Of a stretch of DNA of 64,000 nt, positions 1 to 64,000 are shown one piece after another. The notes below the pieces were generated by a model, which saw only the letters and a list, made by a program, of their open reading frames with translations, ran no database searches and was not told the DNA's origin. The stretch is taken from NCBI RefSeq assembly GCF_003334305.1, contig NZ_QOWS01000007.1. The stretch is one strand, 5' to 3'. Both the position numbers and the translations under genes were made by a program. The DNA is from Escherichia coli. Lineage in GTDB: Bacteria; Pseudomonadota; Gammaproteobacteria; Enterobacterales; Enterobacteriaceae. Within the stretch, counting starts at the first letter, position 1; each line of letters starts with the position of its first letter.

Positions 1-82
1 GCAGTTCGTTGGCTTTAGCCAGCACCTCTTTTACATCCTTAAACTGATATACATTGCCGAACAATGTGGTCTTTAGTTTCAT
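1..82 (-). CDS. eutB: Ethanolamine ammonia-lyase large subunit EutB, N-terminal 27 codons only (gene runs off the window start)
   Basis: Reverse complement of 1..82 translates MKLKTTLFGNVYQFKDVKEVLAKANEL, matching the EutB N-terminus; start codon 12 bp downstream of the eutA stop. Confidence 0.8.
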   Translation of the reverse strand, partial: MKLKTTLFGNVYQFKDVKEVLAKANEL

Positions 83-93
83 AAGTCGTTCCC

Positions 94-1497
94 TCAGGAA
101 GGAAATGCGAGTGATTTCACCGTCACCGGCACAACCGATCCGCCAAAAAGAGGCGTACCAATGTCGATATAGTCCCCCGCGCGGACAATCACTTCGTCAA
201 TGACTGCCAACGGGAGTTGTTGTAGCTGTGGGCGCAACAACATGCCCAGAGCTTTACCAAAGTCCTGCCCGGCCACCACCAGCAGGGGATGCGGATTCGG
301 AAAACGCGCGACGAAATCGACCAGCGCGTTGATGACCGTCAGTACCGCGGCGTAACGCACAGGCAGCGAGGCGGGAAGCGCCAGCACGTACGCGTCAGTT
401 TTGGGATCAAGATCCAGCTGAAGCAGCGCCTGTTGCCAGGCACTCACCAGATCCGTTTCATCAATCGGGATCGCCACCGGCAAATTGCGCAGCGGCAGTT
501 GTACGCCCTCCAGCCAGATTGTGCTGCCAGAGAGCGAAAGGGTATGTGCACCCGCGCCAATCACCGTGGCGCGTACGGTTTGCGCCGGAAACTGCACATT
601 CATCTCACGCAGGCGCGGATGGTCATGCAGCGCCGTTGCCAGAAGTGGGCCAATATCGGCAAAACAGAACGGGTCGGCGGGCTGGTGGCGATAACATTCG
701 CCCACGCCTCCAGAAAGCGTAATGATTTCGGGCGTAACACCTGCGGGCAGCAAACCGGTTTGCATCAATGCCTGCGCGAGCGGCGAAAGCGTTCCGTCAA
801 TCACTTCGACAATCAGCGCCGCCATCCGCCGGGTAACCTGCACCAGCTGCGCGCCGGTCAGCGAACGGGCGTCAGTGCCTGCACCGAAGCACTCATCCAC
901 AATCATCTGCCCCGGTTTATGAGCGTAAACCACGCGCCCCTGGCTGTCGGTTTCCAGCAGGCGACCACCGACGTTGAGACAGGCAGTGCCGCTGATTTTT
1001 CCGGCATCGAACAGGGCGTAGTTCGCGGTGCCACCGCCGATGTCGATATTCAGTACCCGACACAGCCGTTGTTCAGAAAGGGTTTGCGCCCCAGCTCCGT
1101 GACCGGCGATCACGGATTCGAGGTGCGGCCCGGCGCTGGCAACGACAAAATCCCCCAGCGATTGAGAGAGCGCCATCACCGCCGGGCGAGCATTGCGGGT
1201 TTTCGCGCTTTCACCGGTGATGATGATGGCACCAGAATCAACGCTTTCCGGCGCAATACCCGCAGCCTGATATTGCTCGAGTATTAAGGTTTTCAGTTCC
1301 GCTTCTTTTAAACCGCCCTGTTTATCGACAGGGGTAAAGAACACCGGACTTTGCCAGCTAATTTCGCGTTTAATGAATTCGTAGCGCGGCACCTGCGACA
1401 CCGCCGCACGGTTAACCAGCTCCAGGTGGGAGAAAATCACCTGGGTGGTGGTGGTGCCGATATCGATACCGACGCTCAATAGCTGGCGAGTGTTCAC
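94..1497 (-). CDS. eutA: Ethanolamine ammonia-lyase reactivating factor EutA
   Basis: 467-aa ORF, recognised EutA sequence; position in eut operon. Confidence 0.92.
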   Translation of the reverse strand: MNTRQLLSVGIDIGTTTTQVIFSHLELVNRAAVSQVPRYEFIKREISWQSPVFFTPVDKQGGLKEAELKTLILEQYQAAGIAPESVDSGAIIITGESAKTRNARPAVMALSQSLGDFVVASAGPHLESVIAGHGAGAQTLSEQRLCRVLNIDIGGGTANYALFDAGKISGTACLNVGGRLLETDSQGRVVYAHKPGQMIVDECFGAGTDARSLTGAQLVQVTRRMAALIVEVIDGTLSPLAQALMQTGLLPAGVTPEIITLSGGVGECYRHQPADPFCFADIGPLLATALHDHPRLREMNVQFPAQTVRATVIGAGAHTLSLSGSTIWLEGVQLPLRNLPVAIPIDETDLVSAWQQALLQLDLDPKTDAYVLALPASLPVRYAAVLTVINALVDFVARFPNPHPLLVVAGQDFGKALGMLLRPQLQQLPLAVIDEVIVRAGDYIDIGTPLFGGSVVPVTVKSLAFPS

Positions 1498-2720
1498 GAT
1501 TGTGCCTCCGCTTCGGTTTTAGTCGCGGTCGCGTCTTCTTTTGGCACCAGCATCATCGCCACGCCAATCGCCGTTACGCCGCCGATCAACTTGCCGACAA
1601 TCATCGGGAAGATCATGGCGTTCATGTTGGCAGCGGCGAAGCCTAAGTGGTCGCCCAGGGCGAAAGCAGCGGAAACGGCGAAGGCGCAGTTGATGACTTT
1701 GCCGCGGGTATCCATCTGCTTCATCATGCCGAACATCGGGATGTTGTTGGCAAGCGTTGCCACCATGCCGGCTGCCGCGATGTTGTTCATATTCAGTACT
1801 TTACCGACGCTCATCAGCGGTTTTTCAAACCAGCGAGTCAGCAGCAGCACCATTGGATACGCCCCTAACAGCACGCAGGAGATAGAACCGATAACTTCAA
1901 TGGCGCGCATCACTTCACCGGGTTTATCGCCAGGGGCCATAAAGATAGGATCCAGACCGGGGATCAGTTCCCAGCCAAGCAGGAATTTCACTACCGCAGC
2001 GGCAAGACCGAGGGTGATCAATGCAACGAGGAATTTGGCGAAGATCTGGAAGCCGTTGATCATTTTTTCCGGGATGAATTTCAGCCCCAGCGCCACCAGA
2101 ATCGCAACAATGATCACCGGGATCATGTTCATCAGGATCAGGGCGAAAGTGAATTCCACCGGCTGACCGTTGATCTGCACACCGGAGTACATAGCAACCA
2201 GACCACCAGCAATACAGCCAATCGGAATGGTCACAATGCCCGCCAGCACGCCGAGCGCCAGATAACGACGATCAGAAGGTTCGATAATGCCGAGCGCCAC
2301 CGGAATGGAAAACACAATCGTTGGCCCCATCATCGACCCGAGAATTAACCCAGAGTATAGCCACGCTGCTACGTCGCCGCCCGCCAGCTCTTTGGCGAGG
2401 AAGAAGCCGCCCATATCGCACGCCAGCAGCGTTCCGGCGAACATTGACGGGTTTGCGCCGAGCATTTCGTAAACCGGGATAATTACCGGCCCGAGTACGT
2501 GAGCCAGTACCGGTGCCAGCGCGGTCATACCGACCATCGCCAGACCCAGAGCGCCCATTGCCATAAAGCCTTCTTCGAACTGACCGCCAGATCCTTCGAT
2601 ACTTTTACCGAACTTACCGAGGAAACGAGCAGAACCGCCGAACTGCGACAGGATCCTGTCTACGGCAGCTATCAGCATAAAGAACATCATGATGTACATG
2701 ATGATTTCGTTAATTCCCAT
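1494..2720 (-). CDS. eutH: Ethanolamine permease EutH
   Basis: 408-aa highly hydrophobic ORF, recognised EutH; 4-bp overlap with eutA. Confidence 0.92.
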   Translation of the reverse strand: MGINEIIMYIMMFFMLIAAVDRILSQFGGSARFLGKFGKSIEGSGGQFEEGFMAMGALGLAMVGMTALAPVLAHVLGPVIIPVYEMLGANPSMFAGTLLACDMGGFFLAKELAGGDVAAWLYSGLILGSMMGPTIVFSIPVALGIIEPSDRRYLALGVLAGIVTIPIGCIAGGLVAMYSGVQINGQPVEFTFALILMNMIPVIIVAILVALGLKFIPEKMINGFQIFAKFLVALITLGLAAAVVKFLLGWELIPGLDPIFMAPGDKPGEVMRAIEVIGSISCVLLGAYPMVLLLTRWFEKPLMSVGKVLNMNNIAAAGMVATLANNIPMFGMMKQMDTRGKVINCAFAVSAAFALGDHLGFAAANMNAMIFPMIVGKLIGGVTAIGVAMMLVPKEDATATKTEAEAQS

Positions 2721-2749
2721 CGCCTTTACTCCCTGTTAGTTGTTATTTA

Positions 2750-2836
<87 letters not shown>

Positions 2837-4024
2837 TTATTGCGCCGCTGCGTACAAGCCGACAATCTGCTCCAGGCTGGCGGTACGCGGGTTGCTGCGC
2901 AGACAAATATCTTCCTGCGCGGCCTGCGCCCATGCACCGTAATGCGCAGATGTCGCGCCAACATCGCCCAGTCGTTTACCAATCCCAACTTCCGCAATCA
3001 GCTCACTTACCGCGTTAATAGCGTCATGATCGTCGGATTTTTTAGTTCGCAGTGCCCGACCAATCTGACTAAAGCGTTCACGACAAACCATCCGGTTAAA
3101 TTCCATCACTGTTGGCAGCAACATGGCGTTCGCCAGACCGTGCGGAATATGCAGCGCCGCGCCCGGCTGATGCGCCATCGCGTGGCACAACCCAAGACCC
3201 GCACTGGAAAACGCCATTCCCGCCATACATGAAGCCAGCAACATGCTCTCGCGCGCGGCAAGGTCGTGACCGTAGCCCACCGCTTTCGGCAGCGATTTGC
3301 CAATCATCGCAATGGCACCAATCGCCAGACTGTCGGTAAACGGTGTAGCGTTCAGGGCGCTGTATGCTTCAATGGCATGGGTTAACGCATCAATGCCGGT
3401 CATCGCCGTGACATGCGACGGCACACCTTCGGTCAATGCGGCGTCGAGGATCGCCACATCCGGCATCAGCGAGGCATGGGCTAACACCTGCTTGCGCCCG
3501 CTCACCGCGTCGATAATCACCGTTACATTGGTGGTTTCAGAGCCGGTTCCGGCGGTAGTTGGAATGGCAATCAGCGGCAAGCGCGGTTGCAGAACGCTGG
3601 TTTCTGACATCTCTGCCAGCGTGCTATCCGGGTTCGTCACCAGCAACGCCACGGCTTTCGCCGCATCCAGCACCGAGCCGCCGCCAAATGCGATCACCCC
3701 GTCACAACCTGACTCACGCAACTGCGCCACGGCTGCACACACGTCGGTAATGCACGGTTCGCCCACCGGACATAGCCAGAGCGTCATGGCGATACCTTTA
3801 ACGGCCAGGCTACGCGTCAGCCCGGCGGTCATCCCTGCCTGATGCAAAAAGCTGTCTGCCATCACGAACAGATGTTTCAGCCCACGCGTTTGCGCTTGCT
3901 GTCCGCAACTGCTCACCGAGCCCGGACCGCAAAGCGTCACCGGTGGAACGCTAAATGTTTTTACCCGTTGCAGATTCAGGGTATCGAACGCCTGAAAGAG
4001 CGCGGTCTGCAATTCATTTTGCAT
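2837..4024 (-). CDS. eutG: Ethanolamine utilisation alcohol dehydrogenase EutG (iron-containing ADH family)
   Basis: Track ORF is 404 aa; start chosen at internal MQNELQTALFQ (395 aa), which overlaps the eutJ stop in typical operon fashion. Confidence 0.88.
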   Translation of the reverse strand: MQNELQTALFQAFDTLNLQRVKTFSVPPVTLCGPGSVSSCGQQAQTRGLKHLFVMADSFLHQAGMTAGLTRSLAVKGIAMTLWLCPVGEPCITDVCAAVAQLRESGCDGVIAFGGGSVLDAAKAVALLVTNPDSTLAEMSETSVLQPRLPLIAIPTTAGTGSETTNVTVIIDAVSGRKQVLAHASLMPDVAILDAALTEGVPSHVTAMTGIDALTHAIEAYSALNATPFTDSLAIGAIAMIGKSLPKAVGYGHDLAARESMLLASCMAGMAFSSAGLGLCHAMAHQPGAALHIPHGLANAMLLPTVMEFNRMVCRERFSQIGRALRTKKSDDHDAINAVSELIAEVGIGKRLGDVGATSAHYGAWAQAAQEDICLRSNPRTASLEQIVGLYAAAQ

Positions 4025-4850
4025 ATAGCCCCTCCGCTTTCTCTCGCCCACTACTGGCGATCGCCAGCGGGGTCATAAACAAACTGTGCTGCGGTAAATG
4101 CACCTGTAACGCCGGGAATTGTTTGCGAAACAGTTCCGCCACGCCCGGTTGCATACAAGAGCCGCCCGCCAGCCATAAATCAGTAATGCCCTGCCCTTCA
4201 ATATGCCGGGCGACAATGTCCGCCATTTTTTCGTACACCGGTTTCACCGCGGGCCAAATCTCGTCACCATGACCGCGCTTGTACTGCTCTGCCTCTTCCA
4301 GCGAAATACGACGATTTCCGGCGAGAGTCAGAGAGATGTGATGTCCGCCGGTGGCTTCATCCGCCGAGTACGTCACCTTGCCCTTTTTCACGATGGCAAT
4401 GCCGGTAGTGCCGCCGCCGATATCCACTACACCGGCGTTGTCCAGTTGCAGCAGATCCGCGACTGCGGTTGGCTCATCCAGCACATGGCTCACTTCCAGC
4501 CCGGCAGATTCCAGCACGTTGATGGAAATACGCGGGTCCGTACCTGGAGGAAATGAAGTCGCCGCATGGCTAAAACGAAGACCGAATTGCTGCTCAAGAG
4601 TGTCGAGATGGCGACGAACAATGGTGACCGCACCGAAGAAATCCCAGACGATGCCGTCGCGGACCACATCGGCCCAGTCGAGGCATACCGCCACCGGCTG
4701 ACCGTCGCGGTCAACAACCATCGACACCACATCGCAGGTGCCCAGATCCACCCCCAGCCACAGCGGAGATTCCGTCGCGGCAGGCGTCTGGTTACACAGC
4801 GTTGCCGCCGTTTGCAGACGTGGGGTGAGCCATTGTTCGTCGTGCGCCAT
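4014..4850 (-). CDS. eutJ: Ethanolamine utilisation chaperone-like protein EutJ (actin/Hsp70 fold)
   Basis: 278-aa ORF, recognised EutJ. Confidence 0.9.
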   Translation of the reverse strand: MAHDEQWLTPRLQTAATLCNQTPAATESPLWLGVDLGTCDVVSMVVDRDGQPVAVCLDWADVVRDGIVWDFFGAVTIVRRHLDTLEQQFGLRFSHAATSFPPGTDPRISINVLESAGLEVSHVLDEPTAVADLLQLDNAGVVDIGGGTTGIAIVKKGKVTYSADEATGGHHISLTLAGNRRISLEEAEQYKRGHGDEIWPAVKPVYEKMADIVARHIEGQGITDLWLAGGSCMQPGVAELFRKQFPALQVHLPQHSLFMTPLAIASSGREKAEGLYAK

Positions 4851-4860
4851 CGGTTACTCC

Positions 4861-6264
4861 TTAAACAATGCGAAACGCATCGACTAATACACAGCGACGC
4901 AGACGGACAAACGTCCGCGCGCTGGTTACCCCTTCACCGGTTGGCGTGGTGATGGTCATGGTGGTCCAGCCTTCCCCGCCCAGCCCCAGCCCGGCAATGC
5001 ACGGTCCGTTCTTAACGAAAATGCTGGTATCAATGGCGTTCGCCATCTGGTTCATGTTTTCGATATTGCGCGAGTGCATTGCCGCCGTGTGGTGGCAACC
5101 GCCCTCCAGTTTCACCGCCAGCGCAATGGCATCCGCCACGTTGGCGACGCGCACGACGGGCAGCACCGGCATCATCAGTTCGGTCACGGCAAACGGATGT
5201 TCTGCAGTGGTTTCCACAAACAGCAAACGCGTTTCTTGCGGCACGTTCAGGCCGATTGCCGCCGCGATTTTCGCCGCATCGCGACCAACCCAGTCACGGC
5301 TGACGGTGCCTTTTCCGCGCTCGTCGATATTTTTCAGCAACACCGGTTGCAGCTGCTGCGCCTGTTCTGCGGTCAGTTTCACCGCGTGCTGGCCTTCCAT
5401 CAGACGCATCAGTTCATCGGCTACGCTATCAACAACAATCAGTACCTTTTCGTCGGCACAAATGATGTTGTTATCGAAAGAAGCGCCTTTGACGATGGAC
5501 TGAGCGGCACGGGCGAGGTCGGCGGTTTCATCCACCACTACCGGCGGGTTGCCAGCGCCTGCGGCAATCAGACGTTTATTGGTGTGTTTACGCGCCGCTT
5601 CTACTACCGCTTCGCCGCCGGTTACCACCAGCAGGCCGATACCCGGAAACTTGAACAAGCGTTGCGCGGTTTCGATATCCGGATTTGCCACAGTAACCAG
5701 TAAGTTTTCCGGCCCACCTGCGGCAACAATCGCCTGGTTGAGCAGCGTAATCGCCCGCTGGGAGACTTTTTTCGCCGCCGGATGCGGGGCAAAAATGACG
5801 CTGTTGCCCGCGGCAATCAGGCTGATGGCGTTATTAATTACGGTTGCCGCCGGGTTAGTGGACGGAGTTACCGAAGCCACCACGCCCCAGGGTGCGTTTT
5901 CAATTAGGGTCAGGCCGTTGTCGCCAGTCAGCACTTGCGGAGAGAGGCACTCAACGCCTGGTGTGCCGCGCGCCTGAGCGACGTTTTTTGCAAATTTATC
6001 TTCAACGCGCCCCATGCCGGTTTCACTGACGGCAAGTTCCGCTAAATCTCTGGCGTGTTTTTCGCCTGCTTCACGAATGGCAGCAATGGCTAACTGGCGC
6101 ATTGCCACGCTTTTTAACCCTTGCTGGGCGACTTTGGCTGCCGCAACGGCGTCATCCAGGGACGCGAAAACGCCCATCTCATGAACGGCGGCGGACGGCG
6201 TGTCACTGCTTTGCATTTTCAGCAGTACCGCTTTCACCACCTGTTCAATATCCTGTTGATTCAT
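4861..6264 (-). CDS. eutE: Acetaldehyde dehydrogenase (acetylating) EutE
   Basis: 467-aa ORF, aldehyde dehydrogenase family, recognised EutE. Confidence 0.92.
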   Translation of the reverse strand: MNQQDIEQVVKAVLLKMQSSDTPSAAVHEMGVFASLDDAVAAAKVAQQGLKSVAMRQLAIAAIREAGEKHARDLAELAVSETGMGRVEDKFAKNVAQARGTPGVECLSPQVLTGDNGLTLIENAPWGVVASVTPSTNPAATVINNAISLIAAGNSVIFAPHPAAKKVSQRAITLLNQAIVAAGGPENLLVTVANPDIETAQRLFKFPGIGLLVVTGGEAVVEAARKHTNKRLIAAGAGNPPVVVDETADLARAAQSIVKGASFDNNIICADEKVLIVVDSVADELMRLMEGQHAVKLTAEQAQQLQPVLLKNIDERGKGTVSRDWVGRDAAKIAAAIGLNVPQETRLLFVETTAEHPFAVTELMMPVLPVVRVANVADAIALAVKLEGGCHHTAAMHSRNIENMNQMANAIDTSIFVKNGPCIAGLGLGGEGWTTMTITTPTGEGVTSARTFVRLRRCVLVDAFRIV

Positions 6265-6275
6265 GATGTTCTGCC

Positions 6276-6563
6276 TTATTTGTGGAAAATTACCTGACCG
6301 CCAGACACCACCTCATCGACAATGCCAATCACGCACAGATCGACCGGTGACGTTTCGCTTTTATGCGCCTGGCGGGCGGAACTGCCACTCACCAGTAACA
6401 CCCACTCCCCGGTTCCCGCGCCAATATTGTCGATGGCGACGGCGCATTGCCCGTCAGGATTACCTTGTGGATCAATCATTTCCACCATCAGCAATTTGTC
6501 ATGCGCCAGTCCGTGATGGCGTACGGTACAAACAATTTGTCCAGTGACGACTGCCAGTTTCAT
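6276..6563 (-). CDS. eutN: Microcompartment vertex (pentamer) protein EutN
   Basis: 95-aa ORF, recognised EutN. Confidence 0.9.
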   Translation of the reverse strand: MKLAVVTGQIVCTVRHHGLAHDKLLMVEMIDPQGNPDGQCAVAIDNIGAGTGEWVLLVSGSSARQAHKSETSPVDLCVIGIVDEVVSGGQVIFHK

Positions 6564-6669
6564 ACCCGCCTCCGTGGCGTATTTCAGGTAAAAGCTCCCC
6601 CTACCCTCCGCAGAAGGTAAAATGAAAAAGGAGAGAGCGTGACGCCCGAATCGACGTCACACAGGGTGA

Positions 6670-6963
6670 TTACAGGTTGCTGCTATCGCCTTTCAGGCCG
6701 ATCGGGAAGACTTCTTCCAGGTCGCCGTGCGGACGCGGGATAACGTGTACAGATACCAGCTCGCCGATACGCTGTGCCGCTGCGGCACCTGCATCGGTCG
6801 CGGCTTTACAGGCTGCAACATCACCACGAACCATGGCAGTACACAGGCCGCCGCCAATCTGCTTAACACCAACCAGCTTGACGCGCGCAGCTTTCACCAT
6901 CGCGTCAGAAGCCTCAATCAGTGCAACCAGGCCCCGGGTTTCGATCATTCCTAATGCTTCCAT
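6670..6963 (-). CDS. eutM: Microcompartment shell protein EutM (BMC domain)
   Basis: Track ORF is 111 aa; start chosen at [22 protein letters not shown] (97 aa), canonical BMC-domain N-terminus. Confidence 0.9.
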
Positions 6964-7001
6964 TGTGCTTTCCTCTTTATCAGGGTCCAGAACGGGACCG
7001 T

Positions 7002-8018
7002 TCATTCAACCAGTGTTTGTAAACTGCTTTCGCGGTTCACTTCTGTCTGACGCGGCACAGCTGCCACCAGCGCCAGCTCGATAATTTCCTGCACGCTACA
7101 ACCACGAGAGAGATCGTGCATCGGCGCGGCAAGTCCTTGTATCAGTGGCCCGACGGCACGATATCCGCCGAGTCGTTGTGCGATTTTGTAACCAATATTT
7201 CCGGCTTCCAGCGACGGAAAAACCATCACATTGGCCTTGCCCTGTAGCGGGCTGGCAGGCGCTTTTTGCGCCGCCACTTCCGGCACGAAGGCGGCGTCAA
7301 ACTGTAACTCGCCATCCACCACCAGCTTTGGTGCGCGCTCACGGACGATTTCTGTCGCCTGCTGGACGTTAGCAACACAGGGGTGACGGGCGCTACCATT
7401 GCTGGAAAACGACAGCATCGCCACGCGCGGCTCTTCTCCGGTGATGGCGCGCCAGGTTTCGGCACTGGCAAGCGCGATATCCGCCAGCTGCGCCGCCGTC
7501 GGCTGTGGCACCACGCTGCAATCGGCAAAGCCCAACGCCGGGCCGCTGTACTGTGGCAACATCAGGAAAATGGAAGAGAGCGTTTTACAGCCTGGCTGCA
7601 AGCCGATAATGCGTAATCCGGCACGCAGCACATTTGCCGTGGAAGAGAGGTTGCCCGCGATACAGACATCCGCTTTACCGGCGCTGACCATTGCTGCGGC
7701 GAACATCAGAGGGTCGGTAAGTTTTTCCAGCGCATCCGGCGGCGTTTTTTCGCCCGCGCGGGCCAGCCAGCGATGAGCAAATTCTTCCCGCATTGCGAGG
7801 TTGCCATGCGGATCAATCACCTGTAGCCCGTCCATCGCCACGCCGTGACTGAGCGCAAACTGACGAAGTTCAAACGGATTGGCGACCAGAATGGGCGTTG
7901 CCAGACCTTGTTGATGTAAATATTGCGCGGCTTTCAGCACACGTTGGTCTAACGCATCCGGAAAAACCACTCTGGCGGGCGCTCGCAACGCCAGTTCACG
8001 ACAACGTTCAATAATCAT
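7002..8018 (-). CDS. eutD: Phosphotransacetylase EutD
   Basis: 338-aa ORF, recognised EutD. Confidence 0.92.
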
Positions 8019-8818
8019 TGCGTTTCCCCCAGTCGTTGTTGGATCTGCTTCACCGTTAGCGGCTGCTTCGTTACGCTCAGGATCATCATCACGTAGACCG
8101 TGCTGGAAAGGCGGTTCAGCGCCTGCAAAATGTCCGGGCGTAATACTTCAAAGCTGCGGGTGATAAACACCTGCGCCGCTACGGTTTCGGTTTCCCGCAC
8201 TTTGGTACGTAGCAGATTGAGCAACGCCGCATCGCGCCCGTGGCTGGCTTCCGGCACCAGATGATCGTGGTCGAGATAGCGCAGCGGCTGGTGAGAAAGT
8301 CGATGCAGATCTTCGTCAGAAAGCCCGACAATCGCCTGGCAGCCCAGCGGTTCACCCAGCGCATCGGCGCGCATAATGTTGCCAAGACGCGAACGGATAT
8401 CCGCCAGCCACGGCTGCCACGGTTCCGCCAGTTCAATTTGCAGCCACACTGCCAGCGCAATGGTGCTGTCGAGAACCGCGCGAAAACCCAGACGCGGATC
8501 GCTTTTGGCGACCATTTTTTCCGCCGACAGGTGAGTCAGCGTATCCGGCTTTTTTGCCACCGGCTGGCGGCACAGTTCGCAGCACGCCTGCGGATGTTCA
8601 TCGCTACTGGTCAGCCCATGAACGGGCTGCGGCTGCTGCTGTTCATCGTCAACAAACAGGCGGCCCTGCTCGTCAATAAACTTGATGCGCAGATGGCGGC
8701 TTTCCAGTAACTCCCGGGCAGAGGGCGTCAGGCGACTGTCCGCAGGGAGATGGATCTCTGCGCCTTCGCTGAGCGTATGGTTCGCTCTTAGCCATGCTTC
8801 GGTGATGAAATCTTTCAT
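8015..8818 (-). CDS. eutT: Cobalamin adenosyltransferase EutT
   Basis: 267-aa ORF, recognised EutT; 4-bp overlaps with flanking genes. Confidence 0.9.
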
Positions 8819-9516
8819 AGGGATTGCCAGTTAGCCGGCCAGGCGACATACAGGAATTTCACGCTGGATGTCGTACCAAATTCGATACTGGAGCCTTTCG
8901 GGATAAACATCACGTCACCCGCTTTGGCGATCATGGTTTCGCCTTCGTGGCGAACATGCAGCTCCCCTTCCAGCACCATGTCGATTTCGTCGTAGTTCAG
9001 GGTCCACGGGAAGAATGCGTTCTCCCACTGCATAAAACCAGCGGCCATGCTGCTGCCGTCGTCTCCGGTCACAAGATCAGTCAAGCCCACGCAATGCGGC
9101 TCTGCGCCGTCGAAACGACCAAACTTGACGCTGCTGCCATCAATCACTTTGATGCCGCCTTTGCCGGTCACCGATTTGAAGCTCGGCTGCATTGCGCCCT
9201 GCTCCAGCGACTGTTTTTCCTTCATCACTTTTTCCATCAGCTGTGCGACCAGGCTTTCGGTAAACTGGCCTTCCGGCAGCTGGGCAATGATGGTTTCGCG
9301 GATGCGCTGGCTTTCGGTTTTGTCGGCTGGCACGCTGGCGGGCACGGACGCCGTTACCGGGATCGATTCATCACATTCGGTGATGGTAAAACCCAGTAGA
9401 TCCGCCACTTCACGGGCTTCCGGGGTAATAATGCTGGCGCGCAGAACCACGGACATTGCCTGTTCGCCGCGCGCGTGTGCTTCACGAATATCATTCGCTG
9501 TGATGAGTTTTTTCAC
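8815..9516 (-). CDS. eutQ: Ethanolamine utilisation protein EutQ (cupin, acetate kinase activity)
   Basis: 233-aa ORF, recognised EutQ. Confidence 0.9.
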   Translation of the reverse strand: MKKLITANDIREAHARGEQAMSVVLRASIITPEAREVADLLGFTITECDESIPVTASVPASVPADKTESQRIRETIIAQLPEGQFTESLVAQLMEKVMKEKQSLEQGAMQPSFKSVTGKGGIKVIDGSSVKFGRFDGAEPHCVGLTDLVTGDDGSSMAAGFMQWENAFFPWTLNYDEIDMVLEGELHVRHEGETMIAKAGDVMFIPKGSSIEFGTTSSVKFLYVAWPANWQSL

Positions 9517-9970
9517 CTGCTTCCTCCTGTTTGGTGAGAGATGCCAGATAATCCACCAGTTGCTGCACGCTTTGCGGGTCGTGGCTGTTTAGCTCGAAAA
9601 TCGGCTCTTCGAAACCCGTCTCAAGCAATAACTTTCGCGTTGCGGCGACGTCAGCATCTGGCATGTCCGTTTTACTGATGACGGCGATTTGCCGTTTGCT
9701 GACGCCAATATCCAGCAACCCGGCAGGCAACCGACTTTCCGGGTCATTTGCGCCATGGACATAGATCAGCATGTCTACATCCTGTAGCGTGGTAATTAAG
9801 GCGTGATACCAGCGGGGATGGCTAAAATATTCACCCGGCGTATCAATATCGCCCTTATCATTAAATTCCACGGCCTGTGTTTTTCTGGCGAGGGTATAAT
9901 TCCCCTGCAACGCATTAAATAACGTTGTTTTTCCTGCCCCGACGGTACCCACAAACGCAATTCGTTTCAT
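9491..9970 (-). CDS. eutP: Ethanolamine utilisation protein EutP (P-loop NTPase)
   Basis: 159-aa ORF with Walker A GTVGAGKTT, recognised EutP. Confidence 0.9.
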   Translation of the reverse strand: MKRIAFVGTVGAGKTTLFNALQGNYTLARKTQAVEFNDKGDIDTPGEYFSHPRWYHALITTLQDVDMLIYVHGANDPESRLPAGLLDIGVSKRQIAVISKTDMPDADVAATRKLLLETGFEEPIFELNSHDPQSVQQLVDYLASLTKQEEAGEKTHHSE

Positions 9971-9982
9971 GAATGCCTCGTA

Positions 9983-10318
9983 TTAACTTTTGGTCATTTC
10001 ACAAAGCGTATAATTTAATAAGCGACCTAAACCGCTGACGGTTTGTGATAACGCTTCTTCTACTGCGCCCACCGAGCCATAAATCACCAATGCACCGCTG
10101 AAGCGGTCGAGAAAACCGATATGCACATCAGCGGCTTTCAGCGCTAAATCACCGGCGATCATCGCCGTTTCGCCGGGAGTTAGCGTCATAATGCCAATTG
10201 CGCCCGCATCCGGAACGCCGATTTTCTTCGCCAGTTCCTCACCGGGATGCGCGATGAGATGCGCCAGTGTGACCTGTTTGCCGGGCACAAATTCCTGAAT
10301 GATGCGTTCTTTATCCAT
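9983..10318 (-). CDS. eutS: Microcompartment shell protein EutS
   Basis: Track ORF is 135 aa; start chosen at [15 protein letters not shown] (111 aa). Confidence 0.87.
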
Positions 10319-10567
10319 GAGTCGCCGCCTGTGAAAAACTTTCGTGTATCGTGACAATTTTTCGTCAGAGTAAATAACAAAATTCGGCAAGCGCGTTTAA
10401 AAGGTGAGGTAGATCACTAAGAATGGAGAGATATTCGCTGTGGTGCATAAACTTTCATATGCAACGCATGAATATAAATAAAATAATATCGAGATATTAT
10501 ATAGACTGCTTTTTTTATTATTCGCAAACTCAGTAATAAGCTTTACTAATATATTGCAGCCAAACCG

Positions 10568-10591
10568 CTTACCCTGAATATTCAGGGTAAG
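10568..10591 (-). terminator. Perfect 24-bp hairpin just downstream of maeB stop; possible maeB terminator, no strong U-tract
   Basis: cttaccctgaatattcagggtaag is a perfect inverted repeat 20 bp past the maeB stop. Confidence 0.3.
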
Positions 10592-10610
10592 CGTGAGAGT
10601 TAAAAAAGAA

Positions 10611-12890
10611 TTACAGCGGTTGGGTTTGCGCTTCAACCACGGCCAGCGCCACCATGTTGACGATACGACGCACCGATGCGATCGGCGTTAACACGTGAAC
10701 CGGTTTCGCCACGCCCATCAGCACCGGACCGACAGTCACACCTTCCGAGCTGGAAACGCGCAGTAAGTTGTAACTAATGCGGGCAGCTTCCATGTTCGGC
10801 ATCACCAGAATATTGGCAGAACCTTTCAAAGGGCTGTCCGGCATACGGTCGTTGCGAATCGCTTCCACCAGCGCTGCATCGCCGTGCATTTCACCATCAA
10901 TCATCAGATCTGGCGCACGATCCCTGACCAGTTCCAGCGCCTGACGCATTTTGCTCGACGACGGGCAGTCAGAAGAACCAAAGTTGGAGTGCGACAACAG
11001 AGCAACGCGCGGCTCAATACCAAAACGACGGACAGTTTCTGCCGCCATCAAGGTGATCTCCGCCAGCTCTTCTGCGTCTGGTTCGTCATTGACGTAGGTA
11101 TCGGCAATAAAGGTGTTACCACTCGGCAGCAGCAGCGCGTTCATTGCACCTGCGGTGTGAACGCCATCGCGATAACCAAAGACATTTTTCACCACGCTAA
11201 AATGTTCATGATAATCGCCCACCGTACCGCAGATCATTGCATCGGCTTCCCCACGCTGAACCATGATCGCGCCGATCACTGTCGGGTTACTGATCAGCGC
11301 CCGCTGCGCCTGTTCCTGAGTGACACCGCGACGCTTCATGATCTGGAAGTATTCGGTCCAGTACTCTTTAAAGCGCGGATCGGATTCGTTATTGACGATC
11401 TCAAAATCAACGCCCGCTTTGATCTGCAAGCCCAGTTTCTGAATGCGCATTTCGATCACGTTCGGACGACCGATAAGGATCGGTTTCGCCAGTCCCAGCG
11501 TTACCAGTTCCTGAGTGGCATGCAGAACGCGCGCCTCTTCCCCTTCTGGCAGAACAACGCGCTTCGGCGCTTTGCGAGCCTGGGAGAAAATCGGCTTCAT
11601 AAACAGGTTGGTTTTGTAAACGAACTCAGTCAGCTTGTCGATGTAGACGTCGAAATCAGCAATCGGACGCGTCGCCACGCCCGACTCCATCGCGGCTTTA
11701 GCGACCGCAGGAGCGATCTTAACGATCAAGCGCGGATCAAACGGTTTTGGAATGATGTATTCCGGACCAAAGCTCAGATCCTGATCGCCATACGCTGAAG
11801 CCACCACTTCGCTCTGTTCGGCGTGGGCCAGTTCCGCAATCGCGCGTACCGCCGCCAGTTTCATCTCTTCATTGATAGCCGTTGCGCCAACATCCAGCGC
11901 GCCACGGAAGATAAACGGGAAGCAAAGGACGTTGTTGACCTGGTTTGGATAGTCAGAACGACCGGTGCAAATGATGGCATCCGGACGCACTTCTTTCGCC
12001 AGCGGCGGCAGAATTTCCGGTTCCGGGTTCGCCAGCGCCAGGATCATTGGCGCACGAGCCATTTTCTTCACCATTTCCTGGGTCAGCACTTTCGGGCCGG
12101 AACATCCAAGGAAAATATCCGCGCCTTCAATCACATCATCGAGGGTACGTTTGCCGTCATCCACCACCGCATATGCGGCTTTGGTTTCCGCCATGTTTGG
12201 CTCACGGCCCTGATAGATAACGCCTTTTGAATCGCAAACCACGATGTTATGTTTTTGCAGACCCAGCGCTACCAGCAGGTTCATACAGGCGATTGCTGCG
12301 GCACCCGCGCCGGAAACCACCATCCGCACGTCGGAGATGTTTTTCTCCACCACGCGCAAGCCGTTGAGGATGGCGGCAGTGCTGATGATTGCCGTGCCGT
12401 GCTGATCGTCGTGGAATACCGGAATATTCATCCGCTCGCGCAGTTTCTGTTCAATATAGAAACATTCTGGCGCTTTAATGTCTTCGAGGTTGATTCCGCC
12501 GAAGGTCGGTTCGAGCGCAGCGACAACTTCAATAAATTTGTCCGGGTCGAGTTCATCAACTTCAATGTCAAATACATCAATCCCGGCGAATTTCTTAAAC
12601 AGAACGCCCTTGCCTTCCATCACCGGTTTGCCAGCCAGCGCGCCAATGTTGCCTAACCCCAGCACCGCCGTACCGTTAGAGATCACCGCCACCAGGTTAC
12701 CGCGCGCGGTATATTTGTAGGCTTTTAACGGGTCTTTTTCGATTTCAAGACAAGGTGCGGCAACGCCTGGTGAGTAGGCCAGCGCCAGATCGCGCTGCGT
12801 TGCCAGAGGCTTGGTTGGAGAAACCTGGATTTTCCCTGGAACTGGAAATTCATGGAAATCAAGTGCACTTTGTTTTAACTGGTCATCCAT
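10611..12890 (-). CDS. maeB: NADP-dependent malic enzyme MaeB
   Basis: 759-aa ORF with malic enzyme domain plus C-terminal PTA-like domain, recognised MaeB. Confidence 0.95.
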
Positions 12891-13178
12891 TTGGTTGTTC
12901 CTTTCACGTAACGTTCACAAATAAAGTGTGTGGGCAACAGCCCCTGCCCACAACGTGGCGCACATTATTACCCTGCCGGAGTCTTCAGACTTTGAGCAAG
13001 TCCAAACTCTCACCATTAATATAATGTTTTGGTAATAATCCTATAACACTGATGTTACCTGCTTAATCCAGCAATACCATGCCTGTCTGCTATGCTTTTT
13101 TGATGCGTTTAGCGAAATTTCTCAGAAGTGTGAATTAACGCACTCATCTAACACTTTACTTTTCAAGGAGTATTTCCT

Positions 13179-14129
13179 ATGAACGAGTTAGACGGCATCA
13201 AACAGTTCACCACTGTCGTGGCAGACAGCGGCGATATTGAGTCCATTCGCCATTATCATCCCCAGGATGCCACCACCAATCCTTCGCTGTTACTCAAGGC
13301 TGCCGGATTATCACAATATGAGCATTTAATAGACGATGCTATCGCCTGGGGTAAAAAAAATGGCAAGACCCAGGAACAACAGGTGGTCGCAGCGTGTGAC
13401 AAACTGGCGGTCAATTTCGGTGCTGAAATCCTCAAAATCGTACCCGGTCGCGTGTCAACAGAAGTTGATGCACGCCTCTCTTTTGATAAAGAAAAGAGTA
13501 TTGAGAAGGCGCGCCATCTGGTGGACTTGTATCAGCAACAAGGCGTTGAGAAATCACGCATTTTGATCAAACTGGCTTCGACCTGGGAAGGCATTCGCGC
13601 GGCCGAAGAGCTGGAAAAAGAAGGTATTAACTGCAACCTGACGCTGCTGTTTTCTTTTGCCCAGGCGCGGGCCTGTGCAGAAGCGGGCGTTTTTCTGATT
13701 TCGCCGTTTGTCGGGCGTATTTATGACTGGTATCAGGCACGCAAGCCGATGGACCCGTATGTGGTGGAAGAAGATCCGGGCGTTAAATCGGTGCGCAATA
13801 TCTACGACTACTATAAGCAACACCACTATGAAACCATTGTGATGGGCGCGAGCTTCCGTCGCACCGAACAAATCCTCGCCTTAACCGGCTGCGATCGACT
13901 GACTATCGCACCGAATTTGCTGAAGGAGCTGCAGGAAAAAGTTTCGCCAGTGGTACGTAAATTAATCCCGCCTTCTCAGACGTTCCCACGCCCAGCACCC
14001 ATGAGCGAAGCGGAGTTCCGTTGGGAGCACAATCAGGATGCGATGGCGGTAGAAAAACTGTCTGAAGGCATTCGTCTGTTCGCCGTTGATCAACGCAAAC
14101 TGGAAGATCTTCTTGCCGCCAAACTATAA
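13179..14129 (+). CDS. talA: Transaldolase A
   Basis: 316-aa ORF, recognised TalA. Confidence 0.95.
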
Positions 14130-14148
14130 ACCAGCCACGGAGTGTTAT

Positions 14149-16152
14149 ATGTCCCGAAAAGACCTTGCCAATGCGATTCGCGCACTCAGTATGGATGCGG
14201 TACAAAAAGCCAATTCTGGTCATCCCGGCGCGCCGATGGGCATGGCTGATATTGCCGAAGTGCTGTGGAACGATTTTCTTAAACATAACCCTACCGACCC
14301 AACCTGGTATGATCGCGACCGCTTTATTCTTTCCAACGGTCACGCGTCGATGCTGCTCTACAGTTTGCTACATCTGACCGGTTACGACCTGCCGCTGGAA
14401 GAACTGAAGAACTTCCGTCAGTTGCATTCGAAAACCCCAGGCCACCCGGAGATTGGCTATACGCCAGGCGTTGAAACCACCACCGGCCCGCTTGGACAAG
14501 GTTTGGCGAACGCCGTCGGGCTGGCGATAGCGGAACGTACATTGGCGGCGCAGTTTAACCAGCCAGACCATGAGATCGTCGATCACTTCACCTATGTGTT
14601 TATGGGCGACGGCTGCCTGATGGAAGGTATTTCCCACGAAGTCTGTTCGCTGGCAGGCACGCTGGGACTGGGCAAGCTGATTGGTTTTTACGATCACAAC
14701 GGTATTTCCATCGACGGTGAAACAGAAGGCTGGTTTACCGACGATACGGCAAAACGTTTTGAAGCCTATCACTGGCATGTGATCCATGAAATCGACGGTC
14801 ACGATCCGCAGGCGGTGAAGGAAGCGATCCTTGAAGCGCAAAGCGTGAAAGATAAGCCGTCGCTGATTATCTGCCGTACGGTGATTGGCTTTGGTTCGCC
14901 GAATAAAGCAGGTAAGGAAGAGGCGCACGGCGCACCACTGGGGGAAGAAGAAGTGGCGCTGGCACGGCAAAAACTGGGCTGGCACCATCCGCCATTTGAG
15001 ATCCCTAAAAAGATTTATCACGCCTGGGATGCCCGTGAAAAAGGCGAAAAAGCGCAGCAGAGCTGGAATGAGAAGTTTGCCGCCTATAAAAAGGCTCATC
15101 CGCAACTGGCAGAAGAGTTTACCCGACGGATGAGCGGTGGTTTACCGAAGGACTGGGAGAAAACGACTCAGAAATATATCAATGAGTTACAGGCAAATCC
15201 GGCGAAAATCGCTACCCGTAAGGCTTCGCAAAATACGCTTAACGCTTACGGGCCGATGCTGCCTGAGTTGCTCGGCGGTTCGGCGGATCTGGCTCCCAGC
15301 AACCTGACCATCTGGAAAGGTTCTGTTTCGCTGAAGGAAGATCCAGCGGGCAACTACATTCACTACGGGGTGCGTGAATTTGGCATGACCGCTATCGCCA
15401 ACGGCATCGCGCACCACGGCGGCTTTGTGCCGTATACCGCGACGTTCCTGATGTTTGTTGAATACGCCCGTAACGCCGCGCGGATGGCGGCACTGATGAA
15501 AGCGCGGCAGATTATGGTTTATACCCACGACTCAATTGGCCTGGGCGAAGATGGTCCGACGCACCAGGCTGTTGAGCAACTGGCCAGCCTGCGCTTAACG
15601 CCAAATTTCAGCACCTGGCGACCGTGCGATCAGGTGGAAGCGGCGGTGGGCTGGAAGCTGGCGGTTGAGCGCCACAACGGACCGACGGCACTGATCCTCT
15701 CAAGGCAGAATCTGGCCCAGGTGGAACGTACGCCGGATCAGGTTAAAGAGATTGCTCGTGGCGGTTATGTGCTGAAAGACAGCGGCGGTAAGCCAGATAT
15801 TATTTTGATTGCCACCGGTTCAGAGATGGAAATTACCCTGCAAGCGGCAGAGAAATTAGCAGGAGAAGGTCGCAATGTACGCGTAGTTTCCCTGCCCTCG
15901 ACCGATATTTTCGACGCCCAGGATGAGGAATATCGGGAGTCGGTGTTGCCTTCTAACGTTGCGGCTCGCGTGGCGGTGGAAGCAGGTATTGCCGATTACT
16001 GGTACAAGTATGTTGGTCTGAAAGGGGCAATTGTCGGGATGACGGGTTACGGGGAATCTGCTCCGGCGGATAAGCTGTTCCCGTTCTTTGGCTTTACCGC
16101 CGAGAATATTGTGGCAAAAGCGCATAAGGTGCTGGGAGTGAAAGGTGCCTGA
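14149..16152 (+). CDS. tktB: Transketolase 2
   Basis: Track ORF is 688 aa; start chosen at [27 protein letters not shown] (667 aa), 20 bp after the talA stop. Confidence 0.93.
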
Positions 16153-16157
16153 TGGTG

Positions 16158-16232
16158 ATCGCCGGATGCTGATTGCCGGATGCGACGCTGACGCGTCTTA
16201 TCCGGCCTACAGCGTCTTATCCGGCCTACATG
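16158..16232. repeat. REP/BIME cluster between convergent tktB and ypfG
   Basis: Repeated gccggatg / cttatccggcctaca units. Confidence 0.6.
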
Positions 16233-16247
16233 TCCCCGCAATTTTGT

Positions 16248-17291
16248 TTAACGGGTGATCCACAACGTGGGCCAGGCGTCTGGCCCATGCCAGTTATCGC
16301 AGGTGGGTTCTGCGGCATAACGCACCAGGCGAAAACGCTGACCGTCAAAGCGCCAGCGCGCCTGAATGCCACAATCGCTTAATCCGCGCCCTTTCGCTAA
16401 GGTCACCAGTTCACGCGATTTCTCATCAAATGTTGCGTTCATCAGTTCCAGTTCATTCGTCTCCTGACCGTTGTTGAACGGCAAACGCAACCGAACCGGG
16501 CGCGAGGCTAGTGGCTTTTTACGCGACACAATCCATGCCAAATCAATGGTGTTATAGGCCCCTGCCTCACAGCTAATCATCATCAGCGCTTTATCATCAG
16601 TCAGCGCAGTGACATTCACCTCACGACGTAACGGATCAAGCGAGCAGCGCAGACCATTCATCCGCCAGTTTCCATAATCCAGCAAATCGTTGCGTTCTTC
16701 GAGTGAGAGTGGCGTCGGCGTTGGGTTAACCACCGCGACCTCTTTCAGCGCAGGCGCGGGCGGTACGCTGAGCGGCGGTTCGTCCCCTTTCTTGATCCAC
16801 GCGGTTTCACTGCCAACGCGCTTTTGCTGAGCATCAATAAACAACAACGCCGCTTTTAAGCCACTCAGAGAAATGGTCTGATTGCCGTCGCGTAAGGTGA
16901 TCGCCTTCCCTTCCTGAATCATCTGCAAAAACGCGGTGATGGTTGCCGTATCATCGGTTACTAATAACCATGGTGAAATCCGCCACTTGTCACCACTTAA
17001 CGCCAACGGCTCACCATCTAACAGCAGCCGTGGCGCTATCTCTCCTTCAGACGCATCCGGCGACTTCAACCCGCCGCGCTCAATACGTAAAACGGCATCG
17101 GTATGCGCCCCGGCGCTGCGGCTCAGGGTCATCACCAGTCCATTATGATCGCCCGTATTGCGCGCCACGCAGAAGTTTTGGTTATTACAGGTGACCTGCC
17201 AGTCGGAAAACGCCCGTTGCGCTGGTGCCGCCCACACCAAAGACGTCGGCAACAAAGCGAAAAAAAAGAGAAGGAAAATGCGATAGCGCAT
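16248..17291 (-). CDS. ypfG: DUF1176 protein YpfG, signal peptide-bearing
   Basis: 347-aa ORF with N-terminal hydrophobic signal sequence, recognised YpfG. Confidence 0.88.
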   Translation of the reverse strand: MRYRIFLLFFFALLPTSLVWAAPAQRAFSDWQVTCNNQNFCVARNTGDHNGLVMTLSRSAGAHTDAVLRIERGGLKSPDASEGEIAPRLLLDGEPLALSGDKWRISPWLLVTDDTATITAFLQMIQEGKAITLRDGNQTISLSGLKAALLFIDAQQKRVGSETAWIKKGDEPPLSVPPAPALKEVAVVNPTPTPLSLEERNDLLDYGNWRMNGLRCSLDPLRREVNVTALTDDKALMMISCEAGAYNTIDLAWIVSRKKPLASRPVRLRLPFNNGQETNELELMNATFDEKSRELVTLAKGRGLSDCGIQARWRFDGQRFRLVRYAAEPTCDNWHGPDAWPTLWITR

Positions 17292-17416
17292 GGACGGTAC
17301 GACCCCAGAAGTTCAAACAAACAGCACAAGTCGTATCTTCGTTGCGCAGGTAGCGCGGCTCAATCAGATTTGTCGGATTGAGCCAATAATAAACAACGAA
17401 ATATTATTGTTATTTT

Positions 17417-17992
17417 TCAGTCCATTAAATGTGACGTTTGCAAATAGTTAAGCAATAACACCGTCTTACCGTCACGTATCTCGCCGGTTTTGATCATCTC
17501 CAGCGCCTGGCTGAACGGCAGCTCGAGCACTTCAATATCTTCATCTTCAACACCGCCACCGGCGTTAGCGCGCTGATTGTCACTGTATTCGGCGATAAAA
17601 AAGTGGATTAGCTCAGTCACACCGCCAGGCGACATATACAGTTCAAATAATTTGCGCACTTCGCCCACTTCATAGCCCGTCTCTTCAATCGCTTCTTTAC
17701 GAATGCACACTTCCGGTTCGTCGTTATCCAGCAGCCCGGCGCAGGTTTCAATCAGCTGCCCGCTTTCATTGCCATTAACCCAGGTAGCGACACGGAACTG
17801 ACGAATCAGAACCACGGTCTTTTTCTTCGCGTTGTACAGGAGGATCGTCGCACCATTACCGCGATCGTAAACTTCACGTTTATGGCGGATAACTTCGCCA
17901 TCTTTGCGCGTGAGATCGTAAGTAATGTTGTGCAGGGTGAAATAGTTATCGGAGAGAATTTTGTCTTTAATGAGGGTGATTTGTTGCGTCAT
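17417..17992 (-). CDS. nudK: GDP-mannose pyrophosphatase NudK (Nudix hydrolase)
   Basis: Track ORF is 200 aa; start chosen at [15 protein letters not shown] (191 aa); Nudix box present. Confidence 0.87.
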
Positions 17993-18059
17993 ACCGACTC
18001 CACAGCGCGAAATGAACAATTATATTACGCTGTGAAGTCGGGTTTGTCTGCGCAGGCTA

Positions 18060-20039
18060 TCAGTGAGATTTGACTGATTTTACCCCCAGCCAGTCAATAA
18101 TCCCCTGTGCCGCATGACGTCCTTCTGCCATTGCGGTAACCACCAGATCCGCACCACGCACGGCGTCGCCACCGGCGAAGATTTTCGGATTGGTGGTCTG
18201 GTAACGGTACTGGCTTTCCACATCCGCGATGATGCGGCCCCATTTGTCTACCGTTACACCGTGCGACTCCAGCCACGGCATCCCGTGTGGATTGAAGCCA
18301 AACGCCATAATCACCGCATCGGCTGGCATGACAAATTCACTGCCCTCAATCGGTACAGGTCGCCGACGCCCCTGGGCATCCGGCTCGCCAAGACGCGTGC
18401 GCAGGAAACGAATCCCGCAGACGTGACCTTGTTCATTCAGCTCAAGCGCCACCGGCTGGACGTTAAATTCGAAGTTGGCCCCCTCTTCGCGGGCGTTCCT
18501 CACCTCTTTCTTCGAGCCTGGCATGTTAGCTTCATCACGACGATAAGCGCAGGTGACGTTACTCGCGCCGTGGCGCAGCGCAGTACGCACACAGTCCATC
18601 GCGGTGTCGCCGCCGCCCAGTACCACGACGTTAAGTCCGGCGGTATTGATAAACGGCTCTTCCGGTAGCTCTTCGAGCCCCATCACCTGTTTAGTGTTGG
18701 CAATGAGGAACGGCAGCGCGTCATAAACGCCCGGCGCATCTTCATTGGGTAAACCCGCTTTCATGGAACGGTAAGTGCCTACGCCAACGAAGACCGCGTC
18801 GTATTGTTCCAAAAGCGAATCCAAAGAGACATCTTTACCCACTTCACAATTGAGTTCGAAGTGAATCCCCATCGCGCTGAAGATTTCCCGACGGCGTGCC
18901 AGCAGGGATTTATCCAGTTTGAAAGAAGGAATGCCGAAAGTGAGCAAGCCACCGATTTCTGGATGGCGATCGTACACCATCACCCCCACGCCATTGCGGG
19001 TCAGAACATCCGCACAGGCCAGCCCTGCCGGACCTGCACCGATAATCGCCACCCGCTTGTCCACTTTGGTGACATGGCTTAAGTCAGGACGCCAACCTTT
19101 CGCCAACGCCTGATCTGAAATGTAGCGTTCAATGTTGCCGATAGTTACCGCGCCGTGCTCATCGCGAATAGTACAGGCACCTTCACACAAACGGTCTTGC
19201 GGACAAACGCGTCCGGTAATTTCCGGCAGGGTGTTGGTCTGGTGAGAAAGCTCGACGGCGGCGTCGATGTTTCCGGCTTTCACCAGTTCAATCCACTGCG
19301 GTATATGGTTATGCAGCGGGCAGGTCCATTCACAAACGCTGTGCTCGCCGCACTTAAGGCAGCGCGAGGCTTCCCGTTGTGCCTGGTCGGCGCGAAATGG
19401 CAGATAAATTTCATCAAAACCGGTTTTGCGCGCTTCAATCGCCAGTTTATCCGGCTCGCCACGCGCGGGCGTTGCCTGCATTTGTTCGACTTTACTCATT
19501 ACCGGCATTTCTTGCGCCGCGGTACTGGCATGCCACGGTTGATGTTCCTGACGCGCGGTGCGCAAGCGGCGGGATTTCGCCATGCCGGAGAGTGCGACGT
19601 CAGTGACCAGTTGCAGCGCGTCCGCCGGGCAATTCTCAACACAGGCAGGACCGTTTTCGCGCCCCGCACAAAGGTCGCATTTATGCGCCGTGGCTTTTAC
19701 TTTTCCTGCCGCGACGGGTGTCAGGACGATTTGCATCGTACCAAAAGGACAGGCCACCACGCAGGATTTACAGCCAATACACTTTTGCTGATTGACCTGA
19801 ATGCTGTCATCAACGTGGCTGATTGCGCCATTAGGGCAGCTACGGGCGCAGGGCGCATCTTCACAATGGTGACAGGTCACTGCACTACGTTGCTGTTGAT
19901 GTTTGATAACCGTAATTCGGGGATGAAAATGGTGTTGGCTCAGGACATGTTGCTCATCATTGTGAGCCATGACACAGGCGATTTCACAAGCATGACAACC
20001 CAGACATTGCTGACTGTTGGCCATAATAAAACGATTCAT
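18060..20039 (-). CDS. aegA: Putative Fe-S/FAD oxidoreductase AegA (GltD-like with ferredoxin-type Cys clusters)
   Basis: 659-aa ORF with multiple CxxCxxCxxxCP motifs and a GltD-like NAD(P)-binding domain, recognised AegA. Confidence 0.9.
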   Translation of the reverse strand: MNRFIMANSQQCLGCHACEIACVMAHNDEQHVLSQHHFHPRITVIKHQQQRSAVTCHHCEDAPCARSCPNGAISHVDDSIQVNQQKCIGCKSCVVACPFGTMQIVLTPVAAGKVKATAHKCDLCAGRENGPACVENCPADALQLVTDVALSGMAKSRRLRTARQEHQPWHASTAAQEMPVMSKVEQMQATPARGEPDKLAIEARKTGFDEIYLPFRADQAQREASRCLKCGEHSVCEWTCPLHNHIPQWIELVKAGNIDAAVELSHQTNTLPEITGRVCPQDRLCEGACTIRDEHGAVTIGNIERYISDQALAKGWRPDLSHVTKVDKRVAIIGAGPAGLACADVLTRNGVGVMVYDRHPEIGGLLTFGIPSFKLDKSLLARRREIFSAMGIHFELNCEVGKDVSLDSLLEQYDAVFVGVGTYRSMKAGLPNEDAPGVYDALPFLIANTKQVMGLEELPEEPFINTAGLNVVVLGGGDTAMDCVRTALRHGASNVTCAYRRDEANMPGSKKEVRNAREEGANFEFNVQPVALELNEQGHVCGIRFLRTRLGEPDAQGRRRPVPIEGSEFVMPADAVIMAFGFNPHGMPWLESHGVTVDKWGRIIADVESQYRYQTTNPKIFAGGDAVRGADLVVTAMAEGRHAAQGIIDWLGVKSVKSH

Positions 20040-20244
20040 AACGACCTTCTTTTTTGGTTGTAAAAACCTTATTCTTTATATGAGTGTTGTTATTACCCGA
20101 CTTACAGGGGAATCGGCAATGTTCATGTGCCCAGAATAAGTAACTATTTCGCTATAAACTGTGGCAGATCAAATAATCCCATCACTGACTAAATTGTGTT
20201 TCAGCGAACTGGAACATTAATGATTTTTTGTGGAGAAGACGCGT

Positions 20245-21945
20245 GTGATTGTTAAACGACCCGTCTCGGCCAGTCTGGCCCGGGCCTTTTTTTACATTGT
20301 GCTGCTGTCGATTCTTTCCACGGGTATCGCTCTGCTAACTCTGGCGAGCAGTTTGCGCGACGCTGAGGCTATCAATATTGCCGGATCGCTGCGTATGCAG
20401 AGTTACCGCCTGGGCTACGACTTGCAAAGTGGCAGTCCACAACTCAATGCACATCGCCAGTTGTTTCAGCAGGCACTGCATTCACCGGTATTAACCAATC
20501 TCAACGTCTGGTATGTGCCAGAAGCAGTAAAAACTCGCTATGCGCATCTGAATGCCAACTGGCTGGAGATGAATAATCGGCTCAGCAAGGGCGATTTGCC
20601 GTGGTATCAGGCCAATATTAATAATTATGTTAATCAGATAGACCTGTTCGTGCTGGCTTTACAGCACTACGCTGAACGCAAAATGCTGCTGGTGGTGGCG
20701 ATTTCCCTGGCTGGCGGTATCGGTATTTTCACGCTGGTCTTTTTTACTTTGCGCCGCATACGCCATCAGGTGGTTGCCCCGCTGAATCAGCTGGTTACCG
20801 CCAGTCAGCGTATTGAACACGGACAGTTCGACTCGCCGCCGCTGGATACCAGTCTGCCGAATGAGCTTGGTCTGCTTGCAAAAACCTTTAACCAGATGTC
20901 GAGCGAGCTGCATAAATTGTACCTTTCGCTGGAGGCGTCAGTAGAAGAAAAGACCCGCGATCTCCACGAGGCCAAGCGTCGTCTGGAGGTGTTGTATCAA
21001 TGTTCCCAGGCGCTGAACACCAGCCAGATTGATGTGCATTGTTTCCGCCATATTTTGCAGATTGTTCGCGACAATGAAGCGGCTGAATATCTGGAGTTAA
21101 ATGTCGGTGAAAACTGGCGGATTAGCGAAGGGCAACCAAACCCGGAATTGCCGATGCAGATTTTACCGGTGACAATGCAAGAGACGGTTTACGGCGAACT
21201 GCACTGGCAAAATAGTCACGTTTCATCATCAGAACCGCTGCTTAACAGCGTTTCGTCGATGCTGGGACGCGGTTTGTACTTTAATCAGGCGCAGAAGCAT
21301 TTTCAGCAGTTATTGTTGATGGAAGAACGTGCAACCATCGCCCGCGAATTGCACGACTCGCTGGCTCAGGTACTTTCTTACTTACGTATCCAGTTGACGT
21401 TACTGAAGCGTTCGATACCGGAAGATAACGCCACCGCACAAAGTATCATGGCCGATTTTTCCCAGGCGTTGAATGATGCTTATCGGCAGTTACGCGAGCT
21501 GTTGACTACTTTCCGCCTGACGCTGCAGCAGGCGGATCTCCCCTCCGCGTTGAGGGAAATGCTGGATACGTTACAAAATCAAACCAGCGCCAAACTGACC
21601 CTCGACTGCCGTCTGCCAACCCTGGCGCTGGATGCGCAAATGCAGGTGCATTTGTTGCAAATTATTCGCGAAGCGGTGCTGAATGCGATGAAGCACGCCA
21701 ACGCCAGCGAAATCGCCGTCAGTTGCGTCACCGCGCCGGACGGCAATCACACGGTTTATATCCGTGATAACGGGATTGGCATCGGTGAACCGAAAGAGCC
21801 CGAAGGTCATTATGGTCTGAATATCATGCGCGAACGCGCGGAACGGCTGGGTGGGACGCTGACTTTTTCACAACCTTCCGGCGGCGGCACGTTAGTGAGT
21901 ATTAGCTTTCGCTCCGCGGAGGGTGAGGAAAGTCAGCTGATGTAA
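20245..21945 (+). CDS. narQ: Nitrate/nitrite sensor histidine kinase NarQ
   Basis: Track ORF begins at GTG 20230; start chosen at in-frame GTG 20245 (MIVKRPVS, 566 aa), matching the recalled NarQ N-terminus. Confidence 0.88.
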   Translation: MIVKRPVSASLARAFFYIVLLSILSTGIALLTLASSLRDAEAINIAGSLRMQSYRLGYDLQSGSPQLNAHRQLFQQALHSPVLTNLNVWYVPEAVKTRYAHLNANWLEMNNRLSKGDLPWYQANINNYVNQIDLFVLALQHYAERKMLLVVAISLAGGIGIFTLVFFTLRRIRHQVVAPLNQLVTASQRIEHGQFDSPPLDTSLPNELGLLAKTFNQMSSELHKLYLSLEASVEEKTRDLHEAKRRLEVLYQCSQALNTSQIDVHCFRHILQIVRDNEAAEYLELNVGENWRISEGQPNPELPMQILPVTMQETVYGELHWQNSHVSSSEPLLNSVSSMLGRGLYFNQAQKHFQQLLLMEERATIARELHDSLAQVLSYLRIQLTLLKRSIPEDNATAQSIMADFSQALNDAYRQLRELLTTFRLTLQQADLPSALREMLDTLQNQTSAKLTLDCRLPTLALDAQMQVHLLQIIREAVLNAMKHANASEIAVSCVTAPDGNHTVYIRDNGIGIGEPKEPEGHYGLNIMRERAERLGGTLTFSQPSGGGTLVSISFRSAEGEESQLM

Positions 21946-22020
21946 TGCCTCCTACTGACCAAAGAATACTTGCACTTAAGGTTCAGTATAAAAGGGCATG
22001 ATAATTTACATTAACTCCTT

Positions 22021-22038
22021 TTTTTCTCCACGATTGGC
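22021..22038 (+). promoter_or_regulatory. BaeR-box-like site upstream of acrD
   Basis: tttttctccacgattggc matches the published BaeR consensus TTTTTCTCCATDATTGGC, about 70 bp upstream of the acrD start. Confidence 0.5.
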
Positions 22039-22108
22039 TCGTACCTTGCCGCTACAGTGAAGCAAGTCAAGCCTACAACGATACGCAGAAACACGAGGTC
22101 CTCTTTTA

Positions 22109-25100
22109 ATGGCGAATTTCTTTATTGATCGCCCCATTTTTGCCTGGGTGCTGGCAATCCTGTTGTGTCTGACAGGTACCCTGGCGATTTTCTCATTGCC
22201 CGTTGAACAATACCCCGATCTCGCGCCACCGAATGTGCGAGTGACCGCTAACTATCCCGGCGCATCGGCCCAGACGCTGGAAAACACCGTGACCCAGGTT
22301 ATCGAGCAAAATATGACCGGCCTCGATAATCTCATGTATATGTCATCTCAGAGCAGTGGCACCGGTCAGGCATCTGTCACTTTAAGTTTTAAAGCAGGCA
22401 CCGATCCGGACGAAGCCGTGCAGCAAGTACAAAACCAGCTGCAATCAGCCATGCGAAAGTTACCGCAGGCGGTGCAAAATCAGGGCGTGACGGTGCGTAA
22501 AACCGGCGATACCAATATTCTGACCATTGCTTTCGTCTCTACCGATGGTTCGATGGATAAACAGGATATTGCCGATTATGTTGCCAGTAATATTCAGGAC
22601 CCGTTAAGCCGCGTGAATGGCGTCGGGGATATCGATGCCTATGGTTCGCAATATTCCATGCGTATCTGGCTGGACCCGGCGAAACTCAACAGTTTCCAGA
22701 TGACGGCTAAAGATGTCACTGATGCCATTGAGTCACAGAACGCGCAGATTGCGGTTGGGCAACTTGGTGGTACACCTTCCGTCGATAAGCAGGCGCTCAA
22801 CGCCACCATTAACGCCCAGTCACTGCTGCAAACACCAGAACAGTTCCGCGATATCACCTTGCGGGTGAATCAAGACGGCTCAGAGGTAAGGCTGGGCGAT
22901 GTCGCCACCGTCGAAATGGGGGCGGAGAAATACGATTATCTTAGCCGCTTCAATGGTAAGCCAGCCTCCGGGCTGGGGGTAAAACTGGCCTCCGGCGCAA
23001 ACGAAATGGCGACAGCGGAGCTGGTGCTCAATCGTCTCGACGAGCTGGCGCAGTACTTCCCGCACGGACTGGAATACAAGGTGGCGTATGAAACCACCTC
23101 GTTTGTTAAAGCCTCCATTGAAGACGTGGTGAAAACGCTGCTGGAAGCTATCGCTCTGGTTTTCCTCGTTATGTATCTGTTCCTGCAAAACTTCCGCGCC
23201 ACGCTGATACCCACTATCGCCGTGCCGGTGGTGTTGATGGGAACCTTCTCCGTACTTTACGCCTTTGGTTACAGCGTCAACACCTTAACCATGTTCGCGA
23301 TGGTGCTGGCGATCGGTCTGCTGGTGGATGACGCCATCGTGGTGGTGGAAAACGTCGAACGTATTATGAGTGAGGAAGGACTCACTCCTCGCGAAGCCAC
23401 ACGTAAATCGATGGGGCAGATCCAGGGGGCACTGGTCGGGATTGCGATGGTTCTTTCGGCGGTATTTGTACCAATGGCCTTCTTCGGCGGCACCACCGGT
23501 GCCATCTATCGCCAGTTCTCTATTACCATTGTTGCGGCGATGGTGCTGTCAGTACTGGTAGCGATGATCCTCACTCCGGCTCTGTGTGCCACACTACTTA
23601 AGCCACTGAAAAAAGGTGAGCATCACGGGCAAAAAGGCTTTTTTGCCTGGTTTAACCAGATGTTTAACCGCAACGCCGAACGCTACGAAAAAGGGGTGGC
23701 GAAAATTCTCCACCGTAGCCTGCGCTGGATTGTGATTTATGTCCTGCTGCTTGGCGGCATGGTGTTCCTGTTCCTGCGTTTGCCGACGTCGTTCTTACCG
23801 CTGGAAGACCGTGGCATGTTTACTACCTCGGTACAATTGCCCAGCGGTTCAACCCAACAACAGACCCTGAAAGTCGTTGAGCAAATCGAGAAATATTACT
23901 TCACCCATGAAAAAGACAACATCATGTCGGTGTTTGCCACTGTTGGTTCTGGCCCCGGGGGTAACGGGCAAAACGTGGCGCGAATGTTTATCCGCCTGAA
24001 AGACTGGAGCGAACGCGACAGTAAGACCGGCACCTCGTTTGCCATTATCGAGCGTGCAACAAAGGCGTTTAACAAGATTAAAGAAGCTCGCGTTATCGCC
24101 AGCAGCCCGCCAGCAATTAGCGGTCTTGGTAGTTCTGCGGGTTTTGATATGGAGTTGCAGGACCACGCTGGAGCAGGTCACGATGCGCTGATGGCAGCAC
24201 GTAACCAGTTGCTGGCGCTGGCGGCGGAAAACCCGGAGCTAACCCGTGTGCGCCATAACGGCCTCGACGACAGTCCGCAGTTGCAGATTGATATCGACCA
24301 GCGTAAAGCTCAGGCGCTGGGCGTTGATATCGACGATATTAACGACACACTGCAAACCGCCTGGGGTTCGAGCTATGTTAATGACTTTATGGATCGCGGT
24401 CGCGTGAAGAAAGTCTATGTGCAGGCAGCTGCGCCGTATCGCATGCTGCCAGATGACATTAATCTCTGGTATGTCCGAAATAAAGATGGCGGCATGGTGC
24501 CCTTCTCTGCTTTCGCGACCTCACGCTGGGAGACAGGCTCGCCGCGTCTGGAACGCTATAACGGTTATTCTGCGGTTGAGATTGTTGGGGAAGCCGCACC
24601 GGGGGTCAGTACCGGTACGGCGATGGATATTATGGAATCGTTAGTGAAGCAGTTGCCAAACGGCTTTGGTCTGGAGTGGACGGCGATGTCGTATCAGGAG
24701 CGGCTTTCCGGCGCGCAGGCTCCGGCGCTGTACGCCATTTCCTTGCTGGTAGTATTCCTGTGTCTGGCGGCATTGTATGAAAGCTGGTCGGTACCGTTCT
24801 CGGTAATGCTGGTCGTGCCGCTGGGGGTTATCGGCGCGCTGCTGGCAACCTGGATGCGCGGGCTGGAAAACGACGTTTACTTCCAGGTGGGCCTGTTAAC
24901 GGTCATTGGTTTATCGGCGAAAAACGCCATCCTGATCGTCGAGTTTGCTAACGAGATGAACCAAAAAGGCCACGACCTGTTTGAAGCGACGCTCCACGCC
25001 TGCCGTCAGCGTTTACGCCCGATTCTGATGACCTCGCTGGCATTTATCTTCGGCGTATTGCCAATGGCAACCAGCACGGGTGCCGGTTCCGGTGGTCAGC

Positions 25101-25222
25101 ATGCGGTGGGTACTGGCGTAATGGGCGGGATGATTTCAGCTACTATTCTGGCTATTTACTTCGTGCCGCTGTTCTTTGTGCTGGTGCGCCGCCGCTTCCC
25201 GCTGAAGCCGCGCCCGGAATAA
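22109..25222 (+). CDS. acrD: RND-family aminoglycoside/multidrug efflux pump AcrD
   Basis: 1037-aa ORF with 12-TM RND architecture, recognised AcrD. Confidence 0.95.
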
Positions 25223-25228
25223 GCAATA

Positions 25229-25262
25229 AAAAAGGCGACATGCCAATGTGTCGCCTTTTTCA
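25229..25262 (+). terminator. Rho-independent terminator after acrD
   Basis: Hairpin ggcgacatgccaatgtgtcgcc followed by a T-run (tttttc). Confidence 0.7.
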
Positions 25263-25320
25263 ACTTTCCGATTAAGAACCTGCTCAGCGGGTTCTTGCTG
25301 TTTATACTTTGTCTCGGGAA

Positions 25321-25380
25321 TTACTTACGAAGCATAACTTCGATAAAGTCTTTCCAGTTCCCCAGTTCACGTTCAATCAT
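25321..25380 (-). CDS. ypfM: Small protein YpfM (19 aa)
   Basis: Reverse complement encodes MIERELGNWKDFIEVMLRK*, identical to the recalled YpfM; not in the ORF track (below its size cutoff). Confidence 0.6.
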   Translation of the reverse strand: MIERELGNWKDFIEVMLRK

Positions 25381-25742
25381 AACAACCTCTCTTATAATTA
25401 TGGGTATTCTACGGAAACAATATACCGTGGTGAAGCTAATTTACTCGATTGCTGCGATGACTACCTCCGGGGGACAAACCTTATGTAAATACTATGGTCC
25501 TGCGGTGATAATTTGTATGTGATACACAGCAACATTTCGAGATATTCATACGGCATCTAATACTGATTTAATTCTGGTTAAAATACAGACAGATAACAAG
25601 ATGAATATTCTTAATGTTTACGTTAAAAATGTTTAATATTATTTAATAGTTGTTAATTTGAATACTTCGATAATGTTATATTTCCTGATAATCATTTGCA
25701 GGCAAAATGTTTTCACCCTTAAATGAGTATTTATTCTCATAA

Positions 25743-26117
<375 letters not shown>

Positions 26118-26120
26118 TCT

Positions 26121-27248
26121 ATGTCGTGCCCGGTTATTGAGCTGACACAACAGCTTATTCGCCGCCCTTCCCTGAGTCCTGATGACGCAGGATGCCAGGC
26201 TTTGTTGATTGAACGTTTGCAGGCGATCGGTTTTACCGTTGAACGCATGGACTTTGCCGATACGCAGAATTTTTGGGCATGGCGTGGGCAGGGTGAAACG
26301 TTAGCCTTTGCCGGGCATACCGACGTGGTGCCGCCTGGCGACGCCGATCGTTGGATCAATCCGCCGTTTGAACCAACCATTCGTGACGGCATGTTATTCG
26401 GGCGCGGTGCGGCAGATATGAAAGGCTCGCTGGCGGCGATGGTGGTAGCGGCAGAACGTTTTGTCGCACAACATCCCAACCATACGGGGCGACTGGCATT
26501 TCTGATCACTTCTGATGAAGAAGCTAGTGCCCACAACGGTACGGTAAAAGTCGTCGAAGCGTTAATGTCGCGTAATGAGCGTCTCGATTACTGCCTGGTC
26601 GGCGAACCGTCGAGTATCGAAGTGGTTGGTGATGTGGTGAAAAATGGTCGTCGCGGATCGTTAACCTGCAACCTTACCATTCATGGCGTTCAGGGGCATG
26701 TGGCCTACCCGCATCTGGCTGACAATCCAGTACATCGCGCAGCACCTTTCCTTAATGAATTAGTGGCTATTGAGTGGGATCAGGGCAATGAATTTTTCCC
26801 GGCGACCAGTATGCAGATTGCTAATATTCAGGCGGGAACGGGCAGTAACAACGTTATTCCGGGTGAACTGTTTGTGCAGTTTAACTTCCGCTTCAGCACC
26901 GAACTGACTGATGAGATGATCAAAGCGCAGGTGCTTGCCCTGCTTGAAAAACATCAACTGCGTTATACGGTGGACTGGTGGCTTTCCGGGCAGCCATTTT
27001 TGACCGCGCGCGGTAAACTGGTGGATGCGGTCGTTAACGCGGTTGAGCACTATAATGAAATTAAACCGCAGCTACTGACCACAGGCGGAACGTCCGACGG
27101 GCGCTTTATTGCCCGCATGGGGGCGCAGGTGGTGGAACTCGGGCCGGTCAATGCCACTATTCATAAAATTAATGAATGTGTGAACGCTGCCGACCTGCAG
27201 CTACTTGCCCGTATGTATCAACGTATCATGGAACAGCTCGTCGCGTGA
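26121..27248 (+). CDS. dapE: Succinyl-diaminopimelate desuccinylase DapE
   Basis: 375-aa ORF, M20 peptidase family, recognised DapE. Confidence 0.95.
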
Positions 27249-27275
27249 TGAGTGGTTCTGCAAGAGGAAATAAGC

Positions 27276-27476
27276 ATGGACTGGCTGGCTAAATATTGGT
27301 GGATTCTGGTGATTGTCTTTTTGGTAGGCGTCCTGCTGAACGTGATTAAAGATCTCAAGCGCGTCGACCATAAGAAATTTCTCGCCAACAAGCCGGAGCT
27401 TCCCCCGCATCGTGATTTCAACGATAAGTGGGACGATGACGACGACTGGCCGAAAAAGGATCAACCGAAGAAGTAA
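27276..27476 (+). CDS. ypfN: UPF0370 small membrane protein YpfN
   Basis: Track ORF is 74 aa; start chosen at [15 protein letters not shown] (66 aa). Confidence 0.82.
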
Positions 27477-27481
27477 GCTGA

Positions 27482-27552
27482 GTGGCCGGATAAGGCGTTC
27501 ACGCCACATCCGGCCATGATGCCTGATACAGTCTTATCAGGCCTACCCGGCT
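27482..27552. repeat. REP/BIME cluster between convergent ypfN and ypfH
   Basis: gccggataaggcgttcacgccacatccggc and cttatcaggcctac units. Confidence 0.6.
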
Positions 27553-27556
27553 ATTA

Positions 27557-28255
27557 TTACATCATTTCAATCACATCATCATCGCCAGGCTTACCGCCAC
27601 TTAGCGCTTCGTCGAAATAATGTTTCGGAATGGTATAACGCAAGTGATCCAGGGCAAATTGCATACTGCGATTGTCGATCGCATGGCCTAAATCCTCCAC
27701 GATATCCAGCGTCACGTCACCACCGGCACTGATTAACGCTTCCTGCGCCGCAACCGCATGCGCCAGATCGATAACCGGATCTTCACCGCCATGAATCAGG
27801 TGAATTGTCGTGGCTGTAGACGCAGTTTCCGGCAGGCTCGCATAGCGTCCGTTAAAAGCAATGACGCGTGAAGCAAGGCCCGGTTCGGCTTTAATGCTCT
27901 CCAGCGCCATAATCGCGCCTTGAGAGAAACCGATTAACGCCGTGGCGTTAGCCCCTACTCCGCTCTGTTTCTGCCAGTAGCGCACCGTCTCAATAAACGT
28001 CGGCATGATGGCATCCACACGCGCCTGGCGATTATCTTCCGTAATACCCTGCACTGAAAACCACTGACGCCCCGCCGGATTACCGCTCGGCTCCGCGCCA
28101 CCGACACTCACCACCAGCGCATCAGGAAACAGCGGTGCAAACCAGCTACCTATTTCCCCCATTGCCACCGGGTTATCCCCGACACCGTGGAAAAGCAGTA
28201 ACAACTGTTGCGCAGGTTTATCCGGGCTTTGAACAACAAAATGGTCATGTTTCAT
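27557..28255 (-). CDS. ypfH: Esterase YpfH (alpha/beta hydrolase)
   Basis: Track ORF is 240 aa; start chosen at MKHDHFVVQSPDKPAQQ (232 aa). Confidence 0.87.
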   Translation of the reverse strand: MKHDHFVVQSPDKPAQQLLLLFHGVGDNPVAMGEIGSWFAPLFPDALVVSVGGAEPSGNPAGRQWFSVQGITEDNRQARVDAIMPTFIETVRYWQKQSGVGANATALIGFSQGAIMALESIKAEPGLASRVIAFNGRYASLPETASTATTIHLIHGGEDPVIDLAHAVAAQEALISAGGDVTLDIVEDLGHAIDNRSMQFALDHLRYTIPKHYFDEALSGGKPGDDDVIEMM

Positions 28256-28328
28256 GGCGAACTCCTTAACTGATGTCATTAATTTTACGCCGCTGACTCA
28301 CAATGACCATGGGAGAAAATTGAAGGAG

Positions 28329-30344
28329 TCAGTGAAAAAATTGCCATTGCGTTATGCGATCGCGCAGACGCTCAGTGCGAACATCATTAAGTGCGAACAG
28401 CGCCTGCGCGGCCTCTTCCCGCTGACGGACCAGTAACATCTTGCGGCCTGAAAGTTTAAGTGTGGTACATAACTGCGCGTCGCTGACGTTTTTCTGTAAA
28501 CGCCCACGCAGCGCCGGTAATGCCAGTTCACTGGTTTGTAGCAGACGCAATAAGCAACCTAACGATGTTAATAGCGGACGATGAGCGAAAGCAAAACCGG
28601 CCAGTTCAAGCCAGTCGTCGTCAGAAAGGACGGCATCGTTTAGTGGATCAACAGGAAGCGTTTCGCCATTCCACTTTGCGAGAGCTTGCGCATCGCGACG
28701 TAAACGGTAATGCTCACGTTCAGCCAGTTGTTTACCCGCATTACTCATCGGTAACAGCGCCATCGCCGTATAGCAACCGCTGCTGGCTTCACGATGATTA
28801 CCCATCCGCACCAGCACAAAACCGCAGCGGTGCCAGAAACGCCATAACTCCCCGGTGTAACCAAAACTCACCGAAAGATAGTCGAGGTCACGCGTATATT
28901 GCAAAGCACCAGCAATAAGTTGCTGCCCTGTGCCTTCCCGCTGACGCGCCGGATGAACTGCTATCCGGCTGACCCGCCGTCCACGCAATGTCGCTGCCAG
29001 TGGATTGCTACCGTGCGCCGCCAGCGACTGGGCCACCAGATTACCCCGCGGGCGACGAAAACCTGCCCATACCGCCTGACTGAGTTGTTGAGATAATCCC
29101 CCCTCATCCACCAGCCACAGCGCTCCGGCAATCTCGTTTTCGCCAGCCGCCTGTAAAAAATGTTGCCCTGGTGCATCCATCATCCGGCGTAAATCCAGCG
29201 GCGAAGTCCGGTAGTGCGCACCAGACAATAACTGATAAACCTTTAACGGCGTTTCTGGCTCGCTTCGCCATAACGTTTGTTCAAATGCGGAAATGACGAT
29301 ATTGCCTTGTGGTGTATGGGTGAAGTTTTCATCGTCAAAAACCAGTGCCTCACTAACCATTTTTTCCAGCGGGCATCCCTGTGCCCAGCGGATCGGCTGT
29401 TGCAGTTCAAAACGGTGTAAATGCGGAAAGCGAGCGCAAAATTTCAGCAAAAAACCACGTCCGGTGCCTTCGTAGCCCTGCACCGTAGTGGTTAACAACG
29501 TTCGAGGAAAACGCGATACCAGTTGATGCAACAACGGCGCAGGTATGGCTGCGGCTTCGTCGACCACCAGCCAGTCGGCTTGCTCATCGCTGGCTAACAA
29601 GGCATCCGGTGCAATAAAGCGAAACTTCTCGCCCGCAAATTGTGCCAGTACATCCGTTGCCGCTTTTGCGGGCGCGGTGACAATCGCACTGCCCGCAATA
29701 CGAGAAATGAGTTGCCCTGCCAACGCCGACTTACCGCGCCCACGCGCAGCCGTTACCGCTGCCACGCCCGGAGGCATGGTCAGTAGCTGCTGTAAGAGTT
29801 GCTGTTGTTCTGGTTGTGGTGCGCCGGTCGCGGGGTGCCAGTCAGTACGGGGAGTAAAATGCGCCAACGAGAACGGCTGGTTTTGCCGCCAGAGGATAGC
29901 GTCGTTATCCGCCGTAAGTACGCGTTTGAGATGCTGGACAAAATGCGGCGTCGCAATAGGGTCAGGGCAATCACTCCAGCGCAGCGAATCGGCATCAGGT
30001 TGGTTTTCCCACTCTTCCCATACAGGGAGTAACAAAACCAGCCAGCTTCCCGCTTTCAACGTTCCGCTAAGTGCTGCAAAGGCAGCGGCATCAAAGCCGT
30101 GGCGGGCGTCGAATACCGCATGCCGGAACTCGCGCCCAAGTAAAGTTTGTAGCGCCGAGGGTGAACAGTGGTTTTCAGCATCTGGCTGCGGCGAAATCCA
30201 CAGCCAGTCGCCAGGTAAGGCATCACGCAACTTAAGCGCATGATCAAAACACCAACCCTCTTCCCCGCTCAACACCAGCAAGCGGCGGATCCCTTCACGT
30301 TTCATTTGCGCTGTTAATGTGTGAAGCGCAGTCAGTTCAGCCAT
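28329..30344 (-). CDS. tmcA: tRNA(Met) cytidine acetyltransferase TmcA
   Basis: 671-aa ORF with helicase-like P-loop (TAARGRGKSA) and GNAT domain, recognised TmcA/YpfI. Confidence 0.9.
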   Translation of the reverse strand: MAELTALHTLTAQMKREGIRRLLVLSGEEGWCFDHALKLRDALPGDWLWISPQPDAENHCSPSALQTLLGREFRHAVFDARHGFDAAAFAALSGTLKAGSWLVLLLPVWEEWENQPDADSLRWSDCPDPIATPHFVQHLKRVLTADNDAILWRQNQPFSLAHFTPRTDWHPATGAPQPEQQQLLQQLLTMPPGVAAVTAARGRGKSALAGQLISRIAGSAIVTAPAKAATDVLAQFAGEKFRFIAPDALLASDEQADWLVVDEAAAIPAPLLHQLVSRFPRTLLTTTVQGYEGTGRGFLLKFCARFPHLHRFELQQPIRWAQGCPLEKMVSEALVFDDENFTHTPQGNIVISAFEQTLWRSEPETPLKVYQLLSGAHYRTSPLDLRRMMDAPGQHFLQAAGENEIAGALWLVDEGGLSQQLSQAVWAGFRRPRGNLVAQSLAAHGSNPLAATLRGRRVSRIAVHPARQREGTGQQLIAGALQYTRDLDYLSVSFGYTGELWRFWHRCGFVLVRMGNHREASSGCYTAMALLPMSNAGKQLAEREHYRLRRDAQALAKWNGETLPVDPLNDAVLSDDDWLELAGFAFAHRPLLTSLGCLLRLLQTSELALPALRGRLQKNVSDAQLCTTLKLSGRKMLLVRQREEAAQALFALNDVRTERLRDRITQWQFFH

Positions 30345-30358
30345 CCCTGCCCCGGAAG

Positions 30359-31222
30359 TTAAATGCTTTTACCAAAAGTATTGCATTGTGCCGGATCGCC
30401 GCTGTCGAAACCACGTTTAAACCAGCTGTAGCGTTGCTGAGAAGTGCCATGTGTGAAACTATCTGGTACTACTCGCCCCTGACTTTGCTGTTGTAAACGG
30501 TCATCGCCGATGGCCTGCGCCGCGTTCAGCGCCTCTTCCAGATCGCCGGTTTCCAGAACGCCTTGCTGCTGCATGTTATGCCCCCAGACACCGGCAAAAC
30601 AGTCGGCCTGGAGTTCCATACGCACAGATAAGCGGTTCACTTCCGCCTGCGTCGCGTTTTGTTGCAGTTGACGAACTTTCGGCTCGATGCCTAACAGTTT
30701 CTGCACATGATGACCGACTTCATGGGCGATAACGTACCCCTGGGCAAAATCGCCATCCGCGCCAAGTTTGTCTTTCATGTCATCATAGAAGGAGAGATCG
30801 ATATAAACCGTGCCATCCGCCGGGCAATAGAACGGCCCCATTATGGACTGGCCCGCCCCGCATCCGGTACGCGTCATTCCACGGTACATGACCAGCTTCG
30901 GTTGCTGATAGGTCTTACCCATCTTCTCGAACTGTTGTCCCCAGGTGTCTTCCGTGGTTGCCAGAATCACCGAGGTGAATTTTGCGGCTTCGTCTTCATT
31001 AGGGCTAATTGACCGCGTTGATTGCTGTTGGGAAACCGGCTGCCCGGTCATCAACCCGGTTAAATCAACGCCATAGTAGCCTGCAACCAGCACGACTATC
31101 AGTAAAATCAGCCCGCCTTTACCGCTTGGCAGGCGAAAACCGGGACCGCCCATAGACGGACCACCAGAGCTGTTGCGCCTGTCTTCAACATTGTCACTTT
31201 CACGTCGTCCTTGCCAACGCAT
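30359..31222 (-). CDS. ypfJ: Putative zinc metalloprotease YpfJ (HExxH)
   Basis: 287-aa ORF with HEVGHHVQ motif and N-terminal TM segment, recognised YpfJ. Confidence 0.9.
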
Positions 31223-31368
31223 AGATACCTCAACAATATATTCATTATAGAAATGATCGTAGGTGGTTCAGAGGAAGATTACCACAGGAAAGCGGGATGA
31301 AATGGCGGAGGAATTAAGGCTTCATGCCACGTTATATAATTTACGAATGTTAGAAGTAAAAGAGAATG

Positions 31369-31767
31369 TTAGCTCCAATCTTCTAGTCTGATTCCCGCCA
31401 CTCGCTCAAACTCTCGGGTATTGTTGGTAACCACAATCAAACCGCGACTGCGAGCATGTCCCGCTATCATCTGGTCAAAAGGTCCAACAGGCCTTCCCTG
31501 CCGGGCAAGCTCGGCCCTGATTTGCCCGGTATGCGTCGCAGCAGCACTATCATAATCAAGCACTTCCAAACGAGATACGAAACCTTCAATCACCGCCAAA
31601 TTGCGTTCTGGCATCTGACTTTTTTCTGCCCCATAGATAAGCTCCATCAATGTTACAGAACTTATACACATCCGGCCAGAATTCAGGTTAAACCGCTCTC
31701 TGACATGTACTGGTTTATTCTTAATAGTGAAAATACAGATATTGGTATCCAGCATGAATTTCAGCAT
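31369..31767 (-). CDS. vapC: PIN-domain ribonuclease toxin, VapC family (closest recalled relatives Shigella MvpA / Salmonella VapC, which cleave initiator tRNA-fMet)
   Basis: 132-aa ORF beginning MLKFMLDTNICIF with conserved PIN acidic residues; near-identical in my recollection to enterobacterial VapC/MvpA; 1-nt ATGA overlap with the upstream antitoxin ORF. Confidence 0.85.
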   Translation of the reverse strand: MLKFMLDTNICIFTIKNKPVHVRERFNLNSGRMCISSVTLMELIYGAEKSQMPERNLAVIEGFVSRLEVLDYDSAAATHTGQIRAELARQGRPVGPFDQMIAGHARSRGLIVVTNNTREFERVAGIRLEDWS

Positions 31768-31994
31768 CAGAATGATTCCCTTTCCTGCATTGCGGGTTGA
31801 TCACGGATATCCATAAAATCCGCACTCACATTTTCGCCATCAAACCAACTGTCCCAGGACTCACCGGCGGGAGTGATGATTCTTGTACGACCAATCGCAA
31901 TAATTTCTACTTTCTTAACATCCTCTGGCAGAGCGACCGCTTTCGGTAATCTGACGGCCTGACTGCGATTACTTAAAAATACAGTAGTTTCCAT
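31767..31994 (-). CDS. vapB: VapB-type antitoxin (AbrB/SpoVT/MazE swapped-hairpin DNA-binding domain)
   Basis: Track ORF is 88 aa; start chosen at METTVFLSNRSQAVRLPKAV (75 aa), preceded by a G-rich SD; stop overlaps the vapC start. Confidence 0.8.
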   Translation of the reverse strand: METTVFLSNRSQAVRLPKAVALPEDVKKVEIIAIGRTRIITPAGESWDSWFDGENVSADFMDIRDQPAMQERESF

Positions 31995-32060
31995 AGCCCC
32001 CCCTTTTTTGGGATATACGTCATGTATATACATATTGGCCTGTTATTACTTTCCTGTCAA
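31995..32060 (-). promoter_or_regulatory. Putative vapBC promoter/operator
   Basis: On the minus strand ttgaca (-35-like) precedes a 12-bp perfect palindrome atgtatatacat and tatac direct repeats directly upstream of the vapB start. Confidence 0.4.
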
Positions 32061-32148
32061 AGGGAGATAATGCGAAGTATTGTAGCGGGGGTATCGAAGA
32101 CATTTAGCCGGAGTACCCTCCGGCTAAATAAACAAGCAACCAGAAAAA

Positions 32149-32871
32149 TCAGTCCAGCTGTACACCCAGGCGGCGGGCGACGGCTTCATAGGCCTCGATC
32201 AGGCCACCGAGGCTCTGGCGGAAACGGTCTTTGTCCATTTTCTCCAGTGTTTCTTTGTCCCACAGGCGGCTGCCGTCCGGGGAGAACTCATCGCCCAGTA
32301 CCACTTCACCTTTGTACAGACCAAACTCCAGCTTGAAGTCGACCAGAATCAGACCAGCATCATCGAACAGTTTTTTCAGCACGTCGTTCGCTTTGTAGGT
32401 CAGCTCTTTCATACGCGCCAGGTTCTCTTTGCTCACCCAGCCAAAGGTTTCGCAGTAAGATTCGTTGACCATCGGATCGTGCATGGCGTCGTTTTTCAGG
32501 AACAGATCGAACAGCGGCGGGTTCAGCTCAATACCTTCTTCGATTCCAAGACGTTTCACCAGAGAGCCAGCAGCACGGTTACGCACGACACACTCAACCG
32601 GCACCATATCCAGCTTTTTCACCAGACATTCGGTATCGGAGAGCAGACGCTCCATTTGAGTCGGGATACCCGCTTCAGCCAGTTTGCTCATAATGAAGTA
32701 GTTGAACTTGTTGTTCACCATACCTTTGCGATCAAACTGCTCAATGCGCGCGCCATCCCCTGCTGACGTATCATTGCGGAATTCGAGCACCAACAGGTCC
32801 GGGTTTTCCGTGCTGTATACGGTTTTCGCTTTACCACGATACAACTCAGCTTGCTTTTGCATCTTTATCAC
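32149..32871 (-). CDS. purC: SAICAR synthetase PurC
   Basis: Track ORF is 240 aa (237-aa PurC if translation begins at the internal [16 protein letters not shown]); recognised PurC. Confidence 0.93.
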
Positions 32872-32913
32872 TCCTGGGTGTGAATTAACGTTTTAAAATC
32901 TTTTGCTGTCTGG

Positions 32914-32970
<57 letters not shown>

Positions 32971-33015
32971 AACAAATTTCGTGCGAATTACCGCTAAAAT
33001 CGCGTTTTCCTGCCG

Positions 33016-33031
33016 ACGCACACGTTTGCGT
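33016..33031. promoter_or_regulatory. PurR operator (PUR box) for purC
   Basis: acgcacacgtttgcgt matches the palindromic PUR-box consensus ACGCAAACGTTTGCGT at 15/16, about 145 bp upstream of the purC start. Confidence 0.5.
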
Positions 33032-33074
33032 ATCATATCAGAAAAAAGGGCCGGATGATTCCAGCCCTGTATTT

Positions 33075-34109
33075 TTACTTGCTAAACGCAGCCTGGAAGA
33101 CAGCTACCAGCGCGTCGTTCTGACTCTGAGTCAGAGTATGACCTTTCGGATCGATGAACTGTAGGCTGCTGCGGTTATCTAAATCGCCAACCTGCAGTTT
33201 ATAGTCACCGGATGCTAGGCCTGGATCGCTCGCGCCCAGTTCCTGCCAGTCGCTGTCAGACAGCGGCTTATAAGTTACGGCCATGTTGCCCTGCGAACGG
33301 GTGCTGTCGGTCACTTTCATGCCCACTTTTTCCAGCGCCGCTGGCAGACGTTGCCAAACCACATTGAACGGCCCGCGTACGACCAGCATTGGTAAACCGG
33401 TGTCATCAGCTGCACTTTGTACGTCCATAGTGGTGGAGGCACGATTTTGCGCAGCGTTCGCGGCGTCAGTGGCAGATTTATCCAGACCGGCGGAAATAAC
33501 GTTCATCATCTCCGTGCTGTAACGCTGCATGGAAGCCGCGTCTGCAACCGGTTTGCCCGCCTGTTCCAGGTTCAGCAGTTTAACCGTAACCGCCTGCTGA
33601 TAACCCTGCGGCTTAACAGAGATTTGATAACGACCACGATACTGCTCGTCTTCGTCCAGACGGTTCCATTGTACCCAATCGGTGGTCAGTGTCTGACCAG
33701 CATCATCACGTTGGGTGATGGTGTAGTTTTTCGCCTGCAGCACGCTAACCACCTGCGGCCACAGAGTATTGCCACGACCATTTTCCACCAGCAATGAAGC
33801 GGTATCGCCCGTGAACTGGGTACGCGCGCCAGAAACCAGTGCCAGCGGCTGGGCTGGTGGACGAATGTCCAGCGCCTTACCGACAGCACCACTACCGTTG
33901 GTCACCGGGATTGCATAATCACCGGAGGTCACCGGCAAAATCATTCCAGCCGGGGCATGAAGCTCCGCAAGCGGTGCCGCTTCCAGGTAGGCTTCATCAC
34001 CACTGACCTGACGCTTATAGCGTGAGTCAGAACTACAGGCAGCGAGTAATAAAACAAGCGAAACACCCGCAACCTTTGCCAGGCGCGACTTTTGAACAGA
34101 GTAAGCCAT
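33075..34109 (-). CDS. bamC: Outer-membrane assembly lipoprotein BamC
   Basis: 344 aa from the second Met; lipobox LLLAAC, recognised BamC/NlpB. Confidence 0.92.
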
Positions 34110-34125
34110 CAAATCTCCCTAAACT

Positions 34126-35004
34126 TTACAGCAAACCGGCATGCTTAAGCGCCGCTCTGACCGTCTCACGACCACTGTCGGTGATTGGTGTCATTGGCAG
34201 GCGCAGCGTATCGGTCGCCACAAGACCCAGTTCCTTACATGCCCATTTCACCGGGATTGGATTGGGTTCGACAAATAGTTTGTTGTGTAATGGCATCAGA
34301 CGCTGATTAATAACGCGTGCCTCGGCAAAATGCCCTTCTGCTGCCAGTTTGCACATCTGGGCCATATCACGCGCTGCGACGTTAGCCGTAACGGAAATAA
34401 CCCCATGACCGCCCAATTGCATGAAGTCCAGCGCGCTCGCATCATCGCCGCTCAGCAGAACAAAATCATCTGAAACCAGCTCTTTGATCTGGTTTACACG
34501 CGTTAAGTTCCCTGTTGCCTCTTTGATTCCGATAATATTTTTTACTTTCGCCAGACGGCCCACCGTTTCCGGGAGCAGATCGCAGCCAGTACGGGACGGC
34601 ACATTATACAGAATTTGCGGCAGGTCAGTATGCTCAGCGATGGCTTTGAAATGCTGATACAAACCTTCTTGCGACGGACGATTGTAGTAAGGGGTTACCG
34701 TCAGGCAGCCGACGATACCACTGTCATTGAAGCGCTGCGTCAGGCTAATGGCTTCCGCAGTAGCGTTAGCGCCGGTCCCGGCAATTACCGGAATGCGCCC
34801 ATCAGCCAGCTCCAGCGTCATCATCACCACATCAGCATGTTCGTCATGATTTAAGGTAGCGGACTCGCCAGTGGTGCCAACAGAAACGATCGCCGAAGTA
34901 CCGCTGGCGACATGATAATCAATCAGTTTTTTCAAGCTAGCCCGACAGACATTACCTTTTTCATCCATCGGAGTAACAATCGCGACAATACTTCCCGTGA
35001 ACAT
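34126..35004 (-). CDS. dapA: 4-hydroxy-tetrahydrodipicolinate synthase DapA
   Basis: Track ORF is 298 aa; start chosen at [17 protein letters not shown] (292 aa). Confidence 0.93.
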
Positions 35005-35149
35005 GGGCCATCCTCTGTGCAAACAAGTGTCTCAATGGTACGTTTGGTATGGCATTAAAAGCAAGCAGACAGAACCGTTCTGATTGTTGTATGCATGTTT
35101 TTTTTATGCTTTCCTTAAGAACAACTCACCCCTTAAAGGAATAACCAGT

Positions 35150-35722
35150 TTGACACTGTCATCGCAACATTATCTGGTGATCACTGCGTTGGGTGCCGAT
35201 CGCCCTGGAATTGTGAACACCATCACCCGTCATGTCAGTAGTTGCGGCTGTAATATTGAAGACAGTCGCCTGGCGATGCTGGGAGAAGAGTTCACGTTTA
35301 TTATGCTGCTTTCCGGTTCATGGAATGCCATTACTCTGATTGAATCAACGTTACCGTTGAAAGGTGCCGAACTGGATCTTTTAATCGTGATGAAGCGCAC
35401 GACGGCGCGTCCGCGTCCGCCAATGCCAGCATCTGTCTGGGTTCAGGTCGATGTGGCAGACTCCCCGCATTTAATTGAACGCTTCACAGCACTTTTCGAC
35501 GCGCATCATATGAACATTGCGGAGCTGGTGTCGCGCACGCAACCTGCTGAAAATGAACGGGCTGCGCAGTTGCATATTCAGATAACCGCCCACAGCCCCG
35601 CATCTGCGGACGCAGCAAATATTGAGCAAGCGTTCAAAGCCCTATGTACAGAACTCAATGCACAAGGCAGTATTAACGTCGTCAATTATTCCCAACATGA
35701 TGAACAGGATGGAGTTAAGTAA
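35150..35722 (+). CDS. gcvR: Glycine cleavage system transcriptional repressor GcvR
   Basis: Track ORF starts at TTG 35084; start chosen at in-frame TTG 35150 (MTLSSQHYLVITALGADRPG, 190 aa) with SD aagga upstream; ACT-domain protein. Confidence 0.82.
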   Translation: MTLSSQHYLVITALGADRPGIVNTITRHVSSCGCNIEDSRLAMLGEEFTFIMLLSGSWNAITLIESTLPLKGAELDLLIVMKRTTARPRPPMPASVWVQVDVADSPHLIERFTALFDAHHMNIAELVSRTQPAENERAAQLHIQITAHSPASADAANIEQAFKALCTELNAQGSINVVNYSQHDEQDGVK

Positions 35723-36192
35723 TGAATCCACTGAAAGCCGGTGATATCGCACCGAAATTTAGCTTGCCGGATCAAGACGGAGAACAAGTTAATTTGACCG
35801 ACTTCCAGGGACAGCGTGTTCTGGTTTATTTCTACCCGAAAGCCATGACCCCCGGCTGTACCGTACAGGCCTGCGGCTTACGCGATAACATGGATGAGTT
35901 GAAAAAAGCGGGCGTTGATGTGCTGGGTATCAGCACCGATAAACCCGAAAAACTCTCCCGTTTTGCGGAAAAAGAGCTGCTTAACTTTACGCTCCTGTCT
36001 GATGAGGACCACCAGGTGTGCGAACAATTCGGCGTCTGGGGTGAAAAGTCCTTCATGGGCAAAACCTACGATGGCATTCATCGCATCAGCTTCCTGATTG
36101 ACGCTGATGGCAAAATCGAACATGTCTTTGACGATTTCAAAACCAGCAATCACCACGACGTTGTGCTGAACTGGCTGAAAGAACACGCCTGA
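35722..36192 (+). CDS. bcp: Thiol peroxidase Bcp (peroxiredoxin)
   Basis: 156-aa ORF, recognised Bcp; start overlaps the gcvR stop. Confidence 0.93.
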   Translation: MNPLKAGDIAPKFSLPDQDGEQVNLTDFQGQRVLVYFYPKAMTPGCTVQACGLRDNMDELKKAGVDVLGISTDKPEKLSRFAEKELLNFTLLSDEDHQVCEQFGVWGEKSFMGKTYDGIHRISFLIDADGKIEHVFDDFKTSNHHDVVLNWLKEHA

Positions 36193-36387
36193 TTACTTTG
36201 CTCCATTCCGTGCTGGCTGCGCTTGCGGCCAGCATACCTCACTTCTCGTGATCAAGATCACATTCTCGCTTTCCCCTGCGACACGGGTGTCGAATCCATT
36301 TTTTGCTGAACGTTAATGACCATCATTTTTGTACCGTTCAGAATCCAGTCAATACATAACTTATTGAATATATTGAGTTAATCAGAA

Positions 36388-36403
36388 TGGCATCCTTTAT
36401 GCA
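36388..36403 (+). promoter_or_regulatory. Sigma54 (-24/-12) promoter of the hyf operon
   Basis: TGGCATcctttaTGCA has the GG-N10-GC spacing of the TGGCAC-N5-TTGCA consensus, about 40 bp upstream of the hyfA ATG; the sigma54 activator hyfR lies in the same operon. Confidence 0.55.
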
Positions 36404-36444
36404 ATATGAAATGCAATGTTTCATATCATTTTCAAGGAGCCGAC

Positions 36445-37062
36445 ATGAACCGCTTTGTGGTGGCCGAACCACTGTGGTGTACAGGATGTAATACCTGTCT
36501 CGCTGCCTGTTCGGACGTGCATAAAACGCAAGGTTTACAGCAACACCCGCGCCTGGCCCTGGCGAAGACGTCAACACTCACTGCCCCTGTCGTGTGTCAT
36601 CACTGTGAGGAAGCCCCTTGCCTGCAGGTCTGCCCGGTTAATGCCATCTCCCAGAGGGATGATGCGATCCAACTCAACGAAAGCCTCTGTATTGGCTGCA
36701 AGCTTTGCGCCGTGGTCTGCCCATTTGGCGCAATCAGCGCTTCAGGAAGCCGTCCGGTGAATGCCCCTGCGCAATATGTTTTTCAGGCTGAAGGCTCACT
36801 CAAAGACGGCGAAGAAAACGTGCCGCCCCAACATGCATTGCTGCGCTGGGAACCGGGTGTCCAGACCGTCGCGGTGAAATGCGACCTGTGTGATTTCTTG
36901 CCAGAAGGTCCGGCCTGCGTTCGCGCTTGCCCGAATCAGGCGTTACGGCTGATCACCGACGATAGCCTGCAACGACAGATGAAAGAAAAACAGCGCCTTG
37001 CCGCAAGCTGGTTTGCCAATGGCGGGGAGGATCCCCTTTCCCTCACTCAGGAGCAACGCTAA
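36445..37062 (+). CDS. hyfA: Hydrogenase-4 ferredoxin-type subunit HyfA
   Basis: Track ORF is 218 aa; start chosen at MNRFVVAEPLWCTGCNTC (205 aa); multiple 4Fe-4S Cys motifs. Confidence 0.9.
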   Translation: MNRFVVAEPLWCTGCNTCLAACSDVHKTQGLQQHPRLALAKTSTLTAPVVCHHCEEAPCLQVCPVNAISQRDDAIQLNESLCIGCKLCAVVCPFGAISASGSRPVNAPAQYVFQAEGSLKDGEENVPPQHALLRWEPGVQTVAVKCDLCDFLPEGPACVRACPNQALRLITDDSLQRQMKEKQRLAASWFANGGEDPLSLTQEQR

Positions 37063-39080
37063 TGGATGCCCTGCAATTATTAACCTGGTCGCTGATCCTC
37101 TATCTGTTTGCCAGTCTGGCTTCGCTGTTTTTACTCGGTCTGGACAGACTGGCTATTAAGCTTTCCGGCATCACATCGCTGGTGGGCGGCGTGATTGGCA
37201 TCATCAGCGGAATTACGCAATTACATGCTGGTGTAACTTTAGTCGCCCGTTTTGCCACCCCTTTTGACTTTGCCGATTTTACCCTGCGAATGGATAGCCT
37301 CTCGGCATTTATGGTGCTGGTTATCTCCTTGCTGGTGGTGGTTTGTTCGCTCTATTCATTGACTTATATGCGCGAATACGAGGGCAAAGGCGCGGCGGCG
37401 ATGGGCTTCTTTATGAATCTTTTCATCGCATCGATGGTTGCCCTGCTGGTGATGGACAACGCTTTTTGGTTCATCGTGCTGTTTGAAATGATGTCGCTGT
37501 CTTCCTGGTTTCTGGTCATTGCCAGGCAGGATAAAACGTCGATCAACGCTGGCATGCTCTACTTTTTTATCGCCCACGCCGGATCGGTGCTGATTATGAT
37601 CGCCTTCTTGCTGATGGGGCGCGAAAGCGGCAGCCTCGATTTTGCCAGTTTCCGCACGCTTTCACTTTCTCCGGGGCTGGCGTCGGCGGTGTTCCTGCTG
37701 GCCTTTTTCGGTTTTGGCGCGAAAGCCGGGATGATGCCGTTGCACAGCTGGTTGCCGCGCGCTCACCCTGCCGCACCATCGCACGCTTCGGCGTTGATGT
37801 CTGGCGTAATGGTCAAAATCGGTATTTTCGGCATCCTGAAAGTAGCGATGGACCTGCTGGCGCAAACGGGTTTGCCGCTGTGGTGGGGCATTCTGGTGAT
37901 GGCGATCGGCGCAATCTCCGCGCTCCTGGGCGTGCTGTATGCGCTGGCGGAACAGGATATCAAACGGCTGCTGGCCTGGAGTACCGTCGAAAACGTCGGC
38001 ATTATTTTGCTGGCAGTCGGTGTGGCGATGGTCGGTCTGTCACTGCACGACCCGCTGCTCACCGTGGTTGGACTGCTCGGCGCACTGTTTCATCTGCTCA
38101 ACCATGCGCTGTTCAAAGGGCTGCTATTTCTCGGCGCGGGCGCGATTATTTCGCGTTTGCATACCCACGACATGGAAAAAATGGGGGCACTGGCGAAACG
38201 GATGCCGTGGACAGCCGCAGCATGCCTGATTGGTTGCCTCGCGATATCAGCCATTCCTCCGCTGAATGGTTTTATCAGCGAATGGTACACCTGGCAGTCG
38301 CTGTTCTCACTAAGTCGTGTGGAAGCCGTAGCGCTACAACTTGCGGGTCCTATTGCTATGGTAATGCTGGCAGTCACTGGTGGGCTGGCAGTAATGTGCT
38401 TCGTAAAAATGTACGGTATTACTTTCTGTGGTGCGCCGCGCAGTACACACGCTGAAGAGGCACAGGAAGTGCCAAATACGATGATCGTCGCCATGCTACT
38501 GCTCGCGGCACTCTGCGTATTAATTGCGCTTAGTGCCAGTTGGCTGGCACCGAAGATAATGCATATTGCCCATGCGTTTACCAATACCCCTCCCGTCACT
38601 GTCGCCAGCGGAATAGCACTTGTACCCGGCACGTTTCATACACAGGTCACCCCCTCATTACTGTTGCTGTTACTACTGGCGATGCCTTTGCTGCCTGGCC
38701 TTTACTGGCTGTGGTGTCGTTCGCGCCGCGCAGCGTTTCGTCGCACAGGAGATGCCTGGGCATGCGGCTACGGCTGGGAAAATGCGATGGCCCCGTCAGG
38801 CAATGGCGTGATGCAGCCGCTGCGTGTGGTCTTCTCTGCGTTATTTCGTCTACGACAACAGCTCGACCCTACGCTGAGGCTAAATAAAGGTTTTGCGCAC
38901 GTCACCGCCAGGGCTCAGAGCACAGAACCCTTCTGGGATGAGCGGGTGATCCGCCCCATCGTGAGCGCCACCCAACGGCTGGCCAAAGAAATACAGCATC
39001 TGCAAAGCGGCGACTTTCGTCTCTATTGCCTGTATGTGGTCGCCGCACTGGTTGTGCTGCTAATCGCTATTGCCGTCTAA
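37062..39080 (+). CDS. hyfB: Hydrogenase-4 membrane subunit HyfB (NuoL/M/N antiporter-like)
   Basis: 672-aa polytopic ORF with WLPxAH...KRLLAWSTVEN motifs. Confidence 0.92.
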   Translation: MDALQLLTWSLILYLFASLASLFLLGLDRLAIKLSGITSLVGGVIGIISGITQLHAGVTLVARFATPFDFADFTLRMDSLSAFMVLVISLLVVVCSLYSLTYMREYEGKGAAAMGFFMNLFIASMVALLVMDNAFWFIVLFEMMSLSSWFLVIARQDKTSINAGMLYFFIAHAGSVLIMIAFLLMGRESGSLDFASFRTLSLSPGLASAVFLLAFFGFGAKAGMMPLHSWLPRAHPAAPSHASALMSGVMVKIGIFGILKVAMDLLAQTGLPLWWGILVMAIGAISALLGVLYALAEQDIKRLLAWSTVENVGIILLAVGVAMVGLSLHDPLLTVVGLLGALFHLLNHALFKGLLFLGAGAIISRLHTHDMEKMGALAKRMPWTAAACLIGCLAISAIPPLNGFISEWYTWQSLFSLSRVEAVALQLAGPIAMVMLAVTGGLAVMCFVKMYGITFCGAPRSTHAEEAQEVPNTMIVAMLLLAALCVLIALSASWLAPKIMHIAHAFTNTPPVTVASGIALVPGTFHTQVTPSLLLLLLLAMPLLPGLYWLWCRSRRAAFRRTGDAWACGYGWENAMAPSGNGVMQPLRVVFSALFRLRQQLDPTLRLNKGFAHVTARAQSTEPFWDERVIRPIVSATQRLAKEIQHLQSGDFRLYCLYVVAALVVLLIAIAV

Positions 39081-39090
39081 GGAAATCACC

Positions 39091-40038
39091 ATGAGACAAA
39101 CTCTTTGCGACGGATATCTGGTTATTTTTGCGTTAGCACAGGCCGTGATTCTGCTGATGCTAACCCCACTTTTTACGGGTATTTCCCGGCAGATACGCGC
39201 GCGTATGCACTCCCGCCGCGGGCCGGGGATCTGGCAGGATTATCGCGATATCCACAAACTGTTTAAACGCCAGGAAGTTGCGCCGACATCTTCAGGTCTG
39301 ATGTTCCGCCTGATGCCGTGGGTATTAATCAGCAGCATGCTGGTGCTGGCGATGGCCTTACCACTGTTTATTACCGTTTCCCCTTTTGCGGGCGGCGGCG
39401 ATCTGATCACCCTTATCTATCTTCTTGCCCTGTTTCGTTTTTTCTTTGCTCTTTCCGGGCTGGATACCGGAAGTCCGTTTGCGGGAGTCGGTGCCAGTCG
39501 CGAGTTGACGCTCGGCATTCTGGTCGAACCAATGCTTATTCTCTCACTGCTGGTATTGGCGCTGATAGCAGGTTCCACGCATATCGAGATGATCAGCAAT
39601 ACGCTGGCGATGGGCTGGAACTCGCCGCTAACCACCGTACTGGCGTTACTGGCCTGTGGTTTTGCCTGCTTCATTGAGATGGGAAAAATTCCCTTTGATG
39701 TTGCTGAAGCAGAACAGGAATTACAGGAAGGCCCGCTGACCGAATATTCCGGTGCCGGGCTGGCGCTAGCGAAATGGGGGCTGGGGCTGAAACAGGTCGT
39801 GATGGCATCACTGTTTGTGGCCCTGTTTCTGTCCTTTGGGCGCGCGCAAGAACTTTCTCTCGCCTGCCTGCTGACTTCACTTGTCGTTACGCTGCTCAAG
39901 GTTTTGCTGATTTTTGTACTGGCCTCAATCGCGGAAAACACGCTGGCACGCGGGCGTTTTTTACTCATTCACCATGTGACCTGGCTTGGCTTCAGCCTTG
40001 CTGCGCTTGCATGGGTCTTCTGGTTAACCGGTCTGTAA
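39091..40038 (+). CDS. hyfC: Hydrogenase-4 membrane subunit HyfC (NuoH-like)
   Basis: Track ORF is 322 aa; start chosen at MRQTLCDGYLVIFALAQ (315 aa). Confidence 0.9.
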   Translation: MRQTLCDGYLVIFALAQAVILLMLTPLFTGISRQIRARMHSRRGPGIWQDYRDIHKLFKRQEVAPTSSGLMFRLMPWVLISSMLVLAMALPLFITVSPFAGGGDLITLIYLLALFRFFFALSGLDTGSPFAGVGASRELTLGILVEPMLILSLLVLALIAGSTHIEMISNTLAMGWNSPLTTVLALLACGFACFIEMGKIPFDVAEAEQELQEGPLTEYSGAGLALAKWGLGLKQVVMASLFVALFLSFGRAQELSLACLLTSLVVTLLKVLLIFVLASIAENTLARGRFLLIHHVTWLGFSLAALAWVFWLTGL

Positions 40039-40054
40039 GGAGCACTGACGGAAT

Positions 40055-41285
40055 ATGGAAAATCTTGCTCTGACGACGTTAATGCTGCCTTTTATCGGCG
40101 CACTGGTCGTTTCGTTTTCGCCACAACGTCGGGCCGCCGAATGGGGGTTTTGTTCGCCGCACTGACCACGCTGTGCATGTTGTCGCTGATCTCCGCGTTT
40201 TATCAGGCCGATAAAGTTGCCGTCACGTTGACGTTGGTCAACGTGGGGGATGTGGCATTGTTTGGCCTGGTCATTGATCGCGTGAGTACGCTGATTCTGT
40301 TTGTGGTGGTGTTTCTCGGTTTGCTGGTCACGATCTACTCCACGGGTTATCTGACGGATAAAAATCGCGAACACCCGCATAACGGCACGAATCGTTATTA
40401 CGCATTTTTGCTGGTGTTTATCGGCGCGATGGCGGGACTGGTACTCTCCTCGACGCTGCTCGGTCAGTTGTTGTTTTTTGAAATTACGGGCGGCTGCTCC
40501 TGGGCGTTGATCAGTTATTACCAGAGCGATAAAGCGCAGCGTTCAGCACTAAAAGCGTTGCTTATCACCCATATCGGTTCGTTGGGGTTGTATCTTGCCG
40601 CCGCCACGCTGTTTTTGCAGACCGGAACGTTTGTGCTTAGCGCGATGAGCGAGTTACATGGCGACGCACGTTATCTGGTTTATGGCGGCATCCTGTTTGC
40701 CGCGTGGGGGAAATCGGCCCAGCTACCGATGCAAGCGTGGCTACCGGACGCAATGGAAGCGCCAACACCGATCAGCGCCTATCTCCACGCCGCATCGATG
40801 GTGAAAGTGGGCGGCTGGCACTGGAGGGCAGCATCGCCTACATCGTCAACCACGCGTTCGCTAAAAGCCTGTTTTTCCTTGTAGCAGGTGCGCTGAGTTA
40901 CAGCTGCGGCACGCGCTTATTGCCGCGTCTGCGTGGCGTATTGCACACCCTGCCGTTGCCAGGCGTGGGTTTCTGCGTGGCAGCGCTGGCGATTACCGGT
41001 GTGCCGCCGTTCAACGGCTTCTTCAGTAAATTCCCGCTGTTTGCCGCCGGTTTTGCGTTGTCAGTGGAGTACTGGATCCTGCTGCCCGCCATGATTCTGC
41101 TGATGATTGAATCGGTCGCCAGTTTCGCCTGGTTTATTCGCTGGTTTGGTCGCGTTGTGCCTGGCAAACCGAGCGAGGCCGTCGCCGATGCCGCACCGCT
41201 GCCAGGGTCAATGCGCCTGGTGTTGATTGTACTGATTGTGATGTCGCTGATTTCCAGCGTAATCGCCGCGACCTGGTTGCAGTAA
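40055..41285 (+). pseudogene. hyfD: hyfD, hydrogenase-4 NuoL/M/N-like membrane subunit, disrupted by frameshift plus internal deletion
   Basis: Reading frame opens at ATG 40055 (MENLALTTLMLPFIGALVVSFSPQRRAAEW), hits a stop after 36 codons, resumes in another frame (track ORF 40141..40884) and again in a third frame (40704..41285); the conserved D-x-KRLLA-x-S motif present in hyfB and hyfF is absent; total span 1231 nt against about 1440 nt recalled for intact hyfD. Confidence 0.75.
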
Positions 41286-41296
41286 GGAGATGATGA

Positions 41297-41947
41297 ATGA
41301 CCGGTTCTATGATCGTAAATAATCTGGCGGGACTGATGATGCTGACATCGCTGTTTGTGATTAGCGTCAAAAGCTATCGCCTGTCATGCGGATTTTACGC
41401 CTGCCAGTCGCTGGTGCTGGTGTCTATTTTCGCCACTCTCTCGTGCCTGTTCGCCGCAGAGCAACTGCTGATCTGGTCCGCCAGCGCCTTTATCACCAAA
41501 GTGCTGCTGGTACCGTTAATCATGACTTACGCTGCACGAAATATTCCCCAGAACATCCCGGAAAAAGCGTTATTCGGTCCGGCAATGATGGCACTGCTCG
41601 CGGCGTTAATTGTCCTGCTTTGCGCATTTGTCGTTCAGCCCGTGAAGCTACCGATGGCTACCGGGCTGAAACCGGCGCTGGCGGTAGCGTTAGGTCATTT
41701 TCTGCTTGGCCTGCTGTGCATTGTCAGCCAGCGCAATATCCTGCGGCAAATTTTTGGTTACTGCCTGATGGAAAACGGCTCCCATCTGGTGCTGGCGCTT
41801 CTTGCCTGGCGAGCACCGGAACTGGTGGAAATAGGTATCGCTACCGACGCCATCTTCGCCGTCATTGTGATGGTGTTACTGGCAAGAAAAATATGGCGTA
41901 CCCACGGCACGCTGGACGTGAACAACTTGACCGCGCTGAAGGGATAA
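41297..41947 (+). CDS. hyfE: Hydrogenase-4 membrane subunit HyfE
   Basis: 216-aa hydrophobic ORF, recognised HyfE. Confidence 0.9.
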
Positions 41948-41951
41948 TGAG

Positions 41952-43532
41952 ATGAGTTATTCTGTGATGTTCGCTTTACTCCTGCTCACGCCGCTGCTTT
42001 TTTCGCTGCTCTGTTTTGCCTGCCGGAAACGGGGGCTCTCTGCGACTTGTACGGTGACTGTATTACATAGCTTAGGGATCACACTGCTGCTGATTCTGGC
42101 ACTCTGGGTGGTCCAAACTGCCGCTGATGCAGGAGAAATATTCGCTGCGGGACTGTGGCTTCATATTGATGGTCTGGGCGGTTTGTTCCTCGCCATTCTT
42201 GGTGTGATTGGCTTTCTCACCGGTGTTTACTCGATTGGCTACATGCGTCATGAAGTGGCACACGGCGAGCTTTCACCCGTTACACTGTGCGATTACTACG
42301 GTTTCTTCCATCTGTTTTTGTTCACCATGCTGCTGGTTGTTACCAGCAATAACCTGATTGTGATGTGGGCGGCGATCGAAGCCACCACCTTAAGCTCGGC
42401 GTTTCTGGTAGGCATTTACGGTCAGCGTTCATCGCTGGAATCAGCATGGAAGTACATCATTATTTGTACTGTTGGTGTCGCTTTTGGTCTGTTCGGTACC
42501 GTGCTGGTATACGCCAACGCCGCCAGCGTTATGCCGCAGGCAGAAATGGCGATATTCTGGAGCGAGGTTCTTAAGCAATCGTCCTTGCTTGACCCAACAT
42601 TAATGCTGTTGGCCTTTGTGTTTGTGCTAATTGGCTTTGGTACCAAAACCGGGCTATTTCCCATGCACGCCTGGCTGCCGGATGCTCACAGTGAAGCGCC
42701 GAGTCCGGTCAGCGCCCTGCTCTCCGCCGTATTGCTGAACTGCGCGCTGTTGGTGCTGATTCGCTATTACATCATTATTTGCCAAGCCATCGGCAGCGAT
42801 TTCCCCAACCGGTTGTTGCTCATCTTCGGCATGTTGTCGGTTGCCGTGGCGGCATTTTTCATTCTGGTACAGCGGGACATTAAGCGTCTGCTGGCGTACT
42901 CCAGCGTGGAGAACATGGGGCTGGTCGCGGTGGCGCTAGGCATTGGCGGGCCGCTGGGAATTTTTGCCGCGCTGCTGCACATCTTAAACCACAGTCTGGC
43001 AAAAACGCTGCTGTTCTGCGGTTCCGGCAATGTACTGCTCAAGTACGGCACGCGCGATCTCAACGTCGTCTGTGGGATGCTCAAAATCATGCCATTTACC
43101 GCCGTGCTGTTTGGCGGCGGTGCGCTGGCGCTGGCAGGGATGCCGCCCTACAACATTTTTCTTAGCGAATTTATGACCATTACCGCCGGACTGGCACGTA
43201 ATCACCTGCTGATTATCGTCCTGCTGTTATTGCTGTTAACGCTGGTGCTGGCGGGCCTGGTACGGATGGCAGCGCGGGTGTTAATGGCGAAACCGCCGCA
43301 GGCCGTTAACCGGGGTGATCTCGGCTGGTTGACCACCTCGCCAATGGTGATTCTGCTGGTCATGATGCTGGCGATGGGAACGCATATTCCACAACCTGTC
43401 ATCAGGATCCTGGCGGGCGCTTCCACTATAGTCCTCTCAGGGACGCACGACCTGCCTGCACAACGTAGCACCTGGCATGATTTTTTGCCTTCAGGCACCG
43501 CATCTGTTTCGGAGAAACACAGTGAACGTTAA
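41952..43532 (+). CDS. hyfF: Hydrogenase-4 membrane subunit HyfF (NuoL/M/N antiporter-like)
   Basis: 526-aa polytopic ORF with [17 protein letters not shown] and [11 protein letters not shown] motifs. Confidence 0.92.
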
Positions 43533-45237
43533 TTCATCGTCAAATCGTGGCGAAGCGATTCTCGCCGCCCTGAAAACGCAGTTCCCCGGCGCGGTGCTGG
43601 ATGAAGAGCGACAAACGCCTGAACAGGTCACCATTACGGTGAAAATCAATCTGCTGCCTGACGTTGTACATTATCTTTATTATCAACATGATGGCTGGCT
43701 TCCAGTCCTGTTTGGCAACGACGAGCGGACACTTAACGGTCATTACGCGGTTTATTATGCCCTTTCAATGGAAGGGGCCGAAAAATGCTGGATCGTGGTG
43801 AAGGCACTGGTCGATGCCGACAGTCGGGAGTTTCCGTCAGTCACACCGCGCGTCCCTGCCGCGGTCTGGGGCGAGCGAGAAATTCGCGATATGTACGGGC
43901 TGATTCCGGTTGGCCTGCCGGATCAGCGTCGCCTGGTGTTGCCCGATGACTGGCCGGAAGATATGCATCCGCTGCGCAAAGATGCGATGGATTATCGACT
44001 GCGCCCTGAACCGACGACAGATTCCGAAACGTATGCGTTTATCAATGAGGGCAACAGCGATGCGCGGGAGATCCCTGTCGGCCCGCTGCATATCACCTCC
44101 GATGAACCGGGTCACTTCCGCTTGTTTGTGGATGGCGAGCAAATTGTCGATGCTGATTACCGCCTGTTTTATGTCCATCGCGGCATGGAGAAACTGGCAG
44201 AAACGCGGATGGGCTACAACGAAGTGACCTTCTTATCGGACCGCGTGTGTGGGATTTGCGGTTTTGCCCACAGTGTGGCCTATACCAATTCGGTTGAAAA
44301 TGCACTGGGGATTGAGGTGCCGCAACGAGCACATACTATTCGCTCGATTCTGCTGGAAGTCGAACGGCTACACAGTCATTTGCTTAACCTTGGCCTCTCC
44401 TGCCATTTCGTTGGTTTTGATACCGGCTTTATGCAATTTTTCCGCGTGCGGGAAAAGTCGATGACGATGGCGGAATTGCTGATCGGGTCGCGTAAAACCT
44501 ACGGTCTGAATCTGATTGGTGGTGTTCGCCGCGATATTCTCAAAGAGCAACGTCTGCAAACGCTGAAACTGGTGCGCGAGATGCGCGCCGACGTGTCGGA
44601 GCTGGTAGAGATGCTGCTTGCCACGCCGAATATGGAACAACGCACTCAGGGCATTGGCATTCTCGACCGACAAATCGCCCGTGATTATAGCCCTGTAGGG
44701 CCGCTGATCCGCGGCAGTGGTTTTGCCCGTGATTTGCGCTTTGATCACCCCTACGCCGACTACGGCAATATTCCAAAAACACTGTTTACCTTTACCGGCG
44801 GCGATGTTTTCTCCCGCGTGATGGTCCGTGTCAAAGAGACGTTTGATTCGCTGGCAATGCTGGAATTTGCCCTCGACAACATGCCGGATACCCCACTGCT
44901 GACCGAAGGCTTTAGCTATAAACCTCACGCATTCGCGCTGGGCTTTGTTGAAGCGCCACGCGGTGAAGACGTGCACTGGAGCATGCTCGGTGATAACCAA
45001 AAATTGTTCCGCTGGCGCTGCCGTGCCGCCACCTACGCCAACTGGCCGGTGTTGCGTTACATGCTGCGCGGCAATACCGTTTCTGACGCACCGCTGATTA
45101 TCGGTAGCCTTGATCCCTGCTACTCCTGTACCGACCGTGTGACGCTGGTAGATGTGCGCAAGCGCCAGTCAAAAACCGTGCCGTATAAAGAGATCGAACG
45201 CTACGGCATTGATCGTAACCGTTCGCCGCTGAAGTAA
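43522..45237 (+). CDS. hyfG: Hydrogenase-4 large [NiFe] subunit HyfG (NuoC/D-like)
   Basis: Track ORF 43477..45237; start tentatively placed at GTG 43522 ([10 protein letters not shown]) with ggaga SD 6 nt upstream; CxxC Ni-binding motifs ([19 protein letters not shown]); exact start uncertain. Confidence 0.85.
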
Positions 45238-45246
45238 GGACAGAAG

Positions 45247-45786
45247 ATGCTGAAGTTACTGAAAACTATTATGCGCGCCGGAACCGCGACGGTGAAATAT
45301 CCCTTCGCGCCACTGGAGGTCAGCCCAGGCTTTCGCGGGAAACCGGACCTGATGCCCAGCCAATGTATTGCCTGCGGCGCCTGTGCTTGTCCGGCAAATG
45401 CGCTGACTATCCAGACCGACGACCAGCAAAATTCGCGCACCTGGCAGCTCTATCTGAGGCGTTGTATTTACTGCGGACGTTGTGAAGAAGTGTGCCCGAC
45501 CAGAGCCATCCAGCTTACCAATAACTTTGAACTGACCGTCACCAATAAAGCCGATCTCTATACCCGCGCGACGTTCCATCTACAACGTTGCAGCCGTTGC
45601 GAACGCCCGTTTGCCCCGCAAAAAACCGTCGCACTGGCTGCTGAATTGTTGGCACAGCAACAAAATGCGCCACAAAACCGCGAAATGTTGCGGGCGCAAG
45701 CGAGCGTCTGCCCGGAGTGCAAACAACGCGCGACGCTGATCAACGACGATACAGATGTACCGCTGGTGGCTAAGGAGCAGCTATGA
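45247..45786 (+). CDS. hyfH: Hydrogenase-4 ferredoxin-type subunit HyfH
   Basis: 179-aa ORF with two CxxCxxCxxxCP motifs. Confidence 0.9.
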
Positions 45787-46541
45787 GTCCAGTGCTTACA
45801 CAACATGTCAGCCAGCCCATCACGCTGAACGAGCAAACGCAAAAGATGAAGCGGCATTTGCTACAGGATATCCGTCGCTCGGCTTACGTTTATCGCGTCG
45901 ATTGCGGCGGCTGCAACGCCTGTGAAATCGAAATTTTTGCTGCCATCACACCCGTATTCGACGCAGAACGTTTTGGCATTAAGGTTGTTTCATCACCGCG
46001 TCACGCCGATATTTTGTTATTTACTGGCGCAGTCACCCGGGCGATGCGTATGCCTGCACTTCGGGCGTATGAGTCTGCCCCCGATCATAAAATCTGTGTT
46101 TCCTACGGCGCGTGCGGTGTCGGCGGCGGTATTTTCCACGATCTCTACAGCGTCTGGGGCGGCAGCGACACCATTGTCCCCATTGATGTTTGGATCCCCG
46201 GCTGCCCGCCAACACCGGCCGCCACCATTCACGGTTTCGCCGTGGCGCTCGGTTTGCTGCAACAGAAGATTCACGCTGTGGATTATCGCGATCCCACCGG
46301 GGTGACTATGCAACCGCTGTGGCCGCAAATCCCGCCATCACAACGTATCGCCATTGAGCGAGAAGCGCGGCGGCTGGCGGGCTATCGTCAGGGGCGAGAA
46401 ATTTGCGATCGGCTCCTGCGCCATTTAAGCGACGATCCTACAGGAAATCGGGTTAACACCTGGTTGCGCGATGCCGACGATCCACGTCTCAATAGTATCG
46501 TTCAGCAACTCTTTCGCGTACTCCGGGGGTTACATGACTGA
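45783..46541 (+). CDS. hyfI: Hydrogenase-4 small subunit HyfI (NuoB-like)
   Basis: 252-aa ORF with CGGCNACE and GCPP motifs. Confidence 0.9.
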
Positions 46542-46947
46542 AGAGTGCGGGGAAATTGTTTTCTGGACGCTGCGAAAAAAGTTTGTCGCCAGTAGCGACG
46601 AGATGCCGGAACACAGCTCTCAGGTAATGTATTACTCGCTGGCTATCGGTCATCACGTTGGCGTGATTGATTGTCTGAATGTCGCCTTCCGCTGCCCACT
46701 GACGGAATACGAAGATTGGCTTGCACTGGTCGAAGAGGAACAAGCCCGACGTAAGATGCTGGGGGTGATGACTTTTGGTGAGATTGTTATTGACGCCAGC
46801 CACACCGCCCTGTTGACCCGGGCATTCGCGCCACTGGCAGATGACGCGACGTCTGTGTGGCAGGCGCGTAGCATTCAATTCATTCATCTGTTGGATGAAA
46901 TTGTGCAGGAACCGGCCATCTATCTGATGGCCAGAAAAATTGCGTGA
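46534..46947 (+). CDS. hyfJ: Hydrogenase-4 component HyfJ (HycH-like maturation factor)
   Basis: Track ORF is 158 aa; start chosen at [17 protein letters not shown] (137 aa), overlapping the hyfI stop. Confidence 0.85.
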
Positions 46948-46976
46948 GAAGGATTTCTCATTAATAAGGACTGTTG

Positions 46977-48989
46977 ATGGCTATGTCAGACGAGGCGATG
47001 TTTGCCCCGCCACAAGGAATAACAATTGAAGCGGTAAACGGAATGCTCGCGGAGCGGTTAGCACAGAAACACGGTAAGGCGTCTTTATTACGCGCCTTCA
47101 TCCCGATGCCGCCGCCGTTCAGCCCGGTACAACTTATTGAACTGCATGTTCTCAAAAGCAACTTCTATTACCGCTACCATGATGATGGCAGCGATGTGAC
47201 GGCAACAACAGAGTATCAGGGCGAGATGGTCGATTATTCGCGTCACGCCGTCCTTCTCGGCAGTAGTGGAATGGCGGAGCTACGCTTTATTCGCACCCAC
47301 GGCAGCCGTTTTACTCCCCAGGATTGCACACTGTTTAACTGGCTGGCGCGGATAATCACCCCGGTTCTGCAATCATGGCTCAATGATGAAGAACAGCAGG
47401 TGGCGCTGCGTTTGCTGGAGAAAGATCGCGATCATCATCGGGTACTGGTTGATATTACTAATGCAGTGCTGTCACATCTTGATCTCGACGATCTGATCGC
47501 TGACGTCGCTCGTGAGATCCATCATTTTTTCGGTCTGGCTTCAGTCAGTATGGTACTGGGCGATCATCGAAAGAACGAGAAGTTTAGCCTGTGGTGCAGC
47601 GATCTTTCTGCCTCACATTGTGCGTGTCTGCCACGCAATATGCCTGGCGACAGTGTATTGCTGACACAAACGCTACAAACCCGACAACCGACCTTGACGC
47701 ACCGTGCAGACGATCTGTTTCTCTGGCAACGCGACCCGTTATTACTCTTACTTGCATCTAACGGCTGCGAATCTGTGCTCCTTATACCGCTTACCTTTGG
47801 CAACCATACACCGGGTGCATTGTTGCTGGCGCATACCTCTTCCACTCTCTTTAGTGAGGAAAACTGCCAGCTACTACAACACATAGCCGATCGCATCGCT
47901 ATTGCCGTTGGCAATGCCGATGCCTGGCGTAGCATGACCGATTTGCAGGAAAGTTTGCAGCAAGAAAACCACCAGCTTAGCGAGCAGCTCCTTTCGAATC
48001 TGGGCATCGGTGACATTATCTATCAAAGCCAGGCAATGGAAGACCTGCTCCAGCAGGTAGATATTGTGGCGAAGAGCGACAGTACGGTGTTGATTTGCGG
48101 TGAAACCGGAACCGGCAAAGAGGTGATCGCCAGAGCGATCCATCAACTTAGCCCGCGACGCGACAAGCCGCTGGTCAAAATCAACTGCGCTGCCATCCCC
48201 GCCAGTCTTCTGGAAAGTGAGTTATTCGGTCATGACAAAGGGGCGTTTACTGGTGCGATTAATACCCATCGTGGTCGTTTTGAAATTGCCGATGGCGGCA
48301 CGTTGTTTCTCGATGAAATTGGCGATCTGCCGTTAGAACTTCAGCCTAAACTGCTGCGCGTATTGCAGGAACGGGAGATTGAGCGTCTCGGCGGGAGTAG
48401 AACGATCCCGGTAAATGTCAGAGTCATTGCCGCCACCAACCGTGATTTGTGGCAAATGGTTGAAGATCGCCAGTTTCGCAGCGATCTCTTTTATCGCCTG
48501 AATGTCTTCCCACTGGAATTGCCGCCGCTGCGCGACCGTCCGGAAGATATCCCTCTTTTAGCAAAGCATTTCACGCAAAAAATGGCGCGCCATATGAATC
48601 GTTCAATTGACGCCATCCCGACCGAGGCGCTACGCCAGTTGATGTCGTGGGACTGGCCGGGCAACGTGCGCGAGCTGGAAAACGTGATTGAGCGAGCGGT
48701 ACTGCTGACTCGCGGTAACAGTCTGAATTTACATCTTAATGTCCGACAAAGCCGTTTACTGCCGACGCTAAATGAAGATTCAGCGCTTCGCAGTTCAATG
48801 GCGCAGTTGCTGCACCCGACGACGCCAGAGAATGACGAAGAAGAACGTCAGCGCATTGTTCAGGTATTGCGAGAAACCAATGGCATTGTTGCCGGGCCCC
48901 GTGGCGCGGCGACACGATTAGGGATGAAGCGCACCACGCTGCTGTCACGAATGCAGCGTCTGGGAATCTCGGTTCGCGAGGTGTTGTAA
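46977..48989 (+). CDS. hyfR: Sigma54-dependent transcriptional activator HyfR (FhlA-like; GAF, AAA+ and HTH domains)
   Basis: 670 aa from the second Met; AAA+ Walker A GETGTGKE and GAFTGA sigma54-contact motif. Confidence 0.9.
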
Positions 48990-49010
48990 TCTGCTTTTGC
49001 AGGAGTATGC

Positions 49011-49859
49011 ATGAGAAACAAACTCTCTTTCGACTTGCAGTTGAGCGCCAGAAAAGCGGCAATCGCTGAACGGATTGCTGCCCATAAAATTGCCCGCAGT
49101 AAAGTGTCGGTCTTTTTAATGGCGATGTCCGCTGGCGTGTTTATGGCGATCGGATTTACTTTTTACCTTTCAGTTATCGCCGATGCCCCGTCTTCACAGG
49201 CATTAACCCATCTGGTGGGCGGCCTTTGCTTTACACTTGGCTTTATTTTGCTGGCGGTTTGCGGCACCAACCTGTTCACCTCGTCGGTAATGACGGTAAT
49301 GGCAAAAAGTCGGGGCGTTATTAGTTGGCGAACTTGGCTGATTAACGCACTTCTGGTGGCCTGCGGTAATCTGGCAGGTATTGCCTGTTTCAGTTTGTTA
49401 ATCTGGTTTTCCGGGCTGGTGATGAGTGAAAACGCGATGTGGGGAGTCGCGGTTTTACACTGCGCCGAGGGCAAAATGCATCATACATTTACTGAATCTG
49501 TCAGCCTCGGCATTATGTGCAATCTGATGGTTTGCCTGGCGCTGTGGATGAGTTATTGCGGGCGTTCGTTATGCGACAAAATCGTCGCCATGATTTTGCC
49601 CATCACCCTGTTTGTCGCCAGTGGCTTTGAGCACTATATCGCCAATTTGTTTGTGATTCCGTTCGCCATTGCCATTCGCCATTTCGCCCCTACCTCCTTC
49701 TGGCAACTGGCGCACAGTAGCGCAGACAATTTTCCGGCACTGACGGTCAGCCATTTTATTACCGCCAATCTGCTCCCGGTGATGCTGGGTAATATTATCG
49801 GCGGTGCAGTGCTGGTGAGTATTTGTTATCGGGCTATTTATTTACGTCAGGAATCCTGA
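49011..49859 (+). CDS. focB: Formate channel FocB (FNT family)
   Basis: 282-aa polytopic ORF, recognised FocB. Confidence 0.92.
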   Translation: MRNKLSFDLQLSARKAAIAERIAAHKIARSKVSVFLMAMSAGVFMAIGFTFYLSVIADAPSSQALTHLVGGLCFTLGFILLAVCGTNLFTSSVMTVMAKSRGVISWRTWLINALLVACGNLAGIACFSLLIWFSGLVMSENAMWGVAVLHCAEGKMHHTFTESVSLGIMCNLMVCLALWMSYCGRSLCDKIVAMILPITLFVASGFEHYIANLFVIPFAIAIRHFAPTSFWQLAHSSADNFPALTVSHFITANLLPVMLGNIIGGAVLVSICYRAIYLRQES

Positions 49860-49864
49860 AAAAT

Positions 49865-49892
49865 CAGCCCGGCGAAACAGTTCGTCGGGCTG
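49865..49892. terminator. Bidirectional terminator hairpin between convergent focB and perM
   Basis: cagcccggcgaaacagttcgtcgggctg stem-loop between the two stop codons. Confidence 0.55.
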
Positions 49893-49896
49893 AAGA

Positions 49897-50958
49897 TTAT
49901 TCTTGCGCGATTTGCCCATCGGGCCAGGCGTGGATCACGGCTTTGATCAGCGTCGCCAATGGAATGGCGAAGAATACGCCCCAGAATCCCCACAAACCAC
50001 CGAAGATCACCACCGATAAAATAATCACCAGCGGATGCAGGTTAACCGCTTCGGAGAACAACACCGGTACTAGCAGGTTGCCGTCCAGCGCCTGAATAAT
50101 CAGATACACCGCGAAGCAGCTCCAGAATTCCGTGCCTGCGCCAAACTGGAATAGCGCCACGCCAACCACCGGAATGGTCACCACAAATGCGCCAATGTAC
50201 GGAATAAGAACCGAGAAGCCGACCAGCACCGCCAGCAGCAGCGAATAGTTCAGCCCAAAGAGCAAGAACCCCAGCCAGGTGGCGATCCCCACCACGATCA
50301 TCTCCAGCACTTTGCCGCGGATATAGTTGGTGATTTGTTGATTCATCTCCTTCCACACCTGTCCTGCCAGTCCACGGTTGCGCGGCAGCACCCGACGAAC
50401 GGCGTTCAGCATCTGCTCTTTGTCTTTCAGCAGGAAGAAGACCATCAATGGCACCAGCACCAGATAGACGGCAATGGTCAGCAAACCGACCAGCGAGGCG
50501 AGGGAAATTTTCACCACCGAATCGCCCATGGTCAGCATCCGACTGCGCATATTTTCGGCCATTGCATCAATAATGCCCGCGTCCATTAACGCCGGATAGC
50601 GACGCGGCAACGTGGCGGCAAAGTCAGAAAGCTTATTGAGCATCCCCGGCATATCGCGGATTAAGTAGATGCCCTGTTGCCAGGCGATAGGCAGTACCAC
50701 GAACGCCATCAGTAGCAATATACCGACAAAAACCACCAATACAATCGACGTCGCCCAGCGGCGGGAGCAGCCAATAGATTGCAGGCGCACGGTTGGCCAT
50801 TCCAGCAAATAGGCCAGCACAATAGCCACCAGCAACGGAGCAAGCAGGCCACTAAAGAAAAAGATAATGCCAAATCCGGCAACTAAAATAACCAGCAAGG
50901 CAATCGCTTCCGGGTCGCTAAAACGGCGGCGATACCATTGCATCAACATTTCGAGCAT
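49897..50958 (-). CDS. perM: AI-2E family transporter PerM (YfgO)
   Basis: 353-aa polytopic ORF, recognised PerM. Confidence 0.9.
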   Translation of the reverse strand: MLEMLMQWYRRRFSDPEAIALLVILVAGFGIIFFFSGLLAPLLVAIVLAYLLEWPTVRLQSIGCSRRWATSIVLVVFVGILLLMAFVVLPIAWQQGIYLIRDMPGMLNKLSDFAATLPRRYPALMDAGIIDAMAENMRSRMLTMGDSVVKISLASLVGLLTIAVYLVLVPLMVFFLLKDKEQMLNAVRRVLPRNRGLAGQVWKEMNQQITNYIRGKVLEMIVVGIATWLGFLLFGLNYSLLLAVLVGFSVLIPYIGAFVVTIPVVGVALFQFGAGTEFWSCFAVYLIIQALDGNLLVPVLFSEAVNLHPLVIILSVVIFGGLWGFWGVFFAIPLATLIKAVIHAWPDGQIAQE

Positions 50959-51170
50959 AAAAACCTTCCCTGAACCTCAAGAGCGGGATTGCGATCCGCA
51001 ATTGTATCGAAATGTCACAAAAAAGACTTCGCTTTTTATGACGGATTCAGGAAACTGAAAAGTCATTTGAGTGGGCTAATCTTCGCCGTTACACTCAAAG
51101 GCGGCGCGGTGGGAACGATATTTAACAGTATCGGTCAAATGACTATCTTCAGAAATACAGGATAGAGGTT

Positions 51171-52634
51171 ATGTTCAGGCAGTTGAAAAAAAACCTGGTT
51201 GCAACCCTCATTGCTGCTATGACCATTGGTCAGGTAGCCCCGGCGTTTGCCGACAGCGCAGACACCTTGCCGGATATGGGAACCTCCGCAGGAAGCACGC
51301 TTTCCATTGGTCAGGAAATGCAGATGGGCGACTATTATGTCCGCCAGCTACGCGGCAGCGCGCCGTTAATTAATGACCCGCTGTTAACGCAATATATTAA
51401 TTCGCTGGGGATGCGTCTGGTTTCGCATGCCAATTCGGTTAAGACACCGTTTCATTTTTTTCTGATCAACAACGACGAAATTAACGCCTTTGCTTTCTTT
51501 GGCGGCAACGTGGTGCTGCACTCTGCCCTGTTCCGTTATTCCGATAACGAAAGTCAACTGGCTTCAGTTATGGCGCACGAAATCTCCCACGTCACCCAAC
51601 GTCACCTGGCGCGAGCGATGGAAGATCAACAACGCAGCGCGCCGCTGACCTGGGTCGGCGCGTTAGGTTCTATTTTACTGGCGATGGCCAGTCCGCAGGC
51701 GGGGATGGCGGCGCTGACCGGTACACTGGCGGGAACACGTCAGGGGATGATCAGTTTCACCCAGCAAAATGAACAGGAAGCGGACCGCATTGGTATTCAG
51801 GTGCTGCAACGCTCGGGATTCGATCCGCAGGCGATGCCAACCTTCCTCGAAAAATTACTCGATCAGGCGCGTTACTCCTCGCGCCCGCCGGAAATTTTAT
51901 TGACTCACCCGTTGCCGGAAAGTCGTCTGGCAGATGCCCGCAACCGTGCTAATCAGATGCGACCGATGGTGGTGCAGTCGTCGGAAGATTTCTATCTGGC
52001 GAAAGCGCGCACACTGGGGATGTATAATTCCGGACGTAACCAGCTCACCAGTGATTTGCTGGATGAATGGGCGAAAGGAAACGTTCGTCAGCAACGAGCG
52101 GCGCAATATGGTCGTGCTTTACAGGCGATGGAAGCCAATAAATACGACGAGGCGCGTAAAACGCTGCAACCGTTACTGGCGGCAGAACCTGGCAACGCAT
52201 GGTATCTCGATCTGGCTACCGATATCGATCTTGGGCAAAACAAAGCCAATGAGGCAATCAATCGCCTGAAAAATGCCCGTGATTTGCGCACCAATCCGGT
52301 GTTGCAGCTCAACCTGGCGAACGCTTATCTACAAGGCGGTCAACCACAAGAAGCGGCCAATATTCTCAATCGCTACACTTTTAACAATAAAGATGACAGC
52401 AACGGCTGGGATTTACTGGCACAGGCGGAAGCCGCGCTAAATAACCGCGATCAGGAACTGGCTGCGCGAGCAGAAGGTTATGCGCTCGCCGGGCGACTCG
52501 ATCAGGCCATTTCGCTGTTGAGTAGCGCCAGTTCGCAGGTGAAATTAGGCAGCCTGCAACAAGCGCGTTACGATGCGCGCATCGACCAGTTGCGCCAGCT
52601 GCAGGAACGCTTTAAGCCTTATACCAAGATGTAA
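51171..52634 (+). CDS. bepA: Periplasmic beta-barrel assembly-enhancing protease BepA (M48 peptidase plus TPR)
   Basis: 487-aa ORF with signal peptide and [10 protein letters not shown] zinc motif. Confidence 0.93.
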
Positions 52635-52654
52635 TTCGCATTAAAGGAAGAACA

Positions 52655-53014
52655 ATGACCAAACAGGTAAAAATCTACCATAACCCACGCTGTTCAAAGA
52701 GCCGGGAAACGCTGAACCTGCTGAAAGAAAACGGCGTGGAGCCAGAAGTGGTGCTCTACCTTGAGACACCCGCCGATGCGGCAACGCTGCGCGATTTGCT
52801 GAAAATGCTGGGGATGAATAGCGCCCGTGAATTGATGCGCCAGAAAGAGGATCTTTATAAAGAACTGAACCTGGCTGACAGTTCGCTTAGCGAAGAGGCG
52901 CTGATTCAGGCAATGGTGGATAATCCGAAGCTAATGGAGCGCCCGATTGTGGTCGCGAATGGCAAAGCGCGGATTGGTCGTCCACCGGAGCAGGTACTGG
53001 AAATCGTGGGTTAA
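52655..53014 (+). CDS. yfgD: ArsC-family protein YfgD
   Basis: 119-aa ORF, recognised YfgD. Confidence 0.9.
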   Translation: MTKQVKIYHNPRCSKSRETLNLLKENGVEPEVVLYLETPADAATLRDLLKMLGMNSARELMRQKEDLYKELNLADSSLSEEALIQAMVDNPKLMERPIVVANGKARIGRPPEQVLEIVG

Positions 53015-53044
53015 GATGTGCTCCATCGCTAGTTGAAGCACATT

Positions 53045-53139
53045 GCCGGATGCGACGCTTGCCACGTCTTATCCGGCCTACGAATACTATGGATTAACTT
53101 CGCGTAGTTCGGATAAGGCGTTCGCGCCGCATCCGACAA
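53045..53139. repeat. REP/BIME cluster between yfgD and hda
   Basis: Inverted gccggatgcgacgc...cttatccggcctac and ggataaggcgttcgcgccgcatccg units. Confidence 0.6.
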
Positions 53140-53151
53140 TAAACACCTTAT

Positions 53152-53853
53152 CTACAACTTCAGAATTTCTTTCACAAACGGAATGGTCAGCTTACGTTGC
53201 GCGGTAATCGACGCACGATCCAACTGATCCAACGTCATAAATAGCGTGCGCATTTCTCTGTCGAGCCGCTTCAGCAAGAAACGCCCCACATCTTCCGGCA
53301 GTTCAAAACCACGCAAACGCGCGCGTAACTGTAGCGCCTGCAACTTATCTTCATCAGAAAGTGGCTGCAATTTGTAGATCTGCCCCCAGTCGAGTCGCGA
53401 CGCGAGATCCGGTAACCCCAGATTCAACTGCCGCGGTGGACGATCGCCGGTGATCAACAATCGTGTTTTGCCCGATTCCAGAATTCGATTGTAGAGATCG
53501 AAAATCGCCATCTCCCACAACTCATCGCCTGCAATACACTCAATGTTGTCGATACAGACCAGCGACAAATGCTCCATACCGTCGAGCACTTCCGGAACAA
53601 ACCAGGTGCGTTTATCCAGCGGGACATAGCCCACCGCATCGCCACGCTGCGACAATTCCGCGCAAGCCGCGTGCAGCAGATGGCTGCGCCCCGCGCCTTC
53701 GCGTGCCCAGAGATAGATGTAACCGCTATGTTCCTGACGCAGCACGTTTTGCAGCGCAGCCAGTAAAGAGGAGTTATCCCCCGGCCAGAAACTTGCAAAG
53801 GTTTCGTCGTCAGGAAGATAAAGTGGCAAAGAGAGCTGTGCCGGTGTGTTCAG
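53152..53853 (-). CDS. hda: DnaA-inactivating (RIDA) protein Hda, with non-AUG (CTG) start
   Basis: Track ORF is 248 aa from an upstream ATG; functional Hda is reported to begin at a CTG giving [19 protein letters not shown] (233 aa); AAA+ domain. Confidence 0.8.
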
Positions 53854-53947
53854 AGATACCTCAACCAGGATTTCACAAAATCGCGAGAAGTTTACCACAG
53901 AATCCCATGATGTTTGAACCGGGCAGCAACACTGCCCGGTCGGTACA

Positions 53948-55237
53948 TTATTTGTCTGTTATATCCGCGTCTTCTGCGTCCAGCACCACTTCTTCAGGGC
54001 GCAGCACACTAATCAGTTTGAAGATCAAACTTAAGCCGATACCGACGATGGTCGCCAGCGCCATACCTTTTAACTCCGCCGCGCCGATGTTTACCTTCGC
54101 GCCACTGACGCCGATGATCAAAATCACGGAAGTCAGGATCAGGTTCTGTGCTTTGTTGTAATCCACTTTCGATTCGATCAAAACACGAATACCGGAAGCA
54201 CCGATGACACCATAAAGCAGCAGCGAAACGCCGCCCATCACCGGCAATGGGATCATCTGGATAGCGGCAGCCAGTTTACCGACGCAGGAAAGCAGGATAG
54301 CGAAAATCGCCGCCCCGCCGATAACCCAGGTACTGTAAACACGGGTGATCGCCATCACGCCAATGTTTTCTCCGTAAGTGGTATTTGGCGTGGAGCCAAA
54401 GAAGCCGGAGATCACGGTCGACAGGCCGTTAGCAAACATCGAACGGTGCAGACCTGGATCGCGCAGCAGATCTTTTTTGACGATATTAGCCGTTACTACC
54501 AGGTGCCCTACGTGTTCGGCAATAACCACTAATGCCGCTGGCAGAATAGTCAGAATGGCAAACCACTCGAAGCGCGGCGTATAGAGGGTTGGCAGCGCAA
54601 ACCAGTGAGCATTAATAATCGGCGTGGTATCGACAATTCCCATTGCGAAAGAGAGCGCGTACCCCACCAGCACGCCAATTAAAATCGGGATAATTGCCAG
54701 GAAACCACGGAACAGCACGGAACCTAAAACCGTGACCGCCAGGGTGGTAATAGAGATGATGATGGTTTTGGAGTCTGGCGTTTGCCCTTCAGCCGGGAGT
54801 AAACCCGCCATACCGGCAGCTACGCCCGCCAGCTCCAGACCGATGACGGCAACGATTGCGCCCATTGCCGCAGGTGGAAACAGCACGTCCAGCCAGCCGG
54901 TCCCCGCTTTCTTCACGATAAAAGAAACCAGGCAGAACAGCACGCCGCACATAATAAAGCCGCCCAGCGCGACTTCATACCCCAACGGCAACAGTAACAA
55001 TACCGGTGAAATAAAGGCAAAGCTGGAACCAAGATAAGCCGGAATTTTCCCTTTACAGATGAAGAGATACAGCAGCGTTCCAATACCGTTAAATAACAGT
55101 ACAGTCGCCGGGTTAATATGAAATAAGACGGGCACCAGGACGGTTGCACCAAACATGGCGAACAAATGTTGCAAACTAAGCGGGATTGTCTGTAAAAGTG
55201 GCGGTCTTTCACTCACCCCGATAGCACGGCGCGTCAT
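53948..55237 (-). CDS. uraA: Uracil:proton symporter UraA
   Basis: Track ORF is 443 aa; start chosen at [16 protein letters not shown] (429 aa). Confidence 0.92.
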
Positions 55238-55279
55238 AGTATTATCCTCTGTATTATGTGTTATAGGCGCTTTACTCAA

Positions 55280-55308
55280 AAAAAAGCCGACTCTTAAAGT
55301 CGGCTTTA
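55280..55308 (-). terminator. Intercistronic rho-independent terminator/attenuator between upp and uraA
   Basis: On the minus strand, hairpin aaagccgactttaagagtcggcttt followed by an 8-T run. Confidence 0.6.
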
Positions 55309-55322
55309 ATTATTTTTATTCT

Positions 55323-55949
55323 TTATTTCGTACCAAAGATTTTGTCACCGGCATCGCCGAGGCCCGGAATAATGTATCCGTGCTCGTTCAGTCCCTGGTC
55401 AATCGATGCGGTATACAGTTCGACGTCCGGGTGCGCTTTTTCCAGCGCAGCGATACCTTCTGGCGCAGCTACCAGCACCAGAACTTTGATGCTGCTGCAG
55501 CCCGCTTTTTTCAGCAGGTCGATGGTCGCGATAACGGAACCACCGGTTGCCAGCATTGGGTCAACGATCAGCGCCATACGCTCATCGATGTTAGAAACCA
55601 GTTTCTGGAAGTACGGTACCGGCTCCAGCGTTTCTTCATTACGGTACATACCGACAACGCTGATGCGCGCGCTCGGAACATTTTCCAGTACACCGTCCAT
55701 CATCCCCAGACCGGCACGCAGAATTGGCACAACGGTAATTTTCTTACCTTTGATCTGGTCGATTTCTACCGGGCCGTTCCAGCCTTCGATAGTTACTTTT
55801 TCCGTTTCGAGGTCGGCGGTCGCTTCGTAAGTCAGCAGGCTACCCACTTCGGAAGCGAGTTCGCGAAAGCGCTTGGTGCTGATATCTTGCTCACGCATCA
55901 GTCCCAGCTTGTGTTTGACGAGTGGGTGTTTGACTTCCACGATCTTCAT
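55323..55949 (-). CDS. upp: Uracil phosphoribosyltransferase Upp
   Basis: Track ORF is 217 aa; start chosen at [16 protein letters not shown] (208 aa). Confidence 0.93.
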
Positions 55950-56194
55950 ACTCTTTCTCCTTTGAGGGGCAGCCACAAAAAAAATCGACGGATTATACCT
56001 CCTTTCTTCAAGGCGGCAATATTCTTTTCGTTGACTTTAGTCAAAATGATAACGGTTTGAGATAAAGTTATTTTATATTCAAATGGTTATGAAAGAAGAT
56101 TATTCCATCCGAAAACTAACCTTTGCCCTGGCACAAGTCTTCTTTCGCCGCGCGTCTGGGGAAAAGACGTGCAAAAAGGTTGTGTAAAGCAGTC

Positions 56195-56210
56195 TCGCAA
56201 ACGTTTGCTT
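56195..56210. promoter_or_regulatory. PurR operator (PUR box) of purMN
   Basis: tcgcaaacgtttgctt matches the PUR-box consensus at 14/16, about 65 bp upstream of the purM start. Confidence 0.6.
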
Positions 56211-56255
56211 TCCCTGTTAGAATTGCGCCGAATTTTATTTTTCTACCGCAAGTAA

Positions 56256-57310
<1,055 letters not shown>

Positions 57311-57311
<1 letters not shown>

Positions 57312-57949
57312 TGAATATTGTGGTGCTTATTTCCGGCAACGGAAGTAATTTACAGGCAATTATTGACGCCTGTAAAACTAACAAAATTAAAGGCACCGTA
57401 CGGGCAGTTTTCAGCAATAAGGCCGACGCGTTCGGCCTTGAACGCGCCCGCCAGGCGGGTATTGCAACGCATACGCTCATCGCCAGCGCGTTTGACAGTC
57501 GTGAAGCCTATGACCGGGAGTTGATTCATGAAATCGACATGTACGCACCCGATGTGGTCGTGCTGGCTGGTTTTATGCGCATTCTCAGCCCGGCGTTTGT
57601 CTCCCACTATGCCGGGCGTTTGCTGAACATTCACCCTTCTCTGCTGCCGAAATATCCCGGATTACACACCCATCGTCAAGCGCTGGAAAATGGTGATGAA
57701 GAGCACGGTACATCGGTGCATTTCGTCACCGATGAACTGGACGGTGGCCCGGTTATTTTACAGGCGAAAGTCCCGGTATTTGCTGGTGATACGGAAGATG
57801 ACATCACCGCCCGCGTGCAAACCCAGGAACACGCTATTTATCCACTGGTGATTAGCTGGTTTGCCGATGGTCGTCTGAAAATGCACGAAAACGCCGCGTG
57901 GCTGGATGGTCAACGTCTGCCGCCGCAGGGCTACGCTGCCGACGAGTAA
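57311..57949 (+). CDS. purN: Phosphoribosylglycinamide formyltransferase PurN
   Basis: 212-aa ORF, recognised PurN; start overlaps the purM stop. Confidence 0.95.
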
Positions 57950-57964
57950 TGCCCCGTAGTTAAA

Positions 57965-57990
57965 GCGCCAGCTCTGCCGCTGGCGTTTTT
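57965..57990 (+). terminator. Rho-independent terminator after purN
   Basis: gcgccagctctgccgctggcg hairpin followed by ttttt. Confidence 0.7.
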
Positions 57991-58119
57991 CAATTCACCT
58001 GTAAATCGCAAGCTCCAGCAGTTTTTTTCCCCCTTTTCTGGCATAGTTGGACATCTGCCAATATTGCTCGCCATAATATCCAGGCAGTGTCCCGTGAATA
58101 AAACGGAGTAAAAGTGGTA

Positions 58120-61732
<3,613 letters not shown>

Positions 61733-61737
61733 TGCTT

Positions 61738-61764
61738 TGCGGGCCGACGAGAAATGTCGGCCCG
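61738..61764. terminator. Bidirectional terminator hairpin between convergent ppx and pdeF
   Basis: gcgggccgacgagaaatgtcggcccgc stem-loop. Confidence 0.6.
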
Positions 61765-61770
61765 CATTAT

Positions 61771-64000
61771 TCAGGCACTTTCGCGAATGGGTTCGATTTC
61801 ATTCAGCGTATCAATTAACGGTTGCGGCTTACCAATAAGATAACCCTGCATATAATCGATCCCCAAAGAGAGCACCGCCTCGCGGATCTCTTCGTTTTCA
61901 ACGTACTCTGCCACTACCCGCATTTTCTTCATTCGCGCCAGGTGGCAAATCGATGCCACTATCTGATAATCCAGACTATTTGACACAATATTGCGGATAA
62001 AACTGCCGTCAATTTTAAGCAGATCGGCATTCACATTTTTAAGCCGCGCATAGCTGGCGTAGCCGGTGCCGAAATCATCAATCGCAATCTGGCAGCCTAA
62101 TTCCTGAAGATGCTGCAAGGTGATTTGCGCCTGCTTAACATTGGTCAGAGCATTACTTTCGGTGACTTCAAAAATAAGTTGCCACGCTTCAATCTGATAT
62201 TTATCCAGCAACTGACTGACTTCAACAGGAAAACGAGCCTGACATACCGAGGTTGGAGACAGATTAATAGCAAAACGGTGAGCGGGCATCTTCGCTCTGT
62301 TTTCAGCCATAAATTGCAGCGTATGCTCAATGACCCACATGTCGATACTCGACGATAAACCAAATTCGTGCGCGACCGGCAAGAAGCTATCGGGGCCGAT
62401 CAGTTCATCATTCTCACCTTTCATGCGCAGAAGAATTTCATGGTAAACATCACCACGCATACCGGTAATCGGCTGGGCCATCAGGAAAAAATGGTTGTGT
62501 TCCAGCGCCTGCTGTAGTCGATTCATCATCGCGACTTTATCTTTCAATTCGCGTTGCAAATACATTGCCCCGCGACGCTGCATATTTTCCGGGGCGTTGG
62601 TCACGATGGAAAGTTCGGCGACCGTATTTAGCTCTCCCAGCAGCAGGTAGATATGATTCACTGGCGAGCGCACATAGCAGTAACTGACGCCAATCTGCGG
62701 TTGCATCGGCATGCCATCCCAAAAGAAACGAAATTGCTTGAGATGGCTATCCAGTGCGGTAATGCGCTCCTGGTGCGATTCTGTATTCAGCCGCAGCGCG
62801 AGATCGTTACCCGAAAGCTGATAAACATCTTCACCCGGTTCCAGCAAGGGTGACAGCCAGTGAGAAAGTTTTTGCTTGTATTGAATCCGCAGCATGATGC
62901 CATAGTTCTTAACCAGCATTTCCATGCCAGGGATGCGTAAATAACAAAGCGCAGACCAGGGGGCATCACGCAACGCGCGATTCAGGGCGCGAACATTTGG
63001 CAGATGAACCACCGGGTCCACATACGCAAGCCGCTGAATGCGTCTGACTACCGCTCGCTGACGAGTTGCCAGTACAGCCATATAATTGACAATAAAAGAG
63101 AATACCAGATAACTGGAGGAGGTTATGGTCAGCTGCGTGGTATAGCCAGGATAAATGGGAATGTAATTTTGATAGCTGTGGATGCTGATCATCAACACGA
63201 CCGCCCAGAGCAGCGAAATCAGCTTATAACCATAGCGCATCGCTCCCCACATCATCAGGGGCAGCAATAATGACAAGGTATAATTGGTGCTAAAAATTGT
63301 GCTTTTTTCATTTAACGGCATGCATAACAGCAACAATAAAGCACCTAATGCCAGTAGCCAGAGCGCGAACTCTTTTTTGGTGACTTTGGCATCAACCTGC
63401 TGTTTTAATTGCGAATAATAGCTACGTAAATAAAATGGATTTCGCACTACCCGAATGATGAAGTAGCACAGCGGGACACCGATCAGATTACCCACCAGTA
63501 AGGCCTGATAATTGATTAAAGTCCCGAGGTTAAAAGGCATGACACCGACCAGATTTTCTCTGCTCGCCAGCAATCCTACAAATGCAGCAAACTGGAAAAG
63601 TATCAGAAACAGCGTTGCAGGAAACACTATCTGCCAGAATATACGCTGGGAAATTAAACGGGTATCACCATGTGAAACGTTGTTACGCCGGGGAGTAAAG
63701 ACCCTGTAACCGCCCCAACAGAGAATGATAATGATAATAAAATTAGCCGTTAATGAGAGCGTTTCGTAAAAACCCAGCTCTGCATATTTGCGGACAAAAA
63801 TCCCTAAGGTGATCCCTGGCAATGCCGCCCAGCTGAAAAACATCATCATGCTGATCATCAGTGCCAAAGGCAGATAAAAGAGAAAAACCTCACCGGAAGA
63901 AATATGCGCGAAAGTATTAATGTGGGCGAAAATGGGCAAGATTAAAGAAGGCAGGAACAGCGGAAGCCCCCACCATTTATCACGTATTTTTATATAAGTT
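61771..64000 (-). CDS. pdeF: c-di-GMP phosphodiesterase PdeF (YfgF); N-terminal about 25 codons lie beyond the window end
   Basis: Reading frame stays open from the stop at 61771 to position 64000; multi-TM N-terminal region, degenerate GGDEF and EAL domain; the track's TTG start at 63939 is internal. Confidence 0.85.
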   Translation of the reverse strand, partial: TYIKIRDKWWGLPLFLPSLILPIFAHINTFAHISSGEVFLFYLPLALMISMMMFFSWAALPGITLGIFVRKYAELGFYETLSLTANFIIIIILCWGGYRVFTPRRNNVSHGDTRLISQRIFWQIVFPATLFLILFQFAAFVGLLASRENLVGVMPFNLGTLINYQALLVGNLIGVPLCYFIIRVVRNPFYLRSYYSQLKQQVDAKVTKKEFALWLLALGALLLLLCMPLNEKSTIFSTNYTLSLLLPLMMWGAMRYGYKLISLLWAVVLMISIHSYQNYIPIYPGYTTQLTITSSSYLVFSFIVNYMAVLATRQRAVVRRIQRLAYVDPVVHLPNVRALNRALRDAPWSALCYLRIPGMEMLVKNYGIMLRIQYKQKLSHWLSPLLEPGEDVYQLSGNDLALRLNTESHQERITALDSHLKQFRFFWDGMPMQPQIGVSYCYVRSPVNHIYLLLGELNTVAELSIVTNAPENMQRRGAMYLQRELKDKVAMMNRLQQALEHNHFFLMAQPITGMRGDVYHEILLRMKGENDELIGPDSFLPVAHEFGLSSSIDMWVIEHTLQFMAENRAKMPAHRFAINLSPTSVCQARFPVEVSQLLDKYQIEAWQLIFEVTESNALTNVKQAQITLQHLQELGCQIAIDDFGTGYASYARLKNVNADLLKIDGSFIRNIVSNSLDYQIVASICHLARMKKMRVVAEYVENEEIREAVLSLGIDYMQGYLIGKPQPLIDTLNEIEPIRESA

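Follow-up and report, generated by a model that had tools for sequence, protein, structure and literature searches.

The two near-consensus palindromes upstream of purC and purMN in the window, which is the whole 64-kb stretch of Escherichia coli DNA that was analyzed, are almost certainly the canonical, long-known PurR operators of these transcription units and not new members or variants. The sites are present, they agree in every base with the K-12 sites that PurR binds in vivo, and they are conserved. PurR control of purC and purMN is already known. The purC and purMN operators of E. coli K-12 are said to have been reported by He, Shiau, Choi, Zalkin and Smith in 1990, by Tiedeman et al. 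in 1990, and by Smith and Daum in 1986. He et al. reportedly found that each operator is specifically bound by PurR and that coregulation is 5- to 17-fold.

The window belongs to the E. coli chromosome: positions 30300..34200 were 100% identical to strain A7 and had matches in all 5426 complete genomes. According to RefSeq annotation and NCBIfam, the minus strand carries dapA, bamC, purC, vapB, vapC, ypfJ, and tmcA in this order, and the plus strand carries purM and purN, which are divergent from upp. The purC gene (32149..32862, minus strand) encodes SAICAR synthase (RefSeq; NCBIfam TIGR00081, 290 bits). The purM gene (56274..57311, plus strand) starts with GTG and is followed by purN (57311..57949, plus strand; both RefSeq and NCBIfam). 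Since the two genes overlap by one base at position 57311, they were considered a purM-purN operon (56274..57949, plus strand).

Two palindromes in the window match the PurR operator

The purC PUR box is located at 33016..33031 on the minus strand, 154 to 169 nt upstream of the purC ATG, and reads ACGCACACGTTTGCGT as shown and ACGCAAACGTGTGCGT in purC orientation. The purMN PUR box (TCGCAAACGTTTGCTT; 56195..56210, plus strand) lies 64 to 79 nt upstream of the purM GTG start codon. Thus, both are placed at or close to purine gene promoters, the elements of which are predicted ones. Compared to the PurR palindrome ACGCAAACGTTTGCGT, the purC box has one mismatch and the purM box has two, and the central CG is intact in both. 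The preliminary description had counted 15/16 matches on the purC side and 14/16 on the purM side; these counts were correct, and both strings were found at the above coordinates.

When up to two mismatches to ACGCAAACGTTTGCGT were allowed, the two boxes were the sole matches in the 64-kb window. The chance expectation was derived from dinucleotide-preserving shuffles (n = 100), which yielded a mean of 0.05 matches per window at this level and two matches in 0/100 cases. Furthermore, a symmetrized PurR weight matrix was used, which was built from 12 MG1655 PurR motifs located elsewhere in the genome (Cho et al. 2011, Table 1), with the in-window sites excluded. The purC box reached 19.4 bits and the purM box 16.5 bits, and no other position of the window scored as high as either. 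Judged by 1000 shuffles, the probability of a best score of at least 19.4 bits was 0.005, and that of a second-best score of at least 16.5 bits was 0.001.

Other PurR-like sequences were also inspected. A third published PurR ChIP-chip motif, that of yfgO/yfgC (now perM/bepA), is present at 50898..50913 on the minus strand (CCGGAAGCGATTGCCT) and matches the listing of Cho et al. 2011 exactly; it was absent from the preliminary description. This motif lies just within the 5' end of the open reading frame 49897..50958 and reached 10.3 bits on the weight matrix. It is weak and, judged by its sequence alone, looks like a chance occurrence. At up to three mismatches, one extra match was obtained in the window (0.73 expected by chance). 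It is located inside hda (53311..53326), has three mismatches and a degenerate right half-site, and was taken as noise. The third-best weight matrix match (ACGGCAACGATTGCGC; 54846..54861, plus strand; 13.8 bits) is located inside uraA. Its score is within the range of the shuffled maxima, and it is probably due to chance.

Both boxes are identical to K-12 sites bound by PurR

Between the bamC stop codon and the purC ATG, the sequence corresponds to that of K-12 DH1 save for one single nucleotide polymorphism (SNP) at position 33014, where K-12 has T instead of G; this position is outside the box, two bases from its edge. At purM, the box and the 85 nt that flank it in each direction were the same as in K-12. 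A comparison of the upp-purM spacer with a strain of the K-12 serotype (O16:H48) revealed 3 differences, all of which lie upstream of the box and more than 40 nt away from it.

In MG1655, ACGCACACGTTTGCGT is the motif of the PurR ChIP-chip peak at purC (2 595 794-2 595 809), and TCGCAAACGTTTGCTT is the motif of the peak at purM-purN (2 619 140-2 619 155) (Cho et al. 2011, PMC3159470, Table 1). The two peaks are among the strongest in that table, their occupancy differs greatly between cultures with and without adenine, and the purC and purMN operons were placed with the genes repressed by PurR-hypoxanthine (PMC3159470). The purC promoter is also the worked example of Freddolino et al. 2021, where IPOD-HR detected occupancy of the PurR site in rich medium; this occupancy was lost upon deletion of purR and also in minimal medium (PMC8282354). 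In summary, the proposal of the preliminary description that both pur transcription units are under PurR control is well supported: the control regions equal those of K-12 across the boxes and promoters, the same 16-mers were bound in ChIP-chip, and the occupancy at purC is purR dependent. No contrary evidence on PurR binding was encountered, and the caveats given below touch the mechanism only.

The boxes are conserved

The conservation of the purC box was analyzed in purC loci that were retrieved through their coding sequence, with YRGKAKTVY as a degenerate pattern and one genome per species (n = 120), a selection that is blind to the operator. The upstream DNA was long enough in 118 of these loci, and 48 of the 118 had a box with up to three mismatches no more than 400 nt upstream of the purC start, compared to 18/1939 background windows of 400 nt. 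All Enterobacteriaceae in the strict sense carried ACGCAAACGTGTGCGT upstream of purC, save for a flipped form in two Enterobacter. Variants with two to four mismatches at a similar distance were found in the Erwinia/Pantoea group, Serratia, the Providencia/Arsenophonus/Morganella group, Edwardsiella, and Hafnia. Among the fetched purC loci, those of Yersinia, Pectobacterium, Photorhabdus, Gilliamella, Alteromonadales, and betaproteobacteria had no recognizable purC box.

The flipped form occurs in Enterobacter sp. BIGb0383 and ENT03 (loci L018 and L094), which have ACGCACACGTTTGCGT in purC orientation where the others have ACGCAAACGTGTGCGT. In these two species, the single asymmetric position is in the other half-site, so that a palindrome with one mismatch is retained but flipped.

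When the bamC-purC region of 16 Enterobacteriaceae was aligned, the longest invariant stretches were the T run of the bamC terminator, the box (15/16 columns), and the Shine-Dalgarno sequence. Within E. coli, a 36-mer comprising the purC box and the predicted -10 element was found exactly in 5392/5417 records. The corresponding 36-mer of the purM box and its predicted -10, whose conservation was assessed in E. coli, was exact in 5422/5423 records. By contrast, the whole upp-purM spacer was at least 99% identical in 1995/5425.

These data bear on the question of whether both palindromes could be chance matches to the consensus that have no regulatory role. Matches of lesser quality do arise by chance, as illustrated by the site with three mismatches in hda (53311; 0.73 expected), and a score of 16.5 bits, taken as that of a single site, was reached in 6.7% of the shuffled windows. 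However, none of the 100 shuffles contained a pair of matches at the level of two mismatches, both boxes sit in promoter regions of purine genes, and they are kept across genera while their flanks diverge. Most importantly, both are identical to ChIP-chip-bound sites, and this in vivo binding of the identical K-12 sequence refutes the chance explanation, to which we assign a negligible probability. We conclude that the two boxes are the purC and purMN operators, which have been characterized since about 1990 and were reconfirmed genome-wide in 2011 and 2021. They are ordinary textbook features. The useful outcome is a negative one, in that there is nothing unusual at the box coordinates, and its import beyond correct annotation is small.

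Predicted promoter geometry and proposed mode of repression

A predicted extended -10 element of the purC promoter (TGaTATGAT; 33032..33040, minus strand), read from the sequence, directly adjoins the box. Since the purC box follows immediately after this element, the start site is probably near position 33025, inside the box. Upstream, the intrinsic terminator of bamC (33047..33068, minus strand), a 9-bp stem followed by a T run, ends 6 nt before the predicted purC -10; the position of its stem and the T run are kept across genera. At purM, a -10 element (TAGAAT; 56218..56223, plus strand) was likewise predicted by reading the sequence. With a 17-nt spacer, it implies a -35 element (TCGCAA; 56195..56200, plus strand; 3/6 match), which would be inside the left half of the box. 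The purM start site is predicted near position 56230.

A consensus promoter scan called neither the purC nor the purM promoter, the former because it has no recognizable -35 and the latter because its -35 matches at 3/6 positions. Moreover, in the alignment of 16 Enterobacteriaceae, the TGaTATGAT motif was kept in Escherichia, Citrobacter, and Pseudocitrobacter only. For these reasons, the arrangement at purC, in which the box would overlap the -10 and the start site, is to be taken as a reading of the sequence.

PurR is a dimeric protein of the LacI family that binds its 16-bp operator only when hypoxanthine or guanine is bound. A functional purR is presumably present in the source strain, as in essentially all E. 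coli; the gene, which is located about 0.86 Mb away in K-12, is outside the window. When hypoxanthine or guanine builds up, it would act as the corepressor that the PurR dimer takes up before it binds to the imperfect palindrome of 16 bp. At purC, where the box adjoins the predicted extended -10 and covers the probable start site, bound PurR would occlude the -10/+1 region. At purM, the box would cover the putative -35 together with the adjoining part of the spacer. At both promoters, bound PurR should stop RNA polymerase from initiating transcription. According to Cho et al. 2011 (PMC3159470), PurR sites are generally located between -35 and -10 and block initiation, and the purB and purR sites are exceptions that block elongation.

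The distance between the box and the purC start codon is large in E. coli (154 to 169 nt versus about 65 nt elsewhere) because a REP-type repeat was inserted in the 5' leader. The core of this repeat is at 32928..32969 on the minus strand, and further copies of it occur at other places in E. coli genomes as well as on a plasmid. Approximately 100 nt of extra purC leader (about 32884..32987, minus strand) were present in E. coli and E. albertii and absent from the 14 other aligned Enterobacteriaceae. Rfam, applied at the gathering threshold, found no family anywhere in the 64-kb window, and the long purC 5' untranslated region matches no known leader RNA.

A vapBC cassette replaces the K-12 sequence downstream of purC

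The location of a VapBC cassette directly downstream of purC, as given in the preliminary description, was confirmed by RefSeq and NCBIfam. The antitoxin gene vapB occupies 31767..31994 (minus strand; NCBIfam NF040493, 114 bits, above cutoff), and vapC occupies 31369..31767 (minus strand; NCBIfam NF010285, 291 bits, above cutoff). VapC is a PIN-domain toxin with tRNA(fMet) cleavage by homology. It matches PDB entries 3TND, 6SD6, and 6IFC with E values of 1e-73 to 1e-80 (about 1e-79 for 3TND and 6SD6), and its profile is almost the same as that of the solved tRNA(fMet) endonucleases of Shigella and Salmonella. The locus has the makeup of a type II VapBC module, with a PIN-domain toxin homologous to characterized VapC, a small AbrB-type antitoxin gene preceding it, and one operon in which the two genes overlap at position 31767.

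Alignment with K-12 DH1 revealed that the cassette is a replacement and not a clean insertion. An allele-specific segment of 826 bp (31315..32140, minus strand), which contains a hairpin, the vapBC promoter, vapB, vapC, and a 3' tail, takes the place of 67 bp of K-12. Full-query matches were obtained in 1620/5426 complete genomes, and the others, including K-12 and O157:H7, cover 79% of the query. The vapBC cassette is therefore a common accessory allele on the chromosome, between purC and ypfJ.

For vapBC, a promoter (TTGACA, 17 nt, CAATAT; 32032..32060, minus strand) was predicted by inspection, with its -35 located 89 nt from the purC stop codon; the consensus promoter scan missed it. Its -10 is covered by the palindromic ATATGTATATACAT, which continues just downstream of this element. 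The vapBC promoter of Salmonella is autoregulated, and its operators overlap the -10 and -35 (PMC3378870). The predicted consensus-like promoter with its palindromes fits this autoregulated Salmonella promoter. A run of seven G residues was observed in the ribosome-binding region of vapB (31996..32002, minus strand; AAAAAAGGGGGGGCTATG), and another E. coli copy (L079) has this run too.

The purC-vapBC junction

In K-12, purC is followed by a hairpin with an 11-bp stem, which lies within the 67 bp that are lost from the cassette allele. The cassette allele swaps it for a different, equally strong hairpin with a 13-bp stem (AGCCGGAG...CTCCGGCT; 32101..32130, minus strand), 19 nt past the purC stop codon. 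In neither the K-12 nor the vapBC allele is the hairpin followed by a U tract. Every genus examined had a strong hairpin of its own directly behind the purC stop codon. The hairpin of the vapBC allele was less similar to that of K-12 than to those found behind purC in Pseudescherichia and some Citrobacter (compare L002, 2540..2575), and E. albertii had the K-12 type. This likeness suggests that either the allele came by recombination together with flanking DNA or the K-12 form is derived.

The preliminary description had raised the idea that the cassette affects purC 3'-end formation. As far as the sequence goes, the hairpin swap neither supports nor excludes such an effect. In a broader form, the vapBC allele could materially change purC expression, by way of mRNA 3'-end formation or stability, or could allow PurR-controlled read-through into vapBC. 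Consistent with this, the K-12 hairpin is removed and another one is supplied, neither of the two resembles an efficient intrinsic terminator, as both are without a U tract, and vapBC is on the same strand as purC, its -35 being close to the purC stop codon. However, a strong hairpin at the same place in every genus examined is retained by the cassette allele, so the probable determinant of the purC 3' end is preserved. In addition, vapBC has its own consensus-like predicted promoter, the homologous Salmonella promoter being autoregulated (PMC3378870), and both alleles encode an identical PurC (WP_001295467.1). Further, 30% of genomes have the cassette allele and 70% the other one, a coexistence that suggests no strong cost. 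Taken together, we regard a material influence of the cassette on purC, or PurR-controlled read-through, as unlikely.

For the approximately 30% of E. coli that have vapBC behind purC, it is rather improbable that transcripts from the PurR-controlled promoter read through into vapBC or that the swapped hairpin alters purC mRNA stability. The sequence demands neither read-through nor an altered purC 3' end. If read-through were true, toxin-antitoxin synthesis would hinge partly on the purine status. In the literature, nothing specific was found on the chromosomal purC-vapBC junction. It is a modest side question and not part of the PurR finding, according to which the two boxes are the known operators.

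Relation to known systems

The cassette resembles the enteric VapBC/MvpAT systems of Shigella pMYSH6000 and Salmonella LT2, with which it has in common a VapC close to solved tRNA(fMet) endonucleases, the vapB-vapC order, the one-base overlap, and the promoter palindromes. It differs from plasmid-borne vapBC copies, whose DNA is about 77% identical to that of the chromosomal cassette. The homology to these copies does not extend upstream beyond the -10 of the vapBC promoter, and therefore, the hairpin behind purC is not part of the plasmid-type module.

The purC and purMN boxes correspond to the K-12 purC and purMN PurR operators in their 16-mers, their positions, and the flanking promoter sequences, the sole difference being the SNP at 33014. 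They share the repressor and the 16-bp motif family with the operators of purB and purR. In contrast to the purC and purMN boxes, which are at promoters, the purB and purR sites are of the roadblock type: they lie beyond the transcription start, and a block of elongation has been described for them (PMC3159470).

Follow-up and report, generated by a model that had tools for sequence, protein, structure and literature searches.

The −24/−12 element that lies upstream of hyfA at 36388-36403 is, in all likelihood, hyfAp, the known sigma-54 (RpoN)-dependent promoter of the Escherichia coli hydrogenase-4 operon; it is an already characterised promoter and not a novel one. We uphold this identity because sigma-54 binds the identical sequence in K-12 and because the site is conserved in both position and strand. 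The K-12 hydrogenase-4 operon is reportedly transcribed from a sigma-54 promoter of that name.

The hyf locus

The stretch of DNA analysed here, 64,000 nucleotides in length and referred to as the window, carries the E. coli gene order gcvR-bcp-hyfABC(D*)EFGHIJ-hyfR-focB. Positions 35000-51000 are collinear with the K-12 arrangement gcvR-bcp-hyfABCDEFGHIJ-hyfR-focB / yfgO at roughly 99% identity, and bcp followed by hyfA to focB is the gene series annotated in E. coli genomes. The spacer between bcp and hyfA is 252 nt long and is 100% identical to that of many complete E. coli genomes. Its one difference from K-12 is at 36350, where the window has C and K-12 has T, in a non-conserved column. 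The structural genes hyfABCDEFGHIJ are driven by the sigma-54 promoter at 36388-36403, and the features that delimit the spacer and the operon are as follows.

36210-36235, plus strand: strong GC-rich hairpin just 3′ of bcp (RNA fold; inverted repeat)
36434-36439, plus strand: Shine-Dalgarno sequence AAGGAG of hyfA (direct reading; CAAGGAGCC kept across genera)
36445-46947, plus strand: structural genes hyfABCDEFGHIJ (open reading frames; collinear with annotated E. coli hyf operons at about 99% identity)

The start codon of hyfA is the ATG at 36445, and the annotated HyfA protein of 205 aa begins at the equivalent position. The listed open reading frame for this gene opens earlier, at an in-frame ATG at 36406. 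The hairpin 3′ of bcp folds at −20.9 kcal/mol (z = −5.15, with 0 of 200 shuffles as good) and is likely a terminator or stabiliser of the bcp transcript that bounds the hyf regulatory region on its upstream side. E. coli variants in the stem of this hairpin are C-to-T changes. An Rfam search of 35700-37100 found nothing relevant.

Sequence and binding of the −24/−12 element

Positions 36380-36445 read aatcagaaTGGCATCCTTTATGCAatatgaaatgcaatgtttcatatcattttcAAGGAGccgacATG. On the plus strand of this segment, TGGCATCCTTTATGCA occupies 36388-36403 and is composed of TGGCAT (36388-36393), a 6-nt spacer (36394-36399) and TGCA (36400-36403), with exactly 10 nt between the GG at 36389-36390 and the GC at 36401-36402. 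This is the GG/GC spacing of a sigma-54 promoter (consensus TGGCAC-N5-TTGCW), and the element, written as TGGCAT-CCTTT-ATGCA, has one mismatch to TGGCA-N6-TTGCW. It ends 41 nt before the hyfA ATG; the initial annotation had described a TGGCAT-N6-TGCA sequence with GG-N10-GC spacing about 40 bp upstream of hyfA, and the element is found just there.

36387-36403, plus strand: sigma-54 −24/−12 element ATGGCATCCTTTATGCA (motif, matrix score, identity to K-12 and conservation)
36414-36415, plus strand: expected transcription start (36414 by a published prediction rule, 36415 by a reported primer extension; conserved AAYGTTT here)

The 17-mer ATGGCATCCTTTATGCA at 36387-36403 matches ChIP-seq site OS23 of K-12 at every position; OS23 is listed with the motif ATGGCATCCTTTATGCA, hyfA as the downstream gene and a FAT of 16, and is flagged ‘C’ for experimentally confirmed in EcoCyc (Bonocora et al., 2015; PMC4591121). 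The bcp/hyfA spacer is also among the strongest genomic SELEX peaks of the RpoN holoenzyme, at 92% with the holoenzyme alone and as the 100% reference peak with NtrC (Shimada et al., PMC8743547). The sigma-54 identity that had been proposed for the promoter is therefore borne out by the match to OS23 and by the strength of the SELEX peak.

Transcription from sigma-54 promoters starts about 12 nt after the GC. By primer extension the start reportedly lies 30 bp before hyfA, corresponding to 36415 here, and the offsets of all elements below are given relative to that position. Counting 19 nt onwards from the motif centre, as in the published prediction, gives 36414, 31 nt 5′ of hyfA (PMC4591121). 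A consensus scan detected no sigma-70-like promoter on the sense strand of the bcp-hyfA spacer, and a sigma-70 promoter was rejected since the sole consensus match in the spacer lies on the minus strand.

Motif statistics and conservation across genera

The bare motif is not beyond chance in 64 kb, and it is position and conservation that set the hyfA site apart. The window holds a single exact TGGCAT-N6-TGCA match (0.41 expected), 30 of 100 shuffles contain at least one, and a looser consensus yields 17 matches against 14.4 expected in the 64-kb window. Sites were also scored with a sigma-54 weight matrix built from 41 published intergenic-sense ChIP-seq sites, with hyfA left out (Bonocora et al., 2015; PMC4591121). 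The hyfA site scores 13.6 bits and ranks second of about 128,000 positions in the window. Roughly 2.8 matches as good as this are expected in random 64 kb, which is why the motif by itself does not exceed chance. The training sites span 8.9 to 21.8 bits and 5 of the 41 fall below the hyfA site, so its score is comparable with those of validated sites. Within the 252-nt bcp-hyfA spacer, read on the sense strand, the chance expectation computed from the matrix rate is about 0.005. The top matrix match in the window lies inside hyfF (42996-43012) and is identical in K-12; it is absent from the published high-stringency sigma-54 ChIP-seq sites.

Conservation was assessed in species-representative genomes, where a HyfA scan recovered 45 loci, ranging from Citrobacter to Burkholderiaceae, of which 43 were usable. 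The scan returned no Escherichia loci, perhaps because the representatives of that genus happen to lack hyf, and variation within E. coli was sampled from a separate set of E. coli genomes. Of the 43 hyfA-type genes, all from other genera, 26 have a sense-strand site of 12 bits or more in the 300 nt ahead of them, and in all but one of these 26 the site ends 38-83 nt from the start codon (136 nt in the exception, locus L039). Sites of that score were found neither on the antisense strand (0/43) nor in 300-nt coding controls (0/43). Citrobacter carries ATGGCATCCTTTGTGCA at a distance from hyfA equal to that in E. coli.

When the Escherichia, Citrobacter and Kosakonia spacers are aligned, islands of identity appear amid diverged sequence. 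These are the CRP palindrome at 36247-36262, CGACAC..TGYCG at 36279-36292, TGACCATCAYTTTTGT at 36317-36332, TAAC..TTGA at 36357-36369, the −24/−12 element itself, AAYGTTT at the start site and the ribosome-binding site. Within E. coli, alleles that are 93-97% identical over a 211-nt query of the promoter region have no substitutions in the CRP site, the upstream repeat, the block at 36317-36332 or the −24/−12 element, the changes falling between them, and the cores of the IHF-like site are kept as well. Blocks that persist while the surrounding spacer diverges indicate purifying selection.

Elements upstream of the promoter

Four elements can be placed between the hairpin and the promoter, the first three of them without an assigned strand.

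36247-36262: CRP site CGTGATCAAGATCACA, centre at about −160.5 from the transcription start
36278-36293: candidate HyfR/FhlA upstream activating sequence (UAS), inverted repeat GCGACA-CGGG-TGTCGA (GCGACACGGGTGTCGA), centre at about −129.5
36317-36332: conserved block TGACCATCATTTTTGT, −98 to −83
36357-36369, minus strand: IHF-like site, ATTCAATAAGTTA against the consensus WATCAANNNNTTR, centre at about −52

The CRP site, cGTGA-TCAAGA-TCACA, agrees with TGTGA-N6-TCACA at 9 of 10 consensus positions, and its half-sites do not vary among Escherichia, Citrobacter and Kosakonia. The identical 16-mer CGTGATCAAGATCACA is listed for hyfA among the CRP ChIP-seq sites of ETEC H10407 (PMC4287617), and genomic SELEX recovered hyfA, already known as a CRP target (PMC3105977).

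The inverted repeat GCGACACGGGTGTCGA has one mismatch to TCGWCA-N4-TGWCGA, and the window has no second site of this kind. Allowing up to one mismatch, this pattern, which was derived post hoc from the very sequences then counted, is present in 27 of 32 sigma-54-bearing hyfA-type upstream regions; the corresponding figures are 0 of 31 for coding controls and 0.2% for shuffles. Activator sites of sigma-54 promoters lie about 80-150 nt ahead of the promoter. The repeat lies 99-101 nt before the −24 element in four genera, and a one-mismatch copy of the pattern is found upstream of fdhF in K-12. From this conservation, 36278-36293 is a probable HyfR/FhlA binding site. The published 14-nt FhlA matrix (PMC7658346) gives the CRP site 9.6 bits and the inverted repeat a lower 5.6 bits, neither being prominent among its matches across the window. 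Its best match in the spacer, the CRP site, ranks 41st in the window, so the matrix provides no discrimination. A terminator at 36279-36292 was rejected, as the repeat folds weakly as RNA (−4.9 kcal/mol, z = 0.44) and the real hairpin is the one at 36210-36235.

The block at 36317-36332 is invariant in Escherichia, Citrobacter and Kosakonia save for one Y position, and is invariant among the divergent E. coli alleles. The block TGACCATCAYTTTTGT (−98 to −83) could conceivably be the site of an undescribed regulator. The block resembles TCGACATCAT of the hyc-hyp UAS region, a likeness only. The IHF-like site agrees with WATCAANNNNTTR at 8 of 9 specified positions by direct reading, and its TAAC and TTGA cores are kept across the three genera. 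At sigma-54 promoters IHF usually sits between the UAS and the promoter, as the IHF-like site does here.

Comparison with K-12 and with related promoters

Relative to hyfAp of K-12, the 17-mer ATGGCATCCTTTATGCA, the CRP site, the UAS repeat, the block at 36317-36332, the IHF-like site and the distance to hyfA are all identical, and the gene order is the same. The differences are the substitution at 36350, the hyfD pseudogene, a 571-aa hyfG and a hyfH that is 6 bp shorter. Since the whole regulatory region departs from K-12 only at the one non-conserved base, the earlier description of an intact promoter beside a broken hyfD is correct.

The promoters of hycA, hypA, fdhF and hydN, which are listed as confirmed sigma-54 sites (PMC4591121), have the −24/−12 architecture in common with hyfA, along with an FhlA-family activator and upstream repeats of the CGACA/TGTCG type. 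Unlike these members of the E. coli formate regulon, hyf has ATGCA in place of the consensus TTGCA in its −12 region, and its own paralogous activator, HyfR, which falls below the FhlA equivalog cut-off. Whereas the hyc-hyp region contains several CGACA-type repeats, hyf has a single inverted repeat together with a CRP site. Among related genera, the regions from Providencia, Morganella and Pectobacterium carry −24/−12 sites and mostly the TCGWCA-N4-TGWCGA repeat, as here; however, the spacing between the UAS and the promoter is 56-69 nt in Providencia and Morganella compared with about 100 nt here, and neither the CRP site nor the block at 36317-36332 was seen in the regions of the three genera. 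In Proteus and Pectobacterium the operon specifies an active Hyd-4 together with a protease of its own (HyfK or HycI).

The hyfD lesion and decay of the hyf operon

40055-41285, plus strand: hyfD pseudogene (1-bp deletion near 40142 and 208-bp deletion near 40810, relative to K-12)

The 1-bp deletion in hyfD falls in a G-run, shifts the frame after residue 31 and leads to a stop at codon 37. An identical allele occurs in at least 15 complete genomes of E. coli; other E. coli genomes, such as that of strain H15, annotate it as a ‘frameshifted’ pseudogene. A 1,261-nt query resolved the allele, whereas an 80-nt query spanning the deletion junction did not, since intact hyfD matched in two pieces ranks just as high. 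In the window hyfG is the long allele, encoding the full-length 571 aa, whereas K-12 hyfG has an in-frame deletion that removes 16 conserved residues. The hyfI gene is frameshifted in strain E2865, and hyf is absent from approximately 1,130 of 5,426 complete E. coli genomes, about a fifth. The K-12 operon has been reported as poorly expressed or ‘silent’, with no Hyd-4 activity even when driven by the Phyc or T5 promoters.

In Pectobacterium, H2 production is not reduced by deletion of hyfDEF (PMC7384014), and so the loss of HyfD need not abolish function. Transcription of the operon described here would give at best a HyfD-less complex, and with a recent lesion it is no surprise that the promoter next to a dead hyfD is intact. 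One could go further and propose that the regulatory region is under purifying selection because a HyfD-less hydrogenase-4 is still useful, that the ‘silent’ K-12 operon reflects a strain-specific defect, and that naturally occurring alleles of this kind produce a trimmed but active Hyd-4 from hyfAp; we regard this as quite improbable. The observations behind it are the Pectobacterium hyfDEF deletion and the retention here, unlike in K-12, of the 571-aa HyfG.

HyfR and the proposed mechanism of activation

46977-48989, plus strand: hyfR, intact, encoding a 670-aa sigma-54 enhancer-binding protein (Pfam domains and GAFTGA)

The product of hyfR contains a GAF domain at residues 169-311 (E = 6e-13), a Sigma54_activat domain (PF00158) at 347-513 (E = 8.3e-75) followed by an AAA lid, and a weak HTH_8 match at 621-661 (E = 8.6e-4); GAFTGA is present in the translation. 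Its best NCBIfam match is FhlA (NF011958, an equivalog), at 644 bits against a cut-off of 830, with the alignment running from profile position 134 onwards. The protein at 46977-48989 is the paralogue HyfR, not FhlA, and is without the N-terminal extension of the latter. An FhlA-like activator with GAFTGA had been described at the end of the operon, and this is what the gene encodes. The further proposal of the initial annotation, that the promoter is paired with this in-operon activator, holds with three caveats: HyfR is indeed intact and FhlA-like, but FhlA also activates hyf, hyfR and focB may be transcribed separately, and CRP is a further input.

At the promoter, RNA polymerase carrying sigma-54 would form a closed complex on the −24 GG and −12 GC at 36388-36403, where binding has been shown for the identical K-12 sequence. 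A sigma-54 closed complex is unable to open DNA alone. An AAA+ activator of the FhlA family, HyfR and/or FhlA, would bind about 100 nt upstream, most likely at 36278-36293 to judge from cross-species conservation, and a bend at the IHF-like site (36357-36369) may then bring it to the polymerase. The GAFTGA loop of the activator would contact sigma-54, and ATP hydrolysis would convert the closed complex to an open one, with transcription predicted to start at about 36414-36415; both the GAFTGA contact and ATP-driven opening are established for the enhancer-binding family. CRP at 36247-36262 would add catabolite control, its binding having been detected by ChIP-seq in another E. coli strain.

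Alternative explanations

The element could in principle be a chance match without promoter function, given that about 2.8 equally good matrix matches are expected in random 64 kb and that the loose pattern is hardly enriched (17 against 14.4). However, the identical sequence is bound by sigma-54 both in vivo and in vitro, and other genera keep its position and strand, with 0/43 in each control. Published binding and the conservation test together in effect refute the chance reading, and the probability left to it is negligible. Another objection is that the site binds sigma-54 but is a relic that no longer supports useful expression, in an operon decaying in E. coli, and that its conservation reflects recent common ancestry, not selection. 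The hyfD pseudogene here and in other strains, the hyfI frameshift in E2865, the 16 conserved residues missing from K-12 HyfG and the loss of hyf from about 1,130 of 5,426 complete genomes all point that way, as does the description of the operon as ‘silent’, strong promoters having given no activity in K-12. Yet in E. coli alleles of 93-97% identity every substitution lies outside the CRP site, the UAS, the block at 36317-36332 and the −24/−12 element, with the IHF-like cores also kept, and the same blocks are retained in Citrobacter and Kosakonia despite a diverged spacer. Moreover, the Pectobacterium hyfDEF deletion without H2 loss argues that the hyfD lesion need not kill the enzyme. On this evidence a relic seems unlikely.

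The alternative that we take most seriously, while holding it to be slightly short of probable, accepts the promoter as real and assigns its physiological activation to FhlA, not to the in-operon HyfR; hyfR-focB would form a separate unit, leaving no self-contained pair or positive feedback loop. FhlA is encoded elsewhere, with the hyp genes. Expression of a hyfA-lacZ fusion is said to depend on both sigma-54 and FhlA, and a chromosomal hyfR knockout reportedly had no effect on it. No hyfJ-hyfR RT-PCR product was reportedly obtained, from which it follows that hyfR-focB may be a separate transcript. Against this, purified HyfR is said to bind the promoter region, and overexpressed HyfR reportedly induces hyf about 1000-fold, its effect being described as strong only upon overexpression; hyfJ and hyfR are also separated by just 29 nt, in which no terminator is evident. 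The motif represented by the repeat at 36278-36293 likewise lies upstream of the FhlA-dependent fdhF. PMC7658346 states that transcription of E. coli hyc and hyf is FhlA-activated and RpoN-dependent, and reporter assays in the same work demonstrate that the hyf promoter of Proteus mirabilis requires RpoN and FhlA (PMC7658346). In Pectobacterium atrosepticum, by contrast, FHL-2 activity is HyfR-dependent and is nearly abolished by deletion of hyfR (PMC7384014). Activation by FhlA refines the identification of the element as hyfAp and does not replace it.

Implications

As hyfAp, the element belongs to the roughly 20 sigma-54 promoters of E. coli with experimental confirmation listed in EcoCyc, and a true sigma-54 promoter could thus be recovered by a reader from sequence alone. 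The outcome of the analysis is an annotated regulatory map of the region upstream of hyfA, comprising a CRP site, a candidate activator repeat, an IHF-like site and one unexplained conserved block. Decay of the hyf operon, in the form of the hyfD pseudogene, the K-12 hyfG deletion and loss of the operon from about a fifth of genomes, may bear on the fact that Hyd-4 of K-12 has never been shown to be active.

Sequence upstream of hyfA

Two features lie between bcp and the sigma-54 promoter of hyfA:

36317-36332, conserved block of 16 nt (TGACCATCATTTTTGT) spanning -98 to -83 relative to the expected transcription start
36210-36235, very stable hairpin beginning 18 nt past the bcp stop codon (-20.9 kcal/mol, z = -5.15)

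The block is unchanged in Escherichia, Citrobacter and Kosakonia as well as in divergent E. coli alleles, and it bears a loose likeness to TCGACATCAT in the UAS region of hyc-hyp. The hairpin lacks an adjoining T-run, and the variants of its stem found among E. coli are C-to-T changes. A variant of the promoter itself occurs in E. coli Res13-Lact-PEB14-36, where a 14-bp tandem duplication (CATCCTTTATGCAA) is located at the -12 element (locus positions about 200-230). The first TGGCATCCTTTATGCA copy is still intact in this allele, and the start region and hyfA are displaced 14 nt farther.

Other sigma-54-like motifs

Further sigma-54-like motifs were found in the window, three of them within the hyf operon and with the GG-N10-GC spacing (scores from a weight matrix of 41 published intergenic ChIP-seq sites, hyfA left out):

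42996-43012, + strand, CTGGCAAAAACGCTGCT, inside hyfF, 13.9 bits
48798-48814, + strand, ATGGCGCAGTTGCTGCA, in the 3'-terminal part of hyfR, some 200 nt upstream of focB, 13.1 bits
46857-46873, + strand, GTGGCAGGCGCGTAGCA, a weaker motif within hyfJ, roughly 100 nt upstream of hyfR, beneath the lowest entry of the matrix listing (under 11.2 bits)
20909-20925, - strand, AAGGTACAATTTATGCA, inside narQ, antisense

None of the three hyf motifs is among the high-stringency ChIP-seq sites of K-12, and the hyfR motif differs from the K-12 sequence. The narQ motif appears to correspond to IA19, a published intragenic antisense sigma-54 ChIP-seq site, which in K-12 reads ACGGTACAATTTATGCA, one base apart from the window; this positional match was derived from locus offsets only. 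The position of the narQ site also suggests, indirectly, that the window carries a putative insertion relative to K-12, similar in size to the vapBC toxin-antitoxin pair that strain E2865, whose hyf promoter is identical to that of the window, has between ypfJ and purC (11221-11846 of that locus). By offset alone, the E2865 segment would be placed at about 31000-32000 of the window.

Loss and decay of hyf in E. coli

The hyf operon appears to be decaying in E. coli by several independent routes. When complete E. coli genomes were queried with window segments 36150-36500, 36240-36450 and 40040-41300, roughly 1,130 of 5,426 matched in the bcp part only, the hyf promoter and genes being missing. 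In the window, hyfD (40055-41285) has been damaged twice independently: 1 bp is lost from a G-run near 40142, and 208 bp are missing near 40810. Exactly the same allele is present in at least 15 complete E. coli genomes from varied hosts. In strain E2865 it is hyfI that is frameshifted.

A long hyfG allele

The window hyfG (43522-45237) contains 48 bp, at 44677-44724, that are absent from K-12 hyfG and are bordered on both sides by a 10-bp direct repeat, GCCCGTGATT. Across this stretch the 571-aa HyfG of the window and HycE in the FHL-1 structure (7z0s) can be aligned without a gap, so K-12 hyfG carries an in-frame 16-aa deletion, with loss of a conserved VGPxxRxSG stretch. Of 4,295 complete E. 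coli genomes that contain hyfG, about half (2,180) possess the long form. We found no mention of the K-12 deletion in the literature within reach; it might be relevant to the ‘silent’ state of Hyd-4 in K-12.

Follow-up and report, generated by a model that had tools for sequence, protein, structure and literature searches.

A doubly disrupted hyfD allele, with lesions common among Escherichia coli genomes, in the hydrogenase 4 operon

The DNA analysed here (the window) is a stretch of 64,000 nucleotides from Escherichia coli, taken from contig NZ_QOWS01000007.1 of RefSeq assembly GCF_003334305.1. It includes a complete hyfABCDEFGHIJR-focB cluster, the gene order that characterizes the hyf operon, which encodes formate hydrogenlyase-2, a group 4a [NiFe]-hydrogenase. 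Within this cluster, the plus-strand interval 40055..41285 between hyfC and hyfE is occupied by a remnant of hyfD. The remnant, its component parts and its two neighbours are as follows.

39091..40038, plus strand: hyfC, the upstream neighbour, open, 315 aa
40055..41285, plus strand: the hyfD pseudogene, whole remnant, 1231 nt as compared with 1440 nt in the intact gene (K-12 alignment; RefSeq annotation of strain H15)
40055..40165, plus strand: hyfD segment 1, consisting of the original start, 29 native and 7 aberrant codons and a premature stop; its translation is MENLALTTLMLPFIGALVVSFSPQRRAAEWGFCSPH, followed by the stop
40143..40147, plus strand: G5 run where intact alleles have G6; the resulting -1 frameshift affects codons 30-32 (K-12 alignment)
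40161..40161, plus strand: SNP, A in place of the G at K-12 nt 108, linked to G5 (sampled alleles)
40163..40165, plus strand: premature TGA stop produced by the frameshift (translation)
40141..40884, plus strand: hyfD segment 2, an ORF that encodes HyfD residues ~30-252 in frame up to 40810 and continues out of frame until it reaches a stop
40810..40811, plus strand: junction of a 208-bp deletion (K-12 nt 758-965; HyfD residues 253-322), with GCG microhomology at 40811-40813
40811..41285, plus strand: hyfD segment 3, which encodes HyfD residues 323-479 in the third of the three frames and runs to the native TAA
41297..41947, plus strand: hyfE, open, 216 aa, preceded by an AGGAG of its own 7 nt 5' of the ATG

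The mechanically called ORF that holds segment 3 begins further upstream, at a GTG at 40704 (40704..41285). A preliminary description of the window had proposed that the gene is split over three frames, with 36 codons from the ATG at 40055 followed by ORFs at 40141..40884 and 40704..41285, and the translations agree with this; stops are found in all three frames of the remnant. An Rfam scan of the whole window produced no matches. The closest annotated relative is strain H15, which differs from the window at 4 positions over 50 kb. Its hyfD copy (RG53_RS12505) is labelled by RefSeq as 'hydrogenase 4 subunit D, frameshifted' and is the same allele as that of the window, with an identical sequence, and it is the sole pseudogene in the RefSeq annotation of that 50 kb stretch.

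The lesions were defined in a three-way alignment, with the 1440-nt hyfD of K-12 MG1655 as the reference; the length of the intact gene stated in the preliminary description was accurate. Intact hyfD genes are present at the same locus, between the same hyfC and hyfE neighbours, in K-12 MG1655 (HyfD, 479 aa, WP_000429104.1) and in O157:H7. Outside the indels, the window hyfD is ~98-99% identical to both at the nucleotide level, but unlike them it lacks one G and nt 758-965, and consequently cannot yield a full-length product. Relative to K-12, the window gene has exactly two indels, of -1 nt and -208 nt. The first reduces the G6 run at K-12 nt 89-94 to G5 at 40143-40147, as expected from the earlier suggestion that one extra G at this site would restore the frame. 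The second had been estimated at about 208 bp near 40810; it is exactly 208 bp, with the junction at 40810|40811, so that the earlier position was correct to within 1-2 bases. The deleted stretch is non-repetitive, and only 3 bp of microhomology (GCG) accompany the deletion, the position of which is ambiguous by 3 nt. In its orthologous position and high identity, its destroyed reading frame and the recurrence of its lesions in independent sequences (vide infra), the remnant has the attributes of a pseudogene.

The two lesions have different consequences at the protein level. The frameshift ends hyfD translation at codon 37, and the deletion removes 70 residues (253-322). In K-12 HyfD, Pfam assigns residues 70-103 to PF00662 and residues 133-413 to PF00361 (Proton_antipo_M), and all of the lost residues lie inside the latter. 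The deletion starts just past the conserved LPDAMEAPTPISAYLHAASMV stretch, and at the junction the sequence passes from LHAASMVKVG directly to RLALEGSIAYIVNHAFAK, omitting QQDMKRLLAWSTITQLG, which K-12 HyfD has within the stretch deleted from the window. The missing part includes the D-x-KR-x-LA-x-S segment, which occurs at residue 295 of K-12 HyfD and is absent from the window hyfD. It was stated previously that the paralogs keep the helix that carries this motif, and both indeed do: the window HyfB has DIKRLLAWS at residue 299 and the window HyfF has DIKRLLAYS at residue 309. Similarly, no continuous PF00361 domain can be assembled from the window hyfD, as its two flanks are in different frames.

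K-12 HyfD can be aligned over nearly its full length with NuoL (3rko_L) and MrpA (7qru_A), with E ~1e-47, and also with HycC (7z0s_C) of the solved FHL-1 complex. The lost residues correspond to NuoL residues ~263-325 and, in these alignments, fall within the conserved NuoL and MrpA core. Unlike NuoL, MrpA and HycC, the window remnant is without this stretch and is split over three frames.

The position of one potential start codon raises the question of whether a functional product could nevertheless be made, whether by programmed frameshifting, by slippage of transcription in the G run or by assembly of fragments from a split gene. The ATG at 40141 coincides with the frameshift site and begins a stretch in the native frame, and G runs can slip; low-level rescue is conceivable for alleles with G5 alone, such as that of E. 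coli B. Re-initiation at ATG 40141 is conceivable in the window allele, but the resulting product would still be without the domain core, since the 208-bp deletion breaks the frame again at 40810|40811 and removes 70 residues of PF00361. Slippage at the G run would not bring the protein back, since 208 (3 x 69 + 1) is not divisible by three. A Shine-Dalgarno sequence was looked for 5' of ATG 40141 and none was found. The arrangement is also not conserved, as intact alleles are in the majority and most E. coli have the unshifted G6. A functional product of this kind is accordingly considered very improbable. Translation of hyfE should be independent of hyfD, given that hyfE has its own AGGAG, although the approximately 1.1 kb of untranslated hyfD mRNA may cause Rho-dependent polarity on the downstream genes.

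The frequency of each lesion was determined in a set of 5426 complete E. coli genomes. The deletion junction was detected with an 80-nt probe spanning it, using an E-value cut-off that half-matches cannot reach, and was found in 921 of the 5426 genomes; the intact 208-bp segment was found in 3369, giving 4290 genomes with a full-length locus. Exact matches to a 68-mer containing G5 were present in 992 genomes and exact matches to the corresponding 69-mer containing G6 in 2794. The two sites were then cross-tabulated with a three-piece chimeric query, for which coverage of at least 80% requires both the exact 68- or 69-mer and the junction-spanning 80-mer. The deletion is accompanied by G5 in at least 350 genomes and by G6 in 472 (a further 99 carriers are unclassified, having SNPs in the 68-mer), and G5 is found without the deletion in about 642, which include E. 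coli B derivatives. Both single-lesion haplotypes are thus common and, as each lesion is found with and without the other, the two are independent polymorphisms. At least ~36% of the complete genomes that have hyf carry the G-run frameshift, the 208-bp deletion or both in hyfD.

The RefSeq product name ('hydrogenase 4 subunit D' as opposed to 'hyfD: ...HyfD') was tried as a proxy for the deletion and was rejected, as it applied to 18 of 60 sampled rows, compared with 921 of 4290 genomes by the junction probe; it also fails because frameshifted alleles without the deletion retain the gene name. The hyfC-hyfE stretch has no match in 1130 of the 5426 complete genomes. Six genomes match it partially; CUWW06, for example, is matched at the hyfE end only, though its hyfG is present.

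These frequencies bear directly on the possibility, raised in the preliminary description, that the lesions are sequencing or assembly artefacts, consisting of a homopolymer miscall at the G run combined with the collapse or misassembly of 208 bp. Indels in homopolymers are a frequent type of error, and a single window was the starting point here. However, 992 complete genomes share the G5 68-mer and 921 share the junction, and the 2001-bp stretch across hyfD is identical in nine complete RefSeq genomes from varied hosts and laboratories and approximately one base off in 19 more. The absence of repeats from the deleted stretch, which offers only 3 bp of microhomology, also argues against misassembly. 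Finally, the G5 run co-segregates with a nearby SNP (vide infra), which is not how random errors behave. An artefact is on this evidence virtually excluded.

For a more detailed view of the origin of the lesions, twenty hyfD alleles from different length classes were aligned. Four distinct lesions are present among them: loss of a G at nt 89-94, loss of a C at nt 434, the 208-bp deletion and an in-frame 216-bp deletion. The C loss at nt 434 does not lie in a homopolymer and is seen alone, with G5, or with G5 and the 208-bp deletion. In the triple-lesion alleles the deletions total 210 nt, yet stops in the shifted stretches still inactivate the gene. A G4 run had been considered as the source of the length class that differs by 1 nt (spans of 2000, 2001, 2002, 2208, 2209 and 2210), but this class proved to be due to the C deletion at nt 434. 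The in-frame deletion removes nt 371-586, between 8-bp direct repeats (GCGCGATG), and is found in 243 genomes; RefSeq accepts the deleted gene as encoding an intact protein of 407 aa (WP_057107541.1).

Among these alleles, G5 occurs with A at nt 108 in 12 of 12 cases and G6 with G108 in 8 of 8. This complete linkage indicates that G5 has a single origin, and is not the product of recurrent slippage or base-calling error. All pairwise combinations of the G loss, the C434 loss and the 208-bp deletion exist, as judged by the four-gamete test, and the SNP haplotypes that flank the lesions are mosaic. The simplest account would be that lesions of single origin have been reshuffled by homologous recombination.

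The same observations were used to evaluate whether the G run might act as a phase-variable switch, a contingency locus that turns hyfD on and off. The occurrence of both G5 and G6 with and without the 208-bp deletion is what such a switch could produce, but the tract is just 5-6 nt long, and the invariable A108 background of G5 in the 20 sampled alleles points to a single origin instead of recurrent toggling. Recurrent, independent changes in tract length, by which contingency loci are recognized, were not seen in the hyfD G run of these alleles. Recombination explains the mixing of G-run and deletion states, and it also shuffles the lesions at nt 434 and nt 758, neither of which is in a homopolymer. 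Phase variation at this locus therefore seems highly unlikely.

The age of the inactivation was considered from substitution patterns. The pN/pS of the remnant relative to K-12 is 0.05, a value that gives no sign of relaxation and from which it follows that most of the divergence is older than the inactivation, and that the inactivation is recent relative to the divergence of the alleles. SNPs private to disrupted alleles number 14 nonsynonymous and 19 synonymous; this compares with 9 and 36 among the rest, made up of intact-allele and shared SNPs (Fisher p = 0.045), and with 8 and 25 among SNPs of intact-only alleles (p = 0.19), both comparisons being underpowered. These ratios are weakly suggestive of relaxed constraint on hyfD since the lesions arose.

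The preliminary description had also stated that the rest of the operon looks intact. This stands with regard to the ORFs and the RefSeq annotation, given that all eleven other ORFs of the window hyf cluster are open, but not with regard to hyfH (45247..45786). Relative to both K-12 and O157, this gene has an in-frame 6-nt deletion at ~45377 that is unflagged by RefSeq. It removes Ala-Cys and converts the first [4Fe-4S] ferredoxin motif from CxxCxxCxxxCP, the spacing found in HycF, to CxxCxxCxCP. The short hyfH allele is found in about 773 genomes, including O121, NCTC9064, 1919D62 and E. coli B, and the longer form in 3519. The window operon is probably impaired at this second point.

The other genes of the operon were compared, on the basis of RefSeq tables and alignments, in ten genomes comprising O157:H7, K-12 and eight others with a lesioned hyfD. 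O157:H7 is the only one of the ten in which all twelve genes are free of lesions, and in K-12 the single lesion is an in-frame 48-bp gap in hyfG. Seven of the eight genomes with a lesioned hyfD have lesions elsewhere in the operon, and the genes broken in such carriers include hyfB, hyfC, hyfE, hyfF, hyfI, hyfR and focB. A 1-nt deletion at nt 591 of hyfB is common to five of the ten genomes (O121, EC2341, NCTC9064, 1919D62 and FAM21845), and a 1-nt deletion at nt 290 of hyfC is common to E. coli B and 1919D62; judged from the sequences, these are shared frameshifts of single origin. The nonsense and frameshift mutations in hyfE, hyfF, hyfI, hyfR and focB are private. The E. coli B lineage (represented by NEBExpress) combines G5 and a Q479 stop in hyfD with the hyfC frameshift, the 6-nt hyfH deletion and a hyfG gap of the K-12 type, a set of lesions which means that complete Hyd-4 cannot be made in B strains. 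Among carriers of a lesioned hyfD, the window and H15 rank with the least decayed. The pattern across these genomes is read as operon-wide erosion, rather than targeted loss of HyfD.

Taken together, the window hyfD is very probably a true, vertically inherited pseudogene that arose by ordinary decay, through two inherited loss-of-function mutations in a weakly selected operon. The earlier suggestion of gene decay in a little-used operon is thereby supported, with inactivation by the frameshift and the out-of-frame internal deletion. HyfD is one of three antiporter-like membrane subunits (of the NuoL/MrpA type) in hydrogenase 4 (formate hydrogenlyase-2), and in the proposed sequence of events two independent, old mutations, each of single origin, were brought together on the allele found in the window. 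The loss of one G from the G6 run stops translation after 36 codons, and the out-of-frame 208-bp deletion eliminates 70 residues at the centre of the proton-antiporter domain. Both lesions are common polymorphisms of E. coli, very probably moved between backgrounds by homologous recombination, and would belong to a wider decay of hyf genes in an operon that is only weakly selected, the HyfD product being presumably dispensable for catalysis. It would follow that no functional HyfD is made and that any Hyd-4 complex formed here is without HyfD; such a complex is probably impaired further by the deletion in the hyfH Fe-S motif. The open state of the eleven other hyf ORFs in the window is evidence to the contrary, and could mean that some function is still under selection.

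An adaptive interpretation was considered alongside this one, according to which inactivation of HyfD was itself selected, trimming Hyd-4 to an FHL-1-like core (HyfABCGHI) that makes H2 more cheaply. Several observations are compatible with it, beginning with the open reading frames just mentioned. At least four independent hyfD lesions exist at appreciable frequency (the 208-bp deletion in 921 genomes, G5 alone in about 642, the in-frame deletion in 243, and the nt-434 deletion). A pangenome-scale metabolic reconstruction of 2377 E. coli genomes (Sci Adv 2026) ranks hyfD with the most frequently pseudogenized genes, so that it stands out among metabolic genes, and localizes diversity within formate hydrogenlyase to HyfD (PMC13322260). 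When hyfDEF was deleted from the active FHL-2 of Pectobacterium atrosepticum, H2 production was not diminished but rose slightly (Finney et al. 2019; PMC7384014), and in some species hyf-type operons occur from which hyfD has been removed naturally (Finney et al. 2020; PMC7654741).

On the other hand, of the eight further genomes in which hyfD is lesioned, seven are also broken in essential core genes (hyfB, hyfC or hyfI) or in hyfF, hyfR or focB, and the window itself has a damaged Fe-S motif in HyfH. An accumulation of lesions is also to be expected in a gene that is already dead. Moreover, K-12 Hyd-4 has yielded no H2 even under strong expression, whether from the hyc promoter, from the T5 promoter or with a swap of the HycE C-terminus (PMC7654741), and the activity of the E. 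coli Hyd-4 enzyme itself is doubtful. The Pectobacterium case is comparable in that HyfD is lost from a hyf-type formate hydrogenlyase, one that can produce H2 without the extra membrane module. However, that deletion was clean, in frame and inclusive of all three extra subunits of an active FHL-2, whereas the window loses hyfD only and keeps hyfE and hyfF. Selection for the loss of HyfD is thus regarded as unlikely, and ordinary decay is preferred.

The existence of a hyfD pseudogene is already known, both from RefSeq annotation and from the published account of hyfD pseudogenization. That account (PMC13322260) describes the same phenomenon at the species level, and its accessible text does not cover individual lesions, their linkage or their frequencies, which come from the present analysis. 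A search of the literature returned no description of individual hyfD lesions, nor of a truncated or in-frame-deleted hyfG. The hyfD finding by itself matters little, other than as a reminder to check the hyf alleles of a strain before a complete Hyd-4 (FHL-2) is taken for granted in E. coli models or experiments.

A by-product of the comparison, concerning hyfG, is perhaps more important. The window hyfG (43522..45237) contains 48 nt, encoding 16 aa, at 44677-44724 that are absent from K-12 MG1655 and BL21(DE3). The 16-residue segment aligns without gaps to HycE (7z0s_E) in the solved structure of FHL-1. In complex I, the 49-kDa subunits align with the GPxxRxSG motif of the segment. In K-12 the gap falls between 10-bp direct repeats (GCCCGTGATT), which indicates that it is K-12 that has the deletion allele, in frame, in the catalytic subunit of Hyd-4. 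A junction of the K-12 type was counted in 2115 genomes, BL21(DE3) among them, as compared with 2007 for the full-length form.

The gap may explain why Hyd-4 is inactive in K-12 even when it is overexpressed. If the K-12-type gap is inactivating, it would account for the absence of Hyd-4 activity from K-12 constructs with strong promoters, and its presence in both K-12 and B would offer a specific and testable explanation of why Hyd-4 activity has for so long gone undetected in laboratory E. coli. Full-length hyfG alleles such as that of the window would then be material for reconstituting an active E. coli Hyd-4. The states compared here differ by lineage, with the HyfG gap in K-12, frameshifts in hyfC and hyfD together with the hyfG gap in B, and a dead hyfD with a damaged HyfH in the window. 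It can be put forward tentatively, as a possibility that is somewhat against the odds, that the hyf operon is a mosaic of old, recombining loss-of-function alleles, in which each common laboratory lineage has at least one crippling lesion.

Two further features of the window lie outside the hyf cluster. The annotation of H15, which is near-identical, places a vapBC toxin-antitoxin pair on the minus strand at 31369-31994, with ypfJ and purC on either side. The eut operon (eutB to eutS) runs without interruption within 1-10318, and eutB directly adjoins eutA; in K-12 this operon presumably carries an insertion of the CPZ-55 prophage.

Follow-up and report, generated by a model that had tools for sequence, protein, structure and literature searches.

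Translation of Escherichia coli hda very probably starts at a CUG codon that is invariant across Enterobacterales, and the apparent upstream start coincides with a promoter element

The gene for the DnaA inactivator of Escherichia coli, hda, resembles a small number of genes in which a rare and weak initiation codon follows a well-placed Shine-Dalgarno sequence. The AUU codon of infC serves as the sensing element by which IF3 autoregulates its own synthesis; the codon of hda is CUG instead, and we know of no infC-type autoregulatory loop for this gene. The same combination is found in pcnB (AUU) and yfjD (CTG, per EcoGene 3.0), and the products of infC, pcnB, and yfjD, like that of hda, are wanted at a low or tightly set level. 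The CTG start of hda is established knowledge, already published and annotated. For the use of this codon in vivo, the summary in EcoGene 3.0 (PMC3531124) points to the report of Su'etsugu et al. 2008, and the statement of the first-pass annotation that a CTG start has been reported for K-12 agrees with that summary.

The K-12 protein, which is identical to the Hda described here, acts with the DNA-loaded clamp to stimulate the hydrolysis of DnaA-bound ATP (RIDA) (PMC5397184, PMC5742627). The paper on the Hda-clamp structure places the clamp-binding motif QLSLPL at residues 6-11 of a 233-residue protein (PMC5397184). Hda is present at approximately 50 monomers per cell, its chromosomal level is undetectable by a polyclonal antibody, and raised amounts of the protein delay initiation and trigger SOS (PMC5397184). 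In reporters, CUG supported 1-2% of the expression obtained with AUG, whereas GUG and UUG supported 10-100% (bioRxiv 10.1101/063800).

We analysed a 64,000-nt stretch of E. coli DNA (assembly GCF_003334305.1, contig NZ_QOWS01000007.1), referred to as the window, to which all coordinates below refer unless stated otherwise. The K-12 gene (b2496; HDA_ECOLI) lies in the order upp-uraA-hda-arsC/yfgD-bepA in the RefSeq records, and the window has the same order. The RefSeq hda CDS of 702 nt maps exactly onto window positions 53853..53152, both for MG1655 (b2496, NP_416991.2) and for two PGAP-annotated records, which carry WP_001307333.1. The start, stop, and length of the CDS are equal in K-12 and the window, the 126 bases compared over the promoter, leader, and start are those of MG1655, and nothing of substance differs between the two loci. 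The 951 bases around hda showed 95-100% identity to all 5426 complete E. coli genomes (100% to strain H15 and 99.6% to the K-12 AB1157 record), and the features beneath this match were 'hda: DnaA inactivator Hda' and 'uraA'.

At the protein level, the window Hda was compared with two curated NCBIfam equivalog models and exceeded both Hda cut-offs. The score against NF005982 was 476.6 bits (cut-off 268), with profile positions 1-235 falling on residues 14-248 of the long ORF described below, and the score against TIGR03420 was 281.4 bits (cut-off 194.8), with a match that begins at residue 21 of the long ORF, the Q of QLSLPL. Residues 1-233 of the window Hda are 100% identical to the E. coli Hda chain 5X06_E, in which a 20-residue tag is followed by MNTPAQ..., and the arginine finger of AAA+ Box VII, Arg153, is invariant in a 20-sequence alignment. 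The window gene is E. coli hda, the DnaA inactivator. The features of its upstream region are summarized in Table 1.

Table 1. Coordinates of features at the start of hda in the window.
Feature	Position	Strand	Remarks
upp-uraA hairpin terminator	53918..53940	minus	fold -22.2 kcal/mol, z = -4.6
Possible weak -35 TTCAAA, 18-nt spacer	53913..53918	minus	4/6 matches; overlaps uraA terminator tail
Apparent N-terminal extension, 15 codons, 45 nt	53854..53898	minus	promoter and leader
GTG opening the 248-codon ORF	53896..53898	minus	overlaps the TG of the extended -10, 16 nt upstream of the TSS
Extended -10 element TGgTAAACT	53889..53897	minus	TG 53897-53896, hexamer TAAACT 53894-53889
TSS of the hda-only transcript	53882	minus	MG1655 NC_000913.3 2618805, reverse strand
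5' untranslated leader of the hda-only mRNA, 29 nt	53854..53882	minus	published TSS to CTG
Shine-Dalgarno GAGGU	53858..53862	minus	GAGG core ends 5 nt before CTG
CTG (CUG) initiation codon	53851..53853	minus	sequence, 84/84 loci, literature
hda CDS as in RefSeq	53853..53152	minus	233 codons and stop, CTG-started
Codons of the clamp-binding motif QLSLPL	53821..53838	minus	residues 6-11 of the 233-aa protein, by translation

The ORF list and a codon-by-codon reading both gave a minus-strand ORF of 248 codons (53898..53152). Codon 16 of this ORF is the CTG at 53853-53851, which is followed by AAC ACA CCG GCA CAG CTC TCT TTG CCA CTT, and the nearest in-frame stop upstream of the CTG is the TAA at 53961. 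The first-pass annotation had described a 15-residue extension from an upstream ATG at 53898. The extension does comprise exactly 15 codons (53898-53854) and is an over-extension, but the codon that opens it (53898-53896) is GTG. The sole ATG in the vicinity (53908-53906) lies in another frame, where a stop follows after 5 codons. The GAGGU preceding the CTG forms a duplex of -6.9 kcal/mol with the 3' end of 16S rRNA, which is the strongest match within 53960-53820.

We compared hda and its flanks in 80 genomes that each represent one species of Enterobacteriaceae, Erwiniaceae, Yersiniaceae, or Hafniaceae, together with three added loci from Photorhabdus, Dickeya, and a metagenomic sequence with an Hda resembling that group. 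The codon aligned to 53853 was CTG in 84/84 Enterobacterales loci, with no change to TTG, GTG, or ATG, and the coding DNA of the 81 aligned sequences was 74-94% identical to the window. These 81 sequences contain 141 columns with an invariant residue when Met and Trp are excluded, and the CTG is the only one of these columns that is written with a single codon; the remaining 25 invariant Leu columns use 2-6 codons each. These results (1/141 columns; 81/81 sequences) indicate that the conservation of the start codon is far from chance. All five bases of GAGGT were also invariant in the 81 sequences, and the spacer between GAGG and CTG was 5 nt in 73 of them and 6-7 nt in 8. In 36/81 loci, the stretch that separates the CTG from the nearest in-frame stop contains no ATG, GTG, or TTG. 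Moreover, several Serratia and Yersinia loci have a stop (the TGA within TTGAGGT) 4 codons upstream of the CTG, and therefore the CTG alone can open a reading frame that encodes the clamp-binding motif there. Within E. coli, positions 53909-53850 were identical in 5363/5427 records, which is too little variation to be informative.

The next canonical in-frame start codon is TTG 53829, and translation from it, with the CTG as a mere leucine codon, would leave the sole nucleotide invariance of CTG 53853 unexplained. The codon at this position is itself TTG in 29/81 sequences and CTG in 52/81. It has no Shine-Dalgarno sequence: the segment scored 3 nt upstream of the TTG gave -1.7 kcal/mol, and every 9-mer between the hda GAGGU and 53820 scored above -4 kcal/mol. 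The TTG lies within QLSLPL, and its product would lose the clamp-binding motif that defines Hda function (PMC5397184); such a start is contradicted by structural and biochemical work on the 233-aa protein. We rejected TTG 53829, the use of which would cut the clamp motif and is hardly credible.

When translation starts at CTG 53853, the clamp motif begins at residue 6 of E. coli Hda, and in the long form it begins at residue 21. In the wider Hda family, 99 full-length proteins were compared, each standing for a 50%-identity cluster and most of them 40-55% identical to E. coli Hda; the median position at which the motif begins is residue 5, with 10th and 90th percentiles of 3 and 12. Genes often have an in-frame NTG ahead of their true start, and an extension alone means nothing.

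Two further observations concern the distribution of hda starts. In nine distant Hda homologues (45-64% identical), the called start was GTG or TTG in five and ATG in four, and an in-frame stop was found at most 10 codons upstream in 6/9, including all five GTG/TTG cases. The share of non-ATG starts in these nine exceeds the approximately 18% that is usual for bacterial genes; as these are gene-caller starts in a small sample (5/9), a family habit of weak starts is suggestive only. The second observation concerns strain SCPM-O-B-8794 (L004, labelled Escherichia coli), in which the hda leader contains an extra C (AAATCCCTGG vs AAATCCTGG). This one-base insertion brings a stop into the frame of the long ORF. 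The Hda protein of L004 is 99% identical to the window Hda. The DNA identity of the hda CDS to the window does not exceed 94% in any of the 80 loci, and for this reason L004 may belong to a cryptic Escherichia lineage.

The region of the apparent extension has the features of a promoter. Positions T53897, G53896, T53894, A53893, and T53889 were invariant in the 81 sequences, A53891 and C53890 were conserved in at least 98%, and 53892 was variable, as was the base after the TG. The pattern TGnTAnRnT occurs in all loci compared (84/84), and the distance from its hexamer to the CTG ranged over 33-41 nt, with remainders modulo 3 that were split 44/24/16 among the loci. Because the distance varies over all three remainders, the stretch between the GTG and the CTG behaves as non-coding. 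The first 13 residues of the 248-aa translation lie outside both curated Hda profiles, which start at residues 14 and 21.

The transcript start was taken from the SMRT-Cappable-seq data of Yan et al. 2018 (PMC6131387), whose Supplementary Data 2 gives 2618805, reverse strand, as the TSS of an operon consisting of b2496. The offset between the window and MG1655 is 2564923, which puts the CUG at MG1655 2618776 and the GUG at 2618821, and the two sequences are identical over the TSS stretch. G53882 is invariant in the 81 sequences and lies 7 nt past the -10 hexamer; a TSS at this base was predicted from the conservation profile before the published TSS was looked up, and the two matched. Since the TSS is located downstream of the GTG, the own mRNA of hda does not contain this codon. 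The Cappable-seq 2016 supplements held no entry for the hda upstream region.

An NTG was present at the position of the GTG in 84/84 loci (GTG in 75, ATG in 8, and TTG in 1), because the promoter fixes the TG, and it was in frame and open in 7/84 loci only. The 248-codon ORF is an accident that arises from the TG motif of the promoter falling in frame in E. coli.

Extended -10 promoters tolerate a poor -35 element. In comparison with the sigma-70 extended -10 class (TGnTATAAT, poor -35), the putative hda promoter shares the TG, T-12, A-11, and T-7, which such elements require and which are the invariant positions here, and a TSS 7 nt downstream. The predicted promoter differs from TGnTATAAT in its hexamer TAAACT, which has 4/6 matches, and its possible weak -35 is common with the tail of the uraA terminator. 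The assignment of TTCAAA as a putative -35 was read from the sequence; T53918 and T53917 are 99% conserved. A consensus promoter scan called no promoter in 53700-54400, because the scan needs 9/12 matches and the predicted hda promoter has 8.

The stop codon of uraA (53950-53948) is followed by a strong hairpin, and the reported 3' end of upp-uraA at 2618838 corresponds to window position 53915 (PMC6131387). The terminator hairpin (53915-53940, minus strand) has no U-run. Reads that extend past this terminator accounted for 95/260 in M9 and 8/214 in rich medium (PMC6131387 Supplementary Data 1), and an operon b2498-b2497-b2496, which is a read-through upp-uraA-hda transcript, is recorded (PMC6131387). 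Because read-through differs strongly between the media, the fraction of hda mRNA originating at the upp promoter may depend on the growth condition.

The read-through mRNA carries GTG 53898 and could therefore yield a minor 248-residue isoform, with the GTG as a genuine second start used beside the CUG. In such transcripts, which are frequent in M9 (95/260 reads, PMC6131387), the GTG is in frame with the CTG with no stop between them, and GUG is the stronger codon in the reporters cited above (10-100% of AUG vs 1-2% for CUG; bioRxiv 10.1101/063800). The only Shine-Dalgarno-like sequence upstream of the GTG is a weak GGGA, 4 nt before it (-4.0 kcal/mol). However, the hda-only transcript lacks the GTG, its frame is kept in just the 7 loci mentioned above, and the insertion in L004 adds a stop. 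The 13 N-terminal residues extend beyond both curated profiles, and in the isoform the clamp motif would begin as late as residue 21, in contrast to 98/99 family representatives. The literature, as far as it is summarised in EcoGene 3.0 (PMC3531124), reports the CTG start. We consider a second start at GTG 53898 improbable.

In regards to the leader of the hda-only mRNA, no unusual secondary structure that might gate the CUG was found in its 29 nt (-10 kcal/mol, z = +0.66). The leader contains a conserved UUUU-NUG at 53874-53880 on the minus strand (UUUUGUG in the window). N is G, A, U, or C among genera, and the U-run and the UG are kept while N varies freely.

The NUG of this element could in principle open an upstream ORF. 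In the window, GUG 53876 begins an ORF of 8 codons (GTG AAA TCC TGG TTG AGG TAT CTC TGA), the UGA of which (53852-53850) overlaps the CUG as CTGA, so that ribosomes terminating there might re-initiate at the CUG. Relatives commonly have an NTG at the same position, but the base that opens this NTG varies, and the frame of the NTG relative to the CTG shifts between genera: the ATG found here in Citrobacter and Salmonella is in frame with hda, and Enterobacter reads ATG TAA. Furthermore, just 6 nt separate the GUG from the 5' end of the mRNA, the GUG has no Shine-Dalgarno sequence, and no experimental hint of such an ORF was found in the sources searched. Coupling to this upstream ORF is very improbable, and we rejected it on the grounds that neither its frame nor its codon is conserved.

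The first-pass annotation had expected automated annotation to over-extend hda. The exact 248-aa form was found on at least 1000 public contigs, some with NCBI and UniRef names, e.g. C3T057_ECOLX, and it is the representative of a cluster with 3510 members derived from Logan and ENA gene calls. The expectation therefore holds for these contigs, but the two PGAP records use the 233-aa form, and the exact 233-aa form, named HDA_ECOLI, is equally common. A wrong Hda N-terminus places 15 extra residues before the clamp-binding motif, which matters for cloning or modelling.

Other start assignments occur in related genera. Erwinia, Pantoea, Yersinia, Hafnia, Dickeya, and Photorhabdus read GAG GTG nTT CTG AAC, and in Erwinia, Yersinia, Hafnia, and Dickeya the publicly annotated Hda has 235 aa and starts at the GTG two codons before the CTG. 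This GTG is the 3' end of the Shine-Dalgarno sequence (GAGGTG) and has no spacing to it. The conserved CTG is the likelier start, so that the 235-aa annotations probably include 2 residues too many. In Salmonella arizonae and Citrobacter, a single base inserted into the leader places an ATG (TTTTATGAAATCC) in frame, 8 codons before the CTG. This in-frame ATG gives the 241-aa form of Salmonella annotations; only approximately 6 nt would separate it from the predicted transcript start, it lacks a Shine-Dalgarno sequence, and the CTG and GAGGT are intact. The 235-aa and 241-aa versions of these related genera thus probably start too early. In addition, two complete E. coli chromosomes (NZ_CP102488.1 and NZ_CP029057.1) have hda at position 1, one beginning at the CTG and the other at the GTG; presumably, a start-fixing tool mistook the DnaA homologue Hda for dnaA.

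On the other side of the gene, REP-type palindromic repeats (GCCGGATGCGGCG... and CGCCTTATCCG...) were observed at 53010-53144, in the interval that separates arsC/yfgD from the end of hda. Their scores against the REP-derived Rfam family naRNA4 were 31.2 and 28.5 bits, below the gathering score of 59.5. A search for known RNA families within 52600-54200 gave only these sub-threshold REP-like matches downstream of hda.

We searched literature sources for an initiation-site profiling signal or an N-terminal peptide of Hda and found none in them. The main text and supplements of TRAINSPOTTER do not mention Hda, the main text of the Ribo-RET preprint contains no direct evidence on the Hda initiation site, and the Salmonella riboproteogenomics supplements and the AUGUG/GUGUG paper yielded neither initiation-site nor N-terminal evidence for Hda. 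Hda is probably too scarce for detection in those datasets.

The claim of the first-pass annotation that Hda begins at CTG 53853 is upheld by the RefSeq CDS, the 5X06 construct, the conservation, and the transcript start, all of which agree. We are highly confident that hda initiates at CUG 53853 from its own promoter and that the 248-codon ORF is an accident. Our analysis adds the order-wide invariance of the CTG, the relatives that have no canonical start, and the identification of the false start with the extended -10 element of the promoter, outside the hda transcript. This added evidence strengthens the known picture of Hda without changing it.

In the mechanism that we propose, RNA polymerase would start the hda mRNA at G53882 from the extended -10 element TGgTAAACT just past the uraA terminator. 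The GAGGU at 53862-53858 would then position the 30S subunit, and the initiator tRNA would pair with CUG 53853. The product would be the 233-residue Hda, with QLSLPL at residues 6-11, and the poor CUG start would likely keep Hda very scarce. Such a start suits a protein that is required only in small and bounded quantities.

The strict invariance of the CTG over 84 loci points to selection against stronger hda starts and suggests that the weak CUG was selected to limit Hda, although part of this invariance could come from constraints other than the expression level. By analogy with the AUU of infC, the CUG might be a conserved limiter of Hda dosage across Enterobacterales through which Hda synthesis follows IF3 activity. 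Because IF3 discriminates against such start codons, Hda synthesis would track its activity. This IF3-linked reading starts from the invariance of the codon (84/84 loci), which shows none of the one-base substitutions to TTG, GTG, or ATG that would make it stronger, and we regard the reading as rather doubtful. If it is true, the capacity to switch off DnaA would be tied to the state of the translation machinery.

These results make hda, whose product does harm when too abundant, a clean textbook case of a weak start codon that is fixed throughout a bacterial order, and they show how the TG motif of a promoter can pass for a start codon.

Follow-up and report, generated by a model that had tools for sequence, protein, structure and literature searches.

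Dependence on both UTP and the translating ribosome has been established by experiment for the intercistronic attenuator that precedes pyrE, an element of E. coli and Salmonella. In K-12, the rph-pyrE spacer reads TGA-TTTTT-AAGGCGAC-TGATGA-GTCGCCTT-T8-G; in RNA form, this is UGA-UUUUU-AAGGCGAC-UGAUGA-GUCGCCUU, with U8 in all before the G, and pyrE lies 32 nt on. The gene is cited as attenuation-controlled in the literature (PMC11228462). The influence of a ribosome on a nearby terminator has been followed with a series of lambda tR2 reporters (Li et al. 2016, PMC4824070). When the stop codon is only a few nucleotides away, the ribosome represses the terminator almost completely; efficiency climbs with distance (0.12-0.8 at 17-18 nt) and reaches a plateau beyond about 27-30 nt.

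The upp-uraA operon and the UTP-dependent reiterative control of its promoter are likewise already known, the upp start GATTTTTTTTG being a site of UTP-dependent reiterative transcription (PMC7039003, PMC12709180). Our literature search found no paper on a terminator or attenuator between the two genes, although mention in older subscription papers is possible. Sequence, published transcript ends, and related genomes together make it likely that the upp-uraA operon contains a leaky, operon-internal Rho-independent terminator. Taken alone, this would be an ordinary element of its kind, with a 3′ end already present in a genome-wide table. The added value lies in comparison: across the order, the stem, a U run of exactly eight, and the G after it stay fixed, while neighboring ordinary terminators are replaced.

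The upp-uraA spacer and its hairpin

Table 1. Features of the upp-uraA locus (window coordinates; transcription runs from higher to lower numbers)
Feature	Position	Strand	Details and basis
upp-uraA promoter	55977-56019	-	-35 TTGCCG 56019-56014; -10 TATAAT 55997-55992; promoter scan
Transcription start site (TSS), initially transcribed GATTTTTTTTG	55986 (K-12 2620909)	-	6 nt past TATAAT, G of GATTTTTTTTG; Yan 2018
upp (uracil phosphoribosyltransferase)	55323-55949	-	ORF list and 100% identity to annotated E. coli genomes
upp stop codon UAA	55325-55323	-	
Stop-to-hairpin spacer, 15 nt, A-rich, AGAAUAAAAAUAAUU	55308-55322	-	Sequence
Terminator hairpin AAAGCCGACUU-UAA-GAGUCGGCUUU	55307-55283	-	Sequence, folding
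U8 tract	55285-55278	-	Followed by conserved G at 55277
Spacer from U8 to uraA start, 40 nt	55238-55277	-	Mostly poorly conserved
Shine-Dalgarno (SD) AGAGGA of uraA itself	55250-55245	-	Sequence
uraA (uracil:H+ symporter)	53948-55237	-	ORF list and 100% identity; transcribed by read-through of the hairpin
Distal hairpin after uraA, ACCGGGCAG-UGUU-GCUGCCCGGU, without U tract	53915-53940	-	

The window (the whole 64,000-nucleotide stretch of Escherichia coli DNA that was analyzed) can be related to K-12 around this site by adding 2564923 to the window position, which gives the NC_000913.3 coordinate; the conversion was checked at the uraA start and the upp stop and is valid locally, but fails in other parts of the window. 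The 85-nt upp-uraA spacer is base-for-base that of K-12 MG1655 and runs on the minus strand as UAA-AGAAUAAAAAUAAUU-AAAGCCGACUU-UAA-GAGUCGGCUUU-UUUUU-GAGUAAAGCGCCUAUAACACAUAAUACAGAGGAUAAUACU-AUG. A 1.5-kb query around the site matched 5426/5426 complete E. coli genomes, many at 100%, with upp, uraA, and purM annotated. A 64-nt region is the same in 5343 of 5413 E. coli genomes, and variation at such depth is uninformative.

A preliminary description of this DNA had placed a G+C-rich hairpin followed by U8 on the coding strand between upp and uraA, at 55278-55322. These limits prove exact: 55278 is the last U and 55322 the first base past the upp stop codon. The structure is borne out by sequence, folding energy, and z-score. 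The hairpin comprises 11 pairs: a 6-bp G+C core (GCCGAC/GUCGGC) that begins 18 nt from the upp stop in E. coli, flanking A-U pairs, and a closing U.G. The part conserved among relatives consists of A-GCCGAC (55305-55299) paired with GUCGGC-U (55291-55285). The minimum free energy (MFE) lies between -14.6 and -15.2 kcal/mol, whereas dinucleotide shuffles reach -3.4 to -4.5 (z about -5); 0/200 shuffles gave an equally good fold. The U run is exactly eight long and flush with the stem, its first three residues being able to pair with the upstream AAA.

Such an arrangement is rare in the surrounding DNA. A strict census of both strands of the 64-kb window returned three sites at which a hairpin of -10 kcal/mol or better stands flush against T>=6, and the upp-uraA site is the only T8 among them. 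The motif CGAC-N4-9-GTCGSC-T6 occurs once in the window, compared with 0 in 100 shuffles. A generic terminator-pattern scan showed no enrichment of the region (8 observed vs 10.2 expected). No alternative antiterminator pairing emerged when the last 75 nt of upp were folded together with the spacer, the hairpin being intact in both MFE and centroid structures, and no leader peptide was found at the upp-uraA spacer.

A bidirectional terminator was also considered. The plus strand folds too (-14.7 kcal/mol), with a U-rich stretch after the fold in E. coli. This candidate was rejected: other genera do not conserve the upstream A tract, the G.U variants described below fit minus-strand RNA only, and the tables of Yan 2018 hold no plus-strand transcription termination site (TTS) with a coordinate starting 26201 or 26202.

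The promoter listed in Table 1 is the only one seen for upp and uraA. Its start-site T8G is the same as the T8G of the terminator about 700 nt downstream. Beyond it, upstream of purM, lies a perfect palindrome, GCAAACGTTTGC (window 56197-56208), a candidate for the PurR operator of purMN, going by the PurR box consensus. On the other side of the operon, the interval between yfgD and hda (window 53010-53144) contains REP-like palindromes with sub-threshold Rfam naRNA4 similarity on both strands. An 'orphan' 3′ end appears in Adams 2021 at K-12 2618003 (+), about window 53080, and so does a region of Rho termination, antisense to hda, at 2618272 (+).

Transcript ends and read-through in vivo

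SMRT-Cappable-seq as used by Yan 2018 yields full-length reads of 5′-triphosphate transcripts from MG1655. Mapped here onto the window, the rich-medium TTS 2620201 (-) of NC_000913.3 is position 55278, the last U of U8. Supplementary Data 1 of that study tags the site 'novelTTS' without comment and shows it covering only b2498 (upp). The TSS at 2620909 accounts for 214 reads in rich medium: 24 stop at the site, another 4 stop within the next 50 nt, and 154 run past it. We take 154 as the pass-through count because at least 139 rich-medium reads (30 + 8 + 101) from this TSS reach the uraA-distal site 2618838. Taken literally, the Rich_TTS sheet would say '4 pass, 154 within 50 nt', which was rejected on these read counts and on the median read-through of 1544.5 nt given for the same entry. 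Columns 7 and 8 of that sheet ('reads passing through' and 'within 50 bp') appear to be swapped relative to the header and the M9 sheet, and those who reuse the table should beware.

The stop fraction at the site comes to 13-15%, which is a lower bound because the upp-only RNA, at 709 nt, falls below the 1-kb selection applied: the libraries were made from size-selected cDNA of at least 1 kb, and the authors state that shorter terminated RNAs were depleted. The preliminary description had spoken of a strong, partial terminator within an operon. Partial it is, since reads both stop at 55278 and continue beyond it, and read-through is thus not uniform; the operon is equally well supported by a single TSS with reads running through both genes. 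The word strong goes beyond what the measured fraction, itself a minimum, supports.

Three operon variants start from TSS 2620909 in Yan 2018, namely b2498, b2498|b2497, and b2498|b2497|b2496, corresponding to upp, upp-uraA, and upp-uraA-hda. The last of these reflects the behavior of the uraA-distal TTS at 53915 (K-12 2618838), where read-through again predominates. The operon table of the same study contains no uraA-only TSS between 2618805 and 2620909, and upp and uraA therefore constitute one operon with an internal leaky stop. This bears directly on the idea of a full stop for upp combined with a separate promoter for uraA, for which a candidate might be sought in the weak sigma-70-like match TTGGTA-16-AATAAT (55309-55336, minus strand) that overlaps the upp stop codon and spacer. 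The match scores 9/12, lies in A+T-rich sequence, and is probably due to chance; the scan finds no more sites than it does in shuffles. Reads with a 5′-triphosphate at TSS 2620909 extend through uraA in at least 139/214 cases in rich medium and 142/260 in M9, which contradicts a separate promoter, and the literature describes uraA as a member of the upp-uraA operon. We regard such an arrangement as extremely unlikely.

Under the leaky-terminator explanation, polymerase starting from the single upp promoter would either release a 709-nt upp-only mRNA at the last U of U8 or read through to produce upp-uraA and upp-uraA-hda mRNAs, and one promoter could provide more upp than uraA message. Because the hairpin lies only 15 nt past the upp stop, a ribosome finishing upp would be expected to disturb its folding, and the fraction of polymerases that stop would depend on how tightly translation trails transcription. 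The ribosome is probably the cause of leakiness at this terminator. It is also probable that the terminator sets the upp:uraA ratio, as the preliminary description proposed, and that this ratio matters physiologically. Under Pd stress, uraA is down 59-fold and upp is reported merely as 'down', a contrast that we count as uraA being able to change far more than upp in transcriptomes.

A narrower version of this explanation would make the site a UTP-sensitive, translation-coupled intercistronic attenuator of the pyrE type, and we put it forward only tentatively. When UTP is high, polymerase would outrun the ribosome on upp, the hairpin would form, and uraA would be off; when UTP is low, a closely following ribosome would block the hairpin and uraA would be transcribed, adding a second layer of pyrimidine control atop the upp promoter. 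Growth conditions offer some encouragement. The TTS was called in rich medium and not in M9 (Yan 2018), and MG1655 is pyrimidine-limited in minimal medium owing to rph-1 (PMC6892915). Reads ending at the site number 24/214 in rich medium and at most 9/260 in M9 (Fisher p = 0.0016), a contrast drawn from one size-selected dataset and confounded by that selection. AZT co-induces uraA with the attenuator-controlled pyrBI and pyrE (PMC11228462). Against this version, reads reaching the uraA end are not higher in M9 (142/260) than in rich medium (139/214), and our literature search found no paper linking uraA to attenuation.

The curated Term-seq 3′-end and Rho tables of Adams 2021 (LB at two densities, M63) have no entry for upp, uraA, or coordinates 26201xx-26202xx, a weak negative because these tables hold approximately the top 1000 ends per condition. 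One short supplement of Brandenburg 2022 makes no mention of the upp-uraA site.

Conservation across the Enterobacterales

The comparison set comprised one genome per species and provided 80 Enterobacterales loci (Upp 92-100% identical), spanning genera from Escherichia to Yersinia, Serratia, Pantoea, Erwinia, Dickeya, Brenneria, Hafnia, Edwardsiella, and Rahnella. The sequence continues far enough past upp in 79 loci, and in each of them uraA is the next gene; the remaining locus (L031) ends too early. A hairpin of essentially one sequence is present in every intergenic region (IGR) compared. Its 22-nt core (A-GCCGAC / GUCGGC-U8-G) is 98.7% identical to E. coli across the 79 other species, compared with about 51% at fourfold-degenerate sites of the same genomes (54% in upp, 50% in uraA). 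With the window included, GCCGAC...GUCGGC is exact in 72/80 loci and the preceding A is kept in 79/80; the T run is exactly eight in 76/80, and the next base is G in 77/80. By contrast with this core, the loops comprise 26 different sequences, IGR length varies from 56 to 533 nt, and the remaining spacer aligns poorly.

Where the stem does vary, pairing is retained. All eight stem variants still pair (A-U to G.U, G-C to G.U, and one double change from G-C to A-U), such that pairing holds in 100% of cells among 33 distinct sequences. With the sequence itself so fixed, covariation is almost nil. Only in minus-strand RNA do the G.U variants form pairs, and selection therefore acts on the sense transcript. 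Judged by these alignments, the stem, the U8, and the following G are under very strong purifying selection, from which we argue that the activity of the element matters.

Conservation of this kind might alternatively reflect a specific partner that reads the palindrome, whether a DNA-binding protein, Hfq or ProQ on the upp 3′ end, or an sRNA derived from the 3′ UTR, with termination secondary. The fixed sequence with almost no covariation would suit such a partner, and sRNAs bind Hfq through a module of this kind, a hairpin with a long U tail. Rfam covariance models found nothing at the gathering threshold here; the best overlap is with the enterobacterial sRNA STnc240 (28.1 bits against a threshold of 55, E = 0.33), and the other sub-threshold overlaps include STnc430 and AbsR25, every E value being at least 0.33. 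The weak sRNA similarity would be in keeping with a partner; the distance of the scores below gathering counts against one. The confinement of tolerated G.U variants to sense RNA argues against a DNA palindrome, the loop exists in 26 versions, and no seed-like sequence is conserved in the noncoding stretch before the hairpin. A partner is also unneeded, since stabilizing selection on a minimal 6-7 bp stem suffices, and the same holds for pyrE. A partner of this sort appears very unlikely.

The same data address a possible 3′-end protection or processing barrier, in which read-through would be constant and downstream cleavage followed by exonuclease trimming back to the hairpin would stabilize upp mRNA. 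Stable hairpins block PNPase and RNase II. That the site is missing among the top Term-seq ends and was not called in M9 would be in keeping with such a barrier, and the uraA-distal 3′ end at 53915, where the hairpin has no U tract, may be an example of the kind. At upp-uraA, however, all eight U residues remain on the 3′ end; trimming should have halted at the stem or within a few nucleotides of it. In addition, conservation of the U8 length (76/80) and of the next G equals that of the stem, and a barrier needs neither. We consider this account unlikely, and the upp 3′ end probably arises by termination rather than by trimming.

For the leaky terminator, the distance over which a ribosome could interfere is of particular interest. 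Stop codon and core are separated by 5-13 nt in 32/80 species, as at pyrE, by 17-19 nt in 40/80, and by more than 90 nt in 8/80, where mobile repeats have been inserted; the hairpin itself starts 4-8 nt past the upp stop in many relatives. The first class speaks for a pyrE-type attenuator. The other two, namely E. coli with 39 further species and the eight with long spacers, count against it.

Repeats within the upp-uraA IGR were noted in Yersinia (L057, L064, and L067), Brenneria (L070), Phytobacter (L049), Citrobacter (L053), and Pantoea (L062 and L069). The Yersinia insertion, of about 150 nt, lies between the upp stop and the hairpin, and Brenneria carries tandem hairpin-rich repeats of about 90 nt after the hairpin; the hairpin-U8-G core is intact in every repeat-bearing IGR. 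In species with the 17-19 nt spacer (e.g., L007, L026, L028, and L036 among Enterobacteriaceae, and window 55311-55322), the spacer begins, over some 12 nt past the upp stop, with NCGAATAA, which looks like a tandem duplication of about 10 nt of the upp end (ACGAAATAA). Such a duplication would have lengthened the distance between stop codon and hairpin from about 7 to about 18 nt and added the A tract that extends the stem.

Ordinary terminators nearby served as controls. Within the Enterobacteriaceae, the hairpin after uraA covaries; another hairpin or none stands in its place in Serratia, Yersinia, Pantoea, Dickeya, Rahnella, Hafnia, and Erwinia. The terminator after pyrE is an unrelated sequence in each of nine genera. 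In these alignments, ordinary terminators turn over, but the upp-uraA core does not.

Comparison with known regulatory terminators

Set against those two terminators, the pyrE attenuator is the only element found to be conserved in the manner of upp-uraA. Its spacers were retrieved from K-12 and eight further genera through PyrE homologues. Across these nine genera, the pyrE stem (GGCGAC/GUCGCC or AGCGAC/GUCGCU) is conserved in sequence and the loops vary. Both elements thus share an unusual mode of conservation, with the stem sequence kept across the Enterobacterales and the loop free. Because this order-wide fixity is shared with a known attenuator, we regard the upp-uraA site as a regulatory set-point and not simply a passive stop.

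The likeness extends to architecture. In each case an intrinsic terminator separates a translated ORF from a pyrimidine gene downstream, and in both the order is stop codon, short spacer, hairpin, U8 and G (in E. coli), and, some 30-40 nt later, a downstream gene with its own SD. The stems, GGCGACU/AGUCGCC at rph-pyrE and GCCGACU/AGUCGGC at upp-uraA, differ by one swapped G-C pair. This resemblance was given less weight as evidence of kinship once the ordinary acrD/ypfM terminator was seen to carry GGCGAC/GUCGCC too, a pyrE-like stem; stem likeness alone is therefore not diagnostic. That terminator, AAAAAGGCGAC-N-GTCGCCTTTTTT (window about 25233-25262), is bidirectional-looking and lies just after acrD (+), with ypfM on the opposite strand in K-12.

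There are also clear differences. A U-rich run of 4-7 nt precedes the hairpin in 8/9 pyrE loci (in Pectobacterium it is degraded to TTCTGAT), and this pause tract is absent from the E. coli upp spacer, which is 15 nt long and A-rich; no U-run is conserved across species at upp-uraA, where the spacer sequence itself is unconserved. The stop-to-hairpin distance is 5-7 nt at pyrE, compared with 15 nt to the base and 18 nt to the core at E. coli upp. A ribosome-coupled, possibly UTP-sensitive uraA attenuator is thus plausible but unproven, plausible because conservation mode, stem, and stop-proximal position resemble those of pyrE. That the hairpin is a second UTP-responsive, translation-coupled intercistronic attenuator of the pyrE class, Enterobacterales-wide and previously undescribed, is a possibility to which we give rather less than even weight.

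If it were so, uracil uptake (uraA) would be tuned apart from salvage (upp) within one operon, and UTP would be sensed twice via two T8G tracts, once at the reiterative start and once by intercistronic attenuation. This suggests a hypothesis in which a potentially costly transporter, UraA, which is also an entry route for 5-fluorouracil, is balanced against a salvage enzyme. The locus may also provide a natural case in which the distance from stop codon to terminator sets gene ratios, which could be useful for the design of synthetic operons.

Other described systems place the upp-uraA terminator in a wider setting. With the reporter series of Li et al., it shares a position in the tunable zone, since its hairpin follows the stop codon by 15 nt in E. 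coli and by 4-8 nt in many relatives; that series is synthetic, whereas a ribosome effect at upp-uraA is something we infer. The pyrBI leader attenuator and the reiterative promoters of upp, codBA, and pyrBI, which sense UTP by means of T tracts, offer a further parallel, in that the T8G of the terminator is identical to that of the start site, although these mechanisms act at initiation or in a leader-peptide region with upstream pause sites. Read-through terminators such as those at prs-dauA and dapA-bamC, charted across the genome by SMRT-Cappable-seq and RNA-seq operon maps, resemble upp-uraA in having one TSS, a 'staircase' of 3′ ends, and an mRNA gene content that depends on conditions. 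Most sites of that type are unexamined for conservation; the upp-uraA terminator differs in being, on the comparison made here, under purifying selection at the level of sequence throughout the order.
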